Assembly: GCA_034432955.1 (NCBI GenBank)
Contig: DAOUBB010000153.1
Coordinates: 4,321 to 68,320, forward strand
From: Anaerolineae bacterium
GTDB lineage: Bacteria; Chloroflexota; Anaerolineae; DUEN01
Length of the DNA stretch: 64,000 nucleotides
Direction of reading: 5' to 3'
The notes below the pieces were generated by a model. The model saw only the letters and a list, made by a program, of their open reading frames with translations, searched no databases and was not told the origin of the DNA. A program made the translations under genes and the position numbers. Positions 1-64,000 of this stretch are shown here, piece by piece; position 1 is the first letter of the stretch, and each line of letters begins with the position of its first letter.

Positions 1-659
1 GGTGGATAGGGACGCAGGGCGAACCAGCGTAGGTAGCCCGTGGATGGCACCATGTAGCCTGGGAAGTAGTCGCGCGCGCCGCGGATGCCATAGAGGACCA
101 GATGGTCTTTGCTGCGGTACTTCAACAGCCGTACCTTGTCTGTGTCCCCACGCTTTTCGAAAAACGCGATCGCCTCCGACAGGGTCAGCCGCTCTTTGGT
201 GATGGGCTCATCGGCCTCGACGATTTCCCGCATGCGCGTCTCGATCTGGGCCAGTTCCGCGGGCGTGAAGGGATCACGCCCGCGCACCTGGCAGAAGTAC
301 CCTCCGAAGGTCAGGGAGTGATCCACGTAGATGCGGGCATCTGGGAACAGCTCGGCGGCCGCGGCGATCAGCAACAGGGTGAGCGAGCGGCGATAGACGC
401 GCATGCCGTCGCTGGTATGCATGGTCAGCGGCTTGACCGTGATGTCGGTGGTGACCGGCATGGTGAGCTCACGCAGCTCGCCATCCACCAACGCGGCGAC
501 GACCGGCACCTCCTGGTTGGGATAGGCGGCCTGGATGAAGGCTTCCAATCGAGTGCCAATGGGCCCCTCATATACCTGCCCATCGGGGAAGCGCACCTGC
601 GCCGTTGTGCGTGGCTCGGCGCGCCACACGCTTATCGCTTCAGCTAGTTGGACGGCCAT
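1..659 (-). CDS. Nucleoside/uridine kinase-like protein with N-terminal ThrRS-like (TGS/editing-type) region; 5' part only, runs off the window
   Basis: Not in ORF track. Manual translation from ATG 659: MAVQLAEAISVWRAEPRTTAQVRFPDGQVYEGPIGTRLEAF...VVAALVDGELREL...DGMRVYRRSLTLLL...VDHSLTFGGYFC. AGGAGG RBS upstream. The kinase domain itself lies outside the window. Confidence 0.7.
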   Translation of the reverse strand, partial: MAVQLAEAISVWRAEPRTTAQVRFPDGQVYEGPIGTRLEAFIQAAYPNQEVPVVAALVDGELRELTMPVTTDITVKPLTMHTSDGMRVYRRSLTLLLIAAAAELFPDARIYVDHSLTFGGYFCQVRGRDPFTPAELAQIETRMREIVEADEPITKERLTLSEAIAFFEKRGDTDKVRLLKYRSKDHLVLYGIRGARDYFPGYMVPSTGYLRWFALRPYP

Positions 660-950
660 CGGGAATCCTCCTCGCCTCTTCAGAGGCGGACAGCCCCTTC
701 TGATGAGGCTGTCCAGACCCTCATCACACTCGGTAGGAGAGGTCCGGAGGGGACGAAGTCCCCTCCGGGAAAGCTTTTTCCAGCCTTTTCACCCGCCAGA
801 TGGGGCTTGAGGATACCCCCAGAAGCCCCACCTGAGCAGGTCAAAGGTCTAAAAGGACCCTTTCTGCGGAGGGATTCCCCTCCGCACCACCCCTCAGGGG
901 CACCTGTCGCCCTTGAAGGAGTTGGGGGGATGGGGTTGAAAGCTGACCAC
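660..950. repeat. Intergenic composite palindromic element
   Basis: Perfect 11-bp hairpin CCGGAGGGGAC-GAA-GTCCCCTCCGG (744-768), related 9-bp hairpin TGCGGAGGG-ATTC-CCCTCCGCA (865-886), and TGGGGCTT...AAGCCCCA (801-830). Confidence 0.7.
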
Positions 951-952
951 GG

Positions 953-3900
953 TTACGGTTCGCGCGCCAGCAATCGGAACGTCCGAATCTGGAACGGGCG
1001 CATGTAGAATGTGAAATGGTCTCCCTCGAACGGCTGTGGCCCCTCCGGCTCCTCCACCAGATTGCAGGCGAGGACGTCTCGCAGCTCGCCCGGCGCGGTG
1101 ACGGTCACCTGCCCGCGGCCGCCGTGCGGCTCATACAGTCGAACGATCCAGCCGTCGCCGTCCTCGGCCGGCTTCAACGTTTCCAGCACGGCCGGCCCCT
1201 CGACCTGGAAGAAGCTACGCGCGGGCGGGAATGAGCCATCACCCCCCTTGGCCGGACAGCACACCAGCGGCACGTTTAGCTCCCACGCCCGTCGCACCGT
1301 TTCGCCCTCCCGCCAGCCGCCCGCGTGCGGCCACAGGGCATAGGTGAACTCGTGATGGCCGCGATCGGCGTTCGGGTCGGGCCACTCCGGGCCGCGCAGC
1401 AAGGTAAGCCGCAACACGTTGCCTTTCACATCGTACCCATACTTGCAGTCGTTCAACAGGCTGACGCCGTACCCTGCCTCGGACAGGTCGGCCCAGCGAT
1501 GGGCAGGCACCTCGAACTTCTCCTGATCCCAGGAGGTATTGCGGTGGGTGGGACGTGACACGGCCCCGAACTGGACCTCGAACGTCGCCTGATCGGCCAG
1601 CACTTCCACGGGGAACGCCACTTTGAGCATCACCTGCCGTTCCTGCCAGTCGACGCGGGTGACGAAGTCTATGCGCGGCAGCGCATCGTAGAGGACGATC
1701 TCCTGCTCGATCCGGCTGTCCCGGTGGCGGCGTACGACCCGCACGACGCCCCGCACCGGCCCCGTCTCGACCGCCTCGACGGTGGTCTCCCTTTCGAAGG
1801 GGTACTGGCGGCGTTCGAAGGTGGCGTGCACGTTCCAGGCTGCCTCCCGCTCTGGGCCGTCCTGGAAGAGCTGCAGCCGGTTGGCGGCCTGGCCGGGTGG
1901 GATCACCTCGCGCTGATAGCGCTTGTCCCACAGCCGAACGATCTCGCCGGCTTCGTTGAGCTCGATCACGAAGAAGCGATTTTCCATCCGCCCGGGGGTG
2001 ATGACGAGGCTGCTGTCGAAGGTAACGGTGGCCGGATGCACCGTGAACGTCGCGTAGCCGACGGGCGGCACCTCCAGCGGCGCGAACACGATCTCGGCCA
2101 GGCCGTTGGAGGCAGCGATCACCTGCGCCGGTACGGCGCGGCCGGCGTGGTCTCTCAGCTCGATGGGGCCGGCCGGGGCCGGGATCGTGGCCCGCGCCAC
2201 GTCGCAGCGCGGCCAGGAGAGGCTGTTAAAGACCAGCAGGTCGGCCGGCGGCACGCGATGGGCCAGGGAATCCAACGCCGCGTCGCGCGCGAATCGGGCT
2301 GTGCGCTCGATCCACGCGTGATCCTGCGCCGCTTCGGCGTACACCTGGCCGATGGAGGAGCCGGGCAGGATGTCGTGGAATTGCAGAAGCAGCAATTTCT
2401 CCCAGGCCGGCCGCAGCGCTTCCAGATCCACCATTTCGCCCGACCATTGGGCGCACGCGCCGGCGATCTCCGCTTCCCGCAACAGCAGCTCGTTTTTGCG
2501 GTTGGCGCGCTTGATCGCGGCCTGGGTGGTATACGTGCCGCGGTGTGTCTCCAGGTACAGCTCGCCCCGCCAGACGGGCAGCTCCGGCGCGGCCGCGCTT
2601 ACCCGATCGAAGTACTTCTCTTCCAGCCCCTGGCGGCAGGCGGGGAGGCCCGGATACCGCTCGGCGCGGCTGGCGTACTCCAGCATCTCCTCGGTGGGGC
2701 CGCCGCCGCCATCGCCGTAGCCGAAGGGAAACATCACCTCGTCGTACGCGGCCTTTTCGTGGAAGTTGTCCCACGCCGCGAGCAGCTCCTCTGGCCTGGG
2801 GTGGCCGTTGTAGTAGCCTTTGAGCCGCGGGATGTGCGCCAGCACGCGGGTGCCATCAATTCCTTCCCACCAGAAGAGATGGTAGGGGAACGGGTTGCGC
2901 GCCTGCCAGTGTAGCTTGTTGGTGTAAAAGAAGCGCAGCCCGCAACCTTGGAGGATTTGCGGCAGGCTGCCGGGGTAGCCGAAGACATCGGGCAGCCAGC
3001 ACACCCGTGGGCGTGTGCCGAATTCCTGGCGGAAGAAGCGCAGCCCGTGCAGGATCTGACGGATCAGCGCTTCACCGGAGGAGATGTTGCAGTCCGCTTC
3101 CACCCACATGCCGCCGGTGGTCTCCCATCGCCCGGCGCGGATCCAGCGTTGGATCTCCTCGTAGAGGGTGGGGAAGTGCTCTTTCGTATAGGCATAGAGC
3201 TGCGGCTGGCTGCACGAGAAGTGGTAGTGCGGGTACCGCTCCAGCAGCCGGCAGGCGGTGCTGAAGGTGCGCCCGCATTTACGGATCGTCTCGCGCAGCG
3301 GCCACAGCCAGGCGGTGTCAATGTGAGAATGGCCGGTCAGGAAGAGGCGGCCGCTCTCTGGGTCGGGCGCGATCTGCTCGAGGCGGGCGCGCAGGATGCG
3401 TCGGGCTTCGTTCACCTCTGCCCGAAAGCGTTCCTGGGGCAGGGTGAGGTCCATCGCCAAGAGGGCCTCTTCCAGCGCGTTCAGGATGCGCTGACGGCGG
3501 CGTTCGTCCCGGATGGCCTCGCCGGCCTCCCACGCGAAGCGCAGGTCGTACCAGGCGGCTTCGACCTCGCGGTCCACCTCTTCGAAGCGCACCTGGCGGA
3601 GGCGGGCGCGCTCGCCCACGAGCTCTGGCTGGCACAGCACGCGCGGGATGGCGATGAACTCGGCCTCCAGGCTCAGCTCGCCCGCGTGGGGGACGTGCAC
3701 GCGCGGGTGATGGACATCAATGCCGGCGTACGGGCGGCCGCCGATGCTGAGCATCCCCTCCAGCCCTTCGCCGTCGAAGGTGAGGTACAGCAAATCGAGG
3801 GGGACGCCGGCTGGCGTCTGGGCCTGGGCGCGCAGGAAGATGGTCTTCCCGGCCGGCCACCAGCTCTCGCCTTCGATGGGGGCCCAGTTGCCCTCATAGC

Positions 3901-4021
3901 GGTATTCGCCCGGCGCCAGGTGTTCGGCGACGCGCGCCTGCCATGGCGCGATGGGCCAGGCGCGCACAATGGCGCGGCGATGGAGGATGTCCAGTTTCAT
4001 GCGGATGATGCGTGGATCCAT
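953..4021 (-). CDS. Alpha-mannosidase, glycoside hydrolase family 38
   Basis: GH38 motifs GHSHIDTAWLWP, WLPDVFGY, GYGDGGGGP, LYLETHRGTYT, QFHDILPGSSI; 1022 aa. Confidence 0.95.
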   Translation of the reverse strand: MDPRIIRMKLDILHRRAIVRAWPIAPWQARVAEHLAPGEYRYEGNWAPIEGESWWPAGKTIFLRAQAQTPAGVPLDLLYLTFDGEGLEGMLSIGGRPYAGIDVHHPRVHVPHAGELSLEAEFIAIPRVLCQPELVGERARLRQVRFEEVDREVEAAWYDLRFAWEAGEAIRDERRRQRILNALEEALLAMDLTLPQERFRAEVNEARRILRARLEQIAPDPESGRLFLTGHSHIDTAWLWPLRETIRKCGRTFSTACRLLERYPHYHFSCSQPQLYAYTKEHFPTLYEEIQRWIRAGRWETTGGMWVEADCNISSGEALIRQILHGLRFFRQEFGTRPRVCWLPDVFGYPGSLPQILQGCGLRFFYTNKLHWQARNPFPYHLFWWEGIDGTRVLAHIPRLKGYYNGHPRPEELLAAWDNFHEKAAYDEVMFPFGYGDGGGGPTEEMLEYASRAERYPGLPACRQGLEEKYFDRVSAAAPELPVWRGELYLETHRGTYTTQAAIKRANRKNELLLREAEIAGACAQWSGEMVDLEALRPAWEKLLLLQFHDILPGSSIGQVYAEAAQDHAWIERTARFARDAALDSLAHRVPPADLLVFNSLSWPRCDVARATIPAPAGPIELRDHAGRAVPAQVIAASNGLAEIVFAPLEVPPVGYATFTVHPATVTFDSSLVITPGRMENRFFVIELNEAGEIVRLWDKRYQREVIPPGQAANRLQLFQDGPEREAAWNVHATFERRQYPFERETTVEAVETGPVRGVVRVVRRHRDSRIEQEIVLYDALPRIDFVTRVDWQERQVMLKVAFPVEVLADQATFEVQFGAVSRPTHRNTSWDQEKFEVPAHRWADLSEAGYGVSLLNDCKYGYDVKGNVLRLTLLRGPEWPDPNADRGHHEFTYALWPHAGGWREGETVRRAWELNVPLVCCPAKGGDGSFPPARSFFQVEGPAVLETLKPAEDGDGWIVRLYEPHGGRGQVTVTAPGELRDVLACNLVEEPEGPQPFEGDHFTFYMRPFQIRTFRLLAREP

Positions 4022-4072
4022 ATGGCACCTCGCTCGTTATGATAGCACGCCGATAGGGCGCTGTCGAGAGTA

Positions 4073-5890
4073 CTAATTCAACACCGGCTCAGCCTCTGGC
4101 TCCAGTAGCGGCCGGCTCGCGAACTGGGTCATGTACAGCCGGTAGTACAGCCCTCGCTTCGCCAGTAGCTCGTCGTGCGTTCCCTCCTCCACGATTCGCC
4201 CGTGTTCCAACACGATGATGCGATCAGCGTTGCGGATGGTGGACAGGCGGTGCGCGATGATAAACGCCGTCCGCCCCTCCAGCAGGCGCTCCATCGCCCG
4301 CTGGATGAGGCGCTCCGTCTGCGTGTCCACGCTGGACGTCGCCTCATCCAGGATGAGGATGCGCGGATCGGCCAGCAGGGCGCGGGCGAACGCCACCAGT
4401 TGCCGTTGGCCGACCGATAGCCGCCCCCCGCGTTCCTGCACCTCATAGTCGTACTTCTCTGGCAACGACTGCACAAAGTCGTCCAAACCTACAGCCTGGG
4501 CGGCCCATCGCACTTCCTCGTCGCTGGCGTCCAGCCGGCTGTAGCGGATGTTGTCGCCGATCGTCCCGGAGAAAGTGAACGACTCCTGCAGGACGATGGC
4601 CATCTGCGACCGCAGCGTCGCCAGCTTCACCTCGCGCAGATCGTGCCCGTCAATCAGCACCCGGCCCTGCGTGGGGTCGTAGAAGCGCATGATCAGGTTG
4701 ATCAGCGTGCTCTTGCCGGAGCCTGTGGGGCCGACGATCGCGATCGTCTCCCCCGGCCGCACGTGCAGGTTGATATCGTGCAACACCTCCGGCTCGTCCG
4801 GCTCGTAGCGGAACGACACGTGCTCCAGCCTCACCTCGCCCCGGATGCGCGGCATGGCGATCGCGTCCGGCTTGTCGGCCACCTCCGGCTCAGTGTCCAG
4901 GAACTCGAAGATGCGCTTGGCCGAGGCCATGGCGCTGAGCAGCATGCTGTAGGTGCGGCTGATGGCGCTCACCGGTCCCCAGAAGCGCCACAGGTAGTTG
5001 ACGAAGGCCATGATGAAGCCAATGGTCACCTCGCCTCGGATCACCAGCAGCGCTCCGTACCACACGACCAGGGCGCTCCCCACGACGCCGATGAAGTCCA
5101 CGGCCGGCCAGATGGTCATCTCCCGCTTGACCGCTTCCATCACCCGGTCCAGCGCGTTGTTGTTCAGGCGATCGAATGTGCGCACGTTGAGCTCCTGCCG
5201 GTTGAACGCCTGGGTCACCAAGATGCCGTTGATGGACTCGTTCAGGTTGGCGTTGATGTTAGAGAGGCTGCGGCGCACGTTCATCCAGGCCGTTTCCATG
5301 GCCGGCCGCACCCGGATCACCAACAGGACCAGAAACGGGAAGACCGTGAACGTCATCAGCGCCAATCGCCAATGGATGGTGAACAGGATGATGACGATCC
5401 CCACCAGGGCGATGCCCTCGCTGGCGGCCATGACCAACCCCCCGCTGATCAGGCTGTTGATGGTGTCCACGTCGCTGGTGATGCGCGACATGATCCGCCC
5501 CACGGGATGATGATCGTAGAAGCGGAGGGACAGCTTCTGGATGTGGGTGAACAGGGTTTGTCGCAGGTCGTAGAGGACCCCCTGGCCGATAGCGTTGGTC
5601 AGGAAGATGCGCAGGTAGCTGCAGGCCCACACGACCAGGCGCATCGCCAGCATGCCGAGCACCGCCGTGTCCAACGCCCGCAGATCGTGCCCGATGACGC
5701 CTTGATCCACAGCCACGCGCAGCAGATACGGCTCGCTGAGGCCGGCCAGCGCGCTCACGGTGACCACGATCAGCACGCCCCAGGCGTGCCGCCGATAGGG
5801 GCGCAGGTAGCCCATGATCCGCCAGAAGTGGCTGAAGTGGAAGGGAGCTTTCTGCTCTTCCTCCATCTCCTCTTCAAACTCGAACGGCAT
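4073..5890 (-). CDS. ABC exporter, fused permease/ATPase (heterodimer subunit B)
   Basis: N-terminal TM domain; Walker A GPTGSGKS, signature LSVGQRQ, Walker B ILILDEATS. Confidence 0.95.
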   Translation of the reverse strand: MPFEFEEEMEEEQKAPFHFSHFWRIMGYLRPYRRHAWGVLIVVTVSALAGLSEPYLLRVAVDQGVIGHDLRALDTAVLGMLAMRLVVWACSYLRIFLTNAIGQGVLYDLRQTLFTHIQKLSLRFYDHHPVGRIMSRITSDVDTINSLISGGLVMAASEGIALVGIVIILFTIHWRLALMTFTVFPFLVLLVIRVRPAMETAWMNVRRSLSNINANLNESINGILVTQAFNRQELNVRTFDRLNNNALDRVMEAVKREMTIWPAVDFIGVVGSALVVWYGALLVIRGEVTIGFIMAFVNYLWRFWGPVSAISRTYSMLLSAMASAKRIFEFLDTEPEVADKPDAIAMPRIRGEVRLEHVSFRYEPDEPEVLHDINLHVRPGETIAIVGPTGSGKSTLINLIMRFYDPTQGRVLIDGHDLREVKLATLRSQMAIVLQESFTFSGTIGDNIRYSRLDASDEEVRWAAQAVGLDDFVQSLPEKYDYEVQERGGRLSVGQRQLVAFARALLADPRILILDEATSSVDTQTERLIQRAMERLLEGRTAFIIAHRLSTIRNADRIIVLEHGRIVEEGTHDELLAKRGLYYRLYMTQFASRPLLEPEAEPVLN

Positions 5891-5899
5891 GGTCGCTCC

Positions 5900-7684
5900 T
5901 CATTCCGTGTGAACTATCTCCCCGACGTGCCGGGTGCTGGATGCGGTCAGCTCTTCCTGCTCGCGGAACTGCAGGTGATAGATGCGAGTATACTCGCCGC
6001 CGCGAGCCAGCAGCTCAGCGTGTGTGCCCTCCTCGACGACGCGGCCGTCCTTCAGTACGACGACCTTGTCGGCTGTCTTTACCGTGGATAGGCGCTGGGC
6101 GATCACCACGGCTGTGCGGGTGGCCATCACCTGTTCCAGGGCCTGCTGGATCTCGTACTCCGTCTCCGTATCCACGCTGGACGTGGCCTCGTCCAGGATG
6201 AGGATGCGCGGGTTCATCAGCAACGCCCGCGCCAGCGCGATGCGCTGTTTTTGCCCGCCCGAGAGGCCGATGCCACGCTCGCCGACGCGGGTGTCATACC
6301 CTTTGGGCAGTGCCATGATGAAGTCATGGGCCTGGGCCAGCCTGGCGACCTCCTCGATCTCCTCCTGGGTGGCGTCGGGCCGGCCGAAGGCGATGTTCTC
6401 GCGCACCGTAGCCGAGAACAGGAACGTCTCCTGTGGCACGATCCCGATCTGCCGGCGCAGGCTCTTCAGTTGCACCTGGCGCACATCGTAGCCGTCTATC
6501 CTCACCGCGCCGCGCACCACGTCGTTGAAGCGCGGGATCAGGTTGATCACGGATGACTTGCCGGAGCCCGTGCCGCCCAGGATGGCGACGGTCTGGCCTG
6601 GCTCGATAACCAGGTTCAGCCCCTTGAGCACCATGCGATCGGGCTCGTCGGGGAAGGCGAACCATACGTCCTCGAAGCGGATCTCGCCGCGCACAGCGGG
6701 TAGCTCCACCGCGTCGGGCGCGTCCGTGATGGTGATGGGCGCGTCCAGGATCTCCAACAGGCGCGGCGTGGCGGCCAACGCCTGGCGCATAATGCTGAGC
6801 AACCAGCCCATCATGCGCACGGGCCAGATCACGCCCCACAGATACCACTGGTAAGCGAAGAACGTGCCTATGCTCACCTCGCCTTGCATCACCAGCCGGC
6901 CGCCGTACCAGGCCAATAGCACGAAGCAGAGGCCCATGAACAGGTCCATCGTCGGGAACGAGCGTGCCTCGACGCCGGCGCGGTACAGGCTCTTGGCGCG
7001 GTACCCCTCGTTTTGTATGCCAAAGCGCTTCGTCTCGTGTCCCTCGCGGGCGAACGCCTTGACCACGCGCACCCCGCTTACCGCCTCCTGCAACACGGTA
7101 GTCAGCCGCCCCATCTGCTCGCGGACCCCCTCCCAGGCGGGGCCGATGCGCCGGTCGAAGAGCACCACGGCCACGGCCAACGGGATGGTGGGGATGAGCA
7201 CGCTCAAGGACAGCTTCCAGTTGATGAGGACCAGGATGACGAGGGTGCCGATGAACGAGACGAGCCCGGCTCCCAGGAAGAGCAGTCCCCAGGCCACGAA
7301 CTCTTGCACGGCCTCCACGTCGCTGGTCAGGCGGGACATGATCTGGCCTGTCGGCATCGAGCGGTAGAAGCGGATGGGCAGGTCTTGCAGCCGGGCGTAC
7401 AGCAGATGGCGCAGATCGCGCACGACGCTCTGGCCGGCCAGATTCTGCGCGTAGCCCTGGTAGTACGCTGCCAGCGAACGAATCCCGGCCAGGACGATCA
7501 GGAGCAGAGAATAGAAGAGGACCAGGTCCATGCGTCGGCTGCTCAGCCCGCGATCCACCGTCCAGCCCAGGGCCGCTGGTGTGGCGAGGTCGCCGGCCAG
7601 GGTCACGAGGGTGAGAAAGCCGGCGATGGCCAGTTGCCTGCGATAAGGTTTGAGAAACCGGATCAGGCGTAGGAAGTTCTGCAT
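5900..7684 (-). CDS. ABC exporter, fused permease/ATPase (heterodimer subunit A)
   Basis: Walker A GGTGSGKS, LSGGQKQ, ILILDEATS; H-loop His replaced (IAQRL), typical of the degenerate site of heterodimeric exporters. Start moved to ATG 7684 (MQNFLRL) behind GAGGAAAG. Confidence 0.93.
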   Translation of the reverse strand: MQNFLRLIRFLKPYRRQLAIAGFLTLVTLAGDLATPAALGWTVDRGLSSRRMDLVLFYSLLLIVLAGIRSLAAYYQGYAQNLAGQSVVRDLRHLLYARLQDLPIRFYRSMPTGQIMSRLTSDVEAVQEFVAWGLLFLGAGLVSFIGTLVILVLINWKLSLSVLIPTIPLAVAVVLFDRRIGPAWEGVREQMGRLTTVLQEAVSGVRVVKAFAREGHETKRFGIQNEGYRAKSLYRAGVEARSFPTMDLFMGLCFVLLAWYGGRLVMQGEVSIGTFFAYQWYLWGVIWPVRMMGWLLSIMRQALAATPRLLEILDAPITITDAPDAVELPAVRGEIRFEDVWFAFPDEPDRMVLKGLNLVIEPGQTVAILGGTGSGKSSVINLIPRFNDVVRGAVRIDGYDVRQVQLKSLRRQIGIVPQETFLFSATVRENIAFGRPDATQEEIEEVARLAQAHDFIMALPKGYDTRVGERGIGLSGGQKQRIALARALLMNPRILILDEATSSVDTETEYEIQQALEQVMATRTAVVIAQRLSTVKTADKVVVLKDGRVVEEGTHAELLARGGEYTRIYHLQFREQEELTASSTRHVGEIVHTE

Positions 7685-7828
7685 GTCTTTCCTCACAACC
7701 GTACGGAGGCGTCCCGATGGGGTGTACACGCTCCATCGGGATGCCTGCACTCGGCGCGAAGGGGGCGGGTTCAGGCTTTTCCGACGCCCTCTTACGATCG
7801 GGGGAAACGGTGTTCGCTCGCAGGGCAT

Positions 7829-7860
7829 AAAAAAGCCCCGTCTCAGCGAGTGAGCGGGGC
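7829..7860 (-). terminator. Intrinsic terminator (attenuator) in the leader of the ABC exporter operon
   Basis: Minus strand GCCCCGCTCA-CTCGC-TGAGACGGGGC followed by TTTTTT, about 145 nt before the ATG. Confidence 0.85.
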
Positions 7861-7894
7861 CGAATGGGATGCCAGAGGAGGAGGGCCAGGGCCC

Positions 7895-8014
7895 TTACGT
7901 CGTGTCACCTCCAGGATGGATCGCCCATGCGGCCTCCGCAACGCACCCGCGGCGCGCGAAGACGCCAGCGATGACTGGTGCGCGCATACGGATGAGCGCA
8001 TTGGGGATTGGCAT
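7895..8014 (-). CDS. Putative 39-aa leader peptide MPIPNALIRMRAPVIAGVFARRGCVAEAAWAIHPGGDTT
   Basis: AGGAGGT RBS at 8019-8025, ATG 8014, TAA 7895-7897; lies between a promoter and the terminator; below the ORF-track cutoff. Confidence 0.7.
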   Translation of the reverse strand: MPIPNALIRMRAPVIAGVFARRGCVAEAAWAIHPGGDTT

Positions 8015-8068
8015 AGCAACCTCCTTTTCGAGATGAGGGGACACAATCTTGAGTCTCATGCAAAGAAC

Positions 8069-8097
8069 ATTGTATCAGACCTGGCAGGATTCGTCAA
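8069..8097 (-). promoter_or_regulatory. Sigma70-type promoter for leader/ABC exporter
   Basis: TTGACG-N17-TACAAT on the minus strand. Confidence 0.75.
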
Positions 8098-8129
8098 ATC
8101 TGTGGATTGTTAGCGGAGAGCCACATAAT

Positions 8130-8158
8130 TTGGCATTCACTGCGTCCACTGGTATAAT
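8130..8158 (+). promoter_or_regulatory. Sigma70-type promoter, divergent
   Basis: TTGGCA-N17-TATAAT. Confidence 0.75.
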
Positions 8159-8373
8159 TCTTTTTTGGGGGTTATTTCCCGAGGAGGTGCCACCGCAGGG
8201 GAATCGTGGTCGCGGTTTGCCTCCCTGGCCCCTTCCTCAGATTGGGGGGAAGGGCAAAATGGGATGACTCCACGATTCGATGCGGGGCTATCCTTGGAGA
8301 GCGTTGCCGTTTTATTAGCCAGCGAAGGCTTTCGCGATCTTCGTTGTGTTCCGTGTGATGGAGGTTCCCGAGA

Positions 8374-9963
8374 GTGCTTCAGCGCAGGACGCAGACGTCA
8401 GAATACTGGAAACAGGAGTTCGAGGTCCATCGCGAGGATCTTGAGCATTTGTATAGCCTGATCCTGGAACGCAATCGTCCTGTTTCCACCGATGAGCTTG
8501 TATTGGAGACCATTCGTTACCGTTGTCAGCAGGAAGAGCAACGCATGCAGGCCGAGCTCTCGCGAGGGATCGTGTACCAGCCGCGCGAGAGTTATGCCAT
8601 TGGCGATCAATTGGTCTTTCCGGCGTTCGACTATCGCCTGGGCACGGTGGTTTCGATCCGACCGGGGCGAAATCCCGAACACGGGGAATTTGATGTGATC
8701 ACCGTGGAATTCGAGAACGATGGCAGCCGCGGGGAGTTCGCCGCCAACCTGAAAACACCGCACAAGCTCAACCGGGCTCATGATGGGGATAGCCTCTGGG
8801 AAGTGGCCAACCTCACCCCACCGGAGGAGCTGTACAAGTCTTACGGCGAGCGGGTGCGCACGCTGTTGGTGGAGGCGTTGACGCGCTCCGATCTCGATTT
8901 CGTCTCCTTTGATAACCAGTGGCTGCTTCAAGGTTTGATGGCGGAGGTTCATGTCGGCCATCTCAACCTGGCGGAGGCTTTGATCGAGGTGAAGGGGCAA
9001 CCGCTCGGCGTGCAGGAGATCCTGGCGGAGTTGGATTTGCCGCCCGAGGTGCCTGAGCCGATCCGCACATTCTCTCTGAATGTCGCCTTACAGCGCGACG
9101 AGCGTTTTGACCTGATTCACAGCTACGATGGAGATCGGTGGATTCTGCGACGGCTGGAGCCGGAGGCGGCGCTCAGCATACCTGTTTCCCTCGTCTACCG
9201 GCCCGTCCGCTACAATCGAGCCTTCCTGACCGTGGAAATGCTCCAGGTCGAGTGGGAACTGGACGACGAGTGGACAGAAGGCGGCATCAGTACGGAGTCC
9301 GCTTTCCTGGTACCCAGCACGACCCTCGTGTTGACGTATCCGCACTGGAAGGCGGGGACGTTGCCGTTAAGCTCGCGCAGCCGGCCTTTCTTCCCGGCGG
9401 GTGAGCGCGGGCGCGGCCTGATCACGTTGATTGATGGCCGCTGGGGACAGCGTTTTCCCGGGTGGGTGGTGTATGAGGGAAGGTATGTCTGCGGGCTGGC
9501 TCCCTGGATCGAGCAACACAAATTACCGGTGGGCGCGTACATCACGCTGGAGCGCACGGCGAATCCCGGCGAGGTGACCATTGATTTCCGCCCGCGTCGC
9601 ATGCGCCGTGACTGGGTGCGGATGGCGGGGGTGGAAGATGGCAGGCTGGTCTTTCGCATGCAAAAGCAGCCCGTCTCCTGCGAGTACGACGAGCATGTCA
9701 TCTTAGGGGAGGAAAACCTGGAAGAGCTGGATGCGCTGCGCGCGCAGTTGGCCGAGCGGAACGCCCCCATCTCCGAGCTGCTGGCGATGGTGTTCCCGGA
9801 GCTGGCCAAGCTGAACCCTCAAGGCACTGTGCATATCAAGACATTGTACTCGGCGGTCAACGTATTGCGGCGCTGTCCACCGGGGCCGATCTTCGCGGCG
9901 CTGGCATCGGACCAGTCCTATCGCGAGGTAGGTAACGGCTATTACGCTCTAAATATCCAATAG
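8374..9963 (+). CDS. Hypothetical protein (529 aa), possibly nucleic-acid binding
   Basis: GGAGGT RBS, GTG start, long ORF with protein-like composition; no catalytic motif recognised. Confidence 0.85.
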   Translation: MLQRRTQTSEYWKQEFEVHREDLEHLYSLILERNRPVSTDELVLETIRYRCQQEEQRMQAELSRGIVYQPRESYAIGDQLVFPAFDYRLGTVVSIRPGRNPEHGEFDVITVEFENDGSRGEFAANLKTPHKLNRAHDGDSLWEVANLTPPEELYKSYGERVRTLLVEALTRSDLDFVSFDNQWLLQGLMAEVHVGHLNLAEALIEVKGQPLGVQEILAELDLPPEVPEPIRTFSLNVALQRDERFDLIHSYDGDRWILRRLEPEAALSIPVSLVYRPVRYNRAFLTVEMLQVEWELDDEWTEGGISTESAFLVPSTTLVLTYPHWKAGTLPLSSRSRPFFPAGERGRGLITLIDGRWGQRFPGWVVYEGRYVCGLAPWIEQHKLPVGAYITLERTANPGEVTIDFRPRRMRRDWVRMAGVEDGRLVFRMQKQPVSCEYDEHVILGEENLEELDALRAQLAERNAPISELLAMVFPELAKLNPQGTVHIKTLYSAVNVLRRCPPGPIFAALASDQSYREVGNGYYALNIQ

Positions 9964-9977
9964 GTGAGAGGAACGGC

Positions 9978-10403
9978 ATGAAGGTCTGGTCGAAGCCCAC
10001 GGTGGATACCAAATTTCACATTGATTACGAGTGGTGGAAGCGCAACAATCTGGATTTTCGCCTCTACCTGCGCAATCAGCTTTGCCCTCAGTGCCAGGAG
10101 CGGTTTATAGATCACCGCGAGACCGAGATCGTAGACTGGGTGGATCCAGACACGGGGGAAGTGAAGCAGACAGATGCGCTGTTGGAGTGTCTGCGCACGT
10201 ATTGCATTCATCACGCCGAGTTTATCAACCCCCAGGTCCCGTTGGCCGCTGCGGCCTTTCGGCTGCTGTTGGTGAATGAGAACCGGCCCATGTCGCCGCG
10301 GGAGATGCATGAGGTGATCCACTGGCGTTCACCAGAGGCAATCTTGCAGGTATTGACCGGGAGGCAAATCTACCTGGGTATTCGCCCCGTCAGCGAGACC
10401 TGA
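9978..10403 (+). CDS. Hypothetical protein (141 aa) with CxxC
   Basis: GAGAGGA RBS; LCPQC and C..H motifs; 14 nt after the previous gene. Confidence 0.85.
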   Translation: MKVWSKPTVDTKFHIDYEWWKRNNLDFRLYLRNQLCPQCQERFIDHRETEIVDWVDPDTGEVKQTDALLECLRTYCIHHAEFINPQVPLAAAAFRLLLVNENRPMSPREMHEVIHWRSPEAILQVLTGRQIYLGIRPVSET

Positions 10404-10482
10404 TCGGTAGCGAGGCGAAAGTTAAACCTCGGGGTACGAAGGGCTGAGGCGACGGCCTGGATGCTTCGTGTCCCCGAGGTTT

Positions 10483-11673
10483 TTATATGTCCAGCGTGAA
10501 CGCGCTGTGGCGTATACGGGCGAACGCCGCCGGCGGATCCAGCATCTCATCCGATAGCCGCAGATACAGATACTTGAAAACGTCACGGATGATCGCTGTC
10601 AACGGCACGGCCAGCAACATCCCCCAAATCCCCGCCAGCTCATTGCCGATCACCAGCACCAGCATGATCAACGCCGGGTGAAGCTGCACGTTCTGGCCCT
10701 GGATGCGCGGCACCAGGAAGATGTTTTCCACCTGTTGTACGCCCACGAACAGCAACAGCGCCCACAACGCTTTGGTCGGCGATTGCAGCAGGGCAACCAG
10801 CAGGGCAGGGATGGCTCCCAGGATGGGGCCAATGAACGGAAAGATCTCCAGGACGCCGGCGATCAGCCCCAGCAGCAGCGGAAAACTCACGCCGATGATC
10901 GCCAGCCCGATCGAGTCAATCACGAAGATGAAGAAGCACAGAAGAAGCTGGCCGCGGACGTAGGCGCTGAGTACGCCATCGGCCGCCCGCAGTAAGAAGT
11001 GCGCGTCCAGCCGGTGCCGTTCCGGCACGATGCGCATCACACCCGCCAGGACGCGCGCCTGATCGTTTAAGATGTAAAAGAGCCAGAAAGGTAAGACCAG
11101 GATGCCCAGCACAAAGCTGACCGTGCTGGTGATGACGTTCAGGCTGCGCGTGATCCCCTGCCGAACGCCGCTAATCACCAGGTTGGCCGCGCGCTGAATC
11201 CACTCCAGCAGCCATTGCTCCACCTGTGGACGCAGGTTGCCCTGCGCTACATCCTCCAGGCGCACGCCGAAGTACTGCTCGGCCAACCGGCCCACGTAAT
11301 CCCACGCGTTCAGGTACCAGTCCGTCAATCCCAGGTTCATACGGCCGCGGGCTCCTTCGAGGAGGGCCGGGAAGGCGGCCAGTAGCTCTTGTAGCTGCCC
11401 CCAGATCAGCGGCACCAGAAACGCGATGATCGCAACCGCCATACCGATGATCAACAGATAAACGATGAGGATCGCCAGCGGGCGCGACATCCGCCGGCGA
11501 TGCAACACCGCGGGCATGTGCTCGTCCAGGAAGTTAACCACCGGGTGGACCAGATAGCCGATCAACAGAGCGATCAGGTAGGGATACAGGCCGCCTCGGG
11601 CTGACCAGATCACCCAGAGCACAATCAGAGCCATCATGGCAACGAGCAAGGCTCGCTTGAACCGGGCATTCAT
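10483..11673 (-). CDS. AI-2E family (PerM-like) transporter
   Basis: Multiple TM segments; motifs YVRGQLL, LEIFPFIGP, QQVENIFLVPRIQG. Start ATG 11673 or TTG 11685. Confidence 0.9.
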   Translation of the reverse strand: MNARFKRALLVAMMALIVLWVIWSARGGLYPYLIALLIGYLVHPVVNFLDEHMPAVLHRRRMSRPLAILIVYLLIIGMAVAIIAFLVPLIWGQLQELLAAFPALLEGARGRMNLGLTDWYLNAWDYVGRLAEQYFGVRLEDVAQGNLRPQVEQWLLEWIQRAANLVISGVRQGITRSLNVITSTVSFVLGILVLPFWLFYILNDQARVLAGVMRIVPERHRLDAHFLLRAADGVLSAYVRGQLLLCFFIFVIDSIGLAIIGVSFPLLLGLIAGVLEIFPFIGPILGAIPALLVALLQSPTKALWALLLFVGVQQVENIFLVPRIQGQNVQLHPALIMLVLVIGNELAGIWGMLLAVPLTAIIRDVFKYLYLRLSDEMLDPPAAFARIRHSAFTLDI

Positions 11674-11698
11674 GAACCAGAGCAAGTCCCTCTCCTCC

Positions 11699-12523
11699 TC
11701 AGCGTGTTCCGCCGTCCCGGCACGGGGTGGCATGCGCCATAGCCACACACCTCCTCACCGCGTCGTCCATGTCCGGCATGGGCGGCGCGCTTTGCCAGAG
11801 ATAGGCCAGGAATTCCACGTTGCCGGCCGGCCCGCGGATGGGCGACGGGATGACCCCCTGCGGTGACAGGCCCAGATCCAGGGCGAACGCCAGCGTATTC
11901 CACAGAACCTCGCGATGGATGATGGGATCTTTGACCACGCCCCCCCGTTTCACCTGGGCTCGCCCCGCTTCAAACTGAGGTTTGATCAGGGCGATCACCC
12001 GCCCATCCGGAACCAGCCAGTTCTTGACCACGGGCAGAATCAGACGCAGCGAGATGAACGACACATCAACGGTGACCAGGTTCACCCGGATGTCACCGGG
12101 CAGCGCCGAAAGATACCGGGCGTTGGTGCGCTCGAGCACGACCACCCGTGGGTCGCTGCGCAAAGACCATGCCAGCTCGCCGTAGCCGACGTCAATGGCG
12201 AACACGCGGGCGGCACCGCGCTGGAGCAGACAGTCGGTGAACCCCCCTGTGGACGCGCCGACGTCAGCGCAGATCCAGCCAGCCGGGTTGATCTGGAATG
12301 CGTCCAGCGCTGCGGCCAGCTTGATGCCCCCTCGGCTTACATAGGGGAGCGGGGCTGTGATCTCGATGTGGGCCTGCAGTGAGATCATGCGTCCGGGCTT
12401 GTCCACCGGCTCCCCATCCACGCGCACCTTGCCCTCGAGGATGAGCGCCTGGGCTCGTGCGCGCGTCTCCGCCAACCCCTGTTGCACCATAGCGACGTCC
12501 AGACGCACTTTCTGCTGGCTCAT
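11699..12523 (-). CDS. tlyA: TlyA-family rRNA methyltransferase
   Basis: S4-like N-terminus; [45 protein letters not shown]. Confidence 0.95.
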
Positions 12524-12533
12524 GTCAGCGATG

Positions 12534-12562
12534 TTGACGATCTCTGTCGGGTGACGTAGAAT
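12534..12562 (+). promoter_or_regulatory. Sigma70-type promoter
   Basis: TTGACG-N17-TAGAAT upstream of 12619. Confidence 0.65.
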
Positions 12563-12618
12563 CTACTCCTGATTGCTTGCGGCAGCAACTCTAGTCCTGT
12601 GCAAAAGGAGCGATTATC

Positions 12619-13500
12619 TTGTTGCGCGCTTTGTGGAAAACGATGCGGCCTCGCCAATGGACGAAGAACGCCTTTGTCTTCGCCGCGCTGGTGTTCGATG
12701 AGAAGCTCACCCAGGTGCCGTTGCTCACCCGTACATTGGCTGCGTTCCTCTGGTTCTGCCTGATCAGCAGCGCCGTCTACATCGTCAACGATCTGGCCGA
12801 CAGGGAAAGGGATCGTGCCCACCCTACCAAGCGACTGCGCCCCCTGGCCTCGGGACAGCTATCCCCGCGCGTCGCGATCGGCGCAGCCATGGGGATGGCA
12901 GCCATCGCGTTAGCGGGCGCGTTTGTGCTGGAGCCGGCTTTGGGATGGGTCGTGCTGGCTTATCTGCTGCTGAACCTGGCCTACTCATTCTACCTGAAGA
13001 ACGTCGTCATCGTGGACGTGATGAGTATCGCGGCCGGCTTCGTGCTGCGTGTGTTGGCCGGTGTGGTCGTGGTCCAGGTGGCCCGTTTCTCTCCCTGGCT
13101 CTACGTGTGCACGACGCTGTTGGCGCTCTTCGTGGGCCTGGGCAAACGCCGGCACGAGATCATCCTTCTGGCGGAGAACGCTAACTTCCATCGCGCCATC
13201 CTGGACCATTACACCGTCCCCTTCCTCGACCAACTGATCAGCCTGGTCACCAGCACCACCGTCGTCGCCTACTCGCTGTACACCTTCTCTGCGCCCAATC
13301 TGCCACCCAATCACCTGATGATGCTCACGATCCCCTTTGTGCTGTATGGGCTGTTTCGTTACCTGTATCTCATCCACGTGCGAGGGCTGGGCGGCGCCCC
13401 CGATGAGCTGTTGCTGCAAGATGGGCCTCTGCTGCTCAGTGTGCTGCTGTGGGCTGCCTCCGTGGTGGCAATCCTTTACCTCGTCCCCACGCAGCTCTAG
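12619..13500 (+). CDS. UbiA-family prenyltransferase (decaprenyl-phosphate phosphoribosyltransferase-like)
   Basis: MRPRQWTKN, NDLADRERDRAHPTKRLRPLASG, LGKRRHE; polytopic membrane protein. Confidence 0.92.
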   Translation: MLRALWKTMRPRQWTKNAFVFAALVFDEKLTQVPLLTRTLAAFLWFCLISSAVYIVNDLADRERDRAHPTKRLRPLASGQLSPRVAIGAAMGMAAIALAGAFVLEPALGWVVLAYLLLNLAYSFYLKNVVIVDVMSIAAGFVLRVLAGVVVVQVARFSPWLYVCTTLLALFVGLGKRRHEIILLAENANFHRAILDHYTVPFLDQLISLVTSTTVVAYSLYTFSAPNLPPNHLMMLTIPFVLYGLFRYLYLIHVRGLGGAPDELLLQDGPLLLSVLLWAASVVAILYLVPTQL

Positions 13501-13559
13501 GAGATCGTTGAGAAAGCCCGTTTCCGAGAGTCGGCAGTAAAAGGCCAGAGCTTAAGGGA

Positions 13560-15311
13560 TTACGAGCGCTCGGAGTCCTCATCGGGCAGGAACTGTCGCC
13601 AAGGGCCTTCCATCCCTTCTTCGGTTACGCCGTAATACACCTCGATCGTCCCGTCCGGCGTGCGCTGCACCAGGTCATACCGGCGTTTGCCGGCCAGCCG
13701 CTGCGTTCGCCACAGCCCGATGTTCCCGATCCACGTCACCTCTTCGGGCTTCAGGGCTTTTGCCTCGTGCTGGCTGATGGCGTAGTTCCACAGCTTGCGC
13801 GAGGAGGCCCGCGTCACATTCTGGACGACCTGGTTATTGCGCAGATCTTTCAGGGTGTGATAAATGATTCCCTTGCGCTCGACCGAGGCGAGGATCTGCA
13901 CGCCCACCTTGGGCAATTCCGCCCGGCTATCGTCCGCTTTTACCTCGGGCGTCGGCTTCGGCTGGGGCAATTCCTGCATCGCGGGCGGGGGAGCTCCTTC
14001 CGGTTGGGAGAGCGACTGCTTCACCAGGGCGATGATCTCGTCTCGCACGGCCAGGTTGGTCTCGCTCTCCTGCCTGACGTAGATGTAGCTCTGTTGCAGG
14101 CAGTACGGTTTATCTTTCCCCTCCGGCACCACGACCCGGACGACGGGTCGTCCCTGGCTCTCCAGGACATCTATTGTGACATCGAGTGGGGGAGTGATTT
14201 GATGCTGAACTTCCTGCTTGAGGATGGCGATCGTCTCTTCCGGCTTGTCCACGCCCGCGGGCAGCCCTCGGCGCGTCCAGCTCGCGCCAAGGTAGATGGT
14301 CCCGCCCCTGGTGTTGGCAAAGGCGACGATGTCCGCCAGGACCGCATGCAGCCGACCTCCCTTGCGGGAGATGCTCTCATGGAAGGACTGGACGATGTTC
14401 GGCCCCTGCTCGCGGGCGGCCAGGACGTGGTCATAAGGCTCGCGAGTGGCCCGGTAGGGCCGGATGCGAGCGAAGTCATTGCCCTCGAAGACCTCTTTGA
14501 TCGCCTCAAAGCTGACCTCTGAAAGCAGGATCTCGGTCACCCGATCGCCCACGCCGAGCTGATGTTTGTCTTTGGGGTGGCGGTTCAGCCGGTGCGCGTC
14601 GGAGCCCTGGATGCAGTGCATGCGCCGGGGATATTCCGGCTTGGTGCCATCGAAGAAGCGCGCGGTGGCTCGTCGGCTTCGGCTTTCCAGGTCAGTTACC
14701 TCCAACGCGTGCAGATAAGGGGATTGCGTGTAGGCGATTTTAGTCTGCCCGCCAACCGGAAAATCGCGCATGGCGACGCCGTTCGAAGAATTTGCGTGGG
14801 CTGCGATCACGATCCCTCCGGCCTCCCGAATGAGGCGATAGGCGGTCAACACGTCTGTTGTCGCTCCAACTTCCGTAGCCCCTGCGTCCAACTTGTCTGG
14901 CGGGACGTTCAGCCTGAGGAGGAGATACTCCAATTCACGTACGGGGATTGCCGGCGGGAAAATGGCCAGAATATGAAACCCAAAGGTGGCCGTGAACTCA
15001 AAGCCGGGCAGGATCAGCATCTTACCGCCCAAGCGGCGATATTCGTCGAGCAGCCGCCGCTCCTGAGGCCGGAGACGGTTTTGCTCCTCTAACCAGGTCA
15101 GCCGTTCCATCTCCTCGCGCAACCGTGCAATGCCGGCTACCGTGTTGTGGTCGGTGATGGCGATGATGTCCAGTCCCCGGGCCTCGGCTTTGTATAGCAA
15201 GTCCAGAAACGTAACCCCTGGTTCAGCCCAGTCCGCAGAGGCTGGCGTGTGCAAGTGCAAGTCCATCCGCCGCCAGATGCGCTTTCCTTTTCGTTGTTTG
15301 TTCTCACTCAC
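13560..15311 (-). CDS. PHP-domain / Schlafen (AlbA_2)-like domain fusion protein
   Basis: PHP motifs [28 protein letters not shown]; AlbA_2-like [15 protein letters not shown]. Start GTG 15311 assumed (ORF track 15395). Confidence 0.85.
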
Positions 15312-15500
15312 AAACTCTCTAATGCTCCTTATGCGTTTTACTCGATCACTGATAGCTCTACATCCAAGCGTGGAGTCATCCCATCCTGTCTCCACCTCAG
15401 CCCCTTCACAGGGGTAGGTTTTTCAACCTGGTAGCCGTACCAGGGCCTCCCACAGGATTAGGAGGAGGTCTAGGGGGGCGTTTCACCCTTCCAGAAACTT

Positions 15501-15529
15501 ATTGTACCACAACCTATGCGGCAGACCAA
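15501..15529 (-). promoter_or_regulatory. Sigma70-type promoter for the PHP-Schlafen gene
   Basis: TTGGTC-N17-TACAAT on the minus strand. Confidence 0.55.
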
Positions 15530-15585
15530 ACAGGTGTTTGCTCGTGGGGTGTACACCATTCTGCTTCGCCTGGCCCCGGTTCCTC

Positions 15586-15670
15586 TTTGAAAGAGCGCTT
15601 TTTCCGTCGCTCGTCCAACGAAGAGACGACGGCGTGCCGCAATCAAGCGATCTGCCAAACGCGATGGCAT
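15586..15670 (-). pseudogene. Remnant N-terminus of an NTPase (AAA_16-like) gene
   Basis: GAGGA RBS then MPSRLADRLIAARRRLFVGRATEKALFQ; the FVGR..E motif precedes the Walker A in such NTPases, but no Walker A follows. Confidence 0.5.
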
Positions 15671-15798
15671 GGGCATTCCTCACATCTAGAGGGGGAAGCC
15701 GGGTGAAGGCTCGCGCAGGTGGCGAGGTCATCCGCGCAGATTTCTTCGCATCCCATCCCTATTGGGGGGCATGACTGGGACGGGTGAGTGCCAGAAAT

Positions 15799-15969
15799 CT
15801 ATCGTCTATCAATTTTTACCCTGCGACGGATGCCCGGTGAGACCGCCCTGTCCGGTTGCGCCGGCCGGCGATATGGTTCCCACAGGGTGCTTTCTCCCGA
15901 TCCGACGATCATCAGAAACAGCAAAAAGTCTACAACGATGATGGCGAGGATGTCCAACAAGACGTCCAT
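15799..15969 (-). CDS. Small membrane protein, 56 aa (MDVLLDILAIIVVDFLLFLMIVGSGESTLWEPYRRPAQPDRAVSPGIRRRVKIDRR)
   Basis: Not in ORF track. GAGGGA RBS, ATG 15969, TAG 15799; hydrophobic N-terminal helix and basic tail; own promoter upstream. Confidence 0.65.
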   Translation of the reverse strand: MDVLLDILAIIVVDFLLFLMIVGSGESTLWEPYRRPAQPDRAVSPGIRRRVKIDRR

Positions 15970-16016
15970 TGCATCCCTCGCGGTGGCTCTGCATCGAATC
16001 GAACATTGTCAAGCCA

Positions 16017-16045
16017 ATTATGACACAAAAGGGGACAAGATTCAA
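16017..16045 (-). promoter_or_regulatory. Sigma70-type promoter for the small membrane protein
   Basis: TTGAAT-N17-CATAAT with TG extension; overlapped by inverted repeat GGGGACA...TGTCCCC. Confidence 0.55.
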
Positions 16046-16171
16046 TATCTAATGAGCGTGTCCCCTCGTCATCCTCTAGGCGCGCTGGGGCCTCGACTCC
16101 CCCGCGTGCGCCCCTCTTCGCCCTGTGGTATACTCCCCTCCGGTTGATGCTGTCACCTCTGAGGAAATTGG

Positions 16172-17530
16172 ATGCAAAACCGTGCCCTTCTTGTGCGCAA
16201 ATGGCTGTTCATCCTCTCTTTGACCGGCTTCGTCCTCTTTCTGCTGGTAGGGATTGTGTCTCTGGTGGCCTCTTTTCTCCTGGCGCGCCAGGAGCGGCCG
16301 GTGTATGGCTGGCGCGACCCGATGGATGCCGTCGTTTCGGCCCGCGTGCGGCCGGATCTGGCCCTTTTGCCGCTGGGAGGGGTGCCTTCGGACACGGCAG
16401 TGCGCGAGGCGCTCCACGTGAACGAGCTGGACACTGCCTTGGCGATCCTCGTCTATGCGACGGACCTGGGTACGGCCGATCGCGCCGGACTTTTCGTGCT
16501 GGCAGGAGACCGTTTCGCCCAGGCGGGGCGGCTGAGCGAGGCTGCGCTTTGCTTTCAGATCGCGCATGACCTGGCCGTGCTGGGGCCTGACCTGGCCGAT
16601 GTGACCCGGTTTGATCTGTCGCTGGCGGCGGCCCGCGGCCGCCTGGGTGTGAAGGACGAGGTAGGACTGGCCTTGAGCCTGGAACAGGCGGAAACGATCG
16701 TCCGGTATAGCGCGCGGATGCAGCCGGTGCAGCGCCGGCAGGCATTGGAACAGCTGGCCCAGGTCGTGGCCGAAGCTCGCGGCCGACGAGCGGCCGCTGA
16801 GCTGAAGGCGCGCCTGGCTGAGGAGATTCGCCGGGGGCCGACACAAGCCCTGACCTCCTCGATGCTGGCGTCCTTCGCGGCGCCTTTGCCATCGAACCCG
16901 GATCTGGAGCGGATCAAGCAGGAGCGACAGCGGCGCGCCCTGATCCTGTCCAATCAGTGGATCGCGCTGGGGGGCGAGGATGTGGGCCCGGAGTTGTTGG
17001 ATCTGATCGAGTTTCTGCAACGGGAGGAAACAGCGCGGATCACCTGGTACTCACAGCTTGCCGAGTCAGGGACGCTCGGCCCTGACCAGCAGGTGACTCT
17101 GCTGAGGGAACAGATCGCCTGGCTGCTCGTGAAGCTGCAGGCGGCGCGCGGTGCCTTTGGCATCAGCCTGATGTCGGATTGGGAAGCGAACGAGCTGGAG
17201 ATCCGTCAGGCTTTGGCCGCTGCCCAATTCGAGTTGTTCGCCCTGCTGCGCGAGCAGGCACTTCAGTTGCCCGATCAGCGAGATATAGATCAGGCGGAGC
17301 TGGAACTGGTGCGGCTGGAGTTGGCCAACTGGCGTTGGGGGCATTTTCCGGGGCTTGACCCGGATGAGCGGGACATCGCTTTGACAGAGGCTGTCGCTCG
17401 AGTGCGCCAATCATTGCCAAATGAGGGTACGACGGCTGGCTCCGGAGTATTTCCAGCGGTGCGGATGACCGATCATCGCCGCGATTACATCCTGGTGGGC
17501 GGCAGCTTCCAGAGCATGCCTGGGGATTGA
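16172..17530 (+). CDS. Hypothetical membrane-anchored helical protein (452 aa)
   Basis: N-terminal TM helix, Ala/Leu/Glu-rich helical body; TG-TATACT -10 upstream. Confidence 0.8.
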   Translation: MQNRALLVRKWLFILSLTGFVLFLLVGIVSLVASFLLARQERPVYGWRDPMDAVVSARVRPDLALLPLGGVPSDTAVREALHVNELDTALAILVYATDLGTADRAGLFVLAGDRFAQAGRLSEAALCFQIAHDLAVLGPDLADVTRFDLSLAAARGRLGVKDEVGLALSLEQAETIVRYSARMQPVQRRQALEQLAQVVAEARGRRAAAELKARLAEEIRRGPTQALTSSMLASFAAPLPSNPDLERIKQERQRRALILSNQWIALGGEDVGPELLDLIEFLQREETARITWYSQLAESGTLGPDQQVTLLREQIAWLLVKLQAARGAFGISLMSDWEANELEIRQALAAAQFELFALLREQALQLPDQRDIDQAELELVRLELANWRWGHFPGLDPDERDIALTEAVARVRQSLPNEGTTAGSGVFPAVRMTDHRRDYILVGGSFQSMPGD

Positions 17531-17567
17531 GCCTCTGCCCCGGGGGTTCGTCAGAAAGAGGTGCACG

Positions 17568-18416
17568 ATGGGGACGCTGTACGTGGTGGGCACGCCGATC
17601 GGGAACCTAGAGGATATGACCTTTCGGGCGGTGCGCGTCCTGCGCGAGGCGCACCTCATCGCGGCGGAGGACACCCGCACTGCTCGCGTGTTGCTCACCC
17701 ACTTCGATATCCACACGCCCGTCACCAGCTATTTTGAGCACAACAAACTGACCAAGCTCGAAACCATCCTGGAGGCGTTGGCAGGCGGGGATGTGGCGTT
17801 GATCTCCGAAGCCGGCATGCCTGGCCTGTCCGATCCCGGCTATGAGCTGATCAAAGCCGCGCTGGAGGCTGGCTATCCGGTGGTGCCTGTCCCGGGGCCG
17901 GTGGCAGCGGTGACGGCGCTGGTGGTGTCTGGCCTGCCCACCGATCGCTTCCTGTTTTTGGGATTTCTGCCGCGTCGCCAGCCGGAGCGACGACGGTTGT
18001 TAGCCTCCGTGGCGGCAGAGCCGGGGACCCTGGTGGCGTACGAGGCCCCTCATCGCCTGTGTCAGACCCTGGCCGATATCGCCGAGGTGCTCGGGGACCG
18101 GTGGATCGCGGTGGCCGAGGAGCTGACGAAGCGGTTCGAATCGGTGTGGCGGGGGCGGGCGAGGGAGGCCGTGGCTCATTTTCAGGCAAAACCGCCCCGC
18201 GGCGAGTACACATTGGTGATCAGCGGCGCGCCGCGGGATGCGAAGGCGGAGGCCTGGCCGGCCGAGCGCCTGAAACTCGCGTTGGGCATGTTGCTCGCAG
18301 AGGGTATATCGCAGGCAGCGGCTGTGCGAATCCTGAGCAAGCTGACAGGGGAGTCGCATCGGGCGATCTACCGCATGGCGTTAGAAATCCGGTCGCAGAC
18401 CGTGATGGAAGCGTAG
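17568..18416 (+). CDS. rsmI: 16S rRNA (cytidine1402-2'-O)-methyltransferase
   Basis: LYVVGTPIGNLEDMT, AAEDTR, ISEAGMPGLSDPG, YEAPHRL, ELTKRFE. Confidence 0.96.
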   Translation: MGTLYVVGTPIGNLEDMTFRAVRVLREAHLIAAEDTRTARVLLTHFDIHTPVTSYFEHNKLTKLETILEALAGGDVALISEAGMPGLSDPGYELIKAALEAGYPVVPVPGPVAAVTALVVSGLPTDRFLFLGFLPRRQPERRRLLASVAAEPGTLVAYEAPHRLCQTLADIAEVLGDRWIAVAEELTKRFESVWRGRAREAVAHFQAKPPRGEYTLVISGAPRDAKAEAWPAERLKLALGMLLAEGISQAAAVRILSKLTGESHRAIYRMALEIRSQTVMEA

Positions 18417-18427
18417 GCCAGAGTGGT

Positions 18428-18457
18428 TTGACAAAAGCGGTGAGACACGGTTATACT
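18428..18457 (+). promoter_or_regulatory. Strong sigma70-type promoter
   Basis: TTGACA-N18-TATACT. Confidence 0.7.
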
Positions 18458-18610
18458 GGGCTTGAGCGGCGATGCGGAGCGTTGCGGTTCGTGGTGGCTG
18501 GCAAAAGAAGTGGGTGGCGGGGCAACACCGGGTAGATGCATCGCTGGCGGAGGGGCCGTTGCGTGTCCATGGCGTGCTCACCCCGCGAGGTGGGGTTTTC
18601 GGATTGGCAG

Positions 18611-18645
18611 AAAACACTGAGGCGAATCGCGCCTTGGTGTTTTTT
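18611..18645 (+). terminator. Intrinsic terminator
   Basis: ACACTGAGGCG-AATCG-CGCCTTGGTGT followed by TTTTT. Confidence 0.8.
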
Positions 18646-18687
18646 GCTTTATGGAAAGGTGGTGCGAGGGATCTGCGTGGCCGGGAA

Positions 18688-18715
18688 TCGCGGCTGCAGG
18701 CTGCGAAGTCTGCCT
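18688..18715 (-). repeat. Dispersed repeat copy (partner at 45202-45229)
   Basis: AGGCAGACTTCGCAGCCTGCAGCCGCGA vs AGGCGGACTTCGCAACTTGCAGCCGCGA, 25/28 identical. Confidence 0.65.
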
Positions 18716-18832
18716 GCGCGGGATGGCCCGGGTCGCCGCAGGGCGGCTTCGCAGGTGTAGGCGTGGTTCCCCTGGCCGAACTGGCCAAATCCCTGGCTGG
18801 GCGGTTATCCATCTGTGACAAGGAGGCGAAAC

Positions 18833-19102
18833 ATGGACTCGGCCATGATCGGCAAGATCATGAAGGCCAATCAGTATGCGCAGGAGCCGGAGCGCGTACG
18901 GGTCAGGTCACTTGAGGTGGATTTTCACGGTATTCACGACATCTACCAGATCACTTATCGGGAAGGGCTATGGCATTGCACATGCCATTTCTTCGCTCAG
19001 CGTGGGCGATGCAGCCACACGATGGCGTTGGAAAAGCTGCTGGGGCCCATCGCACCCATGCCCACTGGCGAGCCCCTTTCTTCAACGCCAGCGAGCTCAT
19101 AA
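18833..19102 (+). CDS. Small SWIM zinc-finger protein
   Basis: AAGGAGG RBS; WHCTC...GRCSH (CxC-x8-CxH) motif. Confidence 0.85.
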   Translation: MDSAMIGKIMKANQYAQEPERVRVRSLEVDFHGIHDIYQITYREGLWHCTCHFFAQRGRCSHTMALEKLLGPIAPMPTGEPLSSTPASS

Positions 19103-19321
19103 GGTCGGGAGGGGTAAGCCGGCTGAGTCACCGGCATACGAGCGAATTTGCGTCAGTGGTTCATCTGGGGGATAATGGGTCATCGCGAGGGCTGAGACTG
19201 TCAGGCGATGGCCCGGTCCGGTCAGGTTCGTCATCGGGTGGGCCAGGGCGTCCAGCAACGACGTCTGGCTCACCCGATTTGTTTGGCCGTTGTACTCAAG
19301 CTTGGAGAAAGGTCTGATCTC

Positions 19322-20329
19322 TTGCGCAGGCTTCAACTGTGGTTGGGCATCTCCGTGAGCCTGATCTTCATAGTCATTGCCCTGCGACGTCTGGAGCTGG
19401 CCCAGGTAGGGCAGGAGTTACGAACGGCGCGCTATGTCTGGATCATCCCCGGCGTGCTGGTTTACTTTCTCGCCGTGTGGGCTCGCACCTGGCGCTGGCA
19501 TCTTTTGCTTCGCCCCTTGCGCGCCGTTCCGCTGTCGCGGCTGTTCCCGGTCGTCTGCATCGGCTACATGGGCAACAACATCTATCCGGCGCGCGCCGGC
19601 GAGGTCATCCGCAGTTATGTGCTGCGCCGCCGGGAGGGTGTGAGCATGAGCGCCAGCCTGGCGACGATCGCGGTGGAGCGCGTGTTCGATGGGCTGGTGA
19701 TGTTGATGTTCGTGTTCGCCTCGTTGCCCTTCACGCCGATGCCATCCTGGCTGCGACAGATCGTCATCCTCTCCAGTCTGTTATTCTTCGGGGCGTTGCT
19801 GGCCTTTCTGGCACTGGCCGCGCGGCCGCAACGGGGTCGCCGGTACTATGATCGGCTGGTCGCGCCGTGGTTGCCGGCTCGCTTTCGGGAGAAAGCAGGG
19901 GATCTGCTGGACCGCTTCCTGACCGGGCTGGGAGCGCTGCGGCGAAGCCGAGATATCCTGATGTTGTTCTGGACGTCGGTGGTCATCTGGCTGGCGGAGA
20001 CGGTCAAATACTGGTTTGTGATGCACGCTTTTGACTTCACCGTCCCGTTTTACGTGTTGATGCTGATGAACGGCGTGGTGAATCTGGCCACCACGCTGCC
20101 GGCTGCGCCGGGGTATATGGGCACGTTTGACCTGCCGGGCATCGAGATCCTGGCGACGTTTGGCGTGCCGCGGGAGCTGGCTGGAGCCTATACGGCCGTT
20201 TTGCACGTCGCGCTATGGCTGCCTATCACGCTGCTGGGCGCGCTCTACATGTGGCGTGAGCAGTTGCGCTGGGCTGACCTGAGCCGGGCGACGCGCGGTT
20301 CAGACGCGACGGTGGAGGTGCTCTCGTGA
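19322..20329 (+). CDS. Lysylphosphatidylglycerol-synthase TM / flippase-like (UPF0104) membrane protein
   Basis: [41 protein letters not shown] start 19322 assumed (ORF track 19208). Confidence 0.88.
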
Positions 20330-20330
20330 G

Positions 20331-20380
20331 GGACAACGGACGGTGGATGGAAGGCGACGATCGTCCATCGCCTATGGCCC
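20331..20380. repeat. Heptamer-based inverted repeat in intergenic spacer
   Basis: GGACAAC GGACGGT GGATGGA AGGCGAC / TCGTCCA TCGCCTA TGGCCCC. Confidence 0.5.
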
Positions 20381-20405
20381 CCTGGTCGAATTGGGAGGTG
20401 TCGGG

Positions 20406-21725
20406 ATGAAGGTGATCTGTGTGATCGGTGCTGGGTACGTGGGGCTGGTCACGGGGACCTGTTTCGCCGATCTCGGGAACCGGGTGACATGTCTGGACAT
20501 TGACGAGGCCAAGATCGAGAAGCTGCGAGCCGGCATCATGCCCATTTACGAGCCAGGCCTGGAGGAGATGGTGCGGCGCAATCAGGCGGCTGGCCGTCTC
20601 TGCTTCACCACGTCTTATGCTGAGGGGCTGGAGGACGCGGAGTTCGTGTTCATCGCGGTGGGCACCCCTTCCGGCGTGGATGGCGAGGCCGATCTGCGTT
20701 ATGTGCGCATGGCGGCCGAGTCCATCGCGCAGCATATGGACCACCCCATGATCATCGTGAACAAGAGCACGGTGCCGGTGGGCACAGGTGACTGGGTGGC
20801 CGACATCATTCGCCGTTGCCAGCCTCAACCCACCCCCTTTGCCGTCGTGTCGAATCCGGAGTTCCTGCGCGAGGGGTCGGCGATCCAGGATTTCCTCAAT
20901 CCCGATCGCGTGGTGTTGGGGTCGCTGGATCGCGAGGCGGCGGAGAAGGTGGCGCAACTTTACCTTCCCTTGCGAGCGCCCATCATCGTCACCGACCTGC
21001 GCACGGCTGAGATGATCAAGTATGCTTCCAACGCGTTCCTGGCCGCGCGCATCTCCTTCATCAATGAGATCGCGTCCATCTGTGAGCGGCTGGGGGCGGA
21101 TGTGAAGGAGGTGGCGATTGGCATGGGGTACGATCGCCGGATCGGGCACGCCTTCCTCGACGCCGGGATAGGATGGGGGGGAAGCTGCTTTCCGAAGGAT
21201 GTGAAAGCGCTGGAGTATATGGCGCTGGTGCATGGCGCCCATCCGTCGCTGTTGCGAGCGGTGATGGAGATCAACCGTGATCAACGCCGCCAGGTGATTC
21301 ACAAGCTGCGGGAGCTTCTCGGCTCCCTGCGCGATCGCACGGTGGGGCTGTTGGGGCTGGCGTTTAAGCCGAACACAGACGACATGCGCGAGGCGCCATC
21401 CGTGGATATCGCTCGCATGTTGATCCACGAGGGCGCCCGCGTGCGTGGGTACGACCCGGTGGCGATGGGGGTGGCCGCGCGCGTGATCCCGGAGGTGGAG
21501 CTCGTCTCCGATCCCTACAAGCTGGCGGAGGGGAGCGACGCGCTGGTCGTGTGCACCGAGTGGAACGAGTTCAAGCATCTCGATCTGGCCCGCATCCGTG
21601 ATCTCATGCGAGAGCCGGTCCTGATTGATGGGCGCAATATCTACGATCCCAAGCAGATGTACGCGCTGGGCTTTAAATACCGGGGCATGGGGCGCGGCTA
21701 TTCAGCGCCAGAGGCGAGGGTATGA
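20406..21725 (+). CDS. ugd: UDP-glucose 6-dehydrogenase
   Basis: [55 protein letters not shown]; GGGAGGT RBS. Confidence 0.96.
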
Positions 21726-23014
21726 GCGAGCAGGAGGGGGCGTTGGTGCGAGAGCAGCTGGATAACGGGCTGACGGTGCTGATGCGCCCCTCGCGTGGGG
21801 CCCCCGTGGTCAGCTTCTGGGTGTGGTATCGGGTAGGCAGCCGCAATGAGGGGCCCGGCATGACGGGCGCGTCGCACTGGGTGGAGCACATGTTGTTCCG
21901 CGGCACGCCCCAGTTTCCAGGAGGGCTAGTGCACCGGCTCATCGCCCGCGAGGGCGGCATCCGCAACGGCATGACCTCTTACGATTTCACGTGCTACTTT
22001 GAGACGTTGCCGGCCGACCGCATAGACCTGGCCTTGCGCATCGAGGCCGACCGCATGGTCAATGCCCAGTTTGCGCCCGAAGATGTGGAGGCGGAACGCA
22101 CCATCATCCTGGCCGAGCGCGCCGGGCGCGAGAACCAGCCCACCTCGCGGCTGCATGAGGCGATCGAGCAGGCCGCTTTCCAGGTGCATGGCTACGGCCA
22201 CCCTGTCATCGGCTGGCGTGAGGACCTGGAGCGCATGACGCGCGATAGGCTGTACGCGCACTATCGGGCCTGTTATGCGCCGGACAATGCGGTCATCTCG
22301 ATTGCCGGGGACTTTCAGCCGGATGAGATGAAGGCGCGCGTGGAGGAGCTCTTTGGCGCGATCCCGCCGGTTGGCGATCGTCCGGCGGAGCCGTCGCCTG
22401 AACCCTTGCGCCATGAGATGCGGCGCGTGTGCGTGACCGGCAGGGACCGCACAAGCTACGTTGAAATAGCGTTCCCCGCGCCGCCGGCCACTCATCCCGA
22501 TTATTTCCCCATGGTCGCGCTGCAGGCGATCTTGAGCGGCGCGGCGCCGATGACCCTCTTCGGTGGCGGCGGAGCTGCTCTCTTCCGCTCGGCCCGCCTG
22601 TACCGGGCCCTGGTGGAGCGGGAACTGGCCGTGCGCACCGGGTGCAGCGTGCGGCCCTCGATAGACTCGCACCTGTTCCTGTTCTTCGCGGCCGTTCGAC
22701 AGGGGGTCACCCCTCAGGCGGTTGAAGACGCACTGTGGGCCGAGATCGACCGGGTCTGCCAGGAGCCGGTGACCCCGGCCGAGCTGGCTAAGGCCTTGCG
22801 CCAGGCGCGCGCCCAGTTTGCCTATAGCAGTGAGAGCGTGACCAACCAGGCGTTCTGGCTGGGCTATAGCGAGGTGATCGCCTCAGCCGAGTGGTTTTTC
22901 CGCTTTACCGATGCCCTCGCGCGCGTGACGACGGCGGATGTGCAGCGCGTCGCCCAGACCTATCTGCAGCGCGATCAGGCCGTGGTGGGGTGGTATGTGC
23001 CAGATGGGTCGTGA
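21722..23014 (+). CDS. M16 (pitrilysin-like) peptidase, catalytic type, copy 1
   Basis: [15 protein letters not shown] (HxxEH), downstream Glu (ILAER). Confidence 0.92.
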
Positions 23015-24308
23015 GAGGTGGACTCTGGTAAGCGATGGCGTCGTGAGAACGCAACTGGACAACGGGCTAACGGTGGTGCTCAAGCCGCTCGCCCAGGCGC
23101 CCGTGGCGAGCCTGTTCCTCTGGTATCGTGTGGGCAGCCGCAACGAGGTGGACGGCCGCACGGGCATCTCGCACTGGGTGGAGCACATGCTCTTCAAGGG
23201 GACGGAGCAATTCCCCCCCGGCGAGGCGGATCGGCTTGTCTCTCGCGAGGGCGGCTACCGCAACGCCATGACCTACCTCGACTGGACCACTTACTTCGAG
23301 ACGTTGCCGGCCGATCGGTTTGATCTCGCTTTGCGGATTGAAGCCGATCGGATGGTCAACAGCCCATTTCGCGAGGAGGACGTGGAATCGGAGCGGATGG
23401 TCATCATCTCCGAGCGGCAGGGATATGAGAACGATCCGGAGTTCCTGTTGTCCGAAAGCCTCACCGCTGTGGCCATCACGGTGCACCCCTATCGCCATGA
23501 GACGATCGGCTGGCCGTGCGATCTGCAGGGCATCACCCGAGACGAGCTGTACGAGCATTATCGGACGTATTATTCTCCGGACAACGCGAAGCTGGTGGCC
23601 GTAGGCGGTTTTGACCCGGATGCGTTGCTGAGGCGGATTGAAGAGCTTTTCGGGCCGATCCCGCCGGGGCCGGGCGTGCCGCCGGTGCGCGCGGTGGAGC
23701 CGCCTCAGCGGGGTGAACGTCGCGTAGTGGTGCAGGGGCCGGGGACGACCACCTACGTTGAGGTCGCCTTTCACGCGCCGCCGGCCGCGCACGAGGACTT
23801 TTTCCCATTGGTCGTCCTGGATGCCGTGCTCGACGGCGCGCGCGCCCTGGGGGTGTTCCGCAGCAGCCCGCCCAGCCGCAGCGCACGTTTGTATCGGGCG
23901 CTGGTGGAGACGGATCTCGCCCTCGAGGTGTCCACTTCCTTATTGCCAACCATTGATCCATACCTGTATAGTTGTAGCGCGACGGTACGGGCGGAACGAC
24001 GGGCAGAAGAGGTGGAGGCGGCCATCTTGCGCGAGCTGGAGCGGCTGGCAGAGGAGCCCGTCCGCGCAGAGGAGCTGGCCAAGGCGATCAAGCAGACGCG
24101 GGCGGAGTTCGTGTACGGCAGCGAAAGCGTGACGGATCAGGCCTACTGGCTGGGCTTCGCCGAGACGGCGGTCTCGCCCCGATGGCTGGATGAGTACCTG
24201 GATCGCGTGGAGGCGGTGACCGCCGCTGACGTCCAACGGGTAGCTCAAACCTACCTGACGCCGCAAAATCGCACCATTGGCTGGTTTGTGCCGGAGTCGT
24301 CGAACTAG
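23004..24308 (+). CDS. M16 peptidase, catalytic type, copy 2
   Basis: [20 protein letters not shown]; paralogue of the previous gene. Start approximate. Confidence 0.92.
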   Translation: MGRERWTLVSDGVVRTQLDNGLTVVLKPLAQAPVASLFLWYRVGSRNEVDGRTGISHWVEHMLFKGTEQFPPGEADRLVSREGGYRNAMTYLDWTTYFETLPADRFDLALRIEADRMVNSPFREEDVESERMVIISERQGYENDPEFLLSESLTAVAITVHPYRHETIGWPCDLQGITRDELYEHYRTYYSPDNAKLVAVGGFDPDALLRRIEELFGPIPPGPGVPPVRAVEPPQRGERRVVVQGPGTTTYVEVAFHAPPAAHEDFFPLVVLDAVLDGARALGVFRSSPPSRSARLYRALVETDLALEVSTSLLPTIDPYLYSCSATVRAERRAEEVEAAILRELERLAEEPVRAEELAKAIKQTRAEFVYGSESVTDQAYWLGFAETAVSPRWLDEYLDRVEAVTAADVQRVAQTYLTPQNRTIGWFVPESSN

Positions 24309-24319
24309 GGAGGAGCGCG

Positions 24320-25630
24320 ATGCAGGCTAGCGGCCGGAGACAGCAGGAGATAGGGCGCAATCCGGCAATCCCTGGGCCGGAGGACATCAGCCGCTATGTG
24401 TTACCGAACGGGTTCGTGGCGTTGATCCGGGAGAACCATGTCAGCCCATCGGTCGTGATCGAGGGATATCTGCCGGTGGGGAGCGTGCACGAGCCCGCGT
24501 CGCTGGCCGGCCTGGCCAGTTTCGTTGCCTCCATGCTCATGCGAGGGACGGAGACCCGCACGTTTACCCAGATCAATGAGGAAATCGAGGCAGTAGGGGC
24601 TTCTCTCAGCTTTGGCTCCGGGCGACACAGCACCGGCTTCTCCGGCCAATGTCTGTCGGAAGACCTGGGGTTGCTGATAGAGATCCTTGCCGACGTCCTC
24701 CAACATCCCACGTTCCCCCTCGAACAGGTGGAGCGGGTGCGAGGGCAACGGCTGACGGCGTTGCAGGAGCGAGAGAGTGACACCCGCCAGATGGCCGAGC
24801 TGGCTTTCCGTGAGATGGCTTACCCCGAGGGCCATCCGTATCGCCTGGCCACGGCCGGCTACCCCGAAACCATCCGGGCGATCACTCGCGAGCACCTGGT
24901 GGACTTCTACCAACGGCTGTATTCGCCCCGCGGCGGTGCCATCGCTGTGGTAGGGGCGGTGGACACGGCGCGCGTCGTTGATCTGCTGGCCGACAAGCTA
25001 GGGCGATGGCAGCCGGCGGTCGAGGCGGCCGCGAATTCGGTAGCGCCTGTGCCGCCGCTGGACGAGGTCCGGCGCAAAATCGTCGTCGTGCCTGGGAAAT
25101 CTCAAACCGATCTGGTATTGGGCGTCCCTGGGATCGCCAGGGACAACCCGGATTACCACGCGGCTGTGCTGGCCAACACCGTGCTGGGCGTTTTTGGCAT
25201 GATGGGGCGGCTGGGTGAAAATGTACGCGAGCGGCAGGGGCTGGCTTACTATACGTATAGCACCCTGGAGGCCGGCAAGGGCCCGGGGCCTTGGGCGGCC
25301 ATCGCCGGGGTTGATCCGGCGAACGTGGAGCGGGCCATCGCCAGCATCGAAGAGGAGATCGCCCGCATGGGAAGCGAACCGGTGCCGGAAGAAGAGCTGG
25401 CCGACTCCAAGGCTTACCTGACCGGCTCGTTGCCGCTCCGTTTGGAGACCAATGACGGCGTGGCCGGTGCGATCCTGGATATGGAGTGGTATGGGTTGGG
25501 GCTGGACTACCTGCAGCGCTATCCGAAGCTGGTGCACAGTGTCACCCCAGAGCAAGTGCGGGGGGTCGTGGCCCGCTATCTACGGCCGGACGCGTACGCT
25601 CTGGGGATCGCCGGCCCTCAAGAGGGGTAG
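24320..25630 (+). CDS. M16 peptidase, non-catalytic partner subunit
   Basis: Lacks HxxEH (LASFVASML); has RL..NVRERQGLAYY. Confidence 0.9.
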   Translation: MQASGRRQQEIGRNPAIPGPEDISRYVLPNGFVALIRENHVSPSVVIEGYLPVGSVHEPASLAGLASFVASMLMRGTETRTFTQINEEIEAVGASLSFGSGRHSTGFSGQCLSEDLGLLIEILADVLQHPTFPLEQVERVRGQRLTALQERESDTRQMAELAFREMAYPEGHPYRLATAGYPETIRAITREHLVDFYQRLYSPRGGAIAVVGAVDTARVVDLLADKLGRWQPAVEAAANSVAPVPPLDEVRRKIVVVPGKSQTDLVLGVPGIARDNPDYHAAVLANTVLGVFGMMGRLGENVRERQGLAYYTYSTLEAGKGPGPWAAIAGVDPANVERAIASIEEEIARMGSEPVPEEELADSKAYLTGSLPLRLETNDGVAGAILDMEWYGLGLDYLQRYPKLVHSVTPEQVRGVVARYLRPDAYALGIAGPQEG

Positions 25631-25664
25631 TCCGGCGTGCTGCTGTGGCATGGAGAGCGAGGGC

Positions 25665-26063
25665 ATGTTGGCTGTAGGGATAGACATCGTCGAGCTGGAT
25701 CGGATTGCCGTGGCGGTGGCGCGATGGGGGGATCGGTTCCTGCGACGCGTGTACACACCGGCAGAGCTGGCCTATTGTGGGCGGCGTATCGCCTCACTGG
25801 CCGCGCGCTGGGCGGCCAAGGAGGCCGTCAGCAAGGCCCTGGGGTGTGGTTGGCTGGAGGTAGGCTGGGCTGAGATCGAGGTGGAGCGGTCGCCGACGGG
25901 GCAGCCGCGCGTGCGCCTGCACGGGCGCGCGCAGGCACACGCCCAGAGGCTGGGGCTCACGAAGTGGTCCCTCAGCCTGTCGCACAGCCGCGACTACGCG
26001 GTAGCGATGGCGATAGCCACCGGTCAAGGGCGGCAAGATCGGCCCCTTGGAGGGCAGGCGTAA
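25665..26063 (+). CDS. acpS: Holo-[acyl-carrier-protein] synthase
   Basis: GIDIVE, ARWAAKEAVSKALG, SLSHS. Confidence 0.95.
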   Translation: MLAVGIDIVELDRIAVAVARWGDRFLRRVYTPAELAYCGRRIASLAARWAAKEAVSKALGCGWLEVGWAEIEVERSPTGQPRVRLHGRAQAHAQRLGLTKWSLSLSHSRDYAVAMAIATGQGRQDRPLGGQA

Positions 26064-26129
26064 TGTGCAACCCTGAAGTTTGGCCTTTCTCTTGCGGGCC
26101 CTATCTATTGGGGTGGGTGACCGAAGGCA

Positions 26130-27950
26130 ATGCCTTCGGTCGCCCAAAAAGCCAAACTCCCGTGCGGCTGCAGGCTGACTTCTGGTGAGAGAGGACAGGT
26201 GGGGACATTCGATCATTGCCTTCAGGTGTTGGTCGGGAATAGCCAGCCGGAGATCGCCCATGCTCGTGCTCGCGCTCTGGAGGAGGCCGGCCATCGGGCA
26301 AAGGCGGTCACGAGCTTGGCTGAGGCCAGGGAGAGCGCGTCCTCAGCCTCGTCCAAGAGCCCCGGGTGCGATGTGATCGTGTTGGACGGGCGCTGGGCCC
26401 AGGGCGAGGCAGCCGGCTCTGCTTCAGGGGGGGCAGGCCTCGCGGCATTGCGTGAGGCGGCCCCGGAGGCCGCGTGGCTGGTCACCAGCTCGGTCGAACT
26501 GTTGCCCGTAGCGGTGAGCCTGTTGCGCTTCGGTGTGGCCGAGATTCTGCTCGAGCCAGTTACCGACACAGCCTTGCGGGAGGCGGTGGCTCGCGTGGTG
26601 GAGCGTGTGCGAGAGCAGCGCGAGGGGCTACGTTTGCGCGCGCTGGTCCCTCTGTATCAGATCAGCCAGGCGTTCATGACGGATTTGCACCTGAACGATT
26701 TGCTCCAGCGGATCGTCGAGACGGCGGTGGCTGCTACCGGGGCCCAGCGCGGCTCCTTGATGCTGATAGACGAGGACCGTCAAGAACTCGCAGTCCAGGC
26801 GGCTGTCGGGATGCCGCCAGAGGTCGTGGCGACGGCGCGCGAGCGGGTGGGGCGCGGCATCGCCGGCTGGGTCGCCCGCACGGGCATACCACTAGTGATC
26901 AACAACGAAGAGGATATCCCACCCTTTCTGCGTTCGTCCTTGCGCGGCGGGATGGCGCATTCGGCCGTATGTTTGCCATTAGCTGTGAAAGGTAAGATGA
27001 TTGGCGTGATCAACCTGACCAAGACGGTGGGCCAGCCGCCTTTCACGCGTGGGGATGCCGAGCTGTTGTCGGTGTTGGCCGGGCAGGCGGCCATCGCCAT
27101 TGAGAACGCTCGCCTGTTCGAGGAGATGGAACGGGCTTACCAGGACTTGCGTCGGCTGGATGAGATGAAGTCGGAATTCATCAATGTGGCCGCGCACGAG
27201 CTGCGCACCCCAGTCGCCGTGATCTTGGGCTACGCTTCGTTGCTGATGGAAGAGATGTCTCGGCGGGACGTCTCTGCCTTAGATGAAAAGTGGACAGGCG
27301 AATACATTGAGCCGATTGTGCGCAATGCGCGCCGGTTGCAGGACCTGGCGGACAACCTGTTGAATCTGGATAGCCTGAGCAACTGGCAGCCGGGTGGCAG
27401 TGGGGTTGAGCTGACCCCCTTGTCAGCCTATTCCATCGTCCAGCGCGTGGCGGCCGAGTTCCAACCGCTGGCGCAGGAGCGAGTGATCTCCCTGGAGGTG
27501 CAAACGCCTCGCCGAGACACAGGCGCCCTGGGTAGAGACGCCCCGCCAGGGCGTCTCTACGTGCTGGCGGACGAGGCGAAGACGATCTTGATCTTGCGCC
27601 ATCTGTTGAGCAACGCCATCAAGTTTACGCCGTCTGGCGGACGTGTGGTGCTATCCATTGAGCCCTCTGAAGAGGAGGCGGTGATCACGGTGGCGGACAC
27701 GGGGCCGGGCGTGCCTCCGGAGAAGCGACGTTACCTCTTCCAGCCTTTCTTCCAGGCCGAGCCTTCGCTGACACGTCGCCATGCGGGGCTGGGGGTAGGG
27801 TTGAGCATTGCGAAGCGGCTGGCAGAGCTGCAGAACGGTCGGCTGTGGCTGGAAGACCGTCCGGGCTTTGGTGCCGTCTTCTGCCTGGCTTTCCCGCGAG
27901 CCATCGAGCCGGCGACGGAGAGCGGTCAGCGGATGGCCAACACGGGCTAA
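26130..27950 (+). CDS. Pseudo-receiver / GAF / histidine kinase
   Basis: H-box AHELRTP, N-box LLSNAIKFT, DTGPG, GLGVGLSI; GAF domain; degenerate receiver N-terminus. Start may be GTG 26199. Confidence 0.92.
   Translation: MPSVAQKAKLPCGCRLTSGERGQVGTFDHCLQVLVGNSQPEIAHARARALEEAGHRAKAVTSLAEARESASSASSKSPGCDVIVLDGRWAQGEAAGSASGGAGLAALREAAPEAAWLVTSSVELLPVAVSLLRFGVAEILLEPVTDTALREAVARVVERVREQREGLRLRALVPLYQISQAFMTDLHLNDLLQRIVETAVAATGAQRGSLMLIDEDRQELAVQAAVGMPPEVVATARERVGRGIAGWVARTGIPLVINNEEDIPPFLRSSLRGGMAHSAVCLPLAVKGKMIGVINLTKTVGQPPFTRGDAELLSVLAGQAAIAIENARLFEEMERAYQDLRRLDEMKSEFINVAAHELRTPVAVILGYASLLMEEMSRRDVSALDEKWTGEYIEPIVRNARRLQDLADNLLNLDSLSNWQPGGSGVELTPLSAYSIVQRVAAEFQPLAQERVISLEVQTPRRDTGALGRDAPPGRLYVLADEAKTILILRHLLSNAIKFTPSGGRVVLSIEPSEEEAVITVADTGPGVPPEKRRYLFQPFFQAEPSLTRRHAGLGVGLSIAKRLAELQNGRLWLEDRPGFGAVFCLAFPRAIEPATESGQRMANTG
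27532..27560. repeat. GTAG-type REP palindrome inside the kinase CDS
   Basis: GTAGAGACGCCC-CGCCA-GGGCGTCTCTAC, perfect 12-bp arms. Confidence 0.8.
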
Positions 27951-28032
27951 CCAGGCTGGATGTGCTGTTTCCCAAGCTGCCATCGAGCATATGGCCAATC
28001 TCATAGCCACTGGCTGGGCTTGGAGGTGGGCG

Positions 28033-28467
28033 ATGCGCCGACGAAGATACGACTTCGCGACCATCACCGAGTTTCCGGAAGTGGCCCACGAGCTCCCAAC
28101 GCTGCTGTCCGAGCTGGGGAGTGTGACGCGCATGCAGTATGAGCTGAGCGACGCTTGGGTGACGGTGGTCGTCCGCCTGCACAAGCCGGCGCAGGTTTGG
28201 AACAGCCTGCCGACATCCTCCACGGCCGTGATGTCCATTGACCGCGCGAACAACGCCTGCTTGGGCACGCGTATCCCCGTGCGCATGCGTGAGCTGCCGA
28301 GGAGGGGCGATAAGCTGGTGTGCTTCACGATCCGGTTAGAGCTGGACAGCCGTGACGTGCCGGAGAGCGATCACACGGCCGATCGGCTGCGCGGTTTTAT
28401 CAGGGATTTTGCACGCAGAGCATCCCTGGGATGGTATTACGCGCCGAAACCTGATAGCGGTGATTGA
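28033..28467 (+). CDS. Hypothetical protein (144 aa)
   Basis: GGAGGT RBS before ATG 28033; no recognised family. Confidence 0.7.
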   Translation: MRRRRYDFATITEFPEVAHELPTLLSELGSVTRMQYELSDAWVTVVVRLHKPAQVWNSLPTSSTAVMSIDRANNACLGTRIPVRMRELPRRGDKLVCFTIRLELDSRDVPESDHTADRLRGFIRDFARRASLGWYYAPKPDSGD

Positions 28468-28485
28468 CGGAGCCTATACACTGGA

Positions 28486-29499
28486 GTGACCATGCCTGAA
28501 GACAAGATGAGCCACGAGGTGTACGACATCACGATCATCGGCGCGGGCCCTGCCGGGCTCTTTGCCGCCTTCTATGCCGGCTTGCGCGGCATGAAGACCA
28601 AAATCATCGAGGCTTTGCCCGAGCCGGGAGGGCAGCTTGCCGTCCTGTACCCGGAGAAGTTCATCTACGATGTGCCAGGTTTCCCGAAGGTGTTGGCCAA
28701 GGACCTGGTGAAATCTCTGACGGAGCAGGCTTACCAGTTTCACCCCACGTTGTGTTTTGAAGAGCAGGTGCTGTCTCTCCAGCGCCATGACAACGACCTG
28801 ATCCGGTTGGTGACCAATCGAGGAGAACACTGGAGTCGCACGGTGATCATCGCGGCGGGTATCGGTGCATTCCAGCCTAACAAGCTTGATCGGCCTGGGA
28901 TTGCCGAGTTCGAGGGCCGGGGGGTTTATTATTTCGTGCGACGCAAAGCCCTGTTTCGCGGCAAGCGCGTCCTCATCGTGGGTGGTGGCGATTCGGCGGT
29001 GGACTGGGCGCTGAACCTCAAAGATTGGGCACGGGAGGTGACCCTGATCCATCGGCGGGACCAGTTTCGGGCTTTGGAGAGCAGCGTCATCGAGCTGATG
29101 AGTTCGCCGGTGCGGGTCAAGTTGTTCTGGGAGCTCGAGGCAGTGCACGGGGATCAGGCGGTCGAAGCGGCGACGATCGTGCACAATAAGACGGGTGCGA
29201 AGGAGACCATCCCTGTGGATGCCGTGTTGTTGTTCCTGGGCTTCAAAGCAGATGTGGGGTACCTGAAGACCTGGGGACTGGAAGTGGACAATCGCCACAT
29301 CCTGGTGAACGGCCGCATGGAGACCAATCTGCCGGGGGTTTACGCGATTGGCGACATCGCTGAAAACCCGCAGTCCGTGTATCTGAACCTGATCGCCACC
29401 GGTTTTGCCCAGGCTGCGATCGCCGTCAACTGCGCCAAAGCCTACCTCGATCCCCAGGCGAAAGTATTCCCTGGCCATTCCAGCGAAAAGCGTCTGTAG
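28486..29499 (+). CDS. Ferredoxin-NADP+ reductase, TrxB-like (YumC type)
   Basis: IIGAGPAG, LYPEKFIYDVPG, GGGDSAVDWA, no CxxC, C-terminal FPGHSS. Confidence 0.92.
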   Translation: MTMPEDKMSHEVYDITIIGAGPAGLFAAFYAGLRGMKTKIIEALPEPGGQLAVLYPEKFIYDVPGFPKVLAKDLVKSLTEQAYQFHPTLCFEEQVLSLQRHDNDLIRLVTNRGEHWSRTVIIAAGIGAFQPNKLDRPGIAEFEGRGVYYFVRRKALFRGKRVLIVGGGDSAVDWALNLKDWAREVTLIHRRDQFRALESSVIELMSSPVRVKLFWELEAVHGDQAVEAATIVHNKTGAKETIPVDAVLLFLGFKADVGYLKTWGLEVDNRHILVNGRMETNLPGVYAIGDIAENPQSVYLNLIATGFAQAAIAVNCAKAYLDPQAKVFPGHSSEKRL

Positions 29500-29562
29500 C
29501 AAGCTGCTGACTGTCCGTCGCCTTCCTCTTTTCCCCTCTGTCCGTCTGCCCATCCGGGTGGA

Positions 29563-29757
29563 GGGGCGACACCAGTGATCGCCCCATGCGCATCAAGTTA
29601 AGCGGGACAAGCTAGGGAGCCAGATCACTCACCAAGAGGGCCAGCCGGTTCCTCCCCCTGGATGGGGGAGGCCAGGTGGGGGTGAAATTGTCCCCTCCCA
29701 CCAGGGGAGGGGAACTTGGGGAAACCTCGTGCCTATGGACGACACAGTGGTCGCCCC
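29563..29757. repeat. Composite REP cluster
   Basis: GGGGCGA-CACCAGTGA-TCGCCCC (29563-29585) and a degenerate copy (29737-29757) flank CCTCCCCC..GGGGGAGG and TCCCCTCCC..GGGGAGGGGA hairpins. Confidence 0.7.
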
Positions 29758-29988
29758 CACTGCCTGGTTGGGGCCTCAGGAGGCATTTTCAGCCGTCACT
29801 GGAGAAACCCCACCTGGTACCATAGGCCCAGGTCACCTTGATGCGACATGCCCCCAGCGCTGTTTAGCATCGCCTCTCTCTGGCCGATAATAACTACATG
29901 CAGGGCTGATCGGGAGGTCAGTTGCCGGATCGGCTCGTTTCCCTTCGCCCACAGCACCGTTGTCTATGGCTGGTCATGAGGTGGAACC

Positions 29989-32424
29989 ATGCGATGGCGG
30001 GCATCGCGCCAAAGGAAGGCTGTTGCATTGGGCATGACGATTATCAGCGTGGTGACGGTGGCATCTGCGATCTCTCATCTTACCTCGTTGCCCCCCTTAA
30101 CCTTTGTGCTGTCGCTTCTGACGGTGGGCCTGACATCTGGCCTCATTGGGTGGTCGCTTGCGACCAGAGAGGGGGCGAACCTGCCTGACGCGCCTCTGTC
30201 GGCTGAACGAAAGCGGATCGAGGAGGCTATCTATCGGGGAAAGAAGGAGTGGGAGGCCACCGTCGACGCGGTGTCCGACCTGATCATTCTGACCGATGCG
30301 GAGGGCAAGATCATCCGCTGCAACCGCTCCACGATTCAGCGCTTCCAGACCACATACGGCGATCTGATAGGGCGTTCCATTCAGGATGTGTTCGGCCTGG
30401 GGGTGGAACCGTCGTTGTGGATGGGCGAAATGCAGTTCCCGCGCCTGGCAGGATGGTTTGAGGTGTCAAGTTATCCGGTCCACCTGGAGAATTGTCTGCT
30501 GGGCGTCGGCTATGTGATGAAAGATGTGACCGAGCGCAGGCAGACCGAAGAGGAGCTGCGACGATATCGGTTGCACCTTGAGACGCTGGTGGAAGAGCGC
30601 ACTGCTGAATTGACGAGAGCCAATCTACAATTGCAGCAGGAAATCGCCGAACGCAGGCGCGCCGAACAGGCTCTTCAGCACCGGCTCCAATTGGAAAAGA
30701 CGGTTTCCACCATCTCGGCTCGCTTCGTGGGGGTCTCAGACATTGACGAGGCCATTGACGCCTCCCTGGCGGATATGGGGCGGTTGAGCGGGGCGAGCCG
30801 CGCGTATTTGTTTCTCTTCCGTGACCACGCAGCTGTGATGGACAACACGCACGAATGGTGTGCGGAGGGGGTCAGCCCGCAGATAGACAACCTGCAGGAT
30901 CTCCCCACGGCGATGTTCCCCTGGTGGATGAGCAAGTTGCAGGCCGGCGAGATCATTCACATCGCGGATGTCTCGAAGATGCCCCCCGAGGCAGAGGCTG
31001 AGAAGCGAATCCTGGAGAGCCAGGACATCAAGTCACTTCTGGTTTTGCCGGTATACGTCAAAGGGGAGCTGGCCGGTTTTACGGGGTTTGACAACGTGAC
31101 GGGAACCGGGGAGTGGAGCCGCGACGATTTGACGCTTCTCCAGCTCTTCTGCGGGATTTTGGGCAGCGCGCTCGAACGGAAGCAGGCGGAGACGGCGCTG
31201 TGGAATGCTCACATCCAGAACGAGCAATTGCTGGCCTCGATCTCGGCGATCTTGATCGGGGTGGATGGCGGTGGCGTCATCACGCACTGGAATCGGGTAG
31301 CCGAGGAGACGTTTGGGGTGAAGATGGTGGATGCGCTCGGGAAGCCGCTGAAGGAGTGCGGCGTGGAGTTTAACCGGGAGCCAGTCATGCGGGCTCTGGT
31401 GGAGTGCCAGGGGAGCGGACGAGCGGTACGGGTAGGGGAGGTCAAGTATCGGCGAGCCGATGGAAAGGAAGGGGTTTTGATCCTGACGGTAAGCCCGTTT
31501 GCAGGGGGGATGGAGCAGGGGATGGGATGCCTGCTGGTAGGGGAGGACATCACGGACCGCATGATCCTGGAGGAGCAGCTCAGGCAGGCGCAGAAGCTGG
31601 AGTCCATCGGGCGGCTGGCAGCCGGGATCGCGCACGAGATCAACACGCCGACGCAGTATGTGGGAGATAACACGCGATTTCTGCAGGAGTCGTTCGTCGA
31701 GCTGAGGCGGGTGCTTAAGGCACATCAGCTTCTCCTGAAAGCGGCCAGGGAGGGAAGCCTGACCCCTGAATTGATCGCCGAAGTGGAGAGAACGGGGGAG
31801 GAGGCGAATCTAGAGTACCTGCTGGCAGAGATCCCGGAGGCGATCCGACAGTCGTTGGAGGGGATCGAGCGGGTGGCGGGGATTGTGCGGGCGATGAAGG
31901 AGTTTTCCCATCCGGGGGTGGAGGGGAAGACGGCGGTGGACATCAATCGCGCCTTGGAGAGCACGATCACGGTGGCACGCAACGAGTGGAAGTACGTGGC
32001 CGAGGTGGAGACGGACTTTGCGGAGGACTTGCCACTGGTGCCGTGCCTGCCAGGCGAGATCAACCAGGTGATGCTGAACATTTTGGTGAACGCTGCGCAG
32101 GCGATTGGAGAGGTGATGGGGCGGGATAGCAACAGGGAGAAAGGAAAGATTCGGGTGAGCACGCGGAGGCTGGGACAGGAGGTGGAGATCCGGATCAGCG
32201 ACACGGGGCCTGGGATACCGGAGGAGATTCGAGGGAAAGTGTTTGATCCGTTCTTCACGACGAAGGAAGTGGGGAAGGGAATGGGGCAGGGGTTGGCGAT
32301 TGCCCATCATGTGGTGGTGGAGAAGCATAAGGGGACCATCACCTTTGAGACGGAGGTGGGCAAGGGCACCACCTTCATCATCCGTCTGCCTGTTGACTCT
32401 GAGAGGGTATCTGAAAAGTCTTAA
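29989..32424 (+). CDS. Membrane PAS/GAF sensor histidine kinase
   Basis: Two TM helices, PAS, GAF, PAS, H-box [36 protein letters not shown]. Confidence 0.95.
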
Positions 32425-32567
32425 CCGGCCCCTTTTGCGCCAGATTCGTTGGCGGGCTGAAGCCCACGCCACACGGGCGCAAAGGGAAAAACGCCCGGCT
32501 CCGCGCGCTGCTGAGTGCATCGGAATCAGGTTCCCATCCCACCCAAACGGGTTTCGCGACACCCTCT
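32402..32567. mobile_element. Putative MITE-like element overlapping the kinase stop codon
   Basis: Imperfect terminal inverted repeats AGAGGGTATCTGAAAAGTC / GGGTTTCGCGACACCCTCT; nested internal hairpin containing GCGGGCTGAAGCCCACG. Confidence 0.45.
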
Positions 32568-32602
32568 AAGAAAGCCGACATGTCGCACAGGGTGAGCCCG
32601 CG

Positions 32603-33817
32603 ATGAACAAGCGACGTGTGTTGTTTGTGGATGATGAGCCTAAGATCCTGGCTGCCCTCAACCGCATGCTGTATTCGATGCGCCGAGAATGGGACACCGT
32701 GTTTGCGAGCAGCGGATCGGAAGCGTTAGAGATCATGGATCGAGAGCCGTTTGACGTGATCGTGACAGACATGCGGATGCCGGGCATGGACGGCGCAGCG
32801 CTCTTGAATGAGGTGATGAGACGGCATCCCAAAGTCATCCGGGTGGTCCTGTCCGGTCAGGCTGACAAAGAGGCCATCTTTCGCGCGATCGGCCCCATCC
32901 ACATTTACCTGTCGAAGCCGTGCGACGCGGAGGTGTTGAAGTCTACTCTGGCCCGCGCCTGCATGTTGAGCAGCCTGCTCGCGGACGAGGACCTCAGGCA
33001 GCTCGTCTCCCGGATGGAGACCTTGCCCAGTCTGCCGGCCTTGTACCATGAGATCCTCCGCGAGCTCCAGTCGCCGGAGGTCTCCGCGAAGTCGGTAGGG
33101 CGGATCATCGCGCAGGACATCGGGATGACCGCCAAGGTGTTGCAACTGGTGAATTCCGCCTTTTTCGGGCTTCCGCAGCATGTGTCCAACCCGGTCCAGG
33201 CGGTGGTGCTCCTGGGCCTGGAGACCATCAAGATCCTGGTCCTTTCGACGCACATCTTCTCCCAATTCGAGGAGACCAGGCTCAAGGAACTGCCGATCCA
33301 TTCGCTCTGGCGTCACAGCGTGGCCGTGGGGACGCTGGCCAGGCAGATCGCCAGGGCGGAGAATGCGGATCAGAAGATGATTGACCATGCGGCCATGGCG
33401 GGGCTACTCCACGACGTGGGCAAGCTGGTGTTGGCGGCGAACCTACCGGGGGAGTACAGCCAGGCGTTCGCTCTGGCCGCGCAAGAAGGGCTCGAGTTGC
33501 AGGAGGCGGAGCGCAGGGTATTTGGGAGCAGCCATGCCGAGGTAGGGGCTTATCTGTTGGGGTTGTGGGGGCTGCCCGATTCCATCGTCATGGCAACCGC
33601 CTTTCATCACAGGCCGGCTCTTTGTCCAGACAAGAACAGCAGCCCGCTGGCTGCCGTCCACGTGGCGAACGTTTGGGAGCACGAGGCCCGTCCTGTCGGT
33701 GAAGTCGGCCTGGCGCCTGCAATAGATCATGCGTATCTGGCGGAGCAGGGATTGGCTGAGCGGCTTCCGGTCTGGCGAGACCTCTGTGAGGCGACTCTGC
33801 AAGAAGAAGGTGCGTGA
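32603..33817 (+). CDS. Response regulator with HDOD domain
   Basis: LFVDDEP, VTDMRMP, HDOD motifs LPSLP, QLVNSAFFG, GLLHDVGKL. Confidence 0.95.
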   Translation: MNKRRVLFVDDEPKILAALNRMLYSMRREWDTVFASSGSEALEIMDREPFDVIVTDMRMPGMDGAALLNEVMRRHPKVIRVVLSGQADKEAIFRAIGPIHIYLSKPCDAEVLKSTLARACMLSSLLADEDLRQLVSRMETLPSLPALYHEILRELQSPEVSAKSVGRIIAQDIGMTAKVLQLVNSAFFGLPQHVSNPVQAVVLLGLETIKILVLSTHIFSQFEETRLKELPIHSLWRHSVAVGTLARQIARAENADQKMIDHAAMAGLLHDVGKLVLAANLPGEYSQAFALAAQEGLELQEAERRVFGSSHAEVGAYLLGLWGLPDSIVMATAFHHRPALCPDKNSSPLAAVHVANVWEHEARPVGEVGLAPAIDHAYLAEQGLAERLPVWRDLCEATLQEEGA

Positions 33818-34937
33818 TGAGCGAAAAAGTCCTCTTTGTGGATGACGATCCGAATGTCCTGGCGGCCTATACGCGCATCCTGCGCCGGCAGTTCACCCTT
33901 GAGACGGCTTTGGGGGGCGAGGAGGGGCTCGAAGCGATCGAGAGCCAGGGGCCATTCGCCGTGGTGGTGGCCGATATGCGCATGCCCGGCATGGATGGCA
34001 TTCAGTTTCTGGCTCATGTGAAGGAGCGAGCGCCGGACACGGTGCGCATCATGCTCACCGGCAACGCCGATTTGCAGACAGCGATAGACGCGGTCAACGA
34101 GGGCAACATCTTTCGATTCCTGGTCAAGCCCTGTCCCTCGGAGACGTTGAGCCATGCTTTGCGGGCGGCCATCGAGCAATATCATCTGGTAACCGCCGAG
34201 CGAGAGCTGCTGGAGAAGACGTTAACCGGCAGCGTAAGGCTGCTAACCGAGCTCCTGAGCATGGTAAACCCGGCCGCCTTTAGCCAGGCGTCCCGCCTTA
34301 GACGCTATGTCCGGCATATCGCTGTCCAACTGCGCCTGCCGAATGCATGGCAGTTTGAAGTGGCAGCCATGCTCTCTCAGATCGGAGCGATCACCCTGCC
34401 GCGCCAGTTGTTTGAAAAGGTCCAGAACCAACAGCCGCTGACCGGGGAAGAGCGGAGAATGTATGCCTCACATCCTGCCATTGGGGCGAGGCTCCTGGCG
34501 AACATCCCACGGCTAGAGTCCATCGCCCGGGGCTATCTCAGCCCCCGAATTTAGCTCAGGGGGAGGAGCTGGTCGCTCTGGGAGCACAGATCCTCCGGGT
34601 GGCGATTGACTTCGACCAATTGCTGTTGCGAGGTACTTCGATCAAAGTGGCTGTATCCACCATGCGGATGCGATACGATGAATATAACCCGCAAATCGTG
34701 GCGGCCCTCGAGAATTTCCAGGCAGACGAAGAGGCGGGGACCATCAAGATGCTCACGGTCAATGAGCTCAAGCTGCACATGGTGATTGAAGAGGACATCC
34801 ATGCCAGGAATGGGCTGCTCCTGGTAGCTAAGGGGCAGGAGGTCACGCTCCCGATCCTCATCTCACTGCGCAACTTCGCTCAACAAGTCGGCGTGGTAGA
34901 ACCTTTCCGCGTACGGGTGTTGCCGCCTGGCGCCTGA
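33814..34937 (+). pseudogene. Response regulator (REC + HD-like output domain) split by a frameshift near 34530
   Basis: Frame 1 ends LESIARGYLSPRI* (34554). The alternate frame reads LSQPPNLAQGEELVALGAQILRVAIDFDQLL...PPGA* (34937), the expected C-terminal continuation. Confidence 0.8.
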
Positions 34938-35103
34938 GGCCCGACCGGTGGATTTGAGGTGGTCTCCCTGTTGCGTGTTGTTGCTGTGAAACGGCGGCGG
35001 ATGAATGACGCCGCTGGCGCGCTCGGTAGTATCACAAGGAGGTGCAGCGGTTTTACCTGCTCGGGCGTTGGGTCTCTCATCTTGCCCGCTGGCTGACTTT
35101 GAA

Positions 35104-35889
35104 TTATGCCGAGGCCCCGGAGTAATGCCGCACGCCAATGCGCCAGAACCAGCGCGAGCCGATGAGCAGGGCCATCGCCAGGGCCGTGGTGCCGAGCAAC
35201 GTCTGCCATGTCAGGCGGCCGGCCAGCGCCTCGGCCGGCACTGTGATGGCAAAGGCGATCGGCACGATAAACGTCAAGGCAACGCGTAGCCACGGTGGGT
35301 ATATGCCCACGGGCCAGCGCCCGGCCTCGTACATGCTCTGAAAGATCACGAGGATATTCTCCACCCGCACGAACCAAAACGAGCAGGTGGCCAGGATCAG
35401 CCAGAAGCTGTAGACGATCACCCCGCCGGCCAACAGCGTCAGCGCAAAGGCGAAGGCGTACCAGAACCCGATGACGGCCCCCAATCGCGTCAACGCCACG
35501 GCCAATGTGCCCACGCCCAAAGCCACGTCTATCAGCTTCCAGACCTCGATTTGCTGGACGCTCACGAGCAGTTGGGCGTCCTCCGGCTTGGTCAGCGTAA
35601 AATCGAGGGTCCCCCGCCGCACATCCTCCATGAACCGTTCCATGCTGGGTCGGATCACCAGATTGATGGCGCCGCCTACAAGGAAATAGACGCCCAACAA
35701 GGCCAGCAGCTCATCCGGGCGCCAGCCGCCCAGCGTGTCGGTGTGGGCGAAAACCACCGCCAGTCCGGCCAGCGCCGTCCCCAGCCCCAAGGCCGACTGG
35801 AACAGTTGCACGAGAAAGTTCGCCCGGTACTCCAGCTCGCTCAGGATGCCCAGCCGAAAGTACAGCCACAAAAGCCGCAGATAAGTCAC
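35104..35889 (-). CDS. ABC-2 family permease (orphan)
   Basis: LEYRANF, VRRGTLDFTLTKP, RWPVGIYP, TFIVPIAF, YSGASA C-terminus. GTG 35889 with GGGAGG RBS. Confidence 0.9.
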   Translation of the reverse strand: MTYLRLLWLYFRLGILSELEYRANFLVQLFQSALGLGTALAGLAVVFAHTDTLGGWRPDELLALLGVYFLVGGAINLVIRPSMERFMEDVRRGTLDFTLTKPEDAQLLVSVQQIEVWKLIDVALGVGTLAVALTRLGAVIGFWYAFAFALTLLAGGVIVYSFWLILATCSFWFVRVENILVIFQSMYEAGRWPVGIYPPWLRVALTFIVPIAFAITVPAEALAGRLTWQTLLGTTALAMALLIGSRWFWRIGVRHYSGASA

Positions 35890-36109
35890 CTTCCCTCCCC
35901 GGCATTCGGTCTTCGTCCGGCACGTAGTATATACCACAACCGGCTCTGCCGGCCACCCCAGGACTTTTCAAAAGCCCAACCCGCACGTAGAAAACGCCGT
36001 GTTCGATCCCCCCACCACCGGCCACATTAAACATTGTGGTTTGATCTTTGAAAGGCCCTGCGGCCACCCATCCGGTTTTGCCCGGCTTCTGCCGGTTGTT
36101 GTAGAATAG

Positions 36110-36202
36110 CTCGACCACCGGTTACGCCCGCTGGGGGTGCTCATCGAGTCGTTGGCCGTCATCACCAGTATGGAAGATGGCCGTATCGAGTTCGCCGAGT
36201 GA
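36110..36202 (+). pseudogene. xpt: C-terminal remnant of xanthine phosphoribosyltransferase
   Basis: LDHRLRPLGVLIESLAVITSMEDGRIEFAE* resembles the Xpt C-terminus (B. subtilis ...[21 protein letters not shown], recalled); no start codon, in-frame stop just upstream. Confidence 0.65.
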
Positions 36203-36223
36203 GCAGGGCGAGGGGCTACGGGT

Positions 36224-37768
36224 ATGACGCGTGAAGCGATCGCCGTGGTTGATTTCGGTTCCCAATACGCGCAATTGATCGCCCGGCGCGTGCGCGAGGC
36301 GCATGTCTATTGTGAGCTGATCCCATGGGATGCGCCGGATGAGGCCTTCGAGCGCCTGGAGCTGCGAGGATTTATCCTGTCTGGAGGGCCGGCCAGTGTC
36401 TACGAGCCGGACGCGCCGCGGCTGCCCCGCGCGGTAGCCCGGGCGGAAAAGCCGGTGTTGGGCATTTGTTACGGGATGCAGGTGCTTGCCCATGAGCTGG
36501 GAGGCCGCGTGGCGCCGGCTTCCGAGCGCGAGTACGGCCCGGCTGAGCTGGCTGTGCTGGACCCCGATGCGCCGCTGTTTGCGGACTTGCCCCCGCGTGA
36601 GCCGGTCTGGATGAGCCACGGCGACCGGATCGAAGCGCTCCCGCCTGGCTGGTCCGCGTTGGCCCGCACGGATAACTCGCCGGTGGCCGCCATGGGCGAT
36701 GTCGCGCGCGGCTGGTATGGCCTGCAATTTCATCCCGAGGTCGCCCATACTCGCTATGGCCGCGAGATCCTGCACAACTTCCTGTATCGCGTGTGCGGGT
36801 GCCAGGGAACCTGGACGCCGGGGTCCTTCATTGACGAAGCGGTGGCGCGTATTCGCGAGCAGGTGGGCGACGGTCGCGTGGTCTGTGGGTTGAGCGGCGG
36901 GGTGGATTCGGCGGTGACGGCCGCGCTGGTCGGCCGCGCGGTCGGCGATCAGCTTACCTGCATTTTCGTCAACACCGGGTTGTTGCGTCAGGGCGAGCCA
37001 CAGCAGGTGGTGGAAACCTTCGAGCGCGCGCTAGGGTTGCGGCTGGTCGCTGTAGATGCGGCCGAAGAGTTCCTCGCCGATCTGGAGGGGGTGACCGATC
37101 CCGAGGAAAAACGCAAGCGGATCGGCGCCCGCTTCATCCGCGTGTTCGAGCGCGAGGCGCGAGCGTTGGGACGGGTGGATTTCCTGGCTCAGGGGACCCT
37201 GTACCCGGACGTGATCGAGTCCACCTCGGCAGAAACGCGGGCAGCGCAGAAGATCAAAACGCACCACAACGTTGGGGGTCTGCCACCCGATTTACCGTTC
37301 CGGCTGATCGAGCCGCTGCGTTATCTCTTCAAGGACGAAGTGCGGGCGGTGGGTGAAGCGTTGGGACTGCCCGAGGAGATCGTCTGGCGGCATCCTTTCC
37401 CCGGCCCGGGGCTGGCCATCCGCGTCCTGGGCGAGGTGACCTGGCCGCGCCTGGAAACGCTGCGCAAGGCGGACGCGATTTTGCTGGAAGAGGTGCGCGC
37501 GGCGGGCCTATACCGACAAACGGCGCAGGTTTTCGCGGTGCTACTGCCGGTACGCTCCGTCGGCGTGATGGGCGACGGCCGCACCTATGCCGATGTGGTG
37601 GCTCTGCGGGCGGTGACCACAGACGACTTCATGACCGCCGATTGGGCGCGGCTGCCCTATGAGTTGCTGGCGCGCATCAGCAGCCGCATCGTGAACGAGG
37701 TGCCGGGTGTCAACCGGGTTGTCTACGACATCACGTCCAAGCCGCCTGGCACCATCGAATGGGAATGA
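36224..37768 (+). CDS. guaA: GMP synthase (glutamine-hydrolysing)
   Basis: [56 protein letters not shown]. Confidence 0.98.
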
Positions 37769-37851
37769 GGGGGGCGAGGCCCTCTAGAGGCTATCTGAGA
37801 GGGGGGCAGCGCCGCTATGCCCCCTGCTGAGAGACGGTCAAGGCTGAGCGG

Positions 37852-39273
37852 ATGCGTAAATCTCGTCTGTTTTTGCTGGGAATGGTTGCCTTTCTGGCGG
37901 TTTCCCTCGGCCCCCGGCTATGGATCTATCAGCGCGAGATGGGGCCGATCCCGCCGGGGGTGATCGTGGCAGGGATGGATCTCAGCGGGGCTCAGACCCT
38001 GGATGAGGCCGCCCGACTCTTAAATGACGCTTTCGCGCAGCCTGTGATCGTCCGCTATGCCGGGCAGCGCCTGATTTTGCGCCCCTCCGAGGTCGGCTTC
38101 CAGCCCAATCTGCAGGCGACGCTGACGGAAGCGGTGAGTTATCGTCGCGGCGAGCACTTCTGGCGCGGCTTCTGGGCCCAGATCGCTCATCAGCCGCCGC
38201 CCCGCGTGGAAGTTCCCCTGCGTTTTACGCTCGACACCACGGCGCTGGCCCGCTGGTTTCAGGAAGTTGCCTCTCGTAATGATCGCGCCCCGCAGCCTCC
38301 CCGTGTCATCCCGGGCACCGGTCAGATCGCTCCGGGGAAGCCGGGTCGCCGGTTGGATGCACAGGCGTCGGTGCCGGGCCTTGTCGCCGCGCTGACCAGC
38401 ATCACCGATCGGCAGGCGGACCTGGTGGTGATCGAGGAACCAGCGCCTAAGCCCGACATCTCGCTGCTGCGCGAGCTGCTGCAGGATCGCCTGAAGGGCT
38501 TTCCGGGGATCGCGGCCGTGTGGGTGCGTGACATCCGCAATCGACGCGAGATCGGGATCAACGAGGAAGTGGCCTACGCGGCGATGAGTACGCTCAAGAT
38601 CCCCATCCTGATGGAGGTGTATCGCCGGTTGGATGCCGTGCCGGACGCGCAGATGCAGGCCCTGATCTCCGACATGATGCTGCAAAGCGGCAACGATTCC
38701 GCGAACCAGTTGCTGGGTTTCATCGGCGATGGCGATTCTGAGCGGGGTGCACAGGTGCTGACGGAATCGGTACGTCGGCTGGGGCTCCGCAACACCTTTA
38801 TGGCCGCACCGTATTACGTCCGTTCGGAGACGGTTCCCCACGTGGTGACGCCGGCCAATCAGCGCAAGGACCTGGACACCAAGCCAGACCCGTTCATGCA
38901 GACGACGGCTAAGGATATGGGCTTGCTGATGGAAATGGTGGTCCAGTGCGCCGATGGCGGGGGTACGCTGTTGGCTGCTTATCCCGGCCAGATCACCCCG
39001 AGCGAGTGTCGTCAGATGATTGATTGGATGCTGAAGCTGCGCGTGGGCGCTTTGCTGGAGCTGGGGTTGCCGGAGGGGGCGCCGTTCGCGCACAAACATG
39101 GTTTCATTGATGATACCCACGGCGATGTAGGAGTGGTCTGGGGGCCCAATGGGCCTTTCGTAATATCCGTCTTCCTGTACAAGCCGGTGTGGCTGGAGTG
39201 GCCACTCAGCTCCGCTGTGATGGCCGACATCGCCCGCATCACGTACGAGTTTCTGGCGAACTATCCGCCGTAA
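37852..39273 (+). CDS. Serine hydrolase (class A beta-lactamase-like) with N-terminal peptidoglycan-binding region
   Basis: SxxK (MSTLK), SGN, HKHG; N-terminal membrane anchor. Confidence 0.88.
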   Translation: MRKSRLFLLGMVAFLAVSLGPRLWIYQREMGPIPPGVIVAGMDLSGAQTLDEAARLLNDAFAQPVIVRYAGQRLILRPSEVGFQPNLQATLTEAVSYRRGEHFWRGFWAQIAHQPPPRVEVPLRFTLDTTALARWFQEVASRNDRAPQPPRVIPGTGQIAPGKPGRRLDAQASVPGLVAALTSITDRQADLVVIEEPAPKPDISLLRELLQDRLKGFPGIAAVWVRDIRNRREIGINEEVAYAAMSTLKIPILMEVYRRLDAVPDAQMQALISDMMLQSGNDSANQLLGFIGDGDSERGAQVLTESVRRLGLRNTFMAAPYYVRSETVPHVVTPANQRKDLDTKPDPFMQTTAKDMGLLMEMVVQCADGGGTLLAAYPGQITPSECRQMIDWMLKLRVGALLELGLPEGAPFAHKHGFIDDTHGDVGVVWGPNGPFVISVFLYKPVWLEWPLSSAVMADIARITYEFLANYPP

Positions 39274-39281
39274 TGGATCGC

Positions 39282-39310
39282 TTGAACGAGATCGCCTCTT
39301 GTCATATAAT
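39282..39310 (+). promoter_or_regulatory. Sigma70-type promoter
   Basis: TTGAAC-N17-TATAAT. Confidence 0.7.
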
Positions 39311-39435
39311 TTTGTCAAGTGGATCGGGTAGGTTCCTTACACCTCAGGCCCTCTCGTGAGTGTTATAAATGAATGTCAAATATCGTGCCACACGCCTGGT
39401 TTGCTTTGTGCACGTGACATGAGGAGTGGAGAGCG

Positions 39436-41334
39436 ATGGCTACGACTGTGTCCGAGCCGAATGCCGAAATGATCCCCCGGCGAAAAGGCTGGCTGCGCCG
39501 TCACCCCAAAGAGGCCAGACCGAAATCGCAGACCCTGGAGGCGAGGCGCAAGCATCCCCTCCGTCGCCTGCTTCGCTTCATCCGCTCGACCTGGCTATGG
39601 GCCGTGCTGATCGGCCTTGGCTACTGGGCTTATCAGGATCCGGAGGTCCTCAACCTCATTCTGATCGGCCTGAGCTTTATCTTTCGTATCTTGTTCGCCA
39701 TTGCCTTCGTCATCATCCAGTTCGTGGCGATCTTCTGGTTCATGGCTCAGACCAAGGTCGAGGTCATCCGCCCTGGCGATCCCAAGCAGGTTACCTTTGC
39801 CGATTACAAAGGCCAGCCCAACCTGCTAAAGCTCGTCAAACAATGGATCTCGTTGCTGTCCGATCGTCGCAAGTTTCAGGAGATGGGGGGGCAGTTCATC
39901 AACGGCCTGTTGTTGTATGGCGAGCCAGGGACAGGCAAGACGTTCCTGGCGAAGGCGATGGCCGGCGAGGCGGGCGTGCCGTTCATCTCGATCGAGGGGT
40001 CCGGCTTTCGGGCGATGTTTTGGGGCGTGGACGTCCTGCGCATGATCTGGTTCGTGCGCAAGGCGCGCAAGCTAGCTCGTGAGTACGGCGCATGCATCGC
40101 TTACATTGACGAGATTGATGCCGTGGGCATGTCGCGCGGTGGGGTGATGGGTGGCCAGGGCCAAACCGGCATGGGCTGGGGAGGGGGCTTCCCGTTCTTC
40201 GGGGGCACTGGCGCGCTCACCCGGCTGCTTTACGAGATGGACGGCATCGGGGAGATGACGCGCTGGGAGAAGTGGCGCGCCAAGTGGTGCCAGTTGCGCA
40301 AAAAGCCGATCCCGCCGCGCAACTGGCATGTGCTCTTCATGGGTTCGACCAATCGGCCGGATGTGCTCGACCCGGCTCTCACCCGACCTGGCCGTTTCGA
40401 CCGCACTATCGTGGTGGATAAGCCCGATCGCGCTGGCCGGCGTGAGATCATCAAGTACTACCTGAGCAAGATCAAGCATGACGACACCGTAGACATCGAG
40501 GCTATTGTCAGCGACACCGCCTGGGCCACGCCGGCCAAGATCATGTCGGCTATCACTAAAGACGCCGTGCGCCTGGCCCTCTTCGACGGCCGTGACAAGG
40601 TGAGCCAGCGCGACATCGAGTTGGCCTTCCAGGAGCAGGCGATGGGCCTGGAAAACCCCATCGAGGAGATGCAGGAGGATCAGCGCCGGCAGGTCGCCTA
40701 CCATGAGGCCGGCCATGCCGTCGCGCAGCACTACCTGCGCCCGGACGAGCGGATCGTGCGCGTGAGCATCATCCGGCGTTCGGAAGCGCTTGGCTACGTG
40801 TTGCCGGTGCCCAACTACGACATCTACGCCTTGCCCTTGCGCACCATCGTGGCCGACATCATGGTGTCCCTGGCCGGCCATGTGGCGGTCAAGATCTTTC
40901 TGGGCGAATACTGGACCGGCGCGCACTCCGATTTCCAGCAGATCCGCAATCGCCTGTGGACGCTGGCCAGCCTCGGCTATTTCGGCCCGCCCATCGCCGA
41001 CCCTGCCTTCCTGGCGCGCGGCGACTTCAAGCATCCGGAGATCGAGCGCTTCTGGGAGCAGGCTGAGGAGAGCGTTGAAAAGCTATTGCGCCAGCACGCC
41101 CGCGAGGTCGAGGCCGTCGCTCAGGCCTTGCTGACCAAGGGGGATCTGACGGGCAAGGAGTGCCTGGAGATCATGGCACAGGCTGCCGCACAAGATGGCC
41201 ACCGCGAGGACGGCCAGGGGGCTGTAGAGGCCCTGATCCCCGAAGCGGTGGCGGCGGCTTCGACTTCATCCAACGGCGACCGGGCTCCTCAGCCAGTTCT
41301 GCCAGCAGAAAGTGAGGGGGAAAGGCCGCGCTAG
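39436..41334 (+). CDS. FtsH-like AAA+ ATPase / M41 metalloprotease
   Basis: Two TM helices, GEPGTGKT, IDEIDAVG, TNRPDVLDPALTRPGRFDR, HEAGH. Confidence 0.92.
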   Translation: MATTVSEPNAEMIPRRKGWLRRHPKEARPKSQTLEARRKHPLRRLLRFIRSTWLWAVLIGLGYWAYQDPEVLNLILIGLSFIFRILFAIAFVIIQFVAIFWFMAQTKVEVIRPGDPKQVTFADYKGQPNLLKLVKQWISLLSDRRKFQEMGGQFINGLLLYGEPGTGKTFLAKAMAGEAGVPFISIEGSGFRAMFWGVDVLRMIWFVRKARKLAREYGACIAYIDEIDAVGMSRGGVMGGQGQTGMGWGGGFPFFGGTGALTRLLYEMDGIGEMTRWEKWRAKWCQLRKKPIPPRNWHVLFMGSTNRPDVLDPALTRPGRFDRTIVVDKPDRAGRREIIKYYLSKIKHDDTVDIEAIVSDTAWATPAKIMSAITKDAVRLALFDGRDKVSQRDIELAFQEQAMGLENPIEEMQEDQRRQVAYHEAGHAVAQHYLRPDERIVRVSIIRRSEALGYVLPVPNYDIYALPLRTIVADIMVSLAGHVAVKIFLGEYWTGAHSDFQQIRNRLWTLASLGYFGPPIADPAFLARGDFKHPEIERFWEQAEESVEKLLRQHAREVEAVAQALLTKGDLTGKECLEIMAQAAAQDGHREDGQGAVEALIPEAVAAASTSSNGDRAPQPVLPAESEGERPR

Positions 41335-41450
41335 CTCCGTATCGCTGTGCTGGCCGTGATCGTATACAGATGGCGGCGCGAGCTTCAGCTCGCAATCGCC
41401 CGCGAGCCACAGGTGCGGGTTGAAGTCCACACTACCATCTCGCTCTGCTC

Positions 41451-42797
41451 TCATTTCCATGACCAGAAGGCCAATACGCCATTGGCCAGGTAACGCATTT
41501 CCAGGGCCCCGGAGGCCGGCACAACCCAGATTCCCGGCTCGCCATCGGAGGCGTACGCGGGTAAGATCAGGTTCCGGCTATCCGGTGACCAGATCGTCGC
41601 CGACCGTTGATACTGGTCGAAGTAGGGCAAGATGCCGAGGAACTGGCTGGTGGGCTGGAAAGTGGCGATCCGCCGGTCTCGGCCGCGTTGCACGTCAAAC
41701 ACGTGCAAGGTCAGCAACACCGTGACCTGTTGTGGCTGTTCAGGCTGTGCGGATTTCTCGGCCTGATCGGGCTCCGGCGTGGGTGAGAGCACCGACGGCA
41801 CGAAATAGGCGATCTTCCGACTATCGGGAGACCAGAAGAAGGCCGCGACCTGCTCTTCGGTGGTCTTTTTGACCGCCGTCGGCCTCTCCACGTCCATCAC
41901 CGTTAATGGGCCCACCACTCCTGGCTGCTGGTCCTGGCCCGCGATGTAGGCGACCTTTTGGCCATCGGGCGACCAACCGAAGGCGATCGCGCCATCAAAT
42001 GTGGTTAGCTCTTTCTCCACCGTCCCCTGACGATCGGCCAGCAAGAGCGCGTCCTGGCCCTCTTTGGTTTTGGCGGCCAGCAACAGCCATCGCCCATCTG
42101 GCGACCACGCCGGTGCCTGAAAGTGAGCCGGCCGCACATCTAATCCTTCTTCGATGACCTCGCCGTTCAAGGTCAGAAACGCCAGCCGCTCCGCAGACTG
42201 TGTCGGGGCGTCCCCTCCGGCATGGATGAGCATCCGTCGGCTGTCAGGGGACCAGGCCCAGTAGTACGGCTGGCCGGCATCCACCACCTGCGCCTCACCG
42301 CCGCTGATGGGCACCGTTTGCAGGATCGTATTACCCGTCGCGACGACGGTCGCCAGGAAGCTCAGGCGCTCGCCGTCCGGCGACCAATACAGGTAAAATG
42401 GCACCTGCTCGCGGCTGGTAAACACCTCTTGACGATCAGTCCCGTCCGGTCTGGCCGTGTACACACTCGCCGCTCCAGGAGAATCCAGCGTGCCCCGAAC
42501 CCCGATGAAGGCGATTCGTTGGCTATTCGGCGACCAGACCGGAAACTGATAAAGTCGGAACTCGCCCGCGGCGCTCCCCGGTATCCGGGCATCATCCGTG
42601 ATCGTTTTCTGGTTGCTGCCTCCCTGATCCACGGTGTAAATGTTGCCGTCCACTCCCACGTATACGATCAGCCCGGCCTTGCGTTCCAAGGCCCTGAGCA
42701 ACGGGCTCTGCGGGACGCGCACGCCCTCCGGCAGGCAGGCCGTCACGGCCAGAGACAGCAACAAGCCCCAGACAAGCCCCCATCTTCCCTTCTTCAT
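41451..42797 (-). CDS. TolB-like (PD40 beta-propeller) lipoprotein
   Basis: Lipobox LAVTAC; repeated WSPD/WSPN motifs. Confidence 0.88.
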   Translation of the reverse strand: MKKGRWGLVWGLLLSLAVTACLPEGVRVPQSPLLRALERKAGLIVYVGVDGNIYTVDQGGSNQKTITDDARIPGSAAGEFRLYQFPVWSPNSQRIAFIGVRGTLDSPGAASVYTARPDGTDRQEVFTSREQVPFYLYWSPDGERLSFLATVVATGNTILQTVPISGGEAQVVDAGQPYYWAWSPDSRRMLIHAGGDAPTQSAERLAFLTLNGEVIEEGLDVRPAHFQAPAWSPDGRWLLLAAKTKEGQDALLLADRQGTVEKELTTFDGAIAFGWSPDGQKVAYIAGQDQQPGVVGPLTVMDVERPTAVKKTTEEQVAAFFWSPDSRKIAYFVPSVLSPTPEPDQAEKSAQPEQPQQVTVLLTLHVFDVQRGRDRRIATFQPTSQFLGILPYFDQYQRSATIWSPDSRNLILPAYASDGEPGIWVVPASGALEMRYLANGVLAFWSWK

Positions 42798-42817
42798 ACC
42801 TGCTTCCCCCATCGTGC

Positions 42818-44089
42818 CTATCCTCGTGCAGACGCCCCGGCGCTCGCATCTTGTAATGCCCTGACGGCCGCGTCACGCACCGGATCGTTTTCGAGGGTCA
42901 CCGCATCCCAATCGGCGTTGACCTTCACATCCGGGATCACGCCGGTCAGTCCGATCTCACGGCCGGTGGGCGTGCGGTAAGACGAAGTGGCGATGAAGGC
43001 CCGCGAGCCGTCGGGCAATGCGAACTCAGTGATGCCTTCGACCTCTCCTGGGGTGGGCAATCCCACGAGGACAGCGCGGCCAGCCGCCTGCAAGGCCGCG
43101 GCGAAGATCTCCGGTGCGCCCTGCGTGTCCGGGCCGATCAGGATCGCCAGCGGCACTCGCTGCGAGTTGAGTACGTCCTGTCCCTCCACGGTGATGGCCT
43201 GGGTTGACGTGCGCGTGTAGATCTCGCCCAGGTTCCCGTTGGCGAAGAGCGTAAGCAGTGGGGTCAGCGGCCAGCCCCCGCCGATGGTGGCGATCCGCAA
43301 ATCCAGGATCAACCCGTTCAATTCGCGCCCATCTGACAGCAACCGCAAACTGTTGAGCATATCATTGCCAAGCTCGTCATACGGCGCAGGGGGAAAGAGC
43401 AGATAACCGATGCCGGTCCTGGGGATCATCCCCCCTTTAAGCACATCGGTAGCGATGACCCGCCCCCGCGTGACCTCTACATCTCTGGGAGGCCGGCCTG
43501 GGGATCGCACGCGCAGCGTGGTTCGACTCCCGGCCGGCCCGCGAATGCGCCGAACGACGCTCTCACCCTCGTCCGCCCGCACCGGGATCCCGTCAATGGC
43601 GAGGATGCTGTCATGGGCCTGTAAGCCGGCCTCCGCCGCCGGTGATCTCGGCATGACCGAGAGCAGTACGACGCGCGGTTCCGGAGCTGCGCGAAATGAG
43701 ATGTACGCCCCGATGCCCTCGTACGTCCGGGTGTCCTCGAGGGCCTGCTGAATGCGCTCGGCTCGTGTCTGCCAGACCACTGCACCGGACGGCAACCTGG
43801 CGACCATTGAGCGTAGAACTTCGCTGAATTCGTCGGTCGTCAATCCCGCTTCGACCCTGATCAGGTATTCGTTGTGGATAGCTTGCCAGTCTACCCCGTG
43901 GAAGTCGGGGTAAACGTAATTCTCATGCACAGCCGACCACAGCGCCTCGAAGGTTCGCACCTGCAGAGATGGGGTGGGCGTTGCCACAGGAAGCGCGGTT
44001 GGACTGGGTTCGGCTCGCTCACCCCCGGCACAGGCGCTGGTCAGGAGCGTCAGAACCAACCCCATGAACAACAGCCGTACTTTCACCAT
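42818..44089 (-). CDS. S41 (CtpA-like, PDZ) lipoprotein, probably catalytically inactive
   Basis: Lipobox LTSAC, PDZ (GIG...SPAAEAGL), LILDLR; catalytic motif region reads DTQGAPEIF and TPGEV. Confidence 0.88.
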   Translation of the reverse strand: MVKVRLLFMGLVLTLLTSACAGGERAEPSPTALPVATPTPSLQVRTFEALWSAVHENYVYPDFHGVDWQAIHNEYLIRVEAGLTTDEFSEVLRSMVARLPSGAVVWQTRAERIQQALEDTRTYEGIGAYISFRAAPEPRVVLLSVMPRSPAAEAGLQAHDSILAIDGIPVRADEGESVVRRIRGPAGSRTTLRVRSPGRPPRDVEVTRGRVIATDVLKGGMIPRTGIGYLLFPPAPYDELGNDMLNSLRLLSDGRELNGLILDLRIATIGGGWPLTPLLTLFANGNLGEIYTRTSTQAITVEGQDVLNSQRVPLAILIGPDTQGAPEIFAAALQAAGRAVLVGLPTPGEVEGITEFALPDGSRAFIATSSYRTPTGREIGLTGVIPDVKVNADWDAVTLENDPVRDAAVRALQDASAGASARG

Positions 44090-44137
44090 ATCCTCCCCTA
44101 CTCAGGCATTACCGGACCCTTCTTGCAATTTGTTATC

Positions 44138-44167
44138 AGTATACGACCAACGTCCAGCGAGCGTCAA
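44138..44167 (-). promoter_or_regulatory. Sigma70-type promoter for S41/TolB-like genes
   Basis: TTGACG-N18-TATACT on the minus strand. Confidence 0.65.
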
Positions 44168-44185
44168 TCCCATTTTATGCTCCAA

Positions 44186-44217
44186 CAAAAGAGGCCGACG
44201 AAATCCTCGTCGGCCCC
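44186..44217 (-). terminator. Intrinsic terminator
   Basis: GGCCGACGA-GGATT-TCGTCGGCC followed by TCTTTTG. Confidence 0.7.
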
Positions 44218-44255
44218 AGTCGCAACCGGCTGATCCCGGCTTCTCGTCAGCCTTG

Positions 44256-45122
44256 TCAATAACCTTGGTTGATCAGCGTGATCTCATGTTGGGTGCAAAG
44301 CGCTTCCACGTCTCCTTCGATGCCTAAGGTGATCATGACCCCTTCCACCTTCTTGCCGGGGTTCAGGGCGCGAAGGAGCCTCACTTTGTCAACCAGATTC
44401 CCCACGTCTTCTTCTTCGCATAAGCTCTTCACTTCAAATACGGTGATCTGGTCATCCTCGGCGATGATATCAATCTCAAAGCGCCGCCACCCAGGTGGTC
44501 CAACTAGCCCCTGTTCATCTACGAGCTTTTGGCGCAGCCGAATCTGATCGGGTTGAATGTCTGGCCGCTTCAGCGCATAGCGAAGTGCGCCAGCGACAGC
44601 GTCTTCCAGCTTGCGGCCGGCCCGCGTCTGGAAACGGCCGACCATCACCGACAGCCAGTCTATCTTGTCGTCCATTTGATCGAAGCGCGCATCCACCTGT
44701 TCGAAGAGGCGGTCAATCTGCTCGAAGCGCGCATCCACCTGTTCGAGGCGGCGATCTATCTGCTCGAAGCGCGCATCCACCTGTTCGAGGCGGCGGTCAA
44801 TCTGCTCGAAGCACGTATCCACCTGTTCGAAGTGGCGGTCAATCTGTTCCAGGTGCACATCCACCTGCTCGAGGTGGTGGTCAATTTGTTCGAAGCGATT
44901 CTCTACGTCCGACCGGAAGTGTTGAAACTCGCTTCGAAACTCGCGCAGCTCGGCGAGAATGGCAGCCGTTTGCTCCTTGGTGGTGAACACCTTGAGGAAG
45001 GCGCGAAAGGCTCGCGGCTCCAATTCCGGATTGCGCTCTAACATCTCCGGGAGCTGCACTTCCAGGATGTAGAGGACTTCTTCGTCTTTCAGCTTAAGCA
45101 TCGGGCGGTCCTGCTCGCTCAC
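44256..45122 (-). CDS. Coiled-coil repeat protein with C-terminal PD-(D/E)XK nuclease-like domain (DUF3782/DUF1626-like)
   Basis: Heptad repeats, then FEIDII...FEVKS. GGAGG RBS fits GTG 45122. Confidence 0.85.
   Translation of the reverse strand: MSEQDRPMLKLKDEEVLYILEVQLPEMLERNPELEPRAFRAFLKVFTTKEQTAAILAELREFRSEFQHFRSDVENRFEQIDHHLEQVDVHLEQIDRHFEQVDTCFEQIDRRLEQVDARFEQIDRRLEQVDARFEQIDRLFEQVDARFDQMDDKIDWLSVMVGRFQTRAGRKLEDAVAGALRYALKRPDIQPDQIRLRQKLVDEQGLVGPPGWRRFEIDIIAEDDQITVFEVKSLCEEEDVGNLVDKVRLLRALNPGKKVEGVMITLGIEGDVEALCTQHEITLINQGY
44680..44897 (-). repeat. Coding tandem repeat, about 5 x 42 bp (alternating 21-bp units)
   Basis: Encodes EQIDRRLEQVDARF variants. Confidence 0.95.
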
Positions 45123-45201
45123 CATCACCTCCGGTTACGCTTCAATTGTATCACAGAACGCTGGCAGAGGCAACGGGCGAGGATCACCTCTCAGGCTGCG
45201 A

Positions 45202-45229
45202 AGGCGGACTTCGCAACTTGCAGCCGCGA
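45202..45229 (+). repeat. Dispersed repeat copy (partner at 18688-18715)
   Basis: 25/28 identity to the minus-strand copy; followed by GCGAC-CTCCA-GTCGC hairpin. Confidence 0.65.
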
Positions 45230-45256
45230 CCTCCAGTCGCCAAGCTCCTCTTTGCG

Positions 45257-45285
45257 TGGACAACCTCAAAGGCTTATGCTATACT
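45257..45285 (+). promoter_or_regulatory. Sigma70-type promoter
   Basis: TGGACA-N17-TATACT with TG extension. Confidence 0.6.
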
Positions 45286-45379
45286 CGAACCGAGGTGAGA
45301 GTGAAACTTCATGGACGAGGCTATGTCCCATGAGACGCGAGGGTGAAGAAAGCCAGAACCTACGGGCGGTGAGCCGAAC

Positions 45380-46453
45380 ATGCAGATCTTGGTGACCGGA
45401 GCAGCCGGCTTCATCGGCTGGAAGGTGTGCGAGTTTCTGCTGGCCGAAGGCCACGCCGTCGTCGGCGTAGACAATCTCAATGATGCCTATGACGTTCGCC
45501 TGAAGCAGTGGCGGCTGGCACAACTGGAAGGCAAGCCGGGATTTGTGTTCCACAAGCTGGATATCTGCGATCGGGAGGCGCTTCGCAGCCTCTTCGACGA
45601 ACGACCGAAGATGAACGACGGACAAAGCTCGTCGGTCTTTCGTCGTTCATCCTTCGTCGGCTTTGACGCTGTAGTCAACCTGGCCGCCCGCGCCGGCGTT
45701 CGTCCATCAGTGGAGAACCCCTGGGTCTACTTTGATACCAACGTCACCGGCACGCTAAACCTGCTGGAGCTGTGCAAGGAGTATGGGATCGAGAAGTTCA
45801 TCCTGGCCTCCACCTCCAGCCTCTACGGAACCGTTCCACGTTCCAACGTTCAACCTTCAACGTGCCAACCGTTTCGCGAAGATGCCAGCACGGACACCCC
45901 CCTTTCCCCCTACGCGGCGTCCAAGAAGGCGGCGGAGGCGCTGTGCCACACGTATCATTATCTGTACGGCATGGACGTGGCCGTGCTACGTTACTTCACC
46001 GTCTACGGCCCGGCAGGACGGCCCGACATGAGCCTATTTCGCTTCGTGCAGTGGATCAGCGAGGGACAGCCGGTGATCGTGTACGGCGACGGGCGGCAGT
46101 CCCGGGATTTCACCTACGTGGACGACATCGCTCGCGGCACCATCGCCGCTCTTTCCTTCCTTACAATCCGCCATCCGCAATTCGAAATCATTAATTTGGG
46201 TTCGGATCAGCCGGTAGCGCTGATAGATGCCATCCGGTTGGTGGAGGAGCTGGTGGGGAAAAAGGCGCACATTGAGTACAAACCCCGTCACCCGGCGGAC
46301 GTGCTGGCCACGTGGGCCGACATCGGTAAGGCAGAGCGGTTGCTGGGCTGGCGGCCTCAGACGGCGTTTGAGGAGGGGGTTCGGCGGCTGGTGGGATGGT
46401 ACCAGAGCCATCGGGAGTGGGCGAAGGATATCTCGACAGGCGATCTGCGTTGA
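45380..46453 (+). CDS. NAD-dependent epimerase/dehydratase (UDP-glucuronate 4-epimerase-like) with repeat-derived insertions
   Basis: TGAAGFIG, LAARAGVR, ASTSSLYG, YAASK, RYFTVYGPAGRPDM, RDFTYVDD. Confidence 0.95.
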   Translation: MQILVTGAAGFIGWKVCEFLLAEGHAVVGVDNLNDAYDVRLKQWRLAQLEGKPGFVFHKLDICDREALRSLFDERPKMNDGQSSSVFRRSSFVGFDAVVNLAARAGVRPSVENPWVYFDTNVTGTLNLLELCKEYGIEKFILASTSSLYGTVPRSNVQPSTCQPFREDASTDTPLSPYAASKKAAEALCHTYHYLYGMDVAVLRYFTVYGPAGRPDMSLFRFVQWISEGQPVIVYGDGRQSRDFTYVDDIARGTIAALSFLTIRHPQFEIINLGSDQPVALIDAIRLVEELVGKKAHIEYKPRHPADVLATWADIGKAERLLGWRPQTAFEEGVRRLVGWYQSHREWAKDISTGDLR

Positions 46454-46484
46454 CAACGATCCTGATGGTCAGGGAGGAGAGGAG

Positions 46485-47663
46485 TTGAACTTTGATGTTG
46501 TCGTTGTCGGAGCATCCTCATCTGGTCTGTACGCTGCGGAGTTGCTGGCCAGAGCTGGAAAGCGGGTTGCGGTGTTTGAGCGCCAGCCTGAGATTGACCC
46601 ATCCAGGCGCACGTATATTATCACTGCGCATCTCAAGCGATTTGTCCCCGAGGAGGATGTTGCGGTCCTCCACCGAATCCAAGTGATGTCCATCGCTTCG
46701 CCCAATGCCGGCGTAGATATCCCTCTGAGCCCTCCCGATCTGATCCTCGATCGAAGCCTGCTGACCAAGGGGCTGCTCGCCCGCGCTCAGGCGCAGGGGG
46801 TTGGGATATTCACAAACCACCGCTTTCTGCGCTTTGAGGAGGCGGACGGCCGGGCCCGGCTCGTGTTCGAATGCCAGGGGAGCCAGGTGAAAGTGAGAGC
46901 CGGCACCGTGATCGGCGCCGATGGGCTGCACAGCCAGGTCGCCAGGGCCGCCGGGATTCCGCATCCGCCTTCTGTGCCCATCATTCAGGCCGAGATCGAG
47001 CTGCCGCCCCAGTGGGACCCAGGTGTCACCAAGGTCTGGTTCGATGTAAATGAGACGCGCTTTTTCTATTGGTTGATTCCTGAGTCGCCGGAAAGAGGGG
47101 TGTTAGGGCTGGTGGGGGAATTCGCCAGCGAGCCTCGGCGATTGCTGGATCGTTTTCTCGACAGGATGGGTGTCCGGGCGTTGCATTACCAGGGTGCCCA
47201 GGTTGCCATGCATCACCCCAGCCTGCGCCCATGGGGAAGGGTGGGCTCCGTGCCGGTCTACCTGGTCGGCGATGCGGCCGGCCAGGTGAAAGTGACCACC
47301 GTGGGGGGCACGGTCACGGGCCTGTGGGGGGCTTATGCGGCCGCCAACGCCATCATCAAGGGGACGAGTTACGCTCGCGAGGTCCGTCCCCTCAAGCGCG
47401 AATTGGATATCCACTGGTGTATCCGCTGGTTGCTCGAAAGGCTGGACAACTCAGGGTATGACCGTTTAATCCGGTGCACAACACCCGCCGTCCAGTGTTT
47501 CCTGAGCCGGCGTACTCGTGATCAGATGGCCAACAGTTTCTGGCAGTTGCCGTTCCGAGAGCCGCGGTTGATGCTGCTCGGGTTACGGCTATTGCTTGGC
47601 GTACCCGCGTCTCGTCCGTTGCGATCTGCCGGGTCGCGATCGGTGGGAGCCCCACCGAGATGA
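46485..47663 (+). CDS. FAD-dependent oxidoreductase, geranylgeranyl-reductase-like
   Basis: VVVVGASSSG, IGADG, LVGDAAGQVK..T.GG; TTG start with GAGGAG RBS. Confidence 0.85.
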   Translation: MNFDVVVVGASSSGLYAAELLARAGKRVAVFERQPEIDPSRRTYIITAHLKRFVPEEDVAVLHRIQVMSIASPNAGVDIPLSPPDLILDRSLLTKGLLARAQAQGVGIFTNHRFLRFEEADGRARLVFECQGSQVKVRAGTVIGADGLHSQVARAAGIPHPPSVPIIQAEIELPPQWDPGVTKVWFDVNETRFFYWLIPESPERGVLGLVGEFASEPRRLLDRFLDRMGVRALHYQGAQVAMHHPSLRPWGRVGSVPVYLVGDAAGQVKVTTVGGTVTGLWGAYAAANAIIKGTSYAREVRPLKRELDIHWCIRWLLERLDNSGYDRLIRCTTPAVQCFLSRRTRDQMANSFWQLPFREPRLMLLGLRLLLGVPASRPLRSAGSRSVGAPPR

Positions 47664-48886
47664 GATATCAGCTAGCTCCTGTCATGAAGGTGAGCATGAG
47701 TTCCACTACGAACCAGCCGCAGCCCTTGAAGAACACCCCAGCGGGGGCTGTGGCGTTTTTACAGGCCCTGACGGCCGCTGAAACCCGCCCACTGGAAGCC
47801 TGGTTCGACAGGAACGATCTGGGCGAAGAGGTGGTGCGCTGGCTGGAGGCGCAGCGGCTGGCGCCCTACACGTTTTACCGGCTGCGCGAGGCCGGCCTGA
47901 TGACGCGTCTGCCCCAGGCTGTGCAGGCCGCTCTGCGGTCGTCCTTCTACGCTGCTGCCGCTCAAAACGCGGTCCTGACCGTCGAACTGGGCGCTCTGCT
48001 GACTGATCTGCGTCGTCGGGGCGTGGACCCCATCGTCCTCAAAGGAATGGCCCTGGGTGTCACGTTGTATCCTGTCCCCAATGCCCGGCCGACGGCCGAC
48101 CTCGATCTGTTGGTTGAGCGGGTGCAGATGGACGCGGTCAGGCAGGTGCTGACAGAGCGTGACTATCGTGACATGGGGCTGGATCCTGAGCATCATCAGG
48201 CGTTCTGTAACCATCTACACGCCTGGCGGAAGATGGCGAATGGCTCGCATGTGAGCGTGGAGGCTCACTGGCATCTGGTTCATGATCCTGGCTACGCCCG
48301 TCCCATGGATTTGCGCGACCTGCGCGCGCGAGCCCGGCGGGTGGATTTTGGCCCTTTCTCCGCGCTGGTGCTCGACCCCGCCGATCAGTTGATCCATGCA
48401 TGCGCTCATTTGCTGCTCCATCATGGCCATAGCTGGAGCCTGCTGTGGTTGCTTGACCTCCGCTTGCTGGTGGAGCGCTACGGCGCGAGGTGGGACTGGG
48501 GCGAGCTCATCGGCCGCGCGGGGGAGCTTCGGCTGGCTGGCGCCCTGCGGTACTGGCTGGAGCTGACCGAGGCGTGGATGGGTGCCTGTTTGCCGGCGCA
48601 GGCGAGAGAGGCGTTGGCGAGAGCGCGGACGGACGACGATGAGGATTGGCGTATCCACATTGCCCGCGCCCGACGCGTGCGTGTGGGGGAATTACTCTGG
48701 CTGCGCGCTCGGGGGGCGGGAGGCTGGCCCGGGCGGCTGACATACCTTACCGAGGCCCTCTTCCCACCCTGGGCCTATATGCAGTATCGGTACCGGGCAC
48801 GCACGCGCTGGCTGGCCCCGCTCTACTACGGCTGGCGGATAGCCCGGGCCGTAGTAGCTGTCTTTCGGCGGGTCGGCTCGGCGTGA
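47660..48886 (+). CDS. Nucleotidyltransferase family protein (NTP_transf_5-like)
   Basis: LKGMAL, RPTADLDLLV, VEAHW, LLDL motifs. Confidence 0.88.
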   Translation: MRYQLAPVMKVSMSSTTNQPQPLKNTPAGAVAFLQALTAAETRPLEAWFDRNDLGEEVVRWLEAQRLAPYTFYRLREAGLMTRLPQAVQAALRSSFYAAAAQNAVLTVELGALLTDLRRRGVDPIVLKGMALGVTLYPVPNARPTADLDLLVERVQMDAVRQVLTERDYRDMGLDPEHHQAFCNHLHAWRKMANGSHVSVEAHWHLVHDPGYARPMDLRDLRARARRVDFGPFSALVLDPADQLIHACAHLLLHHGHSWSLLWLLDLRLLVERYGARWDWGELIGRAGELRLAGALRYWLELTEAWMGACLPAQAREALARARTDDDEDWRIHIARARRVRVGELLWLRARGAGGWPGRLTYLTEALFPPWAYMQYRYRARTRWLAPLYYGWRIARAVVAVFRRVGSA

Positions 48887-48911
48887 AGGACTATGGCCTC
48901 AACATGTCGTG

Positions 48912-48989
48912 TGGCGCCCCTGGAGGGACTCGAACCCCCGACGACAGGGCTTAGGACGCCCTCGCTCTATCCGTCTGAGCTACAGGGGC
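48912..48989 (-). tRNA. tRNA-Arg(CCT), CCA encoded
   Basis: GCCCCTG acceptor stem, D arm GCTC/GAGC, anticodon arm AGGGC-GTCCTAA-GCCCT, T loop TTCGAGT, 78 nt. Confidence 0.93.
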
Positions 48990-49088
48990 ACAGCGACTTG
49001 TGGCTCAGAACTCACACGACCCAAGTGTACCACAACCGGGCAGTTTGGGCAAAGTGTGTCAGATCTTAGCTCCAACCGGTATCCGGTC

Positions 49089-50834
49089 TCAATGCCCTCT
49101 CCGGCCTGCCATCTGAGCCGCGCTGATTCCCATCCTCACCTGTAACGTCCGCAGCCGGTTCAGCGCTGCCGCCAGCTCGAACCGTCGAAACCACGCGTAA
49201 TCTCCCATCTGTCGCGGGTCCAGCACATCCAACCCGCCCCTCTCGATGTCGGCCATGACCGCGTCCAGCACCTCTGCCAGCGTGCGCTGGCCGTCTATGT
49301 ACCGCTCGCGAGCGTAGTACAGCGCCTGCGCGATCGCCCGCACCTGCGAGTCGTCCACCAGTTGCTCGACGGCCGACAGGTCAATTTCCTCCTTCCCGAA
49401 CAGGATCGTCTTCAACCCGCGCGCCTTCAGGCTCACCTCGCGGCGTCCCTTGCTGGGGTCTATGCTGTCAGGCAGGGGGATGCGCGGCGTGATCGCGCCG
49501 AAAGAAGGCCCTCCCTCCGGCCGACGCTCCGCCGCATAGCGGCGGGCGATCTCCTTGGCCCGCGCGGTGGCATCCCACGGCCGGTACTCCTCCATCGCGA
49601 TCACCGTGTCGGCCACGTCGAAGTAGTCGCCGCTGCCGCCCATGACGAGGATGGTGGACACGCCGTGCTCCTCATACAGCAGCCGTACCTTGTCTAAAAA
49701 CGGGGTGATCGGCTCATGCTCCTTGGAGATGAGCTCCTGCATCCGGTGGTCGCGGATCATGAAGTTAGTGGCCGCGGTATCCTCGTCCACCAGCAGCACG
49801 CGCGCGCCCGCCTCCAGCGCCTCGATGATGTTGGCGGCCTGTGAGGTGCTGCCGCTGGCATTGTCGGTGGTGAAACAGCGCGTGTCTAGGCCGAACGGCA
49901 GGTTGGCGATGAAGGGGCTGATGTCCACCCCCGCGATGCGGCGGCCGTCCTCGGCGCGCACCTTCACCGCCGCCGGATGCGTGACCACGCGCTCCCGGCC
50001 ATCGCCGGGGATGTGGTTGTACACGCCGCGCTCGATGGCGGAGAGCAACGTGGACTTGCCGTGATACCCGCCGCCCACGATCAACGTCACCCCGCGCGGG
50101 ATCCCCATGCCGGTGATGCGCCCGCTGTGGGGCAGCTCCACCGTCACCCGCAGCGATTCGGGTGAGACGAAGGGGATCGCACCGCGATCCATGGGCCGGT
50201 CGTCCACGCCGCTGCGCCGAGGCAGGATGGCCCCGTCCGCCACGAACGCGACCAGTCCCAGCGCGTCCAACTGCTCACGCAGGACGTCGGCATCCTCGGC
50301 CACGCGCAGGTGTTCCAGCAGCGCGTCCTTCGGCTGGTTGCGGGCCAACAGCGCCTGTTCGACGATGAGCGGTAAGTCCTCGCACAGCATCTCGACCGCC
50401 TGTCGGCCCAGGATGCGCCGCCCGGCGGCGGGCAGGCCGGCCACCAAGCGCGCCTCCACCCAGTCGGCGGTGACCAGCACCGCGGTGCGCTCCAGGATCT
50501 CCTGGCCGGGCATGTCCATGGCCAGCAGTCCGCTGCGACCACTTCCCCGTCGCTCGACGGCCTGTCGGCAGGCGGTGGCGAAGCGCCGGCACAGGAAGTC
50601 GCGCAGGGCGATCTCGCGGCTGCGCGGCGTGAAGGTGGAAGCCCCAAAGCGGGCTACCGACTGCGGCACGCGCACCCGCAGCCGGCTGGGCGATGCGAAG
50701 GGATCGCCCTGCACGTGGTCTATGAACAACGTGAAGTTGGGGAACTCGTAGCGCGGAGCCAGGTCTTTGTAAGCCGGATACCCGCGCCCGTCCAGCCGCA
50801 ACAGAGTCGCTCGTAGGTCTTCGTGAGTAGGCAT
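49089..50834 (-). CDS. ABC-class ATPase domain protein of unknown function
   Basis: HVQGDPFASPS, GGGYHGKST, AEDGR, T.NASGSTSQAA, DEDTAATNFMIRD. ATG 50834 lies just after a TATAAT. Confidence 0.9.
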   Translation of the reverse strand: MPTHEDLRATLLRLDGRGYPAYKDLAPRYEFPNFTLFIDHVQGDPFASPSRLRVRVPQSVARFGASTFTPRSREIALRDFLCRRFATACRQAVERRGSGRSGLLAMDMPGQEILERTAVLVTADWVEARLVAGLPAAGRRILGRQAVEMLCEDLPLIVEQALLARNQPKDALLEHLRVAEDADVLREQLDALGLVAFVADGAILPRRSGVDDRPMDRGAIPFVSPESLRVTVELPHSGRITGMGIPRGVTLIVGGGYHGKSTLLSAIERGVYNHIPGDGRERVVTHPAAVKVRAEDGRRIAGVDISPFIANLPFGLDTRCFTTDNASGSTSQAANIIEALEAGARVLLVDEDTAATNFMIRDHRMQELISKEHEPITPFLDKVRLLYEEHGVSTILVMGGSGDYFDVADTVIAMEEYRPWDATARAKEIARRYAAERRPEGGPSFGAITPRIPLPDSIDPSKGRREVSLKARGLKTILFGKEEIDLSAVEQLVDDSQVRAIAQALYYARERYIDGQRTLAEVLDAVMADIERGGLDVLDPRQMGDYAWFRRFELAAALNRLRTLQVRMGISAAQMAGRRGH

Positions 50835-50940
50835 AGCATCAGACAATTATACTGCAAAGATGCCGGCAAACAAACCAGGGGCCGACTGGATCTCGGCCCC
50901 TGGCCTCCCTTGCGCTGTTCGTCTTGGGCCAGACGCTCTC

Positions 50941-52548
50941 TCACCGGATCCCGGCCAGCTCTTGCAGCCGGCGCCAGTTGGCCAGCCGATCCGCCTGGGC
51001 CCGCAGCAGCGTCTCCGATGGGTTGCCGTCCTTGTCGAAGTGCTTGGCGAAGCGCCCCTCGGTACGGGCAAAGTAGATGAAGTCAATCACCTCGCCCGTC
51101 TTGGGGTTCCGGTACCAGTCCTCTTTGACCGCTGGATTGCCTTGCAGGCTGAGGCGCTCCTTGAATGTGTCGCCCTTGCGCGGATCGTAGATGAAGATCG
51201 GGAACGCCCGCGAATCCACCGCCAGCTTGGCCTGGTGCATGGACATGTTATCGGCCACCTCGTGCTCCGGCTGGCAGGTGGTGTAGACGTTGACGATGGC
51301 CGGGCCAGGGAACGAGTTGGCGTCCATGATCGCCCGGTAAAAGTGGTTGATGTGCGCCGCCGTGGTCTGCGCTACAAAGACGTTGGGATGCATCATGGCG
51401 ATCAGCCCCAGCTCTTTGCGCTGTTCCTGCTTGCCCTGGATCACCTTGCCATGCACAGACATCTTGGTATTCTGGCCAGTGTACGAGGCCGTGGAGGCCT
51501 GGCCGCCGGTGTTGGAGTAGACCTGGGTGTCCAGCACCAAGACCTTGATGTCCATACCGGAGACCAGCATGCGGCTGAGCGATTGGAAGCCGATGTCGAG
51601 CATGGCACCGTCGCCGCCCAGCACCCACAGTCGCTTCTCCTTCCAGCCCATCTGGTCCCAACGGGCGCGCACGCCCATGGCATCGGCCGGCGCGTTCTCA
51701 AACAGCGAGTTCGTCCATGACACCAGGTACGGGTTGTACGGGTAGGTCGAGCCGTACACGGTGTTGCAGCCGGTGGCCGCCACGATGCCGATATTCTCCA
51801 TGCCGTAAACGAACCCGGTGGCCGCCAGCATCATGCGGATCACCGTCGCCTCACCGCAGCCGGCGCACGACCCCGCCCCACCCACGTAGAGGAGCGATTT
51901 CTCGGCCAGCATCATGTCGGCCAGGACGCGCTCCGAGATGAAGCGTTGGGGGGTCTCCGGCAGACGGCGGAAGAACTCAATCCGCTTGCGGTAGATGGGG
52001 ATCGTGTCATCCTGCTTACGGATCATCTCCAGCGCGTTGTGCTCACCGCAGGCGGCGACGCACTCGGCGCACCCTTTGCACTTGGTCGGGTCAATCATGA
52101 TGGTGAAAAGCCCCGGCGTCTGCCCTTTACGCTCGTAGGTGGTGTAGTACTTGGTCGTCCTGGCGAACTGCTGTCGCAAATCCTCTCGCGTCGCTTCATC
52201 GGCGATCTCCGCCAGGCTTTTCTCCAACACGTCCGGCTCGACCACCTTGCCCAGGATCGCCGTGTCCGGGCACTCGGTCACGCACTCCATGCAGCCCACG
52301 CAGTTCTCGGCCTTAAAGCGCGGGATCTCCGGCGCGATGTATGAGAAATCGCGCAGGGCGCCCGTGCCGGCCGGCACGAAGCTGCGTCCCACTCCCAGAT
52401 CGGCCTCCAGTTCCTCTTCCGCCCTCCCCTCTTCGTAGGCGGCCAGGACGCGGTCAAAGAAGTCTTGCACGTCAATCACATCGGGGCTGTATGCGCCATT
52501 GCCCCCGGTGCTCACCTTTCGTATGTCTAAGTCTGTGACTACGCCCAT
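50941..52548 (-). CDS. 2-oxoacid:ferredoxin oxidoreductase, ferredoxin + TPP-binding (delta-beta) subunit
   Basis: CVGCMECVTECP, CKGCAECVAAC, SCAGCGE, GGDGAMLDIG, DTQVYSNTGGQ. Confidence 0.93.
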   Translation of the reverse strand: MGVVTDLDIRKVSTGGNGAYSPDVIDVQDFFDRVLAAYEEGRAEEELEADLGVGRSFVPAGTGALRDFSYIAPEIPRFKAENCVGCMECVTECPDTAILGKVVEPDVLEKSLAEIADEATREDLRQQFARTTKYYTTYERKGQTPGLFTIMIDPTKCKGCAECVAACGEHNALEMIRKQDDTIPIYRKRIEFFRRLPETPQRFISERVLADMMLAEKSLLYVGGAGSCAGCGEATVIRMMLAATGFVYGMENIGIVAATGCNTVYGSTYPYNPYLVSWTNSLFENAPADAMGVRARWDQMGWKEKRLWVLGGDGAMLDIGFQSLSRMLVSGMDIKVLVLDTQVYSNTGGQASTASYTGQNTKMSVHGKVIQGKQEQRKELGLIAMMHPNVFVAQTTAAHINHFYRAIMDANSFPGPAIVNVYTTCQPEHEVADNMSMHQAKLAVDSRAFPIFIYDPRKGDTFKERLSLQGNPAVKEDWYRNPKTGEVIDFIYFARTEGRFAKHFDKDGNPSETLLRAQADRLANWRRLQELAGIR

Positions 52549-52587
52549 ATGGTCCTCTCTTTGGCAGTTTGTGCCGGAAGCTGGTGA

Positions 52588-54549
52588 CTAACGGCTGGCT
52601 ACCGGTTCCCCGTAGATCACCTCCACGGGGATCTCGAACACTTCTTCGTAGCCGCGGCGCACGGCGGTCAGGTTGTCCTGGATCACCTGCTCGCCGCGCT
52701 TGCCGAAGTACTTGCGCAGGGACTTCTCCACGCCGGCCATCACCTCGGCCTGGCTCATCCCCGCGCGCTGCGCAAACGGGGTCGCCTTCAGGAAGATGCC
52801 CAACAGCACGATCCCCTGCATGCGCACGCGCAGGTCTGGTTGCGTGGCCACTTCCTCGGCGATCTTGGCGGCGTCCAGGGCCAGCACGCGAATCTGACGC
52901 TCGCGGATGATGCGCTTGGCGTACTCCGGGATGCTCGCCCATACCGCCGCCGGGTCGGTCTTGGAGGTCTGGACGAAGATCATGCCGCCCTTTGATAGGC
53001 CGGCCAGCGGGTTGCCAGTATAGAACGCGCTCACATCATTCAGCGGGACGAACTCCACGTACTTGAGCTCGCAGTGGGTGCGGATCGGCTCTTGCGAGAT
53101 CGTCAGGTAATAGGTGGTTGGCAAGCCCTTCTTCTCTGAGCCGTATTTCGGGTAGGCCTGTACCTGAAGCCCGAACATATCGCCCACGATATCGGCGATG
53201 ACTTTGTTGGTGGTGACGGAGCCGTAGCCGCCCACGGAGTGGCCGCGCATGGAGAATGACCCCTTGGGCCGGATGTCCGGGTCGAAGGAGTTGTCTAGCG
53301 CCAACTCGTGTTTGATCCCCAGCACGAAATAACGGCGGCCTTCTTCCATCATATTCTTGACGACGGCGATGAAGTCACCTGGCCGCACATCGCGGCTGCC
53401 CAGACCCGCCGAGCCGGAGTAGATCGTCGGGATGCGGGTGATCTCCGGATAGCGGTTGGCCCCGGTGAGGGCGTCGGCGAAGGCGGCCTTGATCTCCACC
53501 GTCAGCGGATTAGATTGCGCCATCGGGTTATCCATGCGCTCGATCACGCTGAAGGCACGCACGCGGCTGAGGGCTTCCACCAGTTGCGGGCCGGGGAAGG
53601 GGCGAAAGGCGGTGACGTGGACGATGCCCACCCGAAGGCCCTGTTCGGCGCGCAGGTAATCCACCGTCGCCCGTGCCGTCTCCATCATGCTGCCCATGCC
53701 GACGATGGCGTACTCAGCGTCGTCCATCGCATAGGTGTCAATCAGCCCGTATCGCCGTCCAGTCAGGGAATAGAACTCGTCCATGGCAGCCTGCAACTTC
53801 TCTTCCACCCGGTCGTACCAGGCGCGCTGGGCGATCTTGCCCTTCATGTACGAGTCCTGGTTCTGGACGACGCCGGTCTGGATAGGGGTTCGCGGGTCCA
53901 TCAGGTTGACCAGCTTGTCCTGGGGCCGGCCGACGAACCTCTCCATCAGCTCCGGCTCTGGCAGCAGGACGTTTTCGACGGTGTGGGTGGTCAGGAAGCC
54001 ATCCTGCACGTTCAGAAAGGGGGTCTGGCTGTCCTCGGCGGCGCGGCGGGCGATCAAGGCCAGATCACCGGCCTCCTGCGCGGTTCGGGCGAAGACGATG
54101 CCCCACCCGGTGTCGGCGACCGCCATCACGTCGTCGTGGCCGGCGTGCACGTTTAACGAATGAGAGGTGAGGGCGCGCGCGCCGATGTGAAACACGCAGG
54201 GCAGTCGCTTGCCGGAGATGGTGTAGAGGACCTCTTTCATCAGGATCAGCCCTTGCCCGGAGGTGAAGTTGGTGACGCGACCGCCGGCCACCGCGAATCC
54301 CTCGCACACTGATGCGGAGCTATGTTCCGATTCAGGCTCCAGGAAGAACAATGGCTCGCCCCACAGGTTGCGCTGGCCATTCGCCGCTGCAGCAGCGTAC
54401 CCGCCTCCCATGGCCGTAGAGGAGGTGATGGGATAGGCGCAAGCCCCTTGTGTGATGTGAGTCTCGACCCAGACAACCATGCCGGATCCGTCACTGGTGG
54501 CCGGAATGCCTGGATAAGGAAATTCAGTCGCAGAACCGTTTTGGCTCAT
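52588..54549 (-). CDS. 2-oxoacid:ferredoxin oxidoreductase, alpha-gamma subunit (PFOR-like)
   Basis: AYPITSST, ESEHSSA, FTSGQGLILM, HIGAR, DGFLTTH, GGYGSVTTNK, YGSEKKG. Confidence 0.93.
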   Translation of the reverse strand: MSQNGSATEFPYPGIPATSDGSGMVVWVETHITQGACAYPITSSTAMGGGYAAAAANGQRNLWGEPLFFLEPESEHSSASVCEGFAVAGGRVTNFTSGQGLILMKEVLYTISGKRLPCVFHIGARALTSHSLNVHAGHDDVMAVADTGWGIVFARTAQEAGDLALIARRAAEDSQTPFLNVQDGFLTTHTVENVLLPEPELMERFVGRPQDKLVNLMDPRTPIQTGVVQNQDSYMKGKIAQRAWYDRVEEKLQAAMDEFYSLTGRRYGLIDTYAMDDAEYAIVGMGSMMETARATVDYLRAEQGLRVGIVHVTAFRPFPGPQLVEALSRVRAFSVIERMDNPMAQSNPLTVEIKAAFADALTGANRYPEITRIPTIYSGSAGLGSRDVRPGDFIAVVKNMMEEGRRYFVLGIKHELALDNSFDPDIRPKGSFSMRGHSVGGYGSVTTNKVIADIVGDMFGLQVQAYPKYGSEKKGLPTTYYLTISQEPIRTHCELKYVEFVPLNDVSAFYTGNPLAGLSKGGMIFVQTSKTDPAAVWASIPEYAKRIIRERQIRVLALDAAKIAEEVATQPDLRVRMQGIVLLGIFLKATPFAQRAGMSQAEVMAGVEKSLRKYFGKRGEQVIQDNLTAVRRGYEEVFEIPVEVIYGEPVASR

Positions 54550-54772
54550 AAGTCTCTTCTCCTGTCAACAAGCGACTTGGGAATGGACTTGGGTAATTTT
54601 TTATAAGATTAAATCAAAAATTAGCCGAATGGTGTAGGCTGGCAACCAGTTCGAGGATGTCGCTGGGAGCCAAGGTGAGAGTCGGCCAAAGATGGCGCGG
54701 GGTGCAATCCGCTTTGGGGGCCGTTTGAGGGCACGGGCCTTGGTCTATGGTCCCTTGGGGGCCGTTGCACCT

Positions 54773-57577
54773 TTACCCTATCCCCCCTGGCCCCCTTTCA
54801 GGGGTAGATTTTTCTGCCATCCGCAGTTCAAGGGTAACGACTTCTCCTCCGCGCGTTGGTACTTCGACGAGATGCTCCTGTCGGATCGGCAGGGGTTCTT
54901 GCCGTTCCTCGTTGAGATTCGTGCGCCAAGCTTCCCTTAAGGGGCGCCATGACATCACTCGCGAGGTTACCGGCTCCGACGTCACGTTGTAAAACCGCAC
55001 AATCACCCCCTGGCCATCGCGGCTCCGGCGCACAGCGCTTAGAACCAACTCGCGCGGCTCTACCTGTAGGAAGCTGAGCCGATCCGGGTTGGGGCCGCCG
55101 CGCGGCCACGGGATGGCCCGCACGCGCGCCGGGTCATCGCGGGTGATGTTCATCTCCTTCAATTCGAGCCCTTCATGCGTGTCACCGCGGGCGACCAGGA
55201 GCGGCGCGACATAGCCATAGGCAATAGGGTAAACCTGACGCCAGTCGCCGGCGTGAGGCAGGATGGCATATTCGAACCGGTGCACGCCCAGACATTGTGC
55301 CTCTGGCGTCTCCACGAGGGGGCCGGCAGCCACCCGCCGGGTCGCCAGATCATCCCGCGAGAGCCAGCCTACGCAGCGCAACAGCGTGAGCGCGATCTGA
55401 GTTCCCCGCTCGGTGTGAGTCACTTCGACGGAAGGCAACCCGCGGTTGAGCACGGCGAACCCTCGTCCCCCCTGGCTCAGGTCCGTGAATGAGCGCTGAT
55501 GCATGAGCGGCGTCGGATCCTCCACCCATCCCCCCGCTGCCGGCAGTTCGATCTCGCGGGCGACGACCGCGAACGATTCGTCCACGTGCACCTGGTCCGG
55601 CCGCAAATCGGTGGAAAACACGGCCGAGAGCTTGTGATCGCGCGCCCGATTGTCTATCTCCGTTACAATGTACAGCCCCGGCTGGTCGCGGTAAAGGGTG
55701 ATCTCTGAGACGATGGGGACGTCCACCCGTTCGGCGCTACGCTGCCGCCGATCCGGGGTGAGGCCAACGGGCAGCGGCAAGGTGTGCTCCACGCGGAAGG
55801 TGGCCAGACACGGTCCCTCCCGCACGAGCGTCACGCGGGCGGGCCGGCCCACTGTGTTCACAACAGCAGGAGAGAGGCTCCTGCTATCCTCTTCACCCCC
55901 CGAACGGTGAGGGCAGGGGGCATAGCTGTACTCGTCGCCGGCATCTTCCACGTCGTAGAAATGGTGCAACCCGATATACCATTGGCCGGTCGTCTTATCC
56001 AGCACGTCCAGGCCGCCGTCTTCAGCGATCGCGAAGGCCAGATAGCGATTGGAGGCACCCCGTTGCCCAATCCGCCAGTCCGGCGGGAGATCGGGCGCCT
56101 GGCCTGGACGAGGAGGTTGGGCGTAGTAGATGCGATAGCCGCACGCCGGCGCGTCAGCCACGAACGCGACGCGCACCCGTCGTTTGCGGTTGGGCTTGAG
56201 CACCTCCATCCAGACGAGTTCGCGGTCATCCAGCACCTGGTGCGGCACGGCGCGACCCTCCCCGTCCACGATCTGGAAGTCGTTGGCGACGGGGTCGTCG
56301 AAATCGAAATCCACGTCGCCGATGGCGATCTCCTGCCGATCCCGGTTGAGCGGGTTGTAGACCAGGATCGGCGTCCCCGGCTGGCGTGTACAATCGGCCT
56401 GGCGGGCCAGGTAGCGCACCGCGTTGCGGACCAGCGCCTCGCCGATCTGCTCGGCTTGCCGGAAACGGAACATGGTCTCCCGATGCACTTCGTCCACCCC
56501 GGCTCCGTACATGTCGTCGTGCGGATGGCTTTGCAGGAGATAGCGCCAGGCGGTCCAGATCAGATCGTCCGTCCCGGCCGGGACCTCTGCCCCGGCGAGC
56601 CAGGCGAAGGCGGTCAACGGCTCCGCATACCGCTCCAGCAGCGTCTCCACGCGATGGTTGGCCTGCTTTAGGTAGATCCGGGTGGAGTAGACCCCTTGCA
56701 AGATCTCGGAGTAACGTCCCCAGCGGAATTCCCCGGAGAAGCAGGGCAGAGAGGCCGCCTCAGCTCGCACGCGGGCGAGGTGCTCCGCCAGCGTGCCGTG
56801 ATGGATCTCGACGTCGGGCAGCTCCTGGTTCGCGCGAGCGATTACCTTGGGGATGCGCGGCTCCGGTTCGGCGTGGTCAATGCCGTTCATCAGGAGCAGC
56901 GCCGAGGTGTGAGCAAATGGCTTGAGCTGATCCACAGCCTTGCGGATCTGCTCCAACGCCAGGTCCTCATCGAACTCCATCTGTGACGTGTCGCCCCAGT
57001 GGATGGCGTATCCCAAGTTGGAGACGTTGTGATAGCCGAACGGCATCAGGACTGCAGTCACGCTGGAGCCGTCTGGGGCGACCCATTCGAACTCGGTGCC
57101 CAGCCGATCTCCCTCTGCGCCCATGCCGCGCCAGAAGAAGGCAGAGTCGATCCCGAAGCCGCGCAGGATCTGCGGCAATTGGGCGATGTGGCCGAAGCCG
57201 TCGGGGACGTAGCCGATCTTCATCACCCCGCCGTATGGCTCGGCCAGGCGATGGCCCAGCATCAGGTTGCGGATGAGCGACTCCGGGCTCACCAGGAACT
57301 CGTCGGCGAGCACGTACCAGGGGCCAACCTGGATGCGGCCCGCGCGACAGAGCTCCTGTAGCTCCTTGGCGCGCTGCGGCCGCACCTCCAGGTAGTCCTC
57401 GATCACCGACATCTGCCCGTCCAACATGTAAACACGGTATTCGGGGTTCCACCGCAGCAGGTCGAGCAGGCGGTCCACCAGGCGCACCAGGCGGATGCGG
57501 TACTCTTGGAACGGGACATACCAGGCTCGGTCCCAATGGGTGTGGCTGACCAGGGTGGCGTGATATGGCTTGTTCAT
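54773..57577 (-). CDS. GH38 alpha-mannosidase (MngB-like subtype)
   Basis: HTHWDRAWY, LDGQ, GPWYVLADEFL, PDGFGHIAQLPQ, NGIDH, PHDD. Confidence 0.93.
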   Translation of the reverse strand: MNKPYHATLVSHTHWDRAWYVPFQEYRIRLVRLVDRLLDLLRWNPEYRVYMLDGQMSVIEDYLEVRPQRAKELQELCRAGRIQVGPWYVLADEFLVSPESLIRNLMLGHRLAEPYGGVMKIGYVPDGFGHIAQLPQILRGFGIDSAFFWRGMGAEGDRLGTEFEWVAPDGSSVTAVLMPFGYHNVSNLGYAIHWGDTSQMEFDEDLALEQIRKAVDQLKPFAHTSALLLMNGIDHAEPEPRIPKVIARANQELPDVEIHHGTLAEHLARVRAEAASLPCFSGEFRWGRYSEILQGVYSTRIYLKQANHRVETLLERYAEPLTAFAWLAGAEVPAGTDDLIWTAWRYLLQSHPHDDMYGAGVDEVHRETMFRFRQAEQIGEALVRNAVRYLARQADCTRQPGTPILVYNPLNRDRQEIAIGDVDFDFDDPVANDFQIVDGEGRAVPHQVLDDRELVWMEVLKPNRKRRVRVAFVADAPACGYRIYYAQPPRPGQAPDLPPDWRIGQRGASNRYLAFAIAEDGGLDVLDKTTGQWYIGLHHFYDVEDAGDEYSYAPCPHRSGGEEDSRSLSPAVVNTVGRPARVTLVREGPCLATFRVEHTLPLPVGLTPDRRQRSAERVDVPIVSEITLYRDQPGLYIVTEIDNRARDHKLSAVFSTDLRPDQVHVDESFAVVAREIELPAAGGWVEDPTPLMHQRSFTDLSQGGRGFAVLNRGLPSVEVTHTERGTQIALTLLRCVGWLSRDDLATRRVAAGPLVETPEAQCLGVHRFEYAILPHAGDWRQVYPIAYGYVAPLLVARGDTHEGLELKEMNITRDDPARVRAIPWPRGGPNPDRLSFLQVEPRELVLSAVRRSRDGQGVIVRFYNVTSEPVTSRVMSWRPLREAWRTNLNEERQEPLPIRQEHLVEVPTRGGEVVTLELRMAEKSTPERGPGGIG

Positions 57578-58791
57578 TTTGCTCTTGCTCTTGCTTCCTC
57601 AGCCATGCGCACCTGCATCTTCACCGGCGTGTTCTCCAGCAGCCAGGCTTCCATGCGCGCTTTGATCTCCTCGGGCGTCTCTCGATAACCGTAAGTCTCC
57701 AGGAGCACGGGAGTCCACTTCTTCCCCCAGTAGATGTGGTTCCCCTCGTCGCTCCAATCGTAAGCGACGGCGGCGGCTGAGATCTCGTCGCCGATGCGCT
57801 CCCAGTGTTCGCGGTTGCGCACCTTCTCCGGCATGCCGTTGGGCTCGATGACGGTGGTCAAAAGGGCGTATTGTTCGACAGCGGGCAATTTCATCATCAC
57901 GTTATAGATCTGTACCACCTGCCAGATGTCCTTCGGCTCGAAGCCCAATTGGCGCAGGCGAGTCTGGCCCAACTGGCTGTGGCGCACCTCATCCCACAGG
58001 TGCCGGGCGGTGTTGTACTGGAATTCCCAGGGCATTTCGGGGGTCATCCAGAGGATCGAGCCCAGGGTCTCGGCCGCGGTCATCTCGTTCAGGTAATGCC
58101 GGAAGCGCCATTCGCGATGAGCCTCGGGATACTGCTCGCGATCGGGCTCGATGTCGGTGCTGGGGTCGAAGATCGGCCAGCCCGGCTCGCGCTGGCACTC
58201 ATACCAGGGCAGCAACAGGGCATGCCCCGCCGGCCGCTCCGGGAGCGGCGCGATGGGCTCCTGCCCTGAGACGCCGCCAGTAGCGGCCAGAAGCCCGGCG
58301 ATGTACGCCTGCCAGGGCTCCCAGTCCGGGTAGCCGGTGAGCGCGTTCAGCGTCTGTTGGGCCCAGGCCACCTGGCGAGCGGTGACCTCAGCCAGGTCAG
58401 CGGTGATGCGCACGGTAGGCCGGTCGAACTCAGGATATGTGAGCGTCTGGTGTTGCCGGTAGGCGTCCAGCAGCCCTTGCTTGATCACCAGATACACGGT
58501 GGCCACTAGCTCCGCGGTGTTCTGGGCGCAGTCGAGCTCTTTGGCCAGGTGGGGAAAGGCCTCCGGGACGCCTCGTTCCGGCTTGGCGACTCGCAGCTCT
58601 TGAAGCCGGCCGCGCAGCCTGTGAGCCGCCTCGGCTGACTCCCAGATGTGCAGGCCGATCTCGTTCTTAACGTCCCACTCGGGCACGCCCGGCAGCCAGC
58701 CGGCCAGCGTGCGCATGCACGCCTGTTCCAGAAACGCGTAGCGTCGAAGCAACTCCTGATTCCGGACGAAACCGATGCGTGAAGCTACCAT
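57574..58791 (-). CDS. Ferritin-like didomain protein (DUF455-like C-terminal domain)
   Basis: NEMTAAE, WDEVRH, EPNG, DEGNHIYWGKKW (two ExxH motifs). GGAGAG RBS before ATG 58791. Confidence 0.75.
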   Translation of the reverse strand: MVASRIGFVRNQELLRRYAFLEQACMRTLAGWLPGVPEWDVKNEIGLHIWESAEAAHRLRGRLQELRVAKPERGVPEAFPHLAKELDCAQNTAELVATVYLVIKQGLLDAYRQHQTLTYPEFDRPTVRITADLAEVTARQVAWAQQTLNALTGYPDWEPWQAYIAGLLAATGGVSGQEPIAPLPERPAGHALLLPWYECQREPGWPIFDPSTDIEPDREQYPEAHREWRFRHYLNEMTAAETLGSILWMTPEMPWEFQYNTARHLWDEVRHSQLGQTRLRQLGFEPKDIWQVVQIYNVMMKLPAVEQYALLTTVIEPNGMPEKVRNREHWERIGDEISAAAVAYDWSDEGNHIYWGKKWTPVLLETYGYRETPEEIKARMEAWLLENTPVKMQVRMAEEARARAK

Positions 58792-58823
58792 CTCTCCGAT
58801 CCTCCGGTCTTCCGTCGCCTGTC

Positions 58824-59975
58824 TCAACCCACTGGCCCATACTCCACGGCCGCCTCGTACATCGCGTTGATGTTCTCCACCGGCGAGCCGGGGGCGATGT
58901 TGTTGCCGTCCTGGATGATCAACCCCCGATAGCGCCCCAGCTTTTCGATCACCCGGCGCGTGGCAGCCTTCACCTCTTCGGGCGTGCCGTAGCGGATCAG
59001 CAACGGGTTGACGTTGCCGTCTAGGACGATGCGGCCCCCCATCACCTCACCGATCCGGTCCAGATCTACCTCCCAGCCGAACCCCTGGTACTCGTGGATC
59101 TTCAGCTCGTCGGCGAAGATGGGTAGCAGGTGATCGGTGTGGCCGCACATGTGGAAGCTGACCCAGCCGTCGAAGTGAAAGCGCAGCTTCTGCTCGAATG
59201 GGAGCACCAGATCGCGGTACGTCTCGGCCGACAGGTATGCGGCCAGATCGTCGGTCCAGGCGAAATCGCGATGGGGGAGTTTCAGCTCTTGCCAGCAGAA
59301 GTCCAGGTACTCGATGATCTTGTCGGTGACGATGCTTAATAGCTCTCGCACGAACTCCGGGCGCTCTTTGATTGCCAGAAACATCTCCGTCTGCCCCATC
59401 AGGTCGGCGGCCACCGTGAACGGGCCGTGCGACGTATGGGTGAAGACCGGGCTGGCGCCCGGATAGAAAATCGGGCCGCCCAGAAAGCGGACGGGATACT
59501 TCTCAGCGACAGCCATCATCCGCTGGCGATATTCGATCGCCTTCCCGTGCAGGCCGTTGTGGATCACATCCATCCTTTCCAGCTTGCGCAGGTCCCGGTC
59601 GGTCTTCACCCAGCCTCCGCATACCCAAGGGATGTCGTCGGGCGGGAAGATCACCTCACAGCCCAGGGCTGACTGCTCGCTGGTGTTCTGGAAGTCAGTC
59701 CAGGCGCCCACCCAGGCGCCGGTGATCGAATATTGGTCGGTCTTGATGTGCTCCATCAGCCACTTCTGGCCCAGGATCTGCGAGCGGAGCATGACCTCCG
59801 GATCGTGGTAGTAGTCGGCGAAGCGGACGCCGATGGCCGGCAACAGGTAGCGATAGTTGATGGCCGGGATGACCGCCACGCGGTCGGTGGGCTCAAAGTG
59901 TTTGGTCTTCGCCACGCGCGCTCGTCGCGCCTCGATCTCCTCGATGGGGACGGCAATCTCGATCACGGCGTGCAT
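58824..59975 (-). CDS. Uroporphyrinogen decarboxylase (URO-D/MT2) family protein
   Basis: GPFTVAADL, TDD, FHMCG, GNVNP...GTPEEV, PG.PVENI.AM. Confidence 0.88.
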   Translation of the reverse strand: MHAVIEIAVPIEEIEARRARVAKTKHFEPTDRVAVIPAINYRYLLPAIGVRFADYYHDPEVMLRSQILGQKWLMEHIKTDQYSITGAWVGAWTDFQNTSEQSALGCEVIFPPDDIPWVCGGWVKTDRDLRKLERMDVIHNGLHGKAIEYRQRMMAVAEKYPVRFLGGPIFYPGASPVFTHTSHGPFTVAADLMGQTEMFLAIKERPEFVRELLSIVTDKIIEYLDFCWQELKLPHRDFAWTDDLAAYLSAETYRDLVLPFEQKLRFHFDGWVSFHMCGHTDHLLPIFADELKIHEYQGFGWEVDLDRIGEVMGGRIVLDGNVNPLLIRYGTPEEVKAATRRVIEKLGRYRGLIIQDGNNIAPGSPVENINAMYEAAVEYGPVG

Positions 59976-59987
59976 CTCGATCCTCGT

Positions 59988-60860
59988 CTACTTGATCGCC
60001 CCTCGCGTGAGCCCCGCCACGATCAGCCGCTGGAAGAAGACCACCAACAGCAGCACCGGGAGGATCATCGCCACGCTCAGCGCGCTCATGAGGTCCCACG
60101 GCCGGCCGGCGCCCATGGCCGGGTCCACCTGCATCTCCACCAACCCCACGCTCAACGTCTTGGTGAAGCGATTCGTGGCAAAGACCAGCGGATACAGCAA
60201 CTCGTTCCACGAGATGATGAAATTGATGATGATCATCGTCGCCAGCGCCGGCTTGACGATGGGGACCACCACCCTCAGCAGCACCTGCGGCAGGCTCGCC
60301 CCGTCCATGATCGCCGCCTCCTCGATCTCAGCCGGGATCTGTTGGATGAAGGAGACCAGGATCCAGACGGTGAAAGGGGTGATCAGGCTGGACATGAGCA
60401 AGATCAGCCCGTGATATCGGTTGACCATGTTCAGGGCTTTGAACACCTCGAAGAGAGGGACCAGCGTGCCGATCTGAGGCAGCGCAATGGAGAGGATGAA
60501 GCCCATGAAAACGACGTTGCTGCCGCGAAAGCGGATGCGGGCCAGGGCGTAGCTAGCCAGGAAGGAGAGGGCGACCGAGACCACGCTAGAGCCGAGGGCG
60601 AAGATCAGGGAGTTGCGGAAGTACCGGAAAAACGGGATGTTGCGCGTCATATTGACATAATTTTCCAGTGTCAATTCCGTGGGCCAGTACCTCGGCGGGA
60701 TCGAGAACATCTGATACTTGGGCGTGACCGAAGAGATCAGAATCCAGTAAAACGGCAATAAGGTCACGAACAGGAATAAGAGCACAAGCAGATACAGGAA
60801 GGCCCGGTCAGCCCATGCCTGTGCGCGCTGGGTCAGAAGGTTCGTACCCTTTGTCTGCAT
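59988..60860 (-). CDS. Carbohydrate ABC transporter permease (MalG-like)
   Basis: EAA loop IPAEIEEAAIMDGAS, SWNELLYP. Confidence 0.95.
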   Translation of the reverse strand: MQTKGTNLLTQRAQAWADRAFLYLLVLLFLFVTLLPFYWILISSVTPKYQMFSIPPRYWPTELTLENYVNMTRNIPFFRYFRNSLIFALGSSVVSVALSFLASYALARIRFRGSNVVFMGFILSIALPQIGTLVPLFEVFKALNMVNRYHGLILLMSSLITPFTVWILVSFIQQIPAEIEEAAIMDGASLPQVLLRVVVPIVKPALATMIIINFIISWNELLYPLVFATNRFTKTLSVGLVEMQVDPAMGAGRPWDLMSALSVAMILPVLLLVVFFQRLIVAGLTRGAIK

Positions 60861-60922
60861 GGGTATCCTCCGCAAGGGAGCAAGTCAGCGAAGAGCGAGC
60901 CAACGTGCCCATGGGTGATGCC

Positions 60923-61864
60923 TCAGTACAGCACCTCGACACGCCGGTAGATCAGCAGGCCGATGCCGCCGACGACGCCGACCGTCACAAACAGGATCAG
61001 GCTCAAGGCAGACGCATAGCCGAAGTTGAGGCCGCCGAACGCCTCGCGGTAGATGTTATAGGCCAGCACCTGGGTGGCGAAGCCCGGCCCGCCGCCCGTC
61101 ATACTGTAGATCAGGTCGAAGGCGGCCAGTTGCCACACCAGCATGAACAGCCCCATCGTGGTCGCCTGGGGCAGGACGAGCGGGACGGTGATGAACCGGA
61201 ACGTCTGCAGGCGATTGGCCCCGTCCACCCGTGCCGCTTCGTACAGCTCGGCCGGCACCCCTTGCAACGCCGCCAGAAAGACGATGGCCAGAAAAGGGGT
61301 GCTCTTCCAGATGTTGGTCATGGTGATGGCCGCGCGCGCGCCCCAAAAGTGGATCAGCCAGGGGAACCGGATACCGGTCAGGCGTCGCAGGAGGTCGTTG
61401 ATGATCCCATAGTCCACGTCGTACATCCAGCGGAAGCCGATGGCGGCCACGACCATGGGAATCGCCCAGGGGATCAGGTTCACAGTGCGGGCGAACCCGC
61501 GCAGCCTGAACTGGCTGTTGAGCAGCGAGGCGACCAGCAGCCCGAAGATCAGTTGAAAAGCGGTGGAGACCACCACGAACAGGATGGTGAACGAGATGCT
61601 GCTGCGCACGGCGATATCCTGGCTCAGCTTCCAGAAGTTGCCGAGCCCGATGAAGCGGCTCGGAGGAAAGGCGGGGTTGTACTCAAAGAAGCTCAGATAG
61701 ATGGTGTGAAAGAAGGGGTAGACAGCCGTGAACAATCGCAGGCCGATCGCCGGCAATAGCAGCAACGCCGCCGTCAGATATCGTCGCCCGGCCAGGCCGG
61801 CTACGCTGCGCGGTCGCGCCCGGACGCTGGCTGCCGATAGGGTTGCGTTCGTCTGTAAACCCAT
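60923..61864 (-). CDS. Carbohydrate ABC transporter permease (MalF-like)
   Basis: ELYEAARVDGA, IWKSTPF. Confidence 0.95.
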   Translation of the reverse strand: MGLQTNATLSAASVRARPRSVAGLAGRRYLTAALLLLPAIGLRLFTAVYPFFHTIYLSFFEYNPAFPPSRFIGLGNFWKLSQDIAVRSSISFTILFVVVSTAFQLIFGLLVASLLNSQFRLRGFARTVNLIPWAIPMVVAAIGFRWMYDVDYGIINDLLRRLTGIRFPWLIHFWGARAAITMTNIWKSTPFLAIVFLAALQGVPAELYEAARVDGANRLQTFRFITVPLVLPQATTMGLFMLVWQLAAFDLIYSMTGGGPGFATQVLAYNIYREAFGGLNFGYASALSLILFVTVGVVGGIGLLIYRRVEVLY

Positions 61865-61884
61865 GGGGGATCTCTCCGACAAGT

Positions 61885-61971
61885 GGTCAGCGGTCAGCTT
61901 TCAGCATCGGCGTTGGACTCCTCTGGGGTGGCCGATCGCCGATGGCTGATCGCTGACCGCTGACAGCTGAC
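61885..61971. repeat. Heptamer tandem repeats forming an inverted repeat (STRR-like)
   Basis: GGTCAGC GGTCAGC TTTCAGC ATCGGCG ... GCCGATC GCCGATG GCTGATC GCTGACC GCTGACA GCTGAC. Confidence 0.8.
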
Positions 61972-61975
61972 TCGT

Positions 61976-63283
61976 TTATCCGAGCGCCTGGATCCGCTCG
62001 GCGCCCTGCTTCATGGCCTCCTCGAGCGAGATCTGCTTGGTCAGGAAGAGCGAGCCCACGTCGTCCACCACGCTCTGGGCCTCGGGCACTTTTTCGTGGA
62101 AGGGGCGAGGGGCAGGCACGTTGTTGTCAATGTACATCTTCATGTACGGCACCAACCCCTCATTGCCCATCGCGTCCAGGATGGACTTGCGCGGCATGAC
62201 GAACCAGCTCTGCCCTCTCGCCAGAATGGGCGCGTTCTCGTTGTTGGTGATCCAGGCGATGAGGTCCAGCGCTTCCGGCTTATGGGGGGCGAACTTGGGC
62301 ACGCTGAAGCCCCATCCACCCCACCAGCTCTTGGCGCCGGCCGGCCCCGCCGGCGGCAGGGTGATCTCGGCCTTGCCCTCCTGGTACCACGCCGTATTGC
62401 CGCGCGAGACGCCCCAGAAGTATGGCCACTGCCGCATCATCGCCACGCGGTCCTTCATGTACTCGTCGTTCTGCTGCGTGTAGTCAATGCTGAGCGCCTT
62501 CTCCGGCAGGATCTTGTGGGTGTAGATGAGGTCGTAGACGAACTGGAAGGCCTGGGCCGTCTTCTCATCGAACTTGAAGATCTCACCGCCGGTTTGCGAC
62601 GTGATGTAGGCCAGATAGACGTACATCAGCCCCGGCTTGATGAGGGCCTCGATGGTGCCGTAGGTGTTCTCGGTGGTGAACTCCTTGCCGATGGTGATGA
62701 ACTCATCCCAGTTCTTGGGCGGCTGGATCCCCTTCTCGTCGAACCAGTCCTTGCGGTACCAGAAGTAGCCGATGGCAAATTCATGGGGGACGCGGTACCG
62801 GTGACCCTGATAGCTGTGCCAGATCTCGATCTGACTCTTGAAGATCTCGGGGAAGTCCGCCCAGGTCTCGGCGGGGATGACGTCATCCAGTGGCTCGATC
62901 CAGCCGGCTCGATAAAAAGATGGGCCGGAGTCGTCGGCGTCGCTGAAGACGTCCACCGGGCTGGTGCCGGCCTGGAAGGCGGGCGCGTACTTGGTAACCA
63001 TCTCCTGGCCGGTGGTGGGGCCGCTCTCCAGCTCCACCTTGTGGCCTGTCTTCGCGGTCCAGGCGTCCAGGACGGGACGCATGGCGTCATGGGCGAAGGC
63101 CTGGATCGCCAGCACCAGCGTCTTCTTTTCGGCCGGCGCGAGTTTGGCCTCTTCCTTGGTGGGCGCCGGGGCCGGCGCGGCGGGGGTAGCGGGCGGCACG
63201 CAGGCAGCCAGGGCTACACTGGTCGCGGTCACCCCCGCCATCCGCAAGAACTCACGACGTGAAAACCTCTCTTTGTGAGACAT
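61976..63283 (-). CDS. Sugar ABC transporter solute-binding protein, Tat-exported lipoprotein
   Basis: Twin-arginine SRREFLR, lipobox LAAC, Pro/Ala linker, family 1 SBP fold motifs. Confidence 0.93.
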   Translation of the reverse strand: MSHKERFSRREFLRMAGVTATSVALAACVPPATPAAPAPAPTKEEAKLAPAEKKTLVLAIQAFAHDAMRPVLDAWTAKTGHKVELESGPTTGQEMVTKYAPAFQAGTSPVDVFSDADDSGPSFYRAGWIEPLDDVIPAETWADFPEIFKSQIEIWHSYQGHRYRVPHEFAIGYFWYRKDWFDEKGIQPPKNWDEFITIGKEFTTENTYGTIEALIKPGLMYVYLAYITSQTGGEIFKFDEKTAQAFQFVYDLIYTHKILPEKALSIDYTQQNDEYMKDRVAMMRQWPYFWGVSRGNTAWYQEGKAEITLPPAGPAGAKSWWGGWGFSVPKFAPHKPEALDLIAWITNNENAPILARGQSWFVMPRKSILDAMGNEGLVPYMKMYIDNNVPAPRPFHEKVPEAQSVVDDVGSLFLTKQISLEEAMKQGAERIQALG

Positions 63284-63375
63284 AGTTCCCTCCTGCTCCT
63301 TTGAAAGGACTGAAAGGTTCACAGCAGACTACGGGATAGCCACGCCATCCCGTGACCTCCGCTTTGACGAGATGG

Positions 63376-63999
63376 CTAAGGAGCCGAGGTCACCATCTGC
63401 CCGGCTCGGCTCCAATTCCTCCTTTCCACCATGTCCACAAGGGGCTGATCTCGCAGATAGGCCCCACAGGAATGGCGGACGATCAACCTCGTGGGCAGGA
63501 TGTGTCGCTCGATTCCGGGGGATCGCCCTTGGATCTTGCGGATGATCACCTCCGCAGCCGTCTTCCCCATCTCGAAGATCGGCTGCGCGATGGTGGTGAG
63601 CGGCACATCCAGGTGCGCCGCGATGTCCAGATCGTCGAATCCCACCAGCCCCAGGTCTTGCGGCACGGTCAGGCCCAGGGTATGGGCCGCCCGGCGCACC
63701 GCCAGAGCCAACTGGTCATTGGCCGCGAACACCGCGGTTGGACGCGGCTCCCGCCGGAGAAACTCGGCCAGGGCATCCAGGTCAATGGTCGGGTATCCCT
63801 CTACCTCACACTCGAACGCGGGGTCCACCGGCAGCCCGGCTTCCTCCAACGCGCACCGGTAGCCGGCGCGGCGATGCTCCATGGTGATGGCCGGATCGCG
63901 CCAGCTCACGAAGGCGATCCGGCGATGCCCCAGCCGCAGCAGATGCTGGGTCGCCCGTAGCCCGCCGCCGAAGTTGTCGCTGGTCACATAGTCGGTGTG
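63376..63999 (-). CDS. LacI/AraR-type sugar-binding transcription regulator, C-terminal part
   Basis: V.SDNFGGG, LGHRRIAF, RPTAVFAANDQLA, VPQDLGLVGFDD, LTTIAQP; runs off the window. Confidence 0.92.
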   Translation of the reverse strand, partial: HTDYVTSDNFGGGLRATQHLLRLGHRRIAFVSWRDPAITMEHRRAGYRCALEEAGLPVDPAFECEVEGYPTIDLDALAEFLRREPRPTAVFAANDQLALAVRRAAHTLGLTVPQDLGLVGFDDLDIAAHLDVPLTTIAQPIFEMGKTAAEVIIRKIQGRSPGIERHILPTRLIVRHSCGAYLRDQPLVDMVERRNWSRAGQMVTSAP

Positions 64000-64000
64000 C

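What the first reader, a model, noticed from the sequence alone, without database searches (positions are those of the whole stretch)
7685..8097. Complete leader-peptide attenuator upstream of a heterodimeric ABC exporter
Seen: promoter (8069-8097), AGGAGGT RBS, a 39-codon ORF, then a U-tailed terminator (7829-7860). Leader nucleotides GAGGCCGCATGGG (7924-7936) can pair at 11 of 13 positions with CCCATTCGGCCCC (7856-7868), which overlaps the terminator 5' arm, giving mutually exclusive structures. A 14-bp hairpin (7707-7746) follows. Established: ribosome stalling in leader peptides controls resistance and efflux genes, and R/K-x-R/K is a macrolide arrest motif; the leader has R-M-R at codons 9-11. 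Inference: exporter expression is induced by a ribosome-stalling compound. The inducer is unknown.
Basis: partly seen in the sequence, partly recalled or inferred. Interest (0 to 1): 0.65.

Follow-up and report, generated by a model that had tools for sequence, protein, structure and literature searches.

The report
Leader-peptide attenuator before ABC exporter
A 39-codon mini-gene and an RNA stop/go switch in front of a two-gene export pump of an uncultured Chloroflexota bacterium are real and conserved in relatives. They most likely turn the pump on when ribosomes are slowed, a familiar kind of control in a family not yet described.

Summary

Twenty orthologous loci (exporter 57-100% identical) carry the same module. 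It has a 36-45-codon ORF with a Shine-Dalgarno site and a terminator starting 18-36 nt after the stop. ORF nt ~70-100 are complementary to the terminator 5' arm. That complementarity co-varies between lineages. A sigma-70 promoter is found in 18 of the 20.

The peptide sequence drifts almost neutrally, so translation probably matters, not the product. I read this as a ribosome-dependent transcription attenuator. The closest known parallel is B. subtilis bmrB-bmrCD.

Two points are not supported. R-M-R occurs in only 3 of 20 leaders. The 14-bp hairpin lies in a lineage-specific insertion of a repeat with more than 30 genomic copies.

Verdict: a new member of a known kind, of moderate interest.

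The parts
8069..8097 (-). Sigma-70 promoter: -35 TTGACG (8097-8092), 17-nt spacer, extended -10 TG-n-TACAAT (8077-8069). The transcription start near 8062 is inferred.
   Evidence: 10 of 12 matches, TG present. The -35 and -10 hexamers are invariant or nearly so in the two closest genomes. An equivalent promoter lies 36-75 nt upstream of the leader ATG in 18 of 20 orthologous loci.
8019..8026 (-). Shine-Dalgarno sequence AAGGAGGT of the leader ORF, 5 nt upstream of the ATG.
   Evidence: A Shine-Dalgarno-like site is visible upstream of the chosen start in most of the 20 loci and is weak or absent in a few, such as L189.
7895..8014 (-). Leader ORF of 39 codons plus TAA: MPIPNALIRMRAPVIAGVFARRGCVAEAAWAIHPGGDTT.
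   Evidence: An ORF of 36-45 codons ends 18-36 nt before the terminator in all 20 loci. The chance of this is 0.04-0.07 per locus, with a product of about 1e-19 over 15 lineages. Gene callers called the small ORF independently in several loci. It has no Pfam hit.
7980..8008 (-). Candidate anti-antiterminator strand (ORF nt ~7-35). It pairs with the antiterminator 5' arm in the full-length minimum-free-energy fold.
   Evidence: On the 12-sequence alignment 63.5% of cells are paired, against 32-44% in slid controls. Masking codons 1-15 releases the antiterminator arm in loci where free RNA sequesters it. This part has the weakest support.
7924..7939 (-). Antiterminator 5' arm GCGG-a-GGCCG-c-AUGGG (ORF nt 76-91, codons 26-31).
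   Evidence: The helix was recovered independently by RNAalifold and 90% of its cells are paired across 12 sequences. The equivalent ORF position is used in the other lineages, with co-varying sequence.
7872..7919 (-). Apical part of the antiterminator structure (CCA/UGG, GGAGG/CCUCC and a small top hairpin). It encloses the leader stop codon 7897-7895.
   Evidence: Helices 3-5 are 63-85% paired on the alignment.
7854..7868 (-). Antiterminator 3' arm CCCAU-u-CGGCC-CCGC. Positions 7861-7854 are shared with the terminator 5' arm.
7829..7861 (-). Intrinsic terminator: stem-loop 7861-7834 and a T6 run at 7834-7829. It starts 33 nt after the leader stop.
   Evidence: A terminator is present in all 20 loci. 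83.5% of cells are paired across 12 sequences.
7707..7792 (-). Lineage-specific insertion in the 5' UTR. It holds a 40-nt repeat head (7792-7753) followed by the 14-bp hairpin (7746-7707). It is not part of the conserved switch.
   Evidence: It is absent from the group B and more distant loci, where the terminator lies 39-71 nt from the exporter start in 12 of the 17 loci outside the window's closest lineage. The 40-nt head matches 33 other sites in the genome.
5900..7684 (-). ABC exporter subunit A (594 aa) with Shine-Dalgarno GAGGA at 7694-7690. Its H-loop reads AQR, which is degenerate.
   Evidence: The best bacterial solved relatives are TmrA, TM288/287 and Sav1866.
4073..5890 (-). ABC exporter subunit B (605 aa). 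Its H-loop reads AHR, and its signature motif did not match the LSGGQ-type pattern used.

Best explanation
This is a ribosome-dependent (leader-peptide) transcription attenuator that gates a heterodimeric ABC exporter operon.

Transcription starts at its own strong promoter. A 39-codon ORF with a strong Shine-Dalgarno site is translated while RNA polymerase moves on. ORF nt 76-91 can pair with the sequence just upstream of, and including, the first 8 nt of the terminator 5' arm. If that helix forms first, the terminator cannot form and polymerase reads into the exporter genes.

- Off state: when the leader is translated at normal speed, ribosomes cover or have just melted this region, and the leader stop codon lies in the apex of the antiterminator structure. 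The terminator then forms and most transcripts end near 7829. On ribosome-free RNA the 5' part of the ORF probably sequesters the arm, with the same result.
- On state: when a ribosome is held up in roughly the first 15-20 codons, the antiterminator arm is free and unmasked. It pairs as soon as its partner is transcribed, and the exporter is expressed.

Shown here: the sequence anatomy, its conservation, and the co-variation of the two arms. Inferred: that the ORF is translated, that the terminator is conditional, and which stall positions switch it. The signal is most likely any slowing of translation, for example by ribosome-targeting natural products. This is consistent with the nearly neutral evolution of the peptide sequence.
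For: Anatomy is confirmed at the stated coordinates.

Twenty orthologous loci with the exporter 57-100% identical all have a 36-45-codon ORF, a terminator 18-36 nt after its stop, and the exporter downstream. These are G001, G004, three GTDB genomes, two metagenome contigs and 12 assembly contigs. Eighteen of the 20 have a near-consensus promoter. The chance of such an ORF is 0.04-0.07 per locus.

The antiterminator helix was found independently by RNAalifold and is 90% paired in 12 sequences; the whole antiterminator structure is 78% paired against 46-59% in slid registers.

Between lineages the ORF segment changes together with the terminator arm: GGCCG with CGGCC, GAGGGCGG with CCGCCCUC, GCCUGC with GCAGGC, and GACAUGCG with CGCAUGUC. 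An arm-swap test gives p = 0.005.

Masking the Shine-Dalgarno site and codons 1-15 makes the terminator arm pair with ORF nt ~70-100 in nearly all of the 20 loci (ORF nt 50-63 in L189; only 4 arm nucleotides in L023 and L101). On average 76% of the arm is sequestered, against 51% in free RNA. Masking also lowers the equilibrium advantage of the terminator state in 19 of 20 loci.

Substitutions are spread evenly over codon positions, and non-synonymous to synonymous changes run about 2-3 to 1, as expected if translation matters more than the peptide.

A covariance model finds exactly one copy per genome, and wherever the downstream DNA is held it lies just upstream of this exporter. It finds none at paralogous exporter loci.

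The precedent is bmrB-bmrCD (PMC4191407).
Against: Within the alignable group, co-variation is not significant against column shuffles because the arms are conserved (80 of 500 shuffles reach the observed score).

RNAduplex energies of the ORF against its own terminator arm are not clearly better than those of shuffled GC-rich ORFs.

At equilibrium the terminator state is always more stable, so the switch has to be kinetic.

Simple masking of a ribosome at the stop codon does not abolish the antiterminator in about half of the loci, including the window. The off state therefore rests on steric, queueing or kinetic arguments that I could not compute.

The anti-antiterminator is only moderately conserved.
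Confidence: 0.75

Rival explanations
1. The leader would be a sequence-specific, drug-dependent arrest peptide in which R9-M10-R11 (an R/K-x-R/K motif) stalls macrolide- or ketolide-bound ribosomes. The exporter would then be a macrolide-induced pump.
For: R/K-x-R/K is an established macrolide and ketolide arrest motif (PMC8298421, PMC12583479). A ribosome with M10 in the P site would cover ORF nt ~16-45. That masks the candidate anti-antiterminator strand and leaves the antiterminator arm free (geometry). R/K-x-R/K motifs between codons 9 and 17 occur in 9 of 20 leaders from several lineages, and the total is 15 against 9.0 expected (p about 0.04).
Against: R-M-R itself is present only in the window and its two closest relatives. 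Ten of 20 leaders have no such motif in codons 2-24. Arg makes up 13% of leader residues, so chance motifs are common. The peptide evolves nearly neutrally.
Confidence: 0.15
2. The attenuator senses the supply of charged tRNA, above all Ile-tRNA, as classical amino-acid leaders do, and not drugs. Hungry Ile codons early in the ORF would stall the ribosome and open the exporter operon.
For: Ile is strongly enriched in codons 2-15 of the 20 leaders: 31 of 280 residues against 11 of 495 in the rest (Fisher p = 5e-7). Runs such as LIIIS, LIIIG, TIIINI and FILII appear in the more distant lineages, and the window has Ile at codons 3, 8 and 15. These positions lie in the part of the ORF where a stall would favour the antiterminator.
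Against: The regulated genes are an ABC exporter, not a biosynthetic or transport-in function. Several leaders have no Ile or only one (L021, L101, L188, L189). The sequences are related, so the Fisher test overstates the signal. Hydrophobic N-terminal stretches are also typical of drug-sensing leaders.
Confidence: 0.1
3. The ORF is not translated and the leader is a riboswitch-like or protein-binding RNA that sets termination by itself.
For: The terminator and antiterminator alternative would work equally well with a ligand. The most conserved nucleotides are in the RNA helices. Third codon positions of GGA-GGU are conserved.
Against: The start codon, ORF length and stop position are kept in 20 loci although the sequence is not, and most loci also keep a Shine-Dalgarno-like site. 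The other two frames are mostly closed early. No Rfam family reaches its threshold. There is no conserved unpaired ligand-pocket-like core outside the helices.
Confidence: 0.06
4. The small ORF encodes a functional exported peptide, such as a bacteriocin- or RiPP-like product. The terminator would only set the ratio of peptide mRNA to exporter mRNA.
For: A small ORF followed by a leaky terminator and an ABC exporter is the layout of many peptide-export operons.
Against: The peptide sequence is nearly neutral and unrelated between lineages. The exporter subunits have no peptidase domain, and no modification enzymes are nearby; the next gene is a GH38 mannosidase. The ORF segment complementary to the terminator co-varies with it, which a product gene does not need.
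Confidence: 0.03

Closest known systems
bmrB (yheJ) leader of the bmrBCD operon, Bacillus subtilis (Reilman et al. 2014, PMC4191407)
   Same: A short translated leader ORF precedes a heterodimeric ABC exporter. An intrinsic terminator is flanked by alternative antiterminator and anti-antiterminator structures. The terminator is thermodynamically favoured, so the decision is kinetic. In that model slow translation lets the antiterminator form, and the inducers are ribosome-targeting antibiotics.
   Different: BmrB has 53 codons and the terminator lies inside its coding region. Here the ORF has 36-45 codons and the terminator starts 18-36 nt after the stop, with the stop codon in the apex of the antiterminator. 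The host phylum differs (Chloroflexota). BmrC and BmrD are not among the 60 best solved relatives of the exporter. AbrB-type growth-phase control is not expected here. Leader homology to BmrB was not tested.
patAB attenuator of Streptococcus pneumoniae (PMC4319486)
   Same: A transcriptional attenuator (terminator stem-loop) lies upstream of a heterodimeric ABC multidrug exporter, and its disruption gives constitutive expression.
   Different: I did not check whether a leader ORF has been described for patAB. It has no sequence relation to this leader, and its host is a member of the Bacillota.
Classical leader-peptide attenuators (trpL, ilvL and others) of Proteobacteria
   Same: They use four-segment logic (1:2, 2:3, 3:4), with ribosome position selecting antiterminator or terminator. 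Coupling of transcription and translation is required. This rests on established knowledge and is discussed in PMC4191407.
   Different: Those leaders carry runs of the regulatory codon and control biosynthetic operons. Here there is only a moderate Ile enrichment and the target is an exporter.
Drug-sensing arrest leaders: ErmCL/ErmBL/ErmDL, MsrDL (PMC10314930, PMC8298421), toiL uORF (PMC12121999)
   Same: A leader ORF acts as a sensor of ribosome-targeting compounds. R/K-x-R/K or hydrophobic arrest motifs occur early in the peptide. MsrDL and toiL also act on transcription termination.
   Different: Those peptides are short (8-27 aa) and depend on their sequence. Erm leaders act by unmasking the downstream Shine-Dalgarno site, not on a terminator. 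Here no arrest motif is conserved.

Membership tests
Ribosome-mediated (leader-peptide) transcription attenuators | Short ORF with its own ribosome-binding site in the 5' leader | tested here: met
   AAGGAGGT lies 5 nt before the ATG, followed by 39 codons. An ORF of 36-45 codons is kept in 20 of 20 loci, and most show a Shine-Dalgarno-like site. Translation itself was not observed.
Ribosome-mediated (leader-peptide) transcription attenuators | Intrinsic terminator between the leader ORF and the regulated gene | tested here: met
   Stem 7861-7834 plus a T6 run, z -3.6. Present in 20 of 20 loci, 18-36 nt after the stop.
Ribosome-mediated (leader-peptide) transcription attenuators | Antiterminator that overlaps the terminator 5' arm, with its own 5' arm within reach of the translating ribosome | tested here: met
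   7939-7924 pairs with 7868-7854. The helix is 90% paired in 12 sequences and was recovered by RNAalifold. The arm lies at ORF nt ~70-100 in nearly all lineages and co-varies with the terminator arm.
Ribosome-mediated (leader-peptide) transcription attenuators | Conditional termination that depends on translation of the leader | not testable with these tools
bmrB-bmrCD system of Bacillus | Terminator and antiterminator located inside the leader coding region | tested here: not met
   The terminator starts 33 nt after the TAA. Only the antiterminator 5' arm is inside the ORF.
bmrB-bmrCD system of Bacillus | Regulated genes orthologous to BmrC/BmrD | tested here: inconclusive
   The best solved bacterial relatives are TmrA (409 bits), TM288/287 and Sav1866. 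BmrC and BmrD are not among the best 60. Bacillus homologues are 39-42% identical. The exporter belongs to the same superfamily, and specific orthology is not shown.
bmrB-bmrCD system of Bacillus | Leader peptide homologous to BmrB | not tested
   No BmrB sequence was available in the tools used. The leader has no Pfam hit and no called homologue in the protein collection.
R/K-x-R/K (+X+) macrolide/ketolide arrest leaders | Arrest motif conserved at a fixed position of the leader | tested here: not met
   R-M-R at codons 9-11 occurs in 3 of 20 leaders, and 10 of 20 have no +X+ motif in codons 2-24.
Erm-type translational attenuation | A stalled ribosome opens a hairpin that hides the Shine-Dalgarno site of the regulated gene, with no terminator involved | tested here: not met
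   A U-tailed terminator intervenes, and the exporter Shine-Dalgarno site is about 140 nt further downstream. Folding of the downstream UTR gave no consistent sequestration of that site.
Amino-acid leader peptides (ilvL-like) | Clustered regulatory codons and a cognate biosynthetic operon | tested here: inconclusive
   Ile is enriched in codons 2-15 (31 of 280 against 11 of 495), but there is no run in the window and the downstream genes encode an exporter.
Exported-peptide (bacteriocin/RiPP) operons | Conserved precursor peptide, a peptidase domain on the exporter, or modification enzymes nearby | tested here: not met
   The peptide is not conserved between lineages. Pfam finds only ABC_membrane, ABC_tran and overlapping generic P-loop ATPase families on the nucleotide-binding region, and the neighbouring gene is a GH38 mannosidase.

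The most novel reading that the evidence does not exclude
The Ile-rich, Arg-rich first 15 or so codons shared by otherwise unrelated leaders of this clade could be a common arrest module. It would sense a particular class of natural translation inhibitors, or IleRS inhibition and Ile-tRNA shortage. That would make this clade-wide attenuator a dedicated antibiotic sensor of Chloroflexota, and its exporter a previously unrecognised inducible resistance pump. One orthologous operon carries a chloramphenicol-phosphotransferase-like gene between the two exporter genes.
Probability: 0.2. Interest if true: 0.6.

Novelty: new member of a known kind. Interest (0 to 1): 0.4.

Why it matters
Inducible efflux controlled by translation-sensing leaders has been studied experimentally mainly in Bacillota and Proteobacteria, the bmrB-bmrCD system being the closest case (PMC4191407). 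This locus shows the same logic in uncultured Anaerolineae and Ardenticatenales, with an unrelated leader. It is conserved over a clade with more than 120 exporter protein clusters.

The finding gives annotators a concrete, unannotated regulatory element: one small ORF and one RNA switch per genome. It marks the exporter as a probable stress- or antibiotic-induced pump in organisms that cannot be cultured. It also offers a set of 20 natural variants for asking how much of such a sensor lies in the peptide and how much in RNA geometry.

Tried and rejected
- **Rfam scan of 7400-8500 at E up to 10.** It gave only sub-threshold sRNA hits centred on the terminator. No known RNA family is present.
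- **Protein search with the 54-aa in-frame extension of the leader.** No homologue was found. The 39-aa form was too short for the tool.
- **Exported-peptide or RiPP reading.** Rejected: the exporter has no peptidase domain, there are no modification enzymes, and the peptide evolves neutrally.
- **Search for the leader at paralogous exporter loci (48% identity or less) in Chloroflexota and Bacillota.** The family is absent there. Some of those loci have MarR-like upstream genes, and some have other, unrelated short leaders.
- **RNAduplex energy of the ORF against its own terminator arm, compared with shuffled ORFs.** Uninformative in GC-rich sequence. I replaced it with an ungapped-helix arm-swap test.
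- **Anti-Shine-Dalgarno idea.** The conserved CGUUUCCCC after the terminator might pair with the exporter Shine-Dalgarno site, but folds of the short UTRs were weak and inconsistent. Left open.
- **Regulon test.** The covariance model found no second copy in any genome.
- **Earlier notes of this scan.** They hold no look-alike sequence.

Full report
**Observation.** I read 7500-8300 on the minus strand. All the reported elements are there.
- The promoter is TTGACG (8097-8092), 17 nt, then TG-n-TACAAT (8077-8069). The consensus scan lists it with 10 of 12 matches. Only 0.3 such sites are expected in this 2-kb stretch.
- AAGGAGGT (8026-8019) lies 5 nt before ATG 8014.
- The ORF runs 39 codons (MPIPNALIRMRAPVIAGVFARRGCVAEAAWAIHPGGDTT) to TAA 7897-7895.
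- Thirty-three nt later a stem-loop (7861-7834, -18.0 kcal/mol alone) is followed by T6 at 7834-7829. With flanks it folds at -20.6 kcal/mol, z -3.6, and none of 200 shuffles does as well.
- The 11-of-13 pairing between 7936-7924 and 7868-7856 is correct. It is part of the minimum-free-energy fold of 7822-7940 and shares 8 nt with the terminator 5' arm.
- The downstream genes are two ABC half-transporters. Subunit A has AQR in the H-loop and subunit B has AHR, which points to an asymmetric heterodimer. TmrA, TM287/288 and Sav1866 are the best solved bacterial relatives.

**Host and relatives.** Record titles of the closest hits name uncultured Anaerolineae, Ardenticatenales and Chloroflexota. 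A DNA search in relatives found the whole leader in the same-genus genome G001 (72% identity) and in another genus of the family, G004 (70%). The promoter, Shine-Dalgarno site, 39-codon frame and terminator are all kept there.

Orthologues of exporter subunit A above 55% identity are few among species representatives (L021-L023) and in JGI metagenomes (L101, L103). The large protein collection, however, holds more than 120 clusters at 57-95% identity. I spent all twelve contig look-ups on a spread of these.

**The module is conserved; the peptide is not.** In all 20 distinct loci I find a 36-45-codon ORF and an intrinsic terminator starting 18-36 nt after the stop; most also show a Shine-Dalgarno-like site, and the exporter start lies 39-182 nt further on. 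Eighteen of the 20 have a near-consensus promoter 36-75 nt upstream of the leader ATG. One of the two exceptions is cut by the contig end, and the other follows a tRNA-Gly gene. Gene callers had called the small ORF independently in several of these contigs.

After shuffling, the chance that the first in-frame stop falls in that 18-nt window is 0.04-0.07 per locus. The product over 15 lineages is about 1e-19. The other two frames are mostly closed early. The window bounds were taken from the data, so this figure is generous, but the result is not in doubt.

The peptides themselves fall into unrelated groups. Only the closest group shares NAL..MR and FAR..AAWAI[HD]PGG. In pairwise comparisons the differences are spread evenly over codon positions (for example 5, 8 and 10, or 13, 15 and 14). 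Non-synonymous codon changes outnumber synonymous ones 2-3 to 1, while the exporter stays 87-95% identical. What is preserved is an open, translatable frame of fixed length and position, not a product.

**The RNA switch.**
- On a 12-sequence alignment of the alignable lineages (A2), RNAalifold independently predicts the antiterminator helix (columns 109-119 with 177-187). Ninety per cent of its cells form standard pairs, and three pairs change on both sides. The whole antiterminator structure is 78% paired, against 46-59% in slid registers.
- The terminator is 83.5% paired.
- Because these arms are conserved, the column-shuffle tests are not significant.
- The stronger evidence lies between lineages. 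Where the terminator 5' arm reads CGGCC-CCGC, CCGCCCUC, GCAGGC/GUAGGC or CGCGUGUC/CGCAUGUC/GUAUGUC, ORF nt ~70-100 read GCGG-GGCCG, GAGGGCGG, GCCUGC or GACAUGCG/GGCAUGC respectively.
- In an arm-swap test the ORFs match their own terminator arm better than arms of other groups (mean score 18.65 against 16.7, p = 0.005).
- RNAduplex energies against shuffled ORFs were uninformative in this GC-rich sequence.

**How it probably works.** At equilibrium the terminator state is always more stable, by 5-23 kcal/mol. This matches what is reported for bmrB, so the decision must be kinetic.

In the full-length fold the 5' part of the ORF pairs with the antiterminator arm, forming an anti-antiterminator. 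This pairing is moderately conserved: 63.5% paired against 32-44% in slid registers.

I imitated a ribosome held early in the ORF by masking the Shine-Dalgarno site and codons 1-15. The terminator arm then pairs with ORF nt ~70-100 in nearly all of the 20 loci; in L189 the partner lies at ORF nt 50-63, and in L023 and L101 only 4 arm nucleotides pair. On average 76% of the arm is sequestered, against 51% in free RNA. In six loci the arm is nearly free in naked RNA but is captured once the early codons are masked. Masking also reduces the terminator's energetic advantage in 19 of 20 loci, by about 4 kcal/mol on average.

The leader stop codon lies in the apex of the antiterminator structure. 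A terminating ribosome, or one queued behind it on nt ~73-103, would therefore keep that structure from forming while leaving the terminator, 33 nt downstream, free. This last step is a steric and kinetic argument. Simple masking of a ribosome at the stop did not abolish the antiterminator in about half of the loci, including the window.

**The signal.**
- R-M-R at codons 9-11 occurs only in the window, G001 and L181.
- R/K-x-R/K motifs in codons 2-24 are present in 10 of 20 leaders (7.2 expected). The total is 15 against 9.0, p about 0.04. This is suggestive but not a conserved arrest site.
- Ile is clearly enriched in codons 2-15 (31 of 280 against 11 of 495), with III runs in distant lineages.
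- One orthologous operon (L192) has a chloramphenicol-phosphotransferase-like gene between the exporter genes.
- Together with the neutral drift of the peptide, I favour a general sensor of slowed translation. A specific drug-arrest peptide or an Ile-tRNA sensor are minority readings.

**What is not part of it.** The 14-bp hairpin (7746-7707) and the 40 nt before it (7792-7753) exist only in the window's closest lineage. In most other loci the terminator is 39-71 nt from the exporter start. The 40-mer is the 5' end of a mosaic repeat with 33 other copies in this genome. This stretch is therefore a repeat insertion in the UTR. G001 keeps the hairpin with one compensatory change.

**Distribution.** A covariance model of the switch (R1) finds exactly one copy in each of the seven genomes of the window's family. 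It also finds one in each of two genomes of a second family, out of 401 genomes sampled from the class. There is one weak hit besides these. Every confident hit lies just upstream of the orthologous exporter. The model finds nothing at paralogous exporter loci. The more distant leader types are beyond the model's reach.

**Comparison with what is known.** The closest described system is bmrB-bmrCD of B. subtilis (PMC4191407). It has the same logic and the same class of regulated genes. Its leader is longer, with the terminator inside the ORF, and exporter orthology is not shown. Homology of the two leaders was not tested. The patAB attenuator (PMC4319486), MsrDL (PMC10314930), the Erm leaders (PMC8298421) and toiL (PMC12121999) are further relatives by mechanism. 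No Rfam family and no Pfam family covers the leader.

Earlier notes of this scan describe many other leader-peptide attenuators before ABC exporters in Chloroflexota. None resembles this one in sequence. I treat them only as a sign that the kind is common.

**Verdict.** The macrolide/R-M-R detail and the extra hairpin are not supported. This is a new member of a known kind.

Noticed in passing
window 7707-7792 (-); 33 other sites in the genome, e.g. C18:42958, C71, C151:9840: There is a mosaic intergenic repeat family. Its head is GAGGG[TC]GTCTGAAAAGYCTGAACCNGCCCCTTTTGCGCC. It is followed by palindromic sub-repeats such as GGGCGGGATGGATCCCGCCCC and GCGGGCTGAAGCCCAC. One degenerate copy is inserted in this 5' UTR.
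   Followed up: partly
L027, L048, L062, L063, L071 (Bacillaceae loci), 150-340 nt upstream of the exporter start: Homologous ABC exporters of several Bacillaceae (about 40% identity) are preceded by a different conserved mini-ORF of 12-17 codons, M[KR]ML.KRVNRVLG, followed by a terminator. It looks like another leader-peptide attenuator family.
   Followed up: no
L192 3061-3663: In one orthologous operon a 200-aa protein of the chloramphenicol phosphotransferase-like family (PF07931) sits between the two exporter genes, behind the same type of leader.
   Followed up: no
L086, about 170-315 nt upstream of the exporter start: A 41%-identical exporter of an Ardenticatenaceae genome has a 30-codon ORF. 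The ORF ends about 22 nt before a strong terminator (-24.9 kcal/mol). This is a possible independent attenuator.
   Followed up: no
leader ORFs of the 20 loci, codons 2-15: Ile is enriched fivefold in the first 15 codons compared with the rest of the leaders. Runs of III appear in distant lineages. The reason is unknown.
   Followed up: partly
window 8057-8059 (-): An in-frame ATG lies 10 nt downstream of the -10 hexamer and would extend the leader to 54 aa. The same spacing with an in-frame ATG or GTG recurs in L021/L183 and L181 but not in G001, G004 or L101. It could be an occasional leaderless start.
   Followed up: partly
window 8130-8158 (+): A near-consensus divergent promoter (TTGGCA, 17 nt, TATAAT, 11 of 12 matches) lies back to back with the leader promoter. 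It faces a 529-aa ORF (8374-9963) that has no Pfam or NCBIfam hit.
   Followed up: no
L186 842-916: In one orthologous locus a tRNA-Gly(CCC) gene ends 44 nt before the leader ATG and no promoter lies between them. The leader may be co-transcribed with the tRNA there.
   Followed up: partly
window 7800-7808 (-): CGUUUCCCC, about 20 nt after the terminator, is invariant in the three closest genomes. A pyrimidine tract recurs there in others. It could pair with the exporter Shine-Dalgarno site GAGGAAA, but folds were inconclusive.
   Followed up: partly

What the first reader, a model, noticed from the sequence alone, without database searches (positions are those of the whole stretch)
54773..63999. 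Candidate undescribed glycoside-processing pathway: sugar ABC importer + URO-D-like + ferritin-like diiron + GH38
Seen: one minus-strand run of regulator, Tat-lipoprotein SBP, two permeases, URO-D-family protein, ferritin-like didomain protein and GH38, the last three with overlapping or near-overlapping frames. Established: GH38 hydrolyses alpha-mannosides including mannosylglycerate phosphate; URO-D/MT2 folds do decarboxylation or Zn-dependent methyl transfer; ferritin-like diiron proteins do redox chemistry. I know of no described sugar pathway combining these. There is no kinase, isomerase, dehydrogenase or corrinoid protein in the operon. Inference: import of a modified mannoside (for example O-methylated, acidic or aglycone-linked) whose substituent is removed by the two unusual enzymes.
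Basis: partly seen in the sequence, partly recalled or inferred. Interest (0 to 1): 0.72.

Follow-up and report, generated by a model that had tools for sequence, protein, structure and literature searches.

The report
Mannoside operon with uncharacterised diiron enzyme
A Chloroflexota sugar-uptake operon couples an alpha-mannosidase to two enzymes of unknown function, an iron-containing oxygenase-like protein and a zinc-site methyltransferase-like protein, and this partnership recurs in dozens of genomes, pointing to an undescribed step in breaking down decorated mannose sugars.

Summary
Seven co-directional minus-strand genes fill 54773-63999: a regulator (cut by the window end), a Tat-lipoprotein SBP, two CUT1 permeases, a URO-D-fold protein (U1), a duplicated ferritin-like protein (D1) and GH38.

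D1 is an internal duplication of a four-helix bundle. Only its C-terminal half keeps an invariant E..ExxH..E..ExxH diiron site. It has no solved relative and no named family beyond a marginal DUF455 hit.

U1 is closest to the methanogen methyltransferase MtaA, not to HemE. It keeps the His-x-Cys zinc motif but lacks the third Cys.

In 29 Chloroflexota genomes D1 sits with GH38, the ABC genes and U1 despite shuffled order and orientation. A TTGTATATACAA-like palindrome, 31 copies against about 1 expected, precedes exactly these genes. In 10 loci D1 is followed by a paralog and a 2Fe-2S ferredoxin. Relatives at about 30% identity again sit directly upstream of GH38, or beside sulfatases, GH78, GH172 or nucleoside transporters.

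Best reading: a mannoside regulon with a ferredoxin-dependent diiron oxygenase that removes a non-hydrolysable substituent, possibly a methyl ether. The linkage is well supported. The chemistry is inferred, and U1's role is unresolved. No described pathway was found in the literature.

The parts
63376..63999 (-). Transcription regulator, C-terminal sugar-binding (LacI/RbsR-like PBP) domain. The N-terminus and the promoter lie beyond the window end.
   Evidence: Pfam Peripla_BP_3 E 1e-37. The full-length ortholog in L030 has a GntR wHTH plus PBP, an AraR-type architecture.
61976..63322 (-). Extracellular solute-binding protein of a CUT1 sugar ABC importer, with a Tat signal and a lipobox (start possibly the ATG at 63283).
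   Evidence: SBP_bac_1 E 1e-28 and the TAT_signal model just above its cut-off. The sequence reads SRREFLR...LAAC. Nearest solved relatives are trehalose/maltose, MalE3 and sulfoquinovosyl-glycerol binding proteins, at E 1e-21 or weaker.
60923..61882 (-). ABC permease 1 (MalF/UgpA-like).
   Evidence: BPD_transp_1. Best NCBIfam hits are UgpA and MalF, below their cut-offs.
59988..60875 (-). ABC permease 2 (MalG/UgpE-like).
   Evidence: BPD_transp_1. Best NCBIfam hits are UgpE, GlcU and MalG, below their cut-offs.
58824..59975 (-). U1: a URO-D-fold TIM-barrel protein of the MtaA-like branch. His275-x-Cys277 is invariant; the third zinc-ligand position is Asn358.
   Evidence: Pfam URO-D E 3e-29. 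NCBIfam MtaA/CmuA 72-76 bits against hemE 34 bits, all below cut-off. The alignment to MtaA 4ay7 shows the HxC motif. HxC is invariant in U1 orthologs and in paralogs at 20% identity. AlphaFold2 pLDDT 90; best Foldseek hit is MtaA, E 1e-16.
57574..58791 (-). D1: a duplicated ferritin-like protein. The N-terminal bundle is degenerate. The C-terminal bundle carries the diiron ligands, at codons 58084-86 (E), 57988-90 (E), 57979-81 (H), 57844-46 (E), 57745-47 (E) and 57736-38 (H).
   Evidence: Pfam DUF455 38.4 bits against a cut-off of 34.3, C-terminal half only. In 88 sequences down to about 22% identity, five ligands are invariant and the fourth-position Glu is conserved in at least 90%. AlphaFold2 pLDDT 96. 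Internal duplication supported by hhalign at 94.8%. No PDB sequence hit and no Foldseek hit at E <= 1e-3.
54773..57577 (-). Cytoplasmic GH38 alpha-mannosidase, translationally coupled to D1 through an ATGA overlap.
   Evidence: Four GH38 Pfam domains. HTHWD and DGFGH motifs present. Nearest solved relatives are Enterococcus 3lvt and Streptococcus pyogenes 2wyh, E 1e-99 to 1e-103. The NCBIfam mannosylglycerate hydrolase model scores 482 against a cut-off of 1138, so it is not that equivalog.

Best explanation
The run is one regulon for importing and breaking down a decorated alpha-mannoside.

Proposed mechanism:
1. A lipoprotein-anchored SBP and two CUT1 permeases bring in the substrate. The ATPase is encoded elsewhere.
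2. A cytoplasmic GH38 cleaves the alpha-mannosidic bonds.
3. D1 is a soluble diiron-carboxylate oxygenase. It takes electrons from a ferredoxin, activates O2 and hydroxylates a C-H next to a linkage that no hydrolase can open. The most economical candidate is an O-methyl ether on mannose. The resulting hemiacetal would collapse to free sugar plus formaldehyde, which either unblocks the residue for GH38 or makes its product usable.
4. U1 is a second accessory enzyme with a zinc-type His/Cys site on an MtaA-like barrel. It is probably a methyl- or alkyl-group-handling enzyme for the same class of decoration. Its reaction is not resolved.

What is shown and what is inferred:
- Shown: the gene content, the diiron ligand set, the fold assignments, the conserved linkage and the shared operator.
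- Inferred: O2 and ferredoxin dependence, from the adjacent ferredoxin genes in relatives.
- Speculative: the identity of the substituent, methyl ether or otherwise.
For: **Linkage**
- In 29 species-level Chloroflexota genomes D1 lies within 10 kb of GH38 (at least 17 loci), of the orthologous SBP and permeases, of U1 (18 loci) and of the regulator. Gene order and orientation vary.
- The palindrome WTGTAYANWCAW occurs 31 times against 0.95 expected. Every copy is intergenic. Most lie within about 300 nt upstream of D1, GH38, SBP or U1, several in divergent promoter regions, and others just upstream of the regulator gene.
- The D1 stop overlaps the GH38 start in the window.
- D-family members at only about 30% identity again sit immediately upstream of a GH38 in four metagenome loci (L073, L074, L087, L089), and beside GH172 in L072.
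- GH38 is among the commonest Pfam families encoded next to that distant subfamily: 6 of 294 neighbouring ORFs.

**Redox catalysis**
- Five of the six E..ExxH..E..ExxH ligands are invariant and the sixth is conserved in at least 90% of 88 sequences.
- In 10 loci D1 is followed directly by a paralog that keeps the motif, then by a plant-type 2Fe-2S ferredoxin.
- Partial structural neighbours are diiron oxygenases or ferritin-like bundles, including T4moH, PaaA/C and ADO.

**A decoration rather than core sugar metabolism**
- Distant D members sit with sulfatases plus RhaM plus an MFS transporter, with GH78 rhamnosidase, with a BNR protein, and with a nucleoside ABC importer plus adenosine deaminase.
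- A U1 ortholog sits with sulfatases, a nucleoside hydrolase and a sugar ABC system.
- Both proteins therefore follow varied glycoside and nucleoside catabolic loci.

**Methyl chemistry**
- U1, U2 and U3 score best against MtaA/CmuA methyltransferase models, and MtaA is the best structural hit.
- Precedent: the only described route for a methoxy sugar is an oxygenase (P450) with ferredoxin that yields formaldehyde (PMC9400963, PMC10033563).

**Conservation**
- D1 (65-72% identity) and U1 (62-73%) are as conserved as GH38 (61-69%) across these genomes.
Against: - No substrate, product or metal content has been measured.
- The window, and about two thirds of related loci, lack the D2 paralog and the ferredoxin. 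The electron donor here is therefore unknown.
- No formaldehyde-detoxifying gene, ferredoxin reductase or corrinoid protein is in any annotated locus.
- U1 lacks the third zinc ligand of MtaA, and no corrinoid partner is nearby, so a classical methyl transfer is doubtful.
- D1 and U1 each occur without the other.
- Much of the neighbourhood of the distant D subfamily is unrelated to sugars: peptidases, regulators and other genes.
- Ferritin-like diiron sites also occur in non-oxygenase proteins such as rubrerythrin, Dps and YciF.
Confidence: 0.4

Rival explanations
1. D1 and U1 act on the aglycone of a heteroside, not on the sugar. The importer would take up an alpha-mannosyl conjugate, for example a mannosyl-glycerate-like or mannosyl-polyol compatible solute or a glycosylated small molecule. 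GH38 would release the aglycone, which D1 oxidises and U1 transforms.
For: - CUT1 SBPs related to this one bind heterosides such as sulfoquinovosyl-glycerol.
- The best NCBIfam hit of the GH38 is mannosylglycerate hydrolase.
- No sugar kinase or isomerase is in the operon, so the operon's special chemistry could concern the non-sugar part.
Against: - The GH38 scores far below the mannosylglycerate hydrolase cut-off (482 against 1138).
- GH2 and GH172 glycosidases recur in the same regulon, which points to an oligo- or polysaccharide-derived substrate.
- D-family members follow many different glycosidases and sulfatases.
Confidence: 0.15
2. D1 is not an oxygenase. It would be a ferritin-like metal-handling or peroxide-protecting partner, for example one that supplies or buffers the divalent metal the GH38 active site needs, or a rubrerythrin-like peroxidase. 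U1 would be an unrelated passenger.
For: - GH38 enzymes are metal-dependent (established knowledge).
- A tight two-gene D-GH38 module occurs in loci with no other recognisable sugar genes.
- Many structural neighbours are Dps, YciF and bacterioferritin.
Against: - D-family members also occur with sulfatases, GH78 and nucleoside transporters, with no GH38 present.
- A dedicated 2Fe-2S ferredoxin and a second catalytic-looking paralog follow D1 in 10 loci.
- The protein is a 400-aa two-domain monomer-type architecture with invariant Arg residues near the site. It does not look like a 24-mer or 12-mer storage cage.
Confidence: 0.1
3. U1, with its paralogs and a corrinoid protein encoded elsewhere, performs anaerobic O-demethylation of the same methylated sugar that D1 demethylates aerobically. 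The locus would then hold oxic and anoxic routes side by side.
For: - U1, U2 and U3 are MtaA/CmuA-like and keep the HxC motif.
- Up to three paralogs per locus resembles the paralog families of substrate-specific methyltransferases in acetogens and methanogens (established knowledge).
- Anaerolineae are often facultative or anaerobic, and pyruvate:ferredoxin oxidoreductase genes lie next to the operon.
Against: - No B12-binding protein, activase or pterin methyltransferase is in any of the annotated loci.
- The third zinc ligand is missing in U1.
Confidence: 0.12
4. The two unusual genes belong to tetrapyrrole metabolism, as a HemE-like decarboxylase plus a diiron oxidase or cyclase, and merely lie next to a sugar operon.
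For: - The Pfam URO-D hit.
- Diiron enzymes such as AcsF act on tetrapyrroles (established knowledge).
Against: - The hemE equivalog model scores 34 against a cut-off of 303.
- U1 has the MtaA-type DRVPV and HxC features, and MtaA is the best structural hit.
- A shared operator and shuffled but conserved synteny tie these genes to GH38 and the ABC genes.
Confidence: 0.02

Closest known systems
Cytochrome P450 / ferredoxin / ferredoxin reductase system that demethylates 6-O-methyl-D-galactose during porphyran use (PMC9400963, PMC10033563)
   Same: - An oxygenase with a ferredoxin partner encoded inside a glycan-utilisation locus.
- It removes a non-hydrolysable decoration so that glycosidases and central metabolism can proceed.
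- This is what the D1 (with or without D2 and Fer2) module most plausibly works like.
   Different: - A haem-thiolate P450, not a ferritin-like diiron protein, with no sequence or fold relationship.
- The substrate here would be a mannoside, and the hosts are Chloroflexota with ABC importers rather than marine Bacteroidota PULs.
- Activity is demonstrated for the P450 and only inferred for D1.
Soluble ferredoxin-dependent diiron-carboxylate oxygenases (acyl-ACP desaturase, aldehyde-deformylating oxygenase, MiaE, PaaA/C, toluene monooxygenase hydroxylase)
   Same: - A four-helix-bundle E..ExxH..E..ExxH site.
- A plant-type 2Fe-2S ferredoxin encoded next to D1/D2 in relatives.
- A catalytic bundle paired with a degenerate bundle, as in the PaaA/PaaC and hydroxylase alpha/beta arrangements.
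   Different: - No Foldseek hit at E <= 1e-3, and TM to the query is at most 0.34.
- The two bundles are fused in one chain.
- The genomic context is glycan catabolism, not lipid, aromatic or tRNA metabolism.
Pfam DUF455 (PF04305)
   Same: The C-terminal bundle matches profile positions 74-239 of 247, just above the gathering score.
   Different: - The N-terminal 200 residues match no Pfam family.
- The protein is about 150 residues longer than the DUF455 model.
- DUF455 itself has no known function.
MtaA/MtbA methylcobamide:CoM methyltransferases (MT2; PDB 4ay7)
   Same: - Best structural match (E 1e-16, TM 0.68-0.76).
- Best NCBIfam matches.
- The His-x-Cys zinc motif and the N-terminal DRVPV motif are conserved.
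   Different: - Only about 20% identity, with scores at a third of the family cut-offs.
- The third Cys ligand is replaced by Asn, Ser or Asp.
- No corrinoid protein is encoded nearby, and coenzyme M is not known to be made by Chloroflexota.
- The context is a sugar operon.
Bacterial cytoplasmic GH38 loci with CUT1 importers (Streptococcus pyogenes SpGH38, Enterococcus faecalis GH38)
   Same: The same GH38 subfamily (E about 1e-100), paired with an ABC sugar importer and a repressor.
   Different: As far as I know, the streptococcal and enterococcal GH38 loci carry no diiron or URO-D-fold genes. This rests on recall and was not checked here.
Bacillus subtilis AraR-type regulators
   Same: - A GntR wHTH fused to a LacI/GalR-type effector domain.
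- An AT-rich TGT..ACA palindromic box upstream of the regulated genes.
   Different: Binding was not tested, the effector is unknown, and the box is not visible in the window itself.

Membership tests
GH38 alpha-mannosidase | Four-domain GH38 architecture | tested here: met
   Pfam Glyco_hydro_38N, Alpha-mann_mid, 38C and 38C2 all score above their cut-offs.
GH38 alpha-mannosidase | N-terminal metal-binding HxHxD motif and the DxFGH nucleophile motif | tested here: met
   HTHWD at residue 12 and DGFGH at residue 126. That these motifs define the family is from my own knowledge.
Mannosylglycerate hydrolase MngB (NF007331 equivalog) | Score at or above the curated equivalog cut-off | tested here: not met
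   482 bits against a cut-off of 1138.
Uroporphyrinogen decarboxylase HemE | Score at or above the TIGR01464 equivalog cut-off | tested here: not met
   34.3 bits against a cut-off of 303. Only the fold-level Pfam URO-D model is met (102 bits against 23.9).
MtaA/CmuA (MT2) methyltransferases | Score at or above the TIGR01463 / NF004889 subfamily cut-offs | tested here: not met
   72 and 76 bits against cut-offs of 235 and 244.
MtaA/CmuA (MT2) methyltransferases | His-x-Cys-Xn-Cys zinc site | tested here: inconclusive
   His275 and Cys277 are invariant, including in paralogs at 20% identity. The third Cys aligns to Asn358, which is Ser in one ortholog and Asp in the paralogs.
MtaA/CmuA (MT2) methyltransferases | A cognate corrinoid protein partner | tested here: not met
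   No B12-binding domain appears among the called genes of L030, L033, L036, L037 or L122, or in the window operon. Only the neighbourhood was examined, not the whole genome.
Pfam DUF455 | Score at or above the gathering cut-off over the whole domain | tested here: inconclusive
   38.4 bits against 34.3, covering profile positions 74-239 of 247 and only the C-terminal half of the protein.
Ferritin-like diiron-carboxylate proteins | Four-helix bundle with E..ExxH..E..ExxH ligands | tested here: met
   Five of the six ligands are invariant and the fourth-position Glu is conserved in at least 90% of the 88-sequence alignment. The ligands fall in the long helices of a pLDDT-96 model. Foldseek partial hits are all ferritin-like bundles.
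Ferritin-like diiron-carboxylate proteins | Iron binding and O2 activation | not testable with these tools
   This needs metal analysis and activity assays. The only indirect support is the adjacent 2Fe-2S ferredoxin gene in 10 related loci.
CUT1 carbohydrate ABC importer | A family-1 SBP plus two MalF/MalG-type permeases | tested here: met
   Pfam SBP_bac_1 and two BPD_transp_1 hits. No ATPase gene is in the locus; use of a shared ATPase, common for CUT1 systems, is from my own knowledge.

The most novel reading that the evidence does not exclude
The duplicated DUF455-like proteins are a widespread, unrecognised class of ferredoxin-dependent diiron oxygenases. At least 737 clusters at 50% identity match at E <= 1e-3, and one distant subfamily alone gave more than 536 metagenome hits. 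They would serve as auxiliary enzymes of glycan catabolism, with a preferred partnership with GH38, by oxidatively removing ether-linked decorations such as O-methyl groups from mannose and other sugars or nucleosides. That would be a non-haem counterpart of the algal-sugar P450 demethylase. The MtaA-like U proteins would then be a second, possibly O2-independent, route to the same end.
Probability: 0.25. Interest if true: 0.8.

Novelty: new variant of a known kind. Interest (0 to 1): 0.66.

Why it matters
- Methylated and otherwise ether-decorated sugars are common in algal, fungal, bacterial and invertebrate glycans, and they block glycosidases. Only one enzyme system for removing such a group from a sugar has been described: the P450 acting on 6-O-methyl-galactose.
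- A conserved diiron enzyme family tied to GH38 and other glycosidases would add a new auxiliary activity to carbohydrate catabolism.
- It would assign a role to a large family of unknown function.
- It would help explain how Anaerolineae, which are abundant in mats, sludge and sediments, feed on recalcitrant glycans.
- Even if the chemistry proves different, the D1-GH38 linkage and the predicted operator give a defined, testable system.

Tried and rejected
- **PDB sequence search for D1:** nothing.
- **Foldseek of D1 against the PDB:** no full-length match.
- **NCBIfam for D1, D2 and five distant family members:** no family.
- **Literature:** seven searches on DUF455, URO-D in sugar loci, diiron sugar demethylases and methylmannose catabolism gave nothing relevant except the P450 precedent.
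- **Operator in the window:** the motif was not found in the window or in its close relative L030. The promoter lies outside the window, and that lineage may use a variant box.
- **First motif regex:** it was mis-specified and was corrected.
- **HemE / tetrapyrrole reading:** rejected.
- **PFOR genes as part of the system:** rejected, because they adjoin the operon only in the closest relative.
- **GH2 as a beta-mannosidase:** considered, but its nearest solved relatives are beta-glucuronidases, beta-galactofuranosidase and beta-galactosidases.

Full report

The minus strand from 54773 to the window end carries seven co-directional ORFs separated by 12-93 nt. Pfam and NCBIfam identify them as follows.

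| Gene | Coordinates | Assignment |
|---|---|---|
| Regulator | 63376 to beyond 63999 | LacI/RbsR-like effector domain; N-terminus cut off by the window end |
| SBP | 61976-63322 | Family-1 solute-binding protein with SRREFLR twin-arginine motif and LAAC lipobox |
| Permease 1 | 60923-61882 | MalF/UgpA-type |
| Permease 2 | 59988-60875 | MalG/UgpE-type |
| U1 | 58824-59975 | URO-D-fold protein |
| D1 | 57574-58791 | Marginal DUF455 match confined to the C-terminal half |
| GH38 | 54773-57577 | Four-domain GH38 with HTHWD and DGFGH motifs |

The D1 start is most likely the ATG at 58791-58789, which follows a GGAGG, rather than the TTG at 58827. D1 therefore does not overlap U1. Its stop does overlap the GH38 start (ATGA). 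The pyruvate:ferredoxin oxidoreductase genes downstream (50941-54549) adjoin the operon only in the closest relative and are not part of the conserved set.

**2. The two unusual proteins**

*D1.*
- An 88-sequence alignment reaching about 22% identity leaves only a handful of invariant residues. Five of them, plus one Glu conserved in at least 90% of sequences, form a classical diiron-carboxylate set: E, ExxH, E, ExxH. All six lie in the C-terminal half (codon coordinates).
- AlphaFold2 gives a very confident model (pLDDT 96) of two four-helix bundles.
- A profile-profile comparison of the two halves shows they are homologous (94.8%, E 5e-8). The protein is an internally duplicated ferritin-like fold whose N-terminal copy has lost the ligands in this lineage.
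- It has no relative of solved structure by sequence. By fold it gives only partial matches to single ferritin-like bundles, with none at E <= 1e-3: toluene monooxygenase hydroxylase, PaaA/C, aldehyde-deformylating oxygenase, YciF and Dps-like proteins.
- No NCBIfam model matches it or its relatives, and the N-half matches no Pfam family.
- The family is large. 737 clusters at 50% identity match at E <= 1e-3, and a single distant subfamily gave more than 536 metagenome matches.

*U1.*
- U1 scores best against MtaA/CmuA methyltransferase models (72-76 bits) and poorly against hemE (34 bits). All are far below the curated cut-offs.
- Its model (pLDDT 90) is closest to Methanosarcina MtaA (E 1e-16), ahead of the uroporphyrinogen decarboxylases.
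- The His-x-Cys of the MtaA zinc site is invariant in U1 orthologs and in paralogs at only about 20% identity. The third Cys is Asn358, which is Ser in one ortholog and Asp in the paralogs.
- U1 is therefore an MtaA-like barrel with an incomplete zinc site, not a HemE.

**3. Is the gene combination conserved?**

A scan of one genome per species found D1 orthologs (65-71% identity) in 29 genomes, 28 labelled Chloroflexota (Anaerolineae, Aggregatilineales, Phototrophicaceae) and one labelled Pleurocapsa. tblastn with the window's proteins gives these counts.

| Partner within 10 kb of D1 | Loci (of 29) |
|---|---|
| GH38 | at least 17 |
| U1 | 18 |
| D paralog (D2, 25-30% identity, diiron motif intact) followed by a plant-type 2Fe-2S ferredoxin | 10 |
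| Orthologous SBP and permeases, and the regulator | in most loci |

- Several of the negative loci are short contigs.
- Gene order and orientation differ widely between loci, which argues for selection on co-location rather than simple inheritance.
- Up to three URO-D-fold paralogs, a GH2 and a GH172 also recur.
- Five loci show another layout. D1-D2-Fer2 lies divergent from SBP-permeases-GH172-GH2-regulator, with no U gene. In L017, the one locus fetched further out (as L033), a GH38 follows the regulator.
- The window has neither D2 nor Fer2, so it carries a reduced version.
- A 12-bp palindrome, WTGTAYANWCAW (TTGTATATACAA-like, reminiscent of AraR boxes), occurs 31 times in the 556 kb of loci against 0.95 expected from shuffles. 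Every copy is intergenic. Most lie within about 300 nt upstream of D1, GH38, SBP or U1, often in a divergent promoter region, and others just upstream of the regulator gene.
- The regulators have an AraR-type architecture, a GntR wHTH plus a LacI-like domain. This is good in-silico evidence for one regulon.
- The box is not seen in the window, whose promoter lies beyond base 64000, nor in its closest relative.

**4. Beyond the orthologs**

- D-family members at 30-38% identity lie next to:
  - a sulfatase, rhamnose mutarotase and an MFS sugar transporter;
  - another sulfatase;
  - a GH78 rhamnosidase and an FAD oxidoreductase;
  - a BNR-repeat protein;
  - a nucleoside (Bmp) ABC importer with adenosine deaminase.
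- In 80 metagenome loci of a further subfamily, the D gene sits immediately upstream of a GH38 in four loci and next to a GH172 in one.
- Among 294 neighbouring ORFs from those loci the most frequent Pfam families include:
  - ABC sugar permeases (10);
  - AraC regulators (6);
  - GH38 (6);
  - 3-keto-disaccharide hydrolase (4);
  - PfkB kinases, SBP_bac_1 and xylose-isomerase-like barrels (3 each).
- Many neighbours are unrelated, for example peptidases.
- A 69%-identical U1 ortholog lies with sulfatases, a nucleoside hydrolase and a sugar ABC system, without D1 or GH38.
- D and U are therefore separable accessory enzymes. Both track glycoside and nucleoside catabolic loci, and D has a specific, deep association with GH38.

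**5. Mechanism**

Well supported:
- This is an alpha-mannoside uptake and hydrolysis regulon.
- D1 is a bona fide diiron-site protein under strong constraint (65-72% identity, as high as the GH38) and is co-regulated with the hydrolase.

Inferred:
- A dedicated ferredoxin and a second motif-bearing paralog follow D1 in a third of the loci.
- I therefore read D1 as a ferredoxin-dependent, O2-activating oxygenase.

Speculative:
- D-family genes accompany very different glycosidases, sulfatases and a nucleoside system.
- The simplest common denominator is a decoration found on many sugars that hydrolases cannot remove. An ether such as O-methyl fits best.
- The only described enzymology for a methoxy sugar is an oxygenase with ferredoxin, the P450 acting on 6-O-methyl-galactose (PMC9400963, PMC10033563).
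- The methyltransferase-like nature of U1 to U3 points, weakly, in the same direction.
- No corrinoid partner, ferredoxin reductase or formaldehyde-handling gene is nearby, and U1's zinc site is incomplete. U1's reaction remains open.

The rivals (aglycone processing, a non-catalytic metal or peroxide role for D1, an anaerobic corrinoid route for U, and a tetrapyrrole role) are weighed in the corresponding field. The tetrapyrrole reading is effectively excluded.

**6. Comparison with known systems, and novelty**

- GH38 and the importer are ordinary members of their families.
- D1 passes the ferritin-like diiron test but only marginally belongs to DUF455, which itself has no known function.
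- U1 fails the HemE and MtaA family cut-offs and part of the zinc-site test, so it should be called only an MtaA-like URO-D-fold protein.
- Functionally the nearest analogue is the P450-ferredoxin methoxy-sugar demethylase, which is unrelated in sequence and fold.
- Seven literature searches found no description of this gene combination or of a function for DUF455. The library searched is not exhaustive.
- I rate it a new variant of a known kind: a sugar-utilisation regulon with two uncharacterised, conserved accessory enzymes. There is a realistic chance that D1 defines a new auxiliary enzyme class.

**7. Verdict**

The linkage holds and no description was found in the literature. The redox role is plausible. 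The proposed joint action of D1 and U1 on one substituent is not shown.
- Interest is 0.66.
- Confidence in the layered best explanation is about 0.4: high for the regulon, moderate for the oxygenase role and low for methyl-ether removal specifically.

Noticed in passing
Related loci L003-L029 (e.g. L017:9803 and 9936; L019:262; L008:9946): A 12-bp AT-rich palindrome WTGTAYANWCAW (TTGTATATACAA-like) occurs 31 times against 0.95 expected. Every copy is intergenic and lies upstream of D1, GH38, SBP, U1 or the regulator gene, so it is the putative operator of the AraR-type regulator. It is absent from the window and from its closest relative L030.
   Followed up: partly
L033:11322-13006 (also L002, L003, L007, L008, L010, L016, L019, L025, L026): A second DUF455-like paralog (about 468 aa, diiron motif intact) and a plant-type 2Fe-2S ferredoxin directly follow D1 in 10 related loci. 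Neither is present anywhere in the 64-kb window.
   Followed up: yes
L030:850-3558; L033:1545-5311; several other loci: A GH2 and a GH172 (DUF2961) recur in the same neighbourhoods. The GH2's nearest solved relatives are beta-glucuronidase, beta-galactofuranosidase and beta-galactosidase. The GH172's nearest solved relatives are two unnamed proteins (4kq7, 8ah3), then difructose-anhydride synthase and, more distantly, alpha-D-arabinofuranosidase. In the window's close relative the GH2 lies just beyond the window end, upstream of the regulator.
   Followed up: partly
window 953-4021 (-), 4073-7828 (-): A second GH38 of a different subfamily (1022 aa, about 27% identity to the operon's GH38) lies next to two fused ABC exporter genes (ABC_membrane plus ABC_tran).
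   Followed up: no
window 50941-54549 (-) and 49089-50846 (-): Two-subunit pyruvate:ferredoxin oxidoreductase genes and an ABC_ATPase/MRB1590-type P-loop gene lie directly downstream of GH38. This adjacency is seen only in the 93%-identical relative L030, not in the other 29 loci. A ferredoxin-reducing enzyme next to a putative ferredoxin-dependent oxygenase may be coincidence.
   Followed up: partly
L030:~690-770 and ~6510-6590: A GC-rich element of about 70 nt (…GGGCACAGCGGTGCTGYGCCCCTACACGGCAC…CCTCCTGACAAATGGTGCGTGCACC) occurs twice in intergenic regions of the close relative, upstream of GH2 and between the SBP and the first permease. It looks like a small repeat or mobile element and is absent from the window.
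   Followed up: partly
L122:7122-12246: A 69%-identical U1 ortholog sits between a 954-aa FGE-sulfatase-domain protein and an inosine-uridine nucleoside hydrolase, with no D1 or GH38 within 10 kb. U1 is therefore used outside the mannoside context.
   Followed up: no
L038:10001-18385: A D-family member (33% identity) lies next to a GntR/PBP regulator, a Bmp-type nucleoside ABC importer and adenosine deaminase. This raises the possibility that some family members act on modified nucleosides.
   Followed up: no
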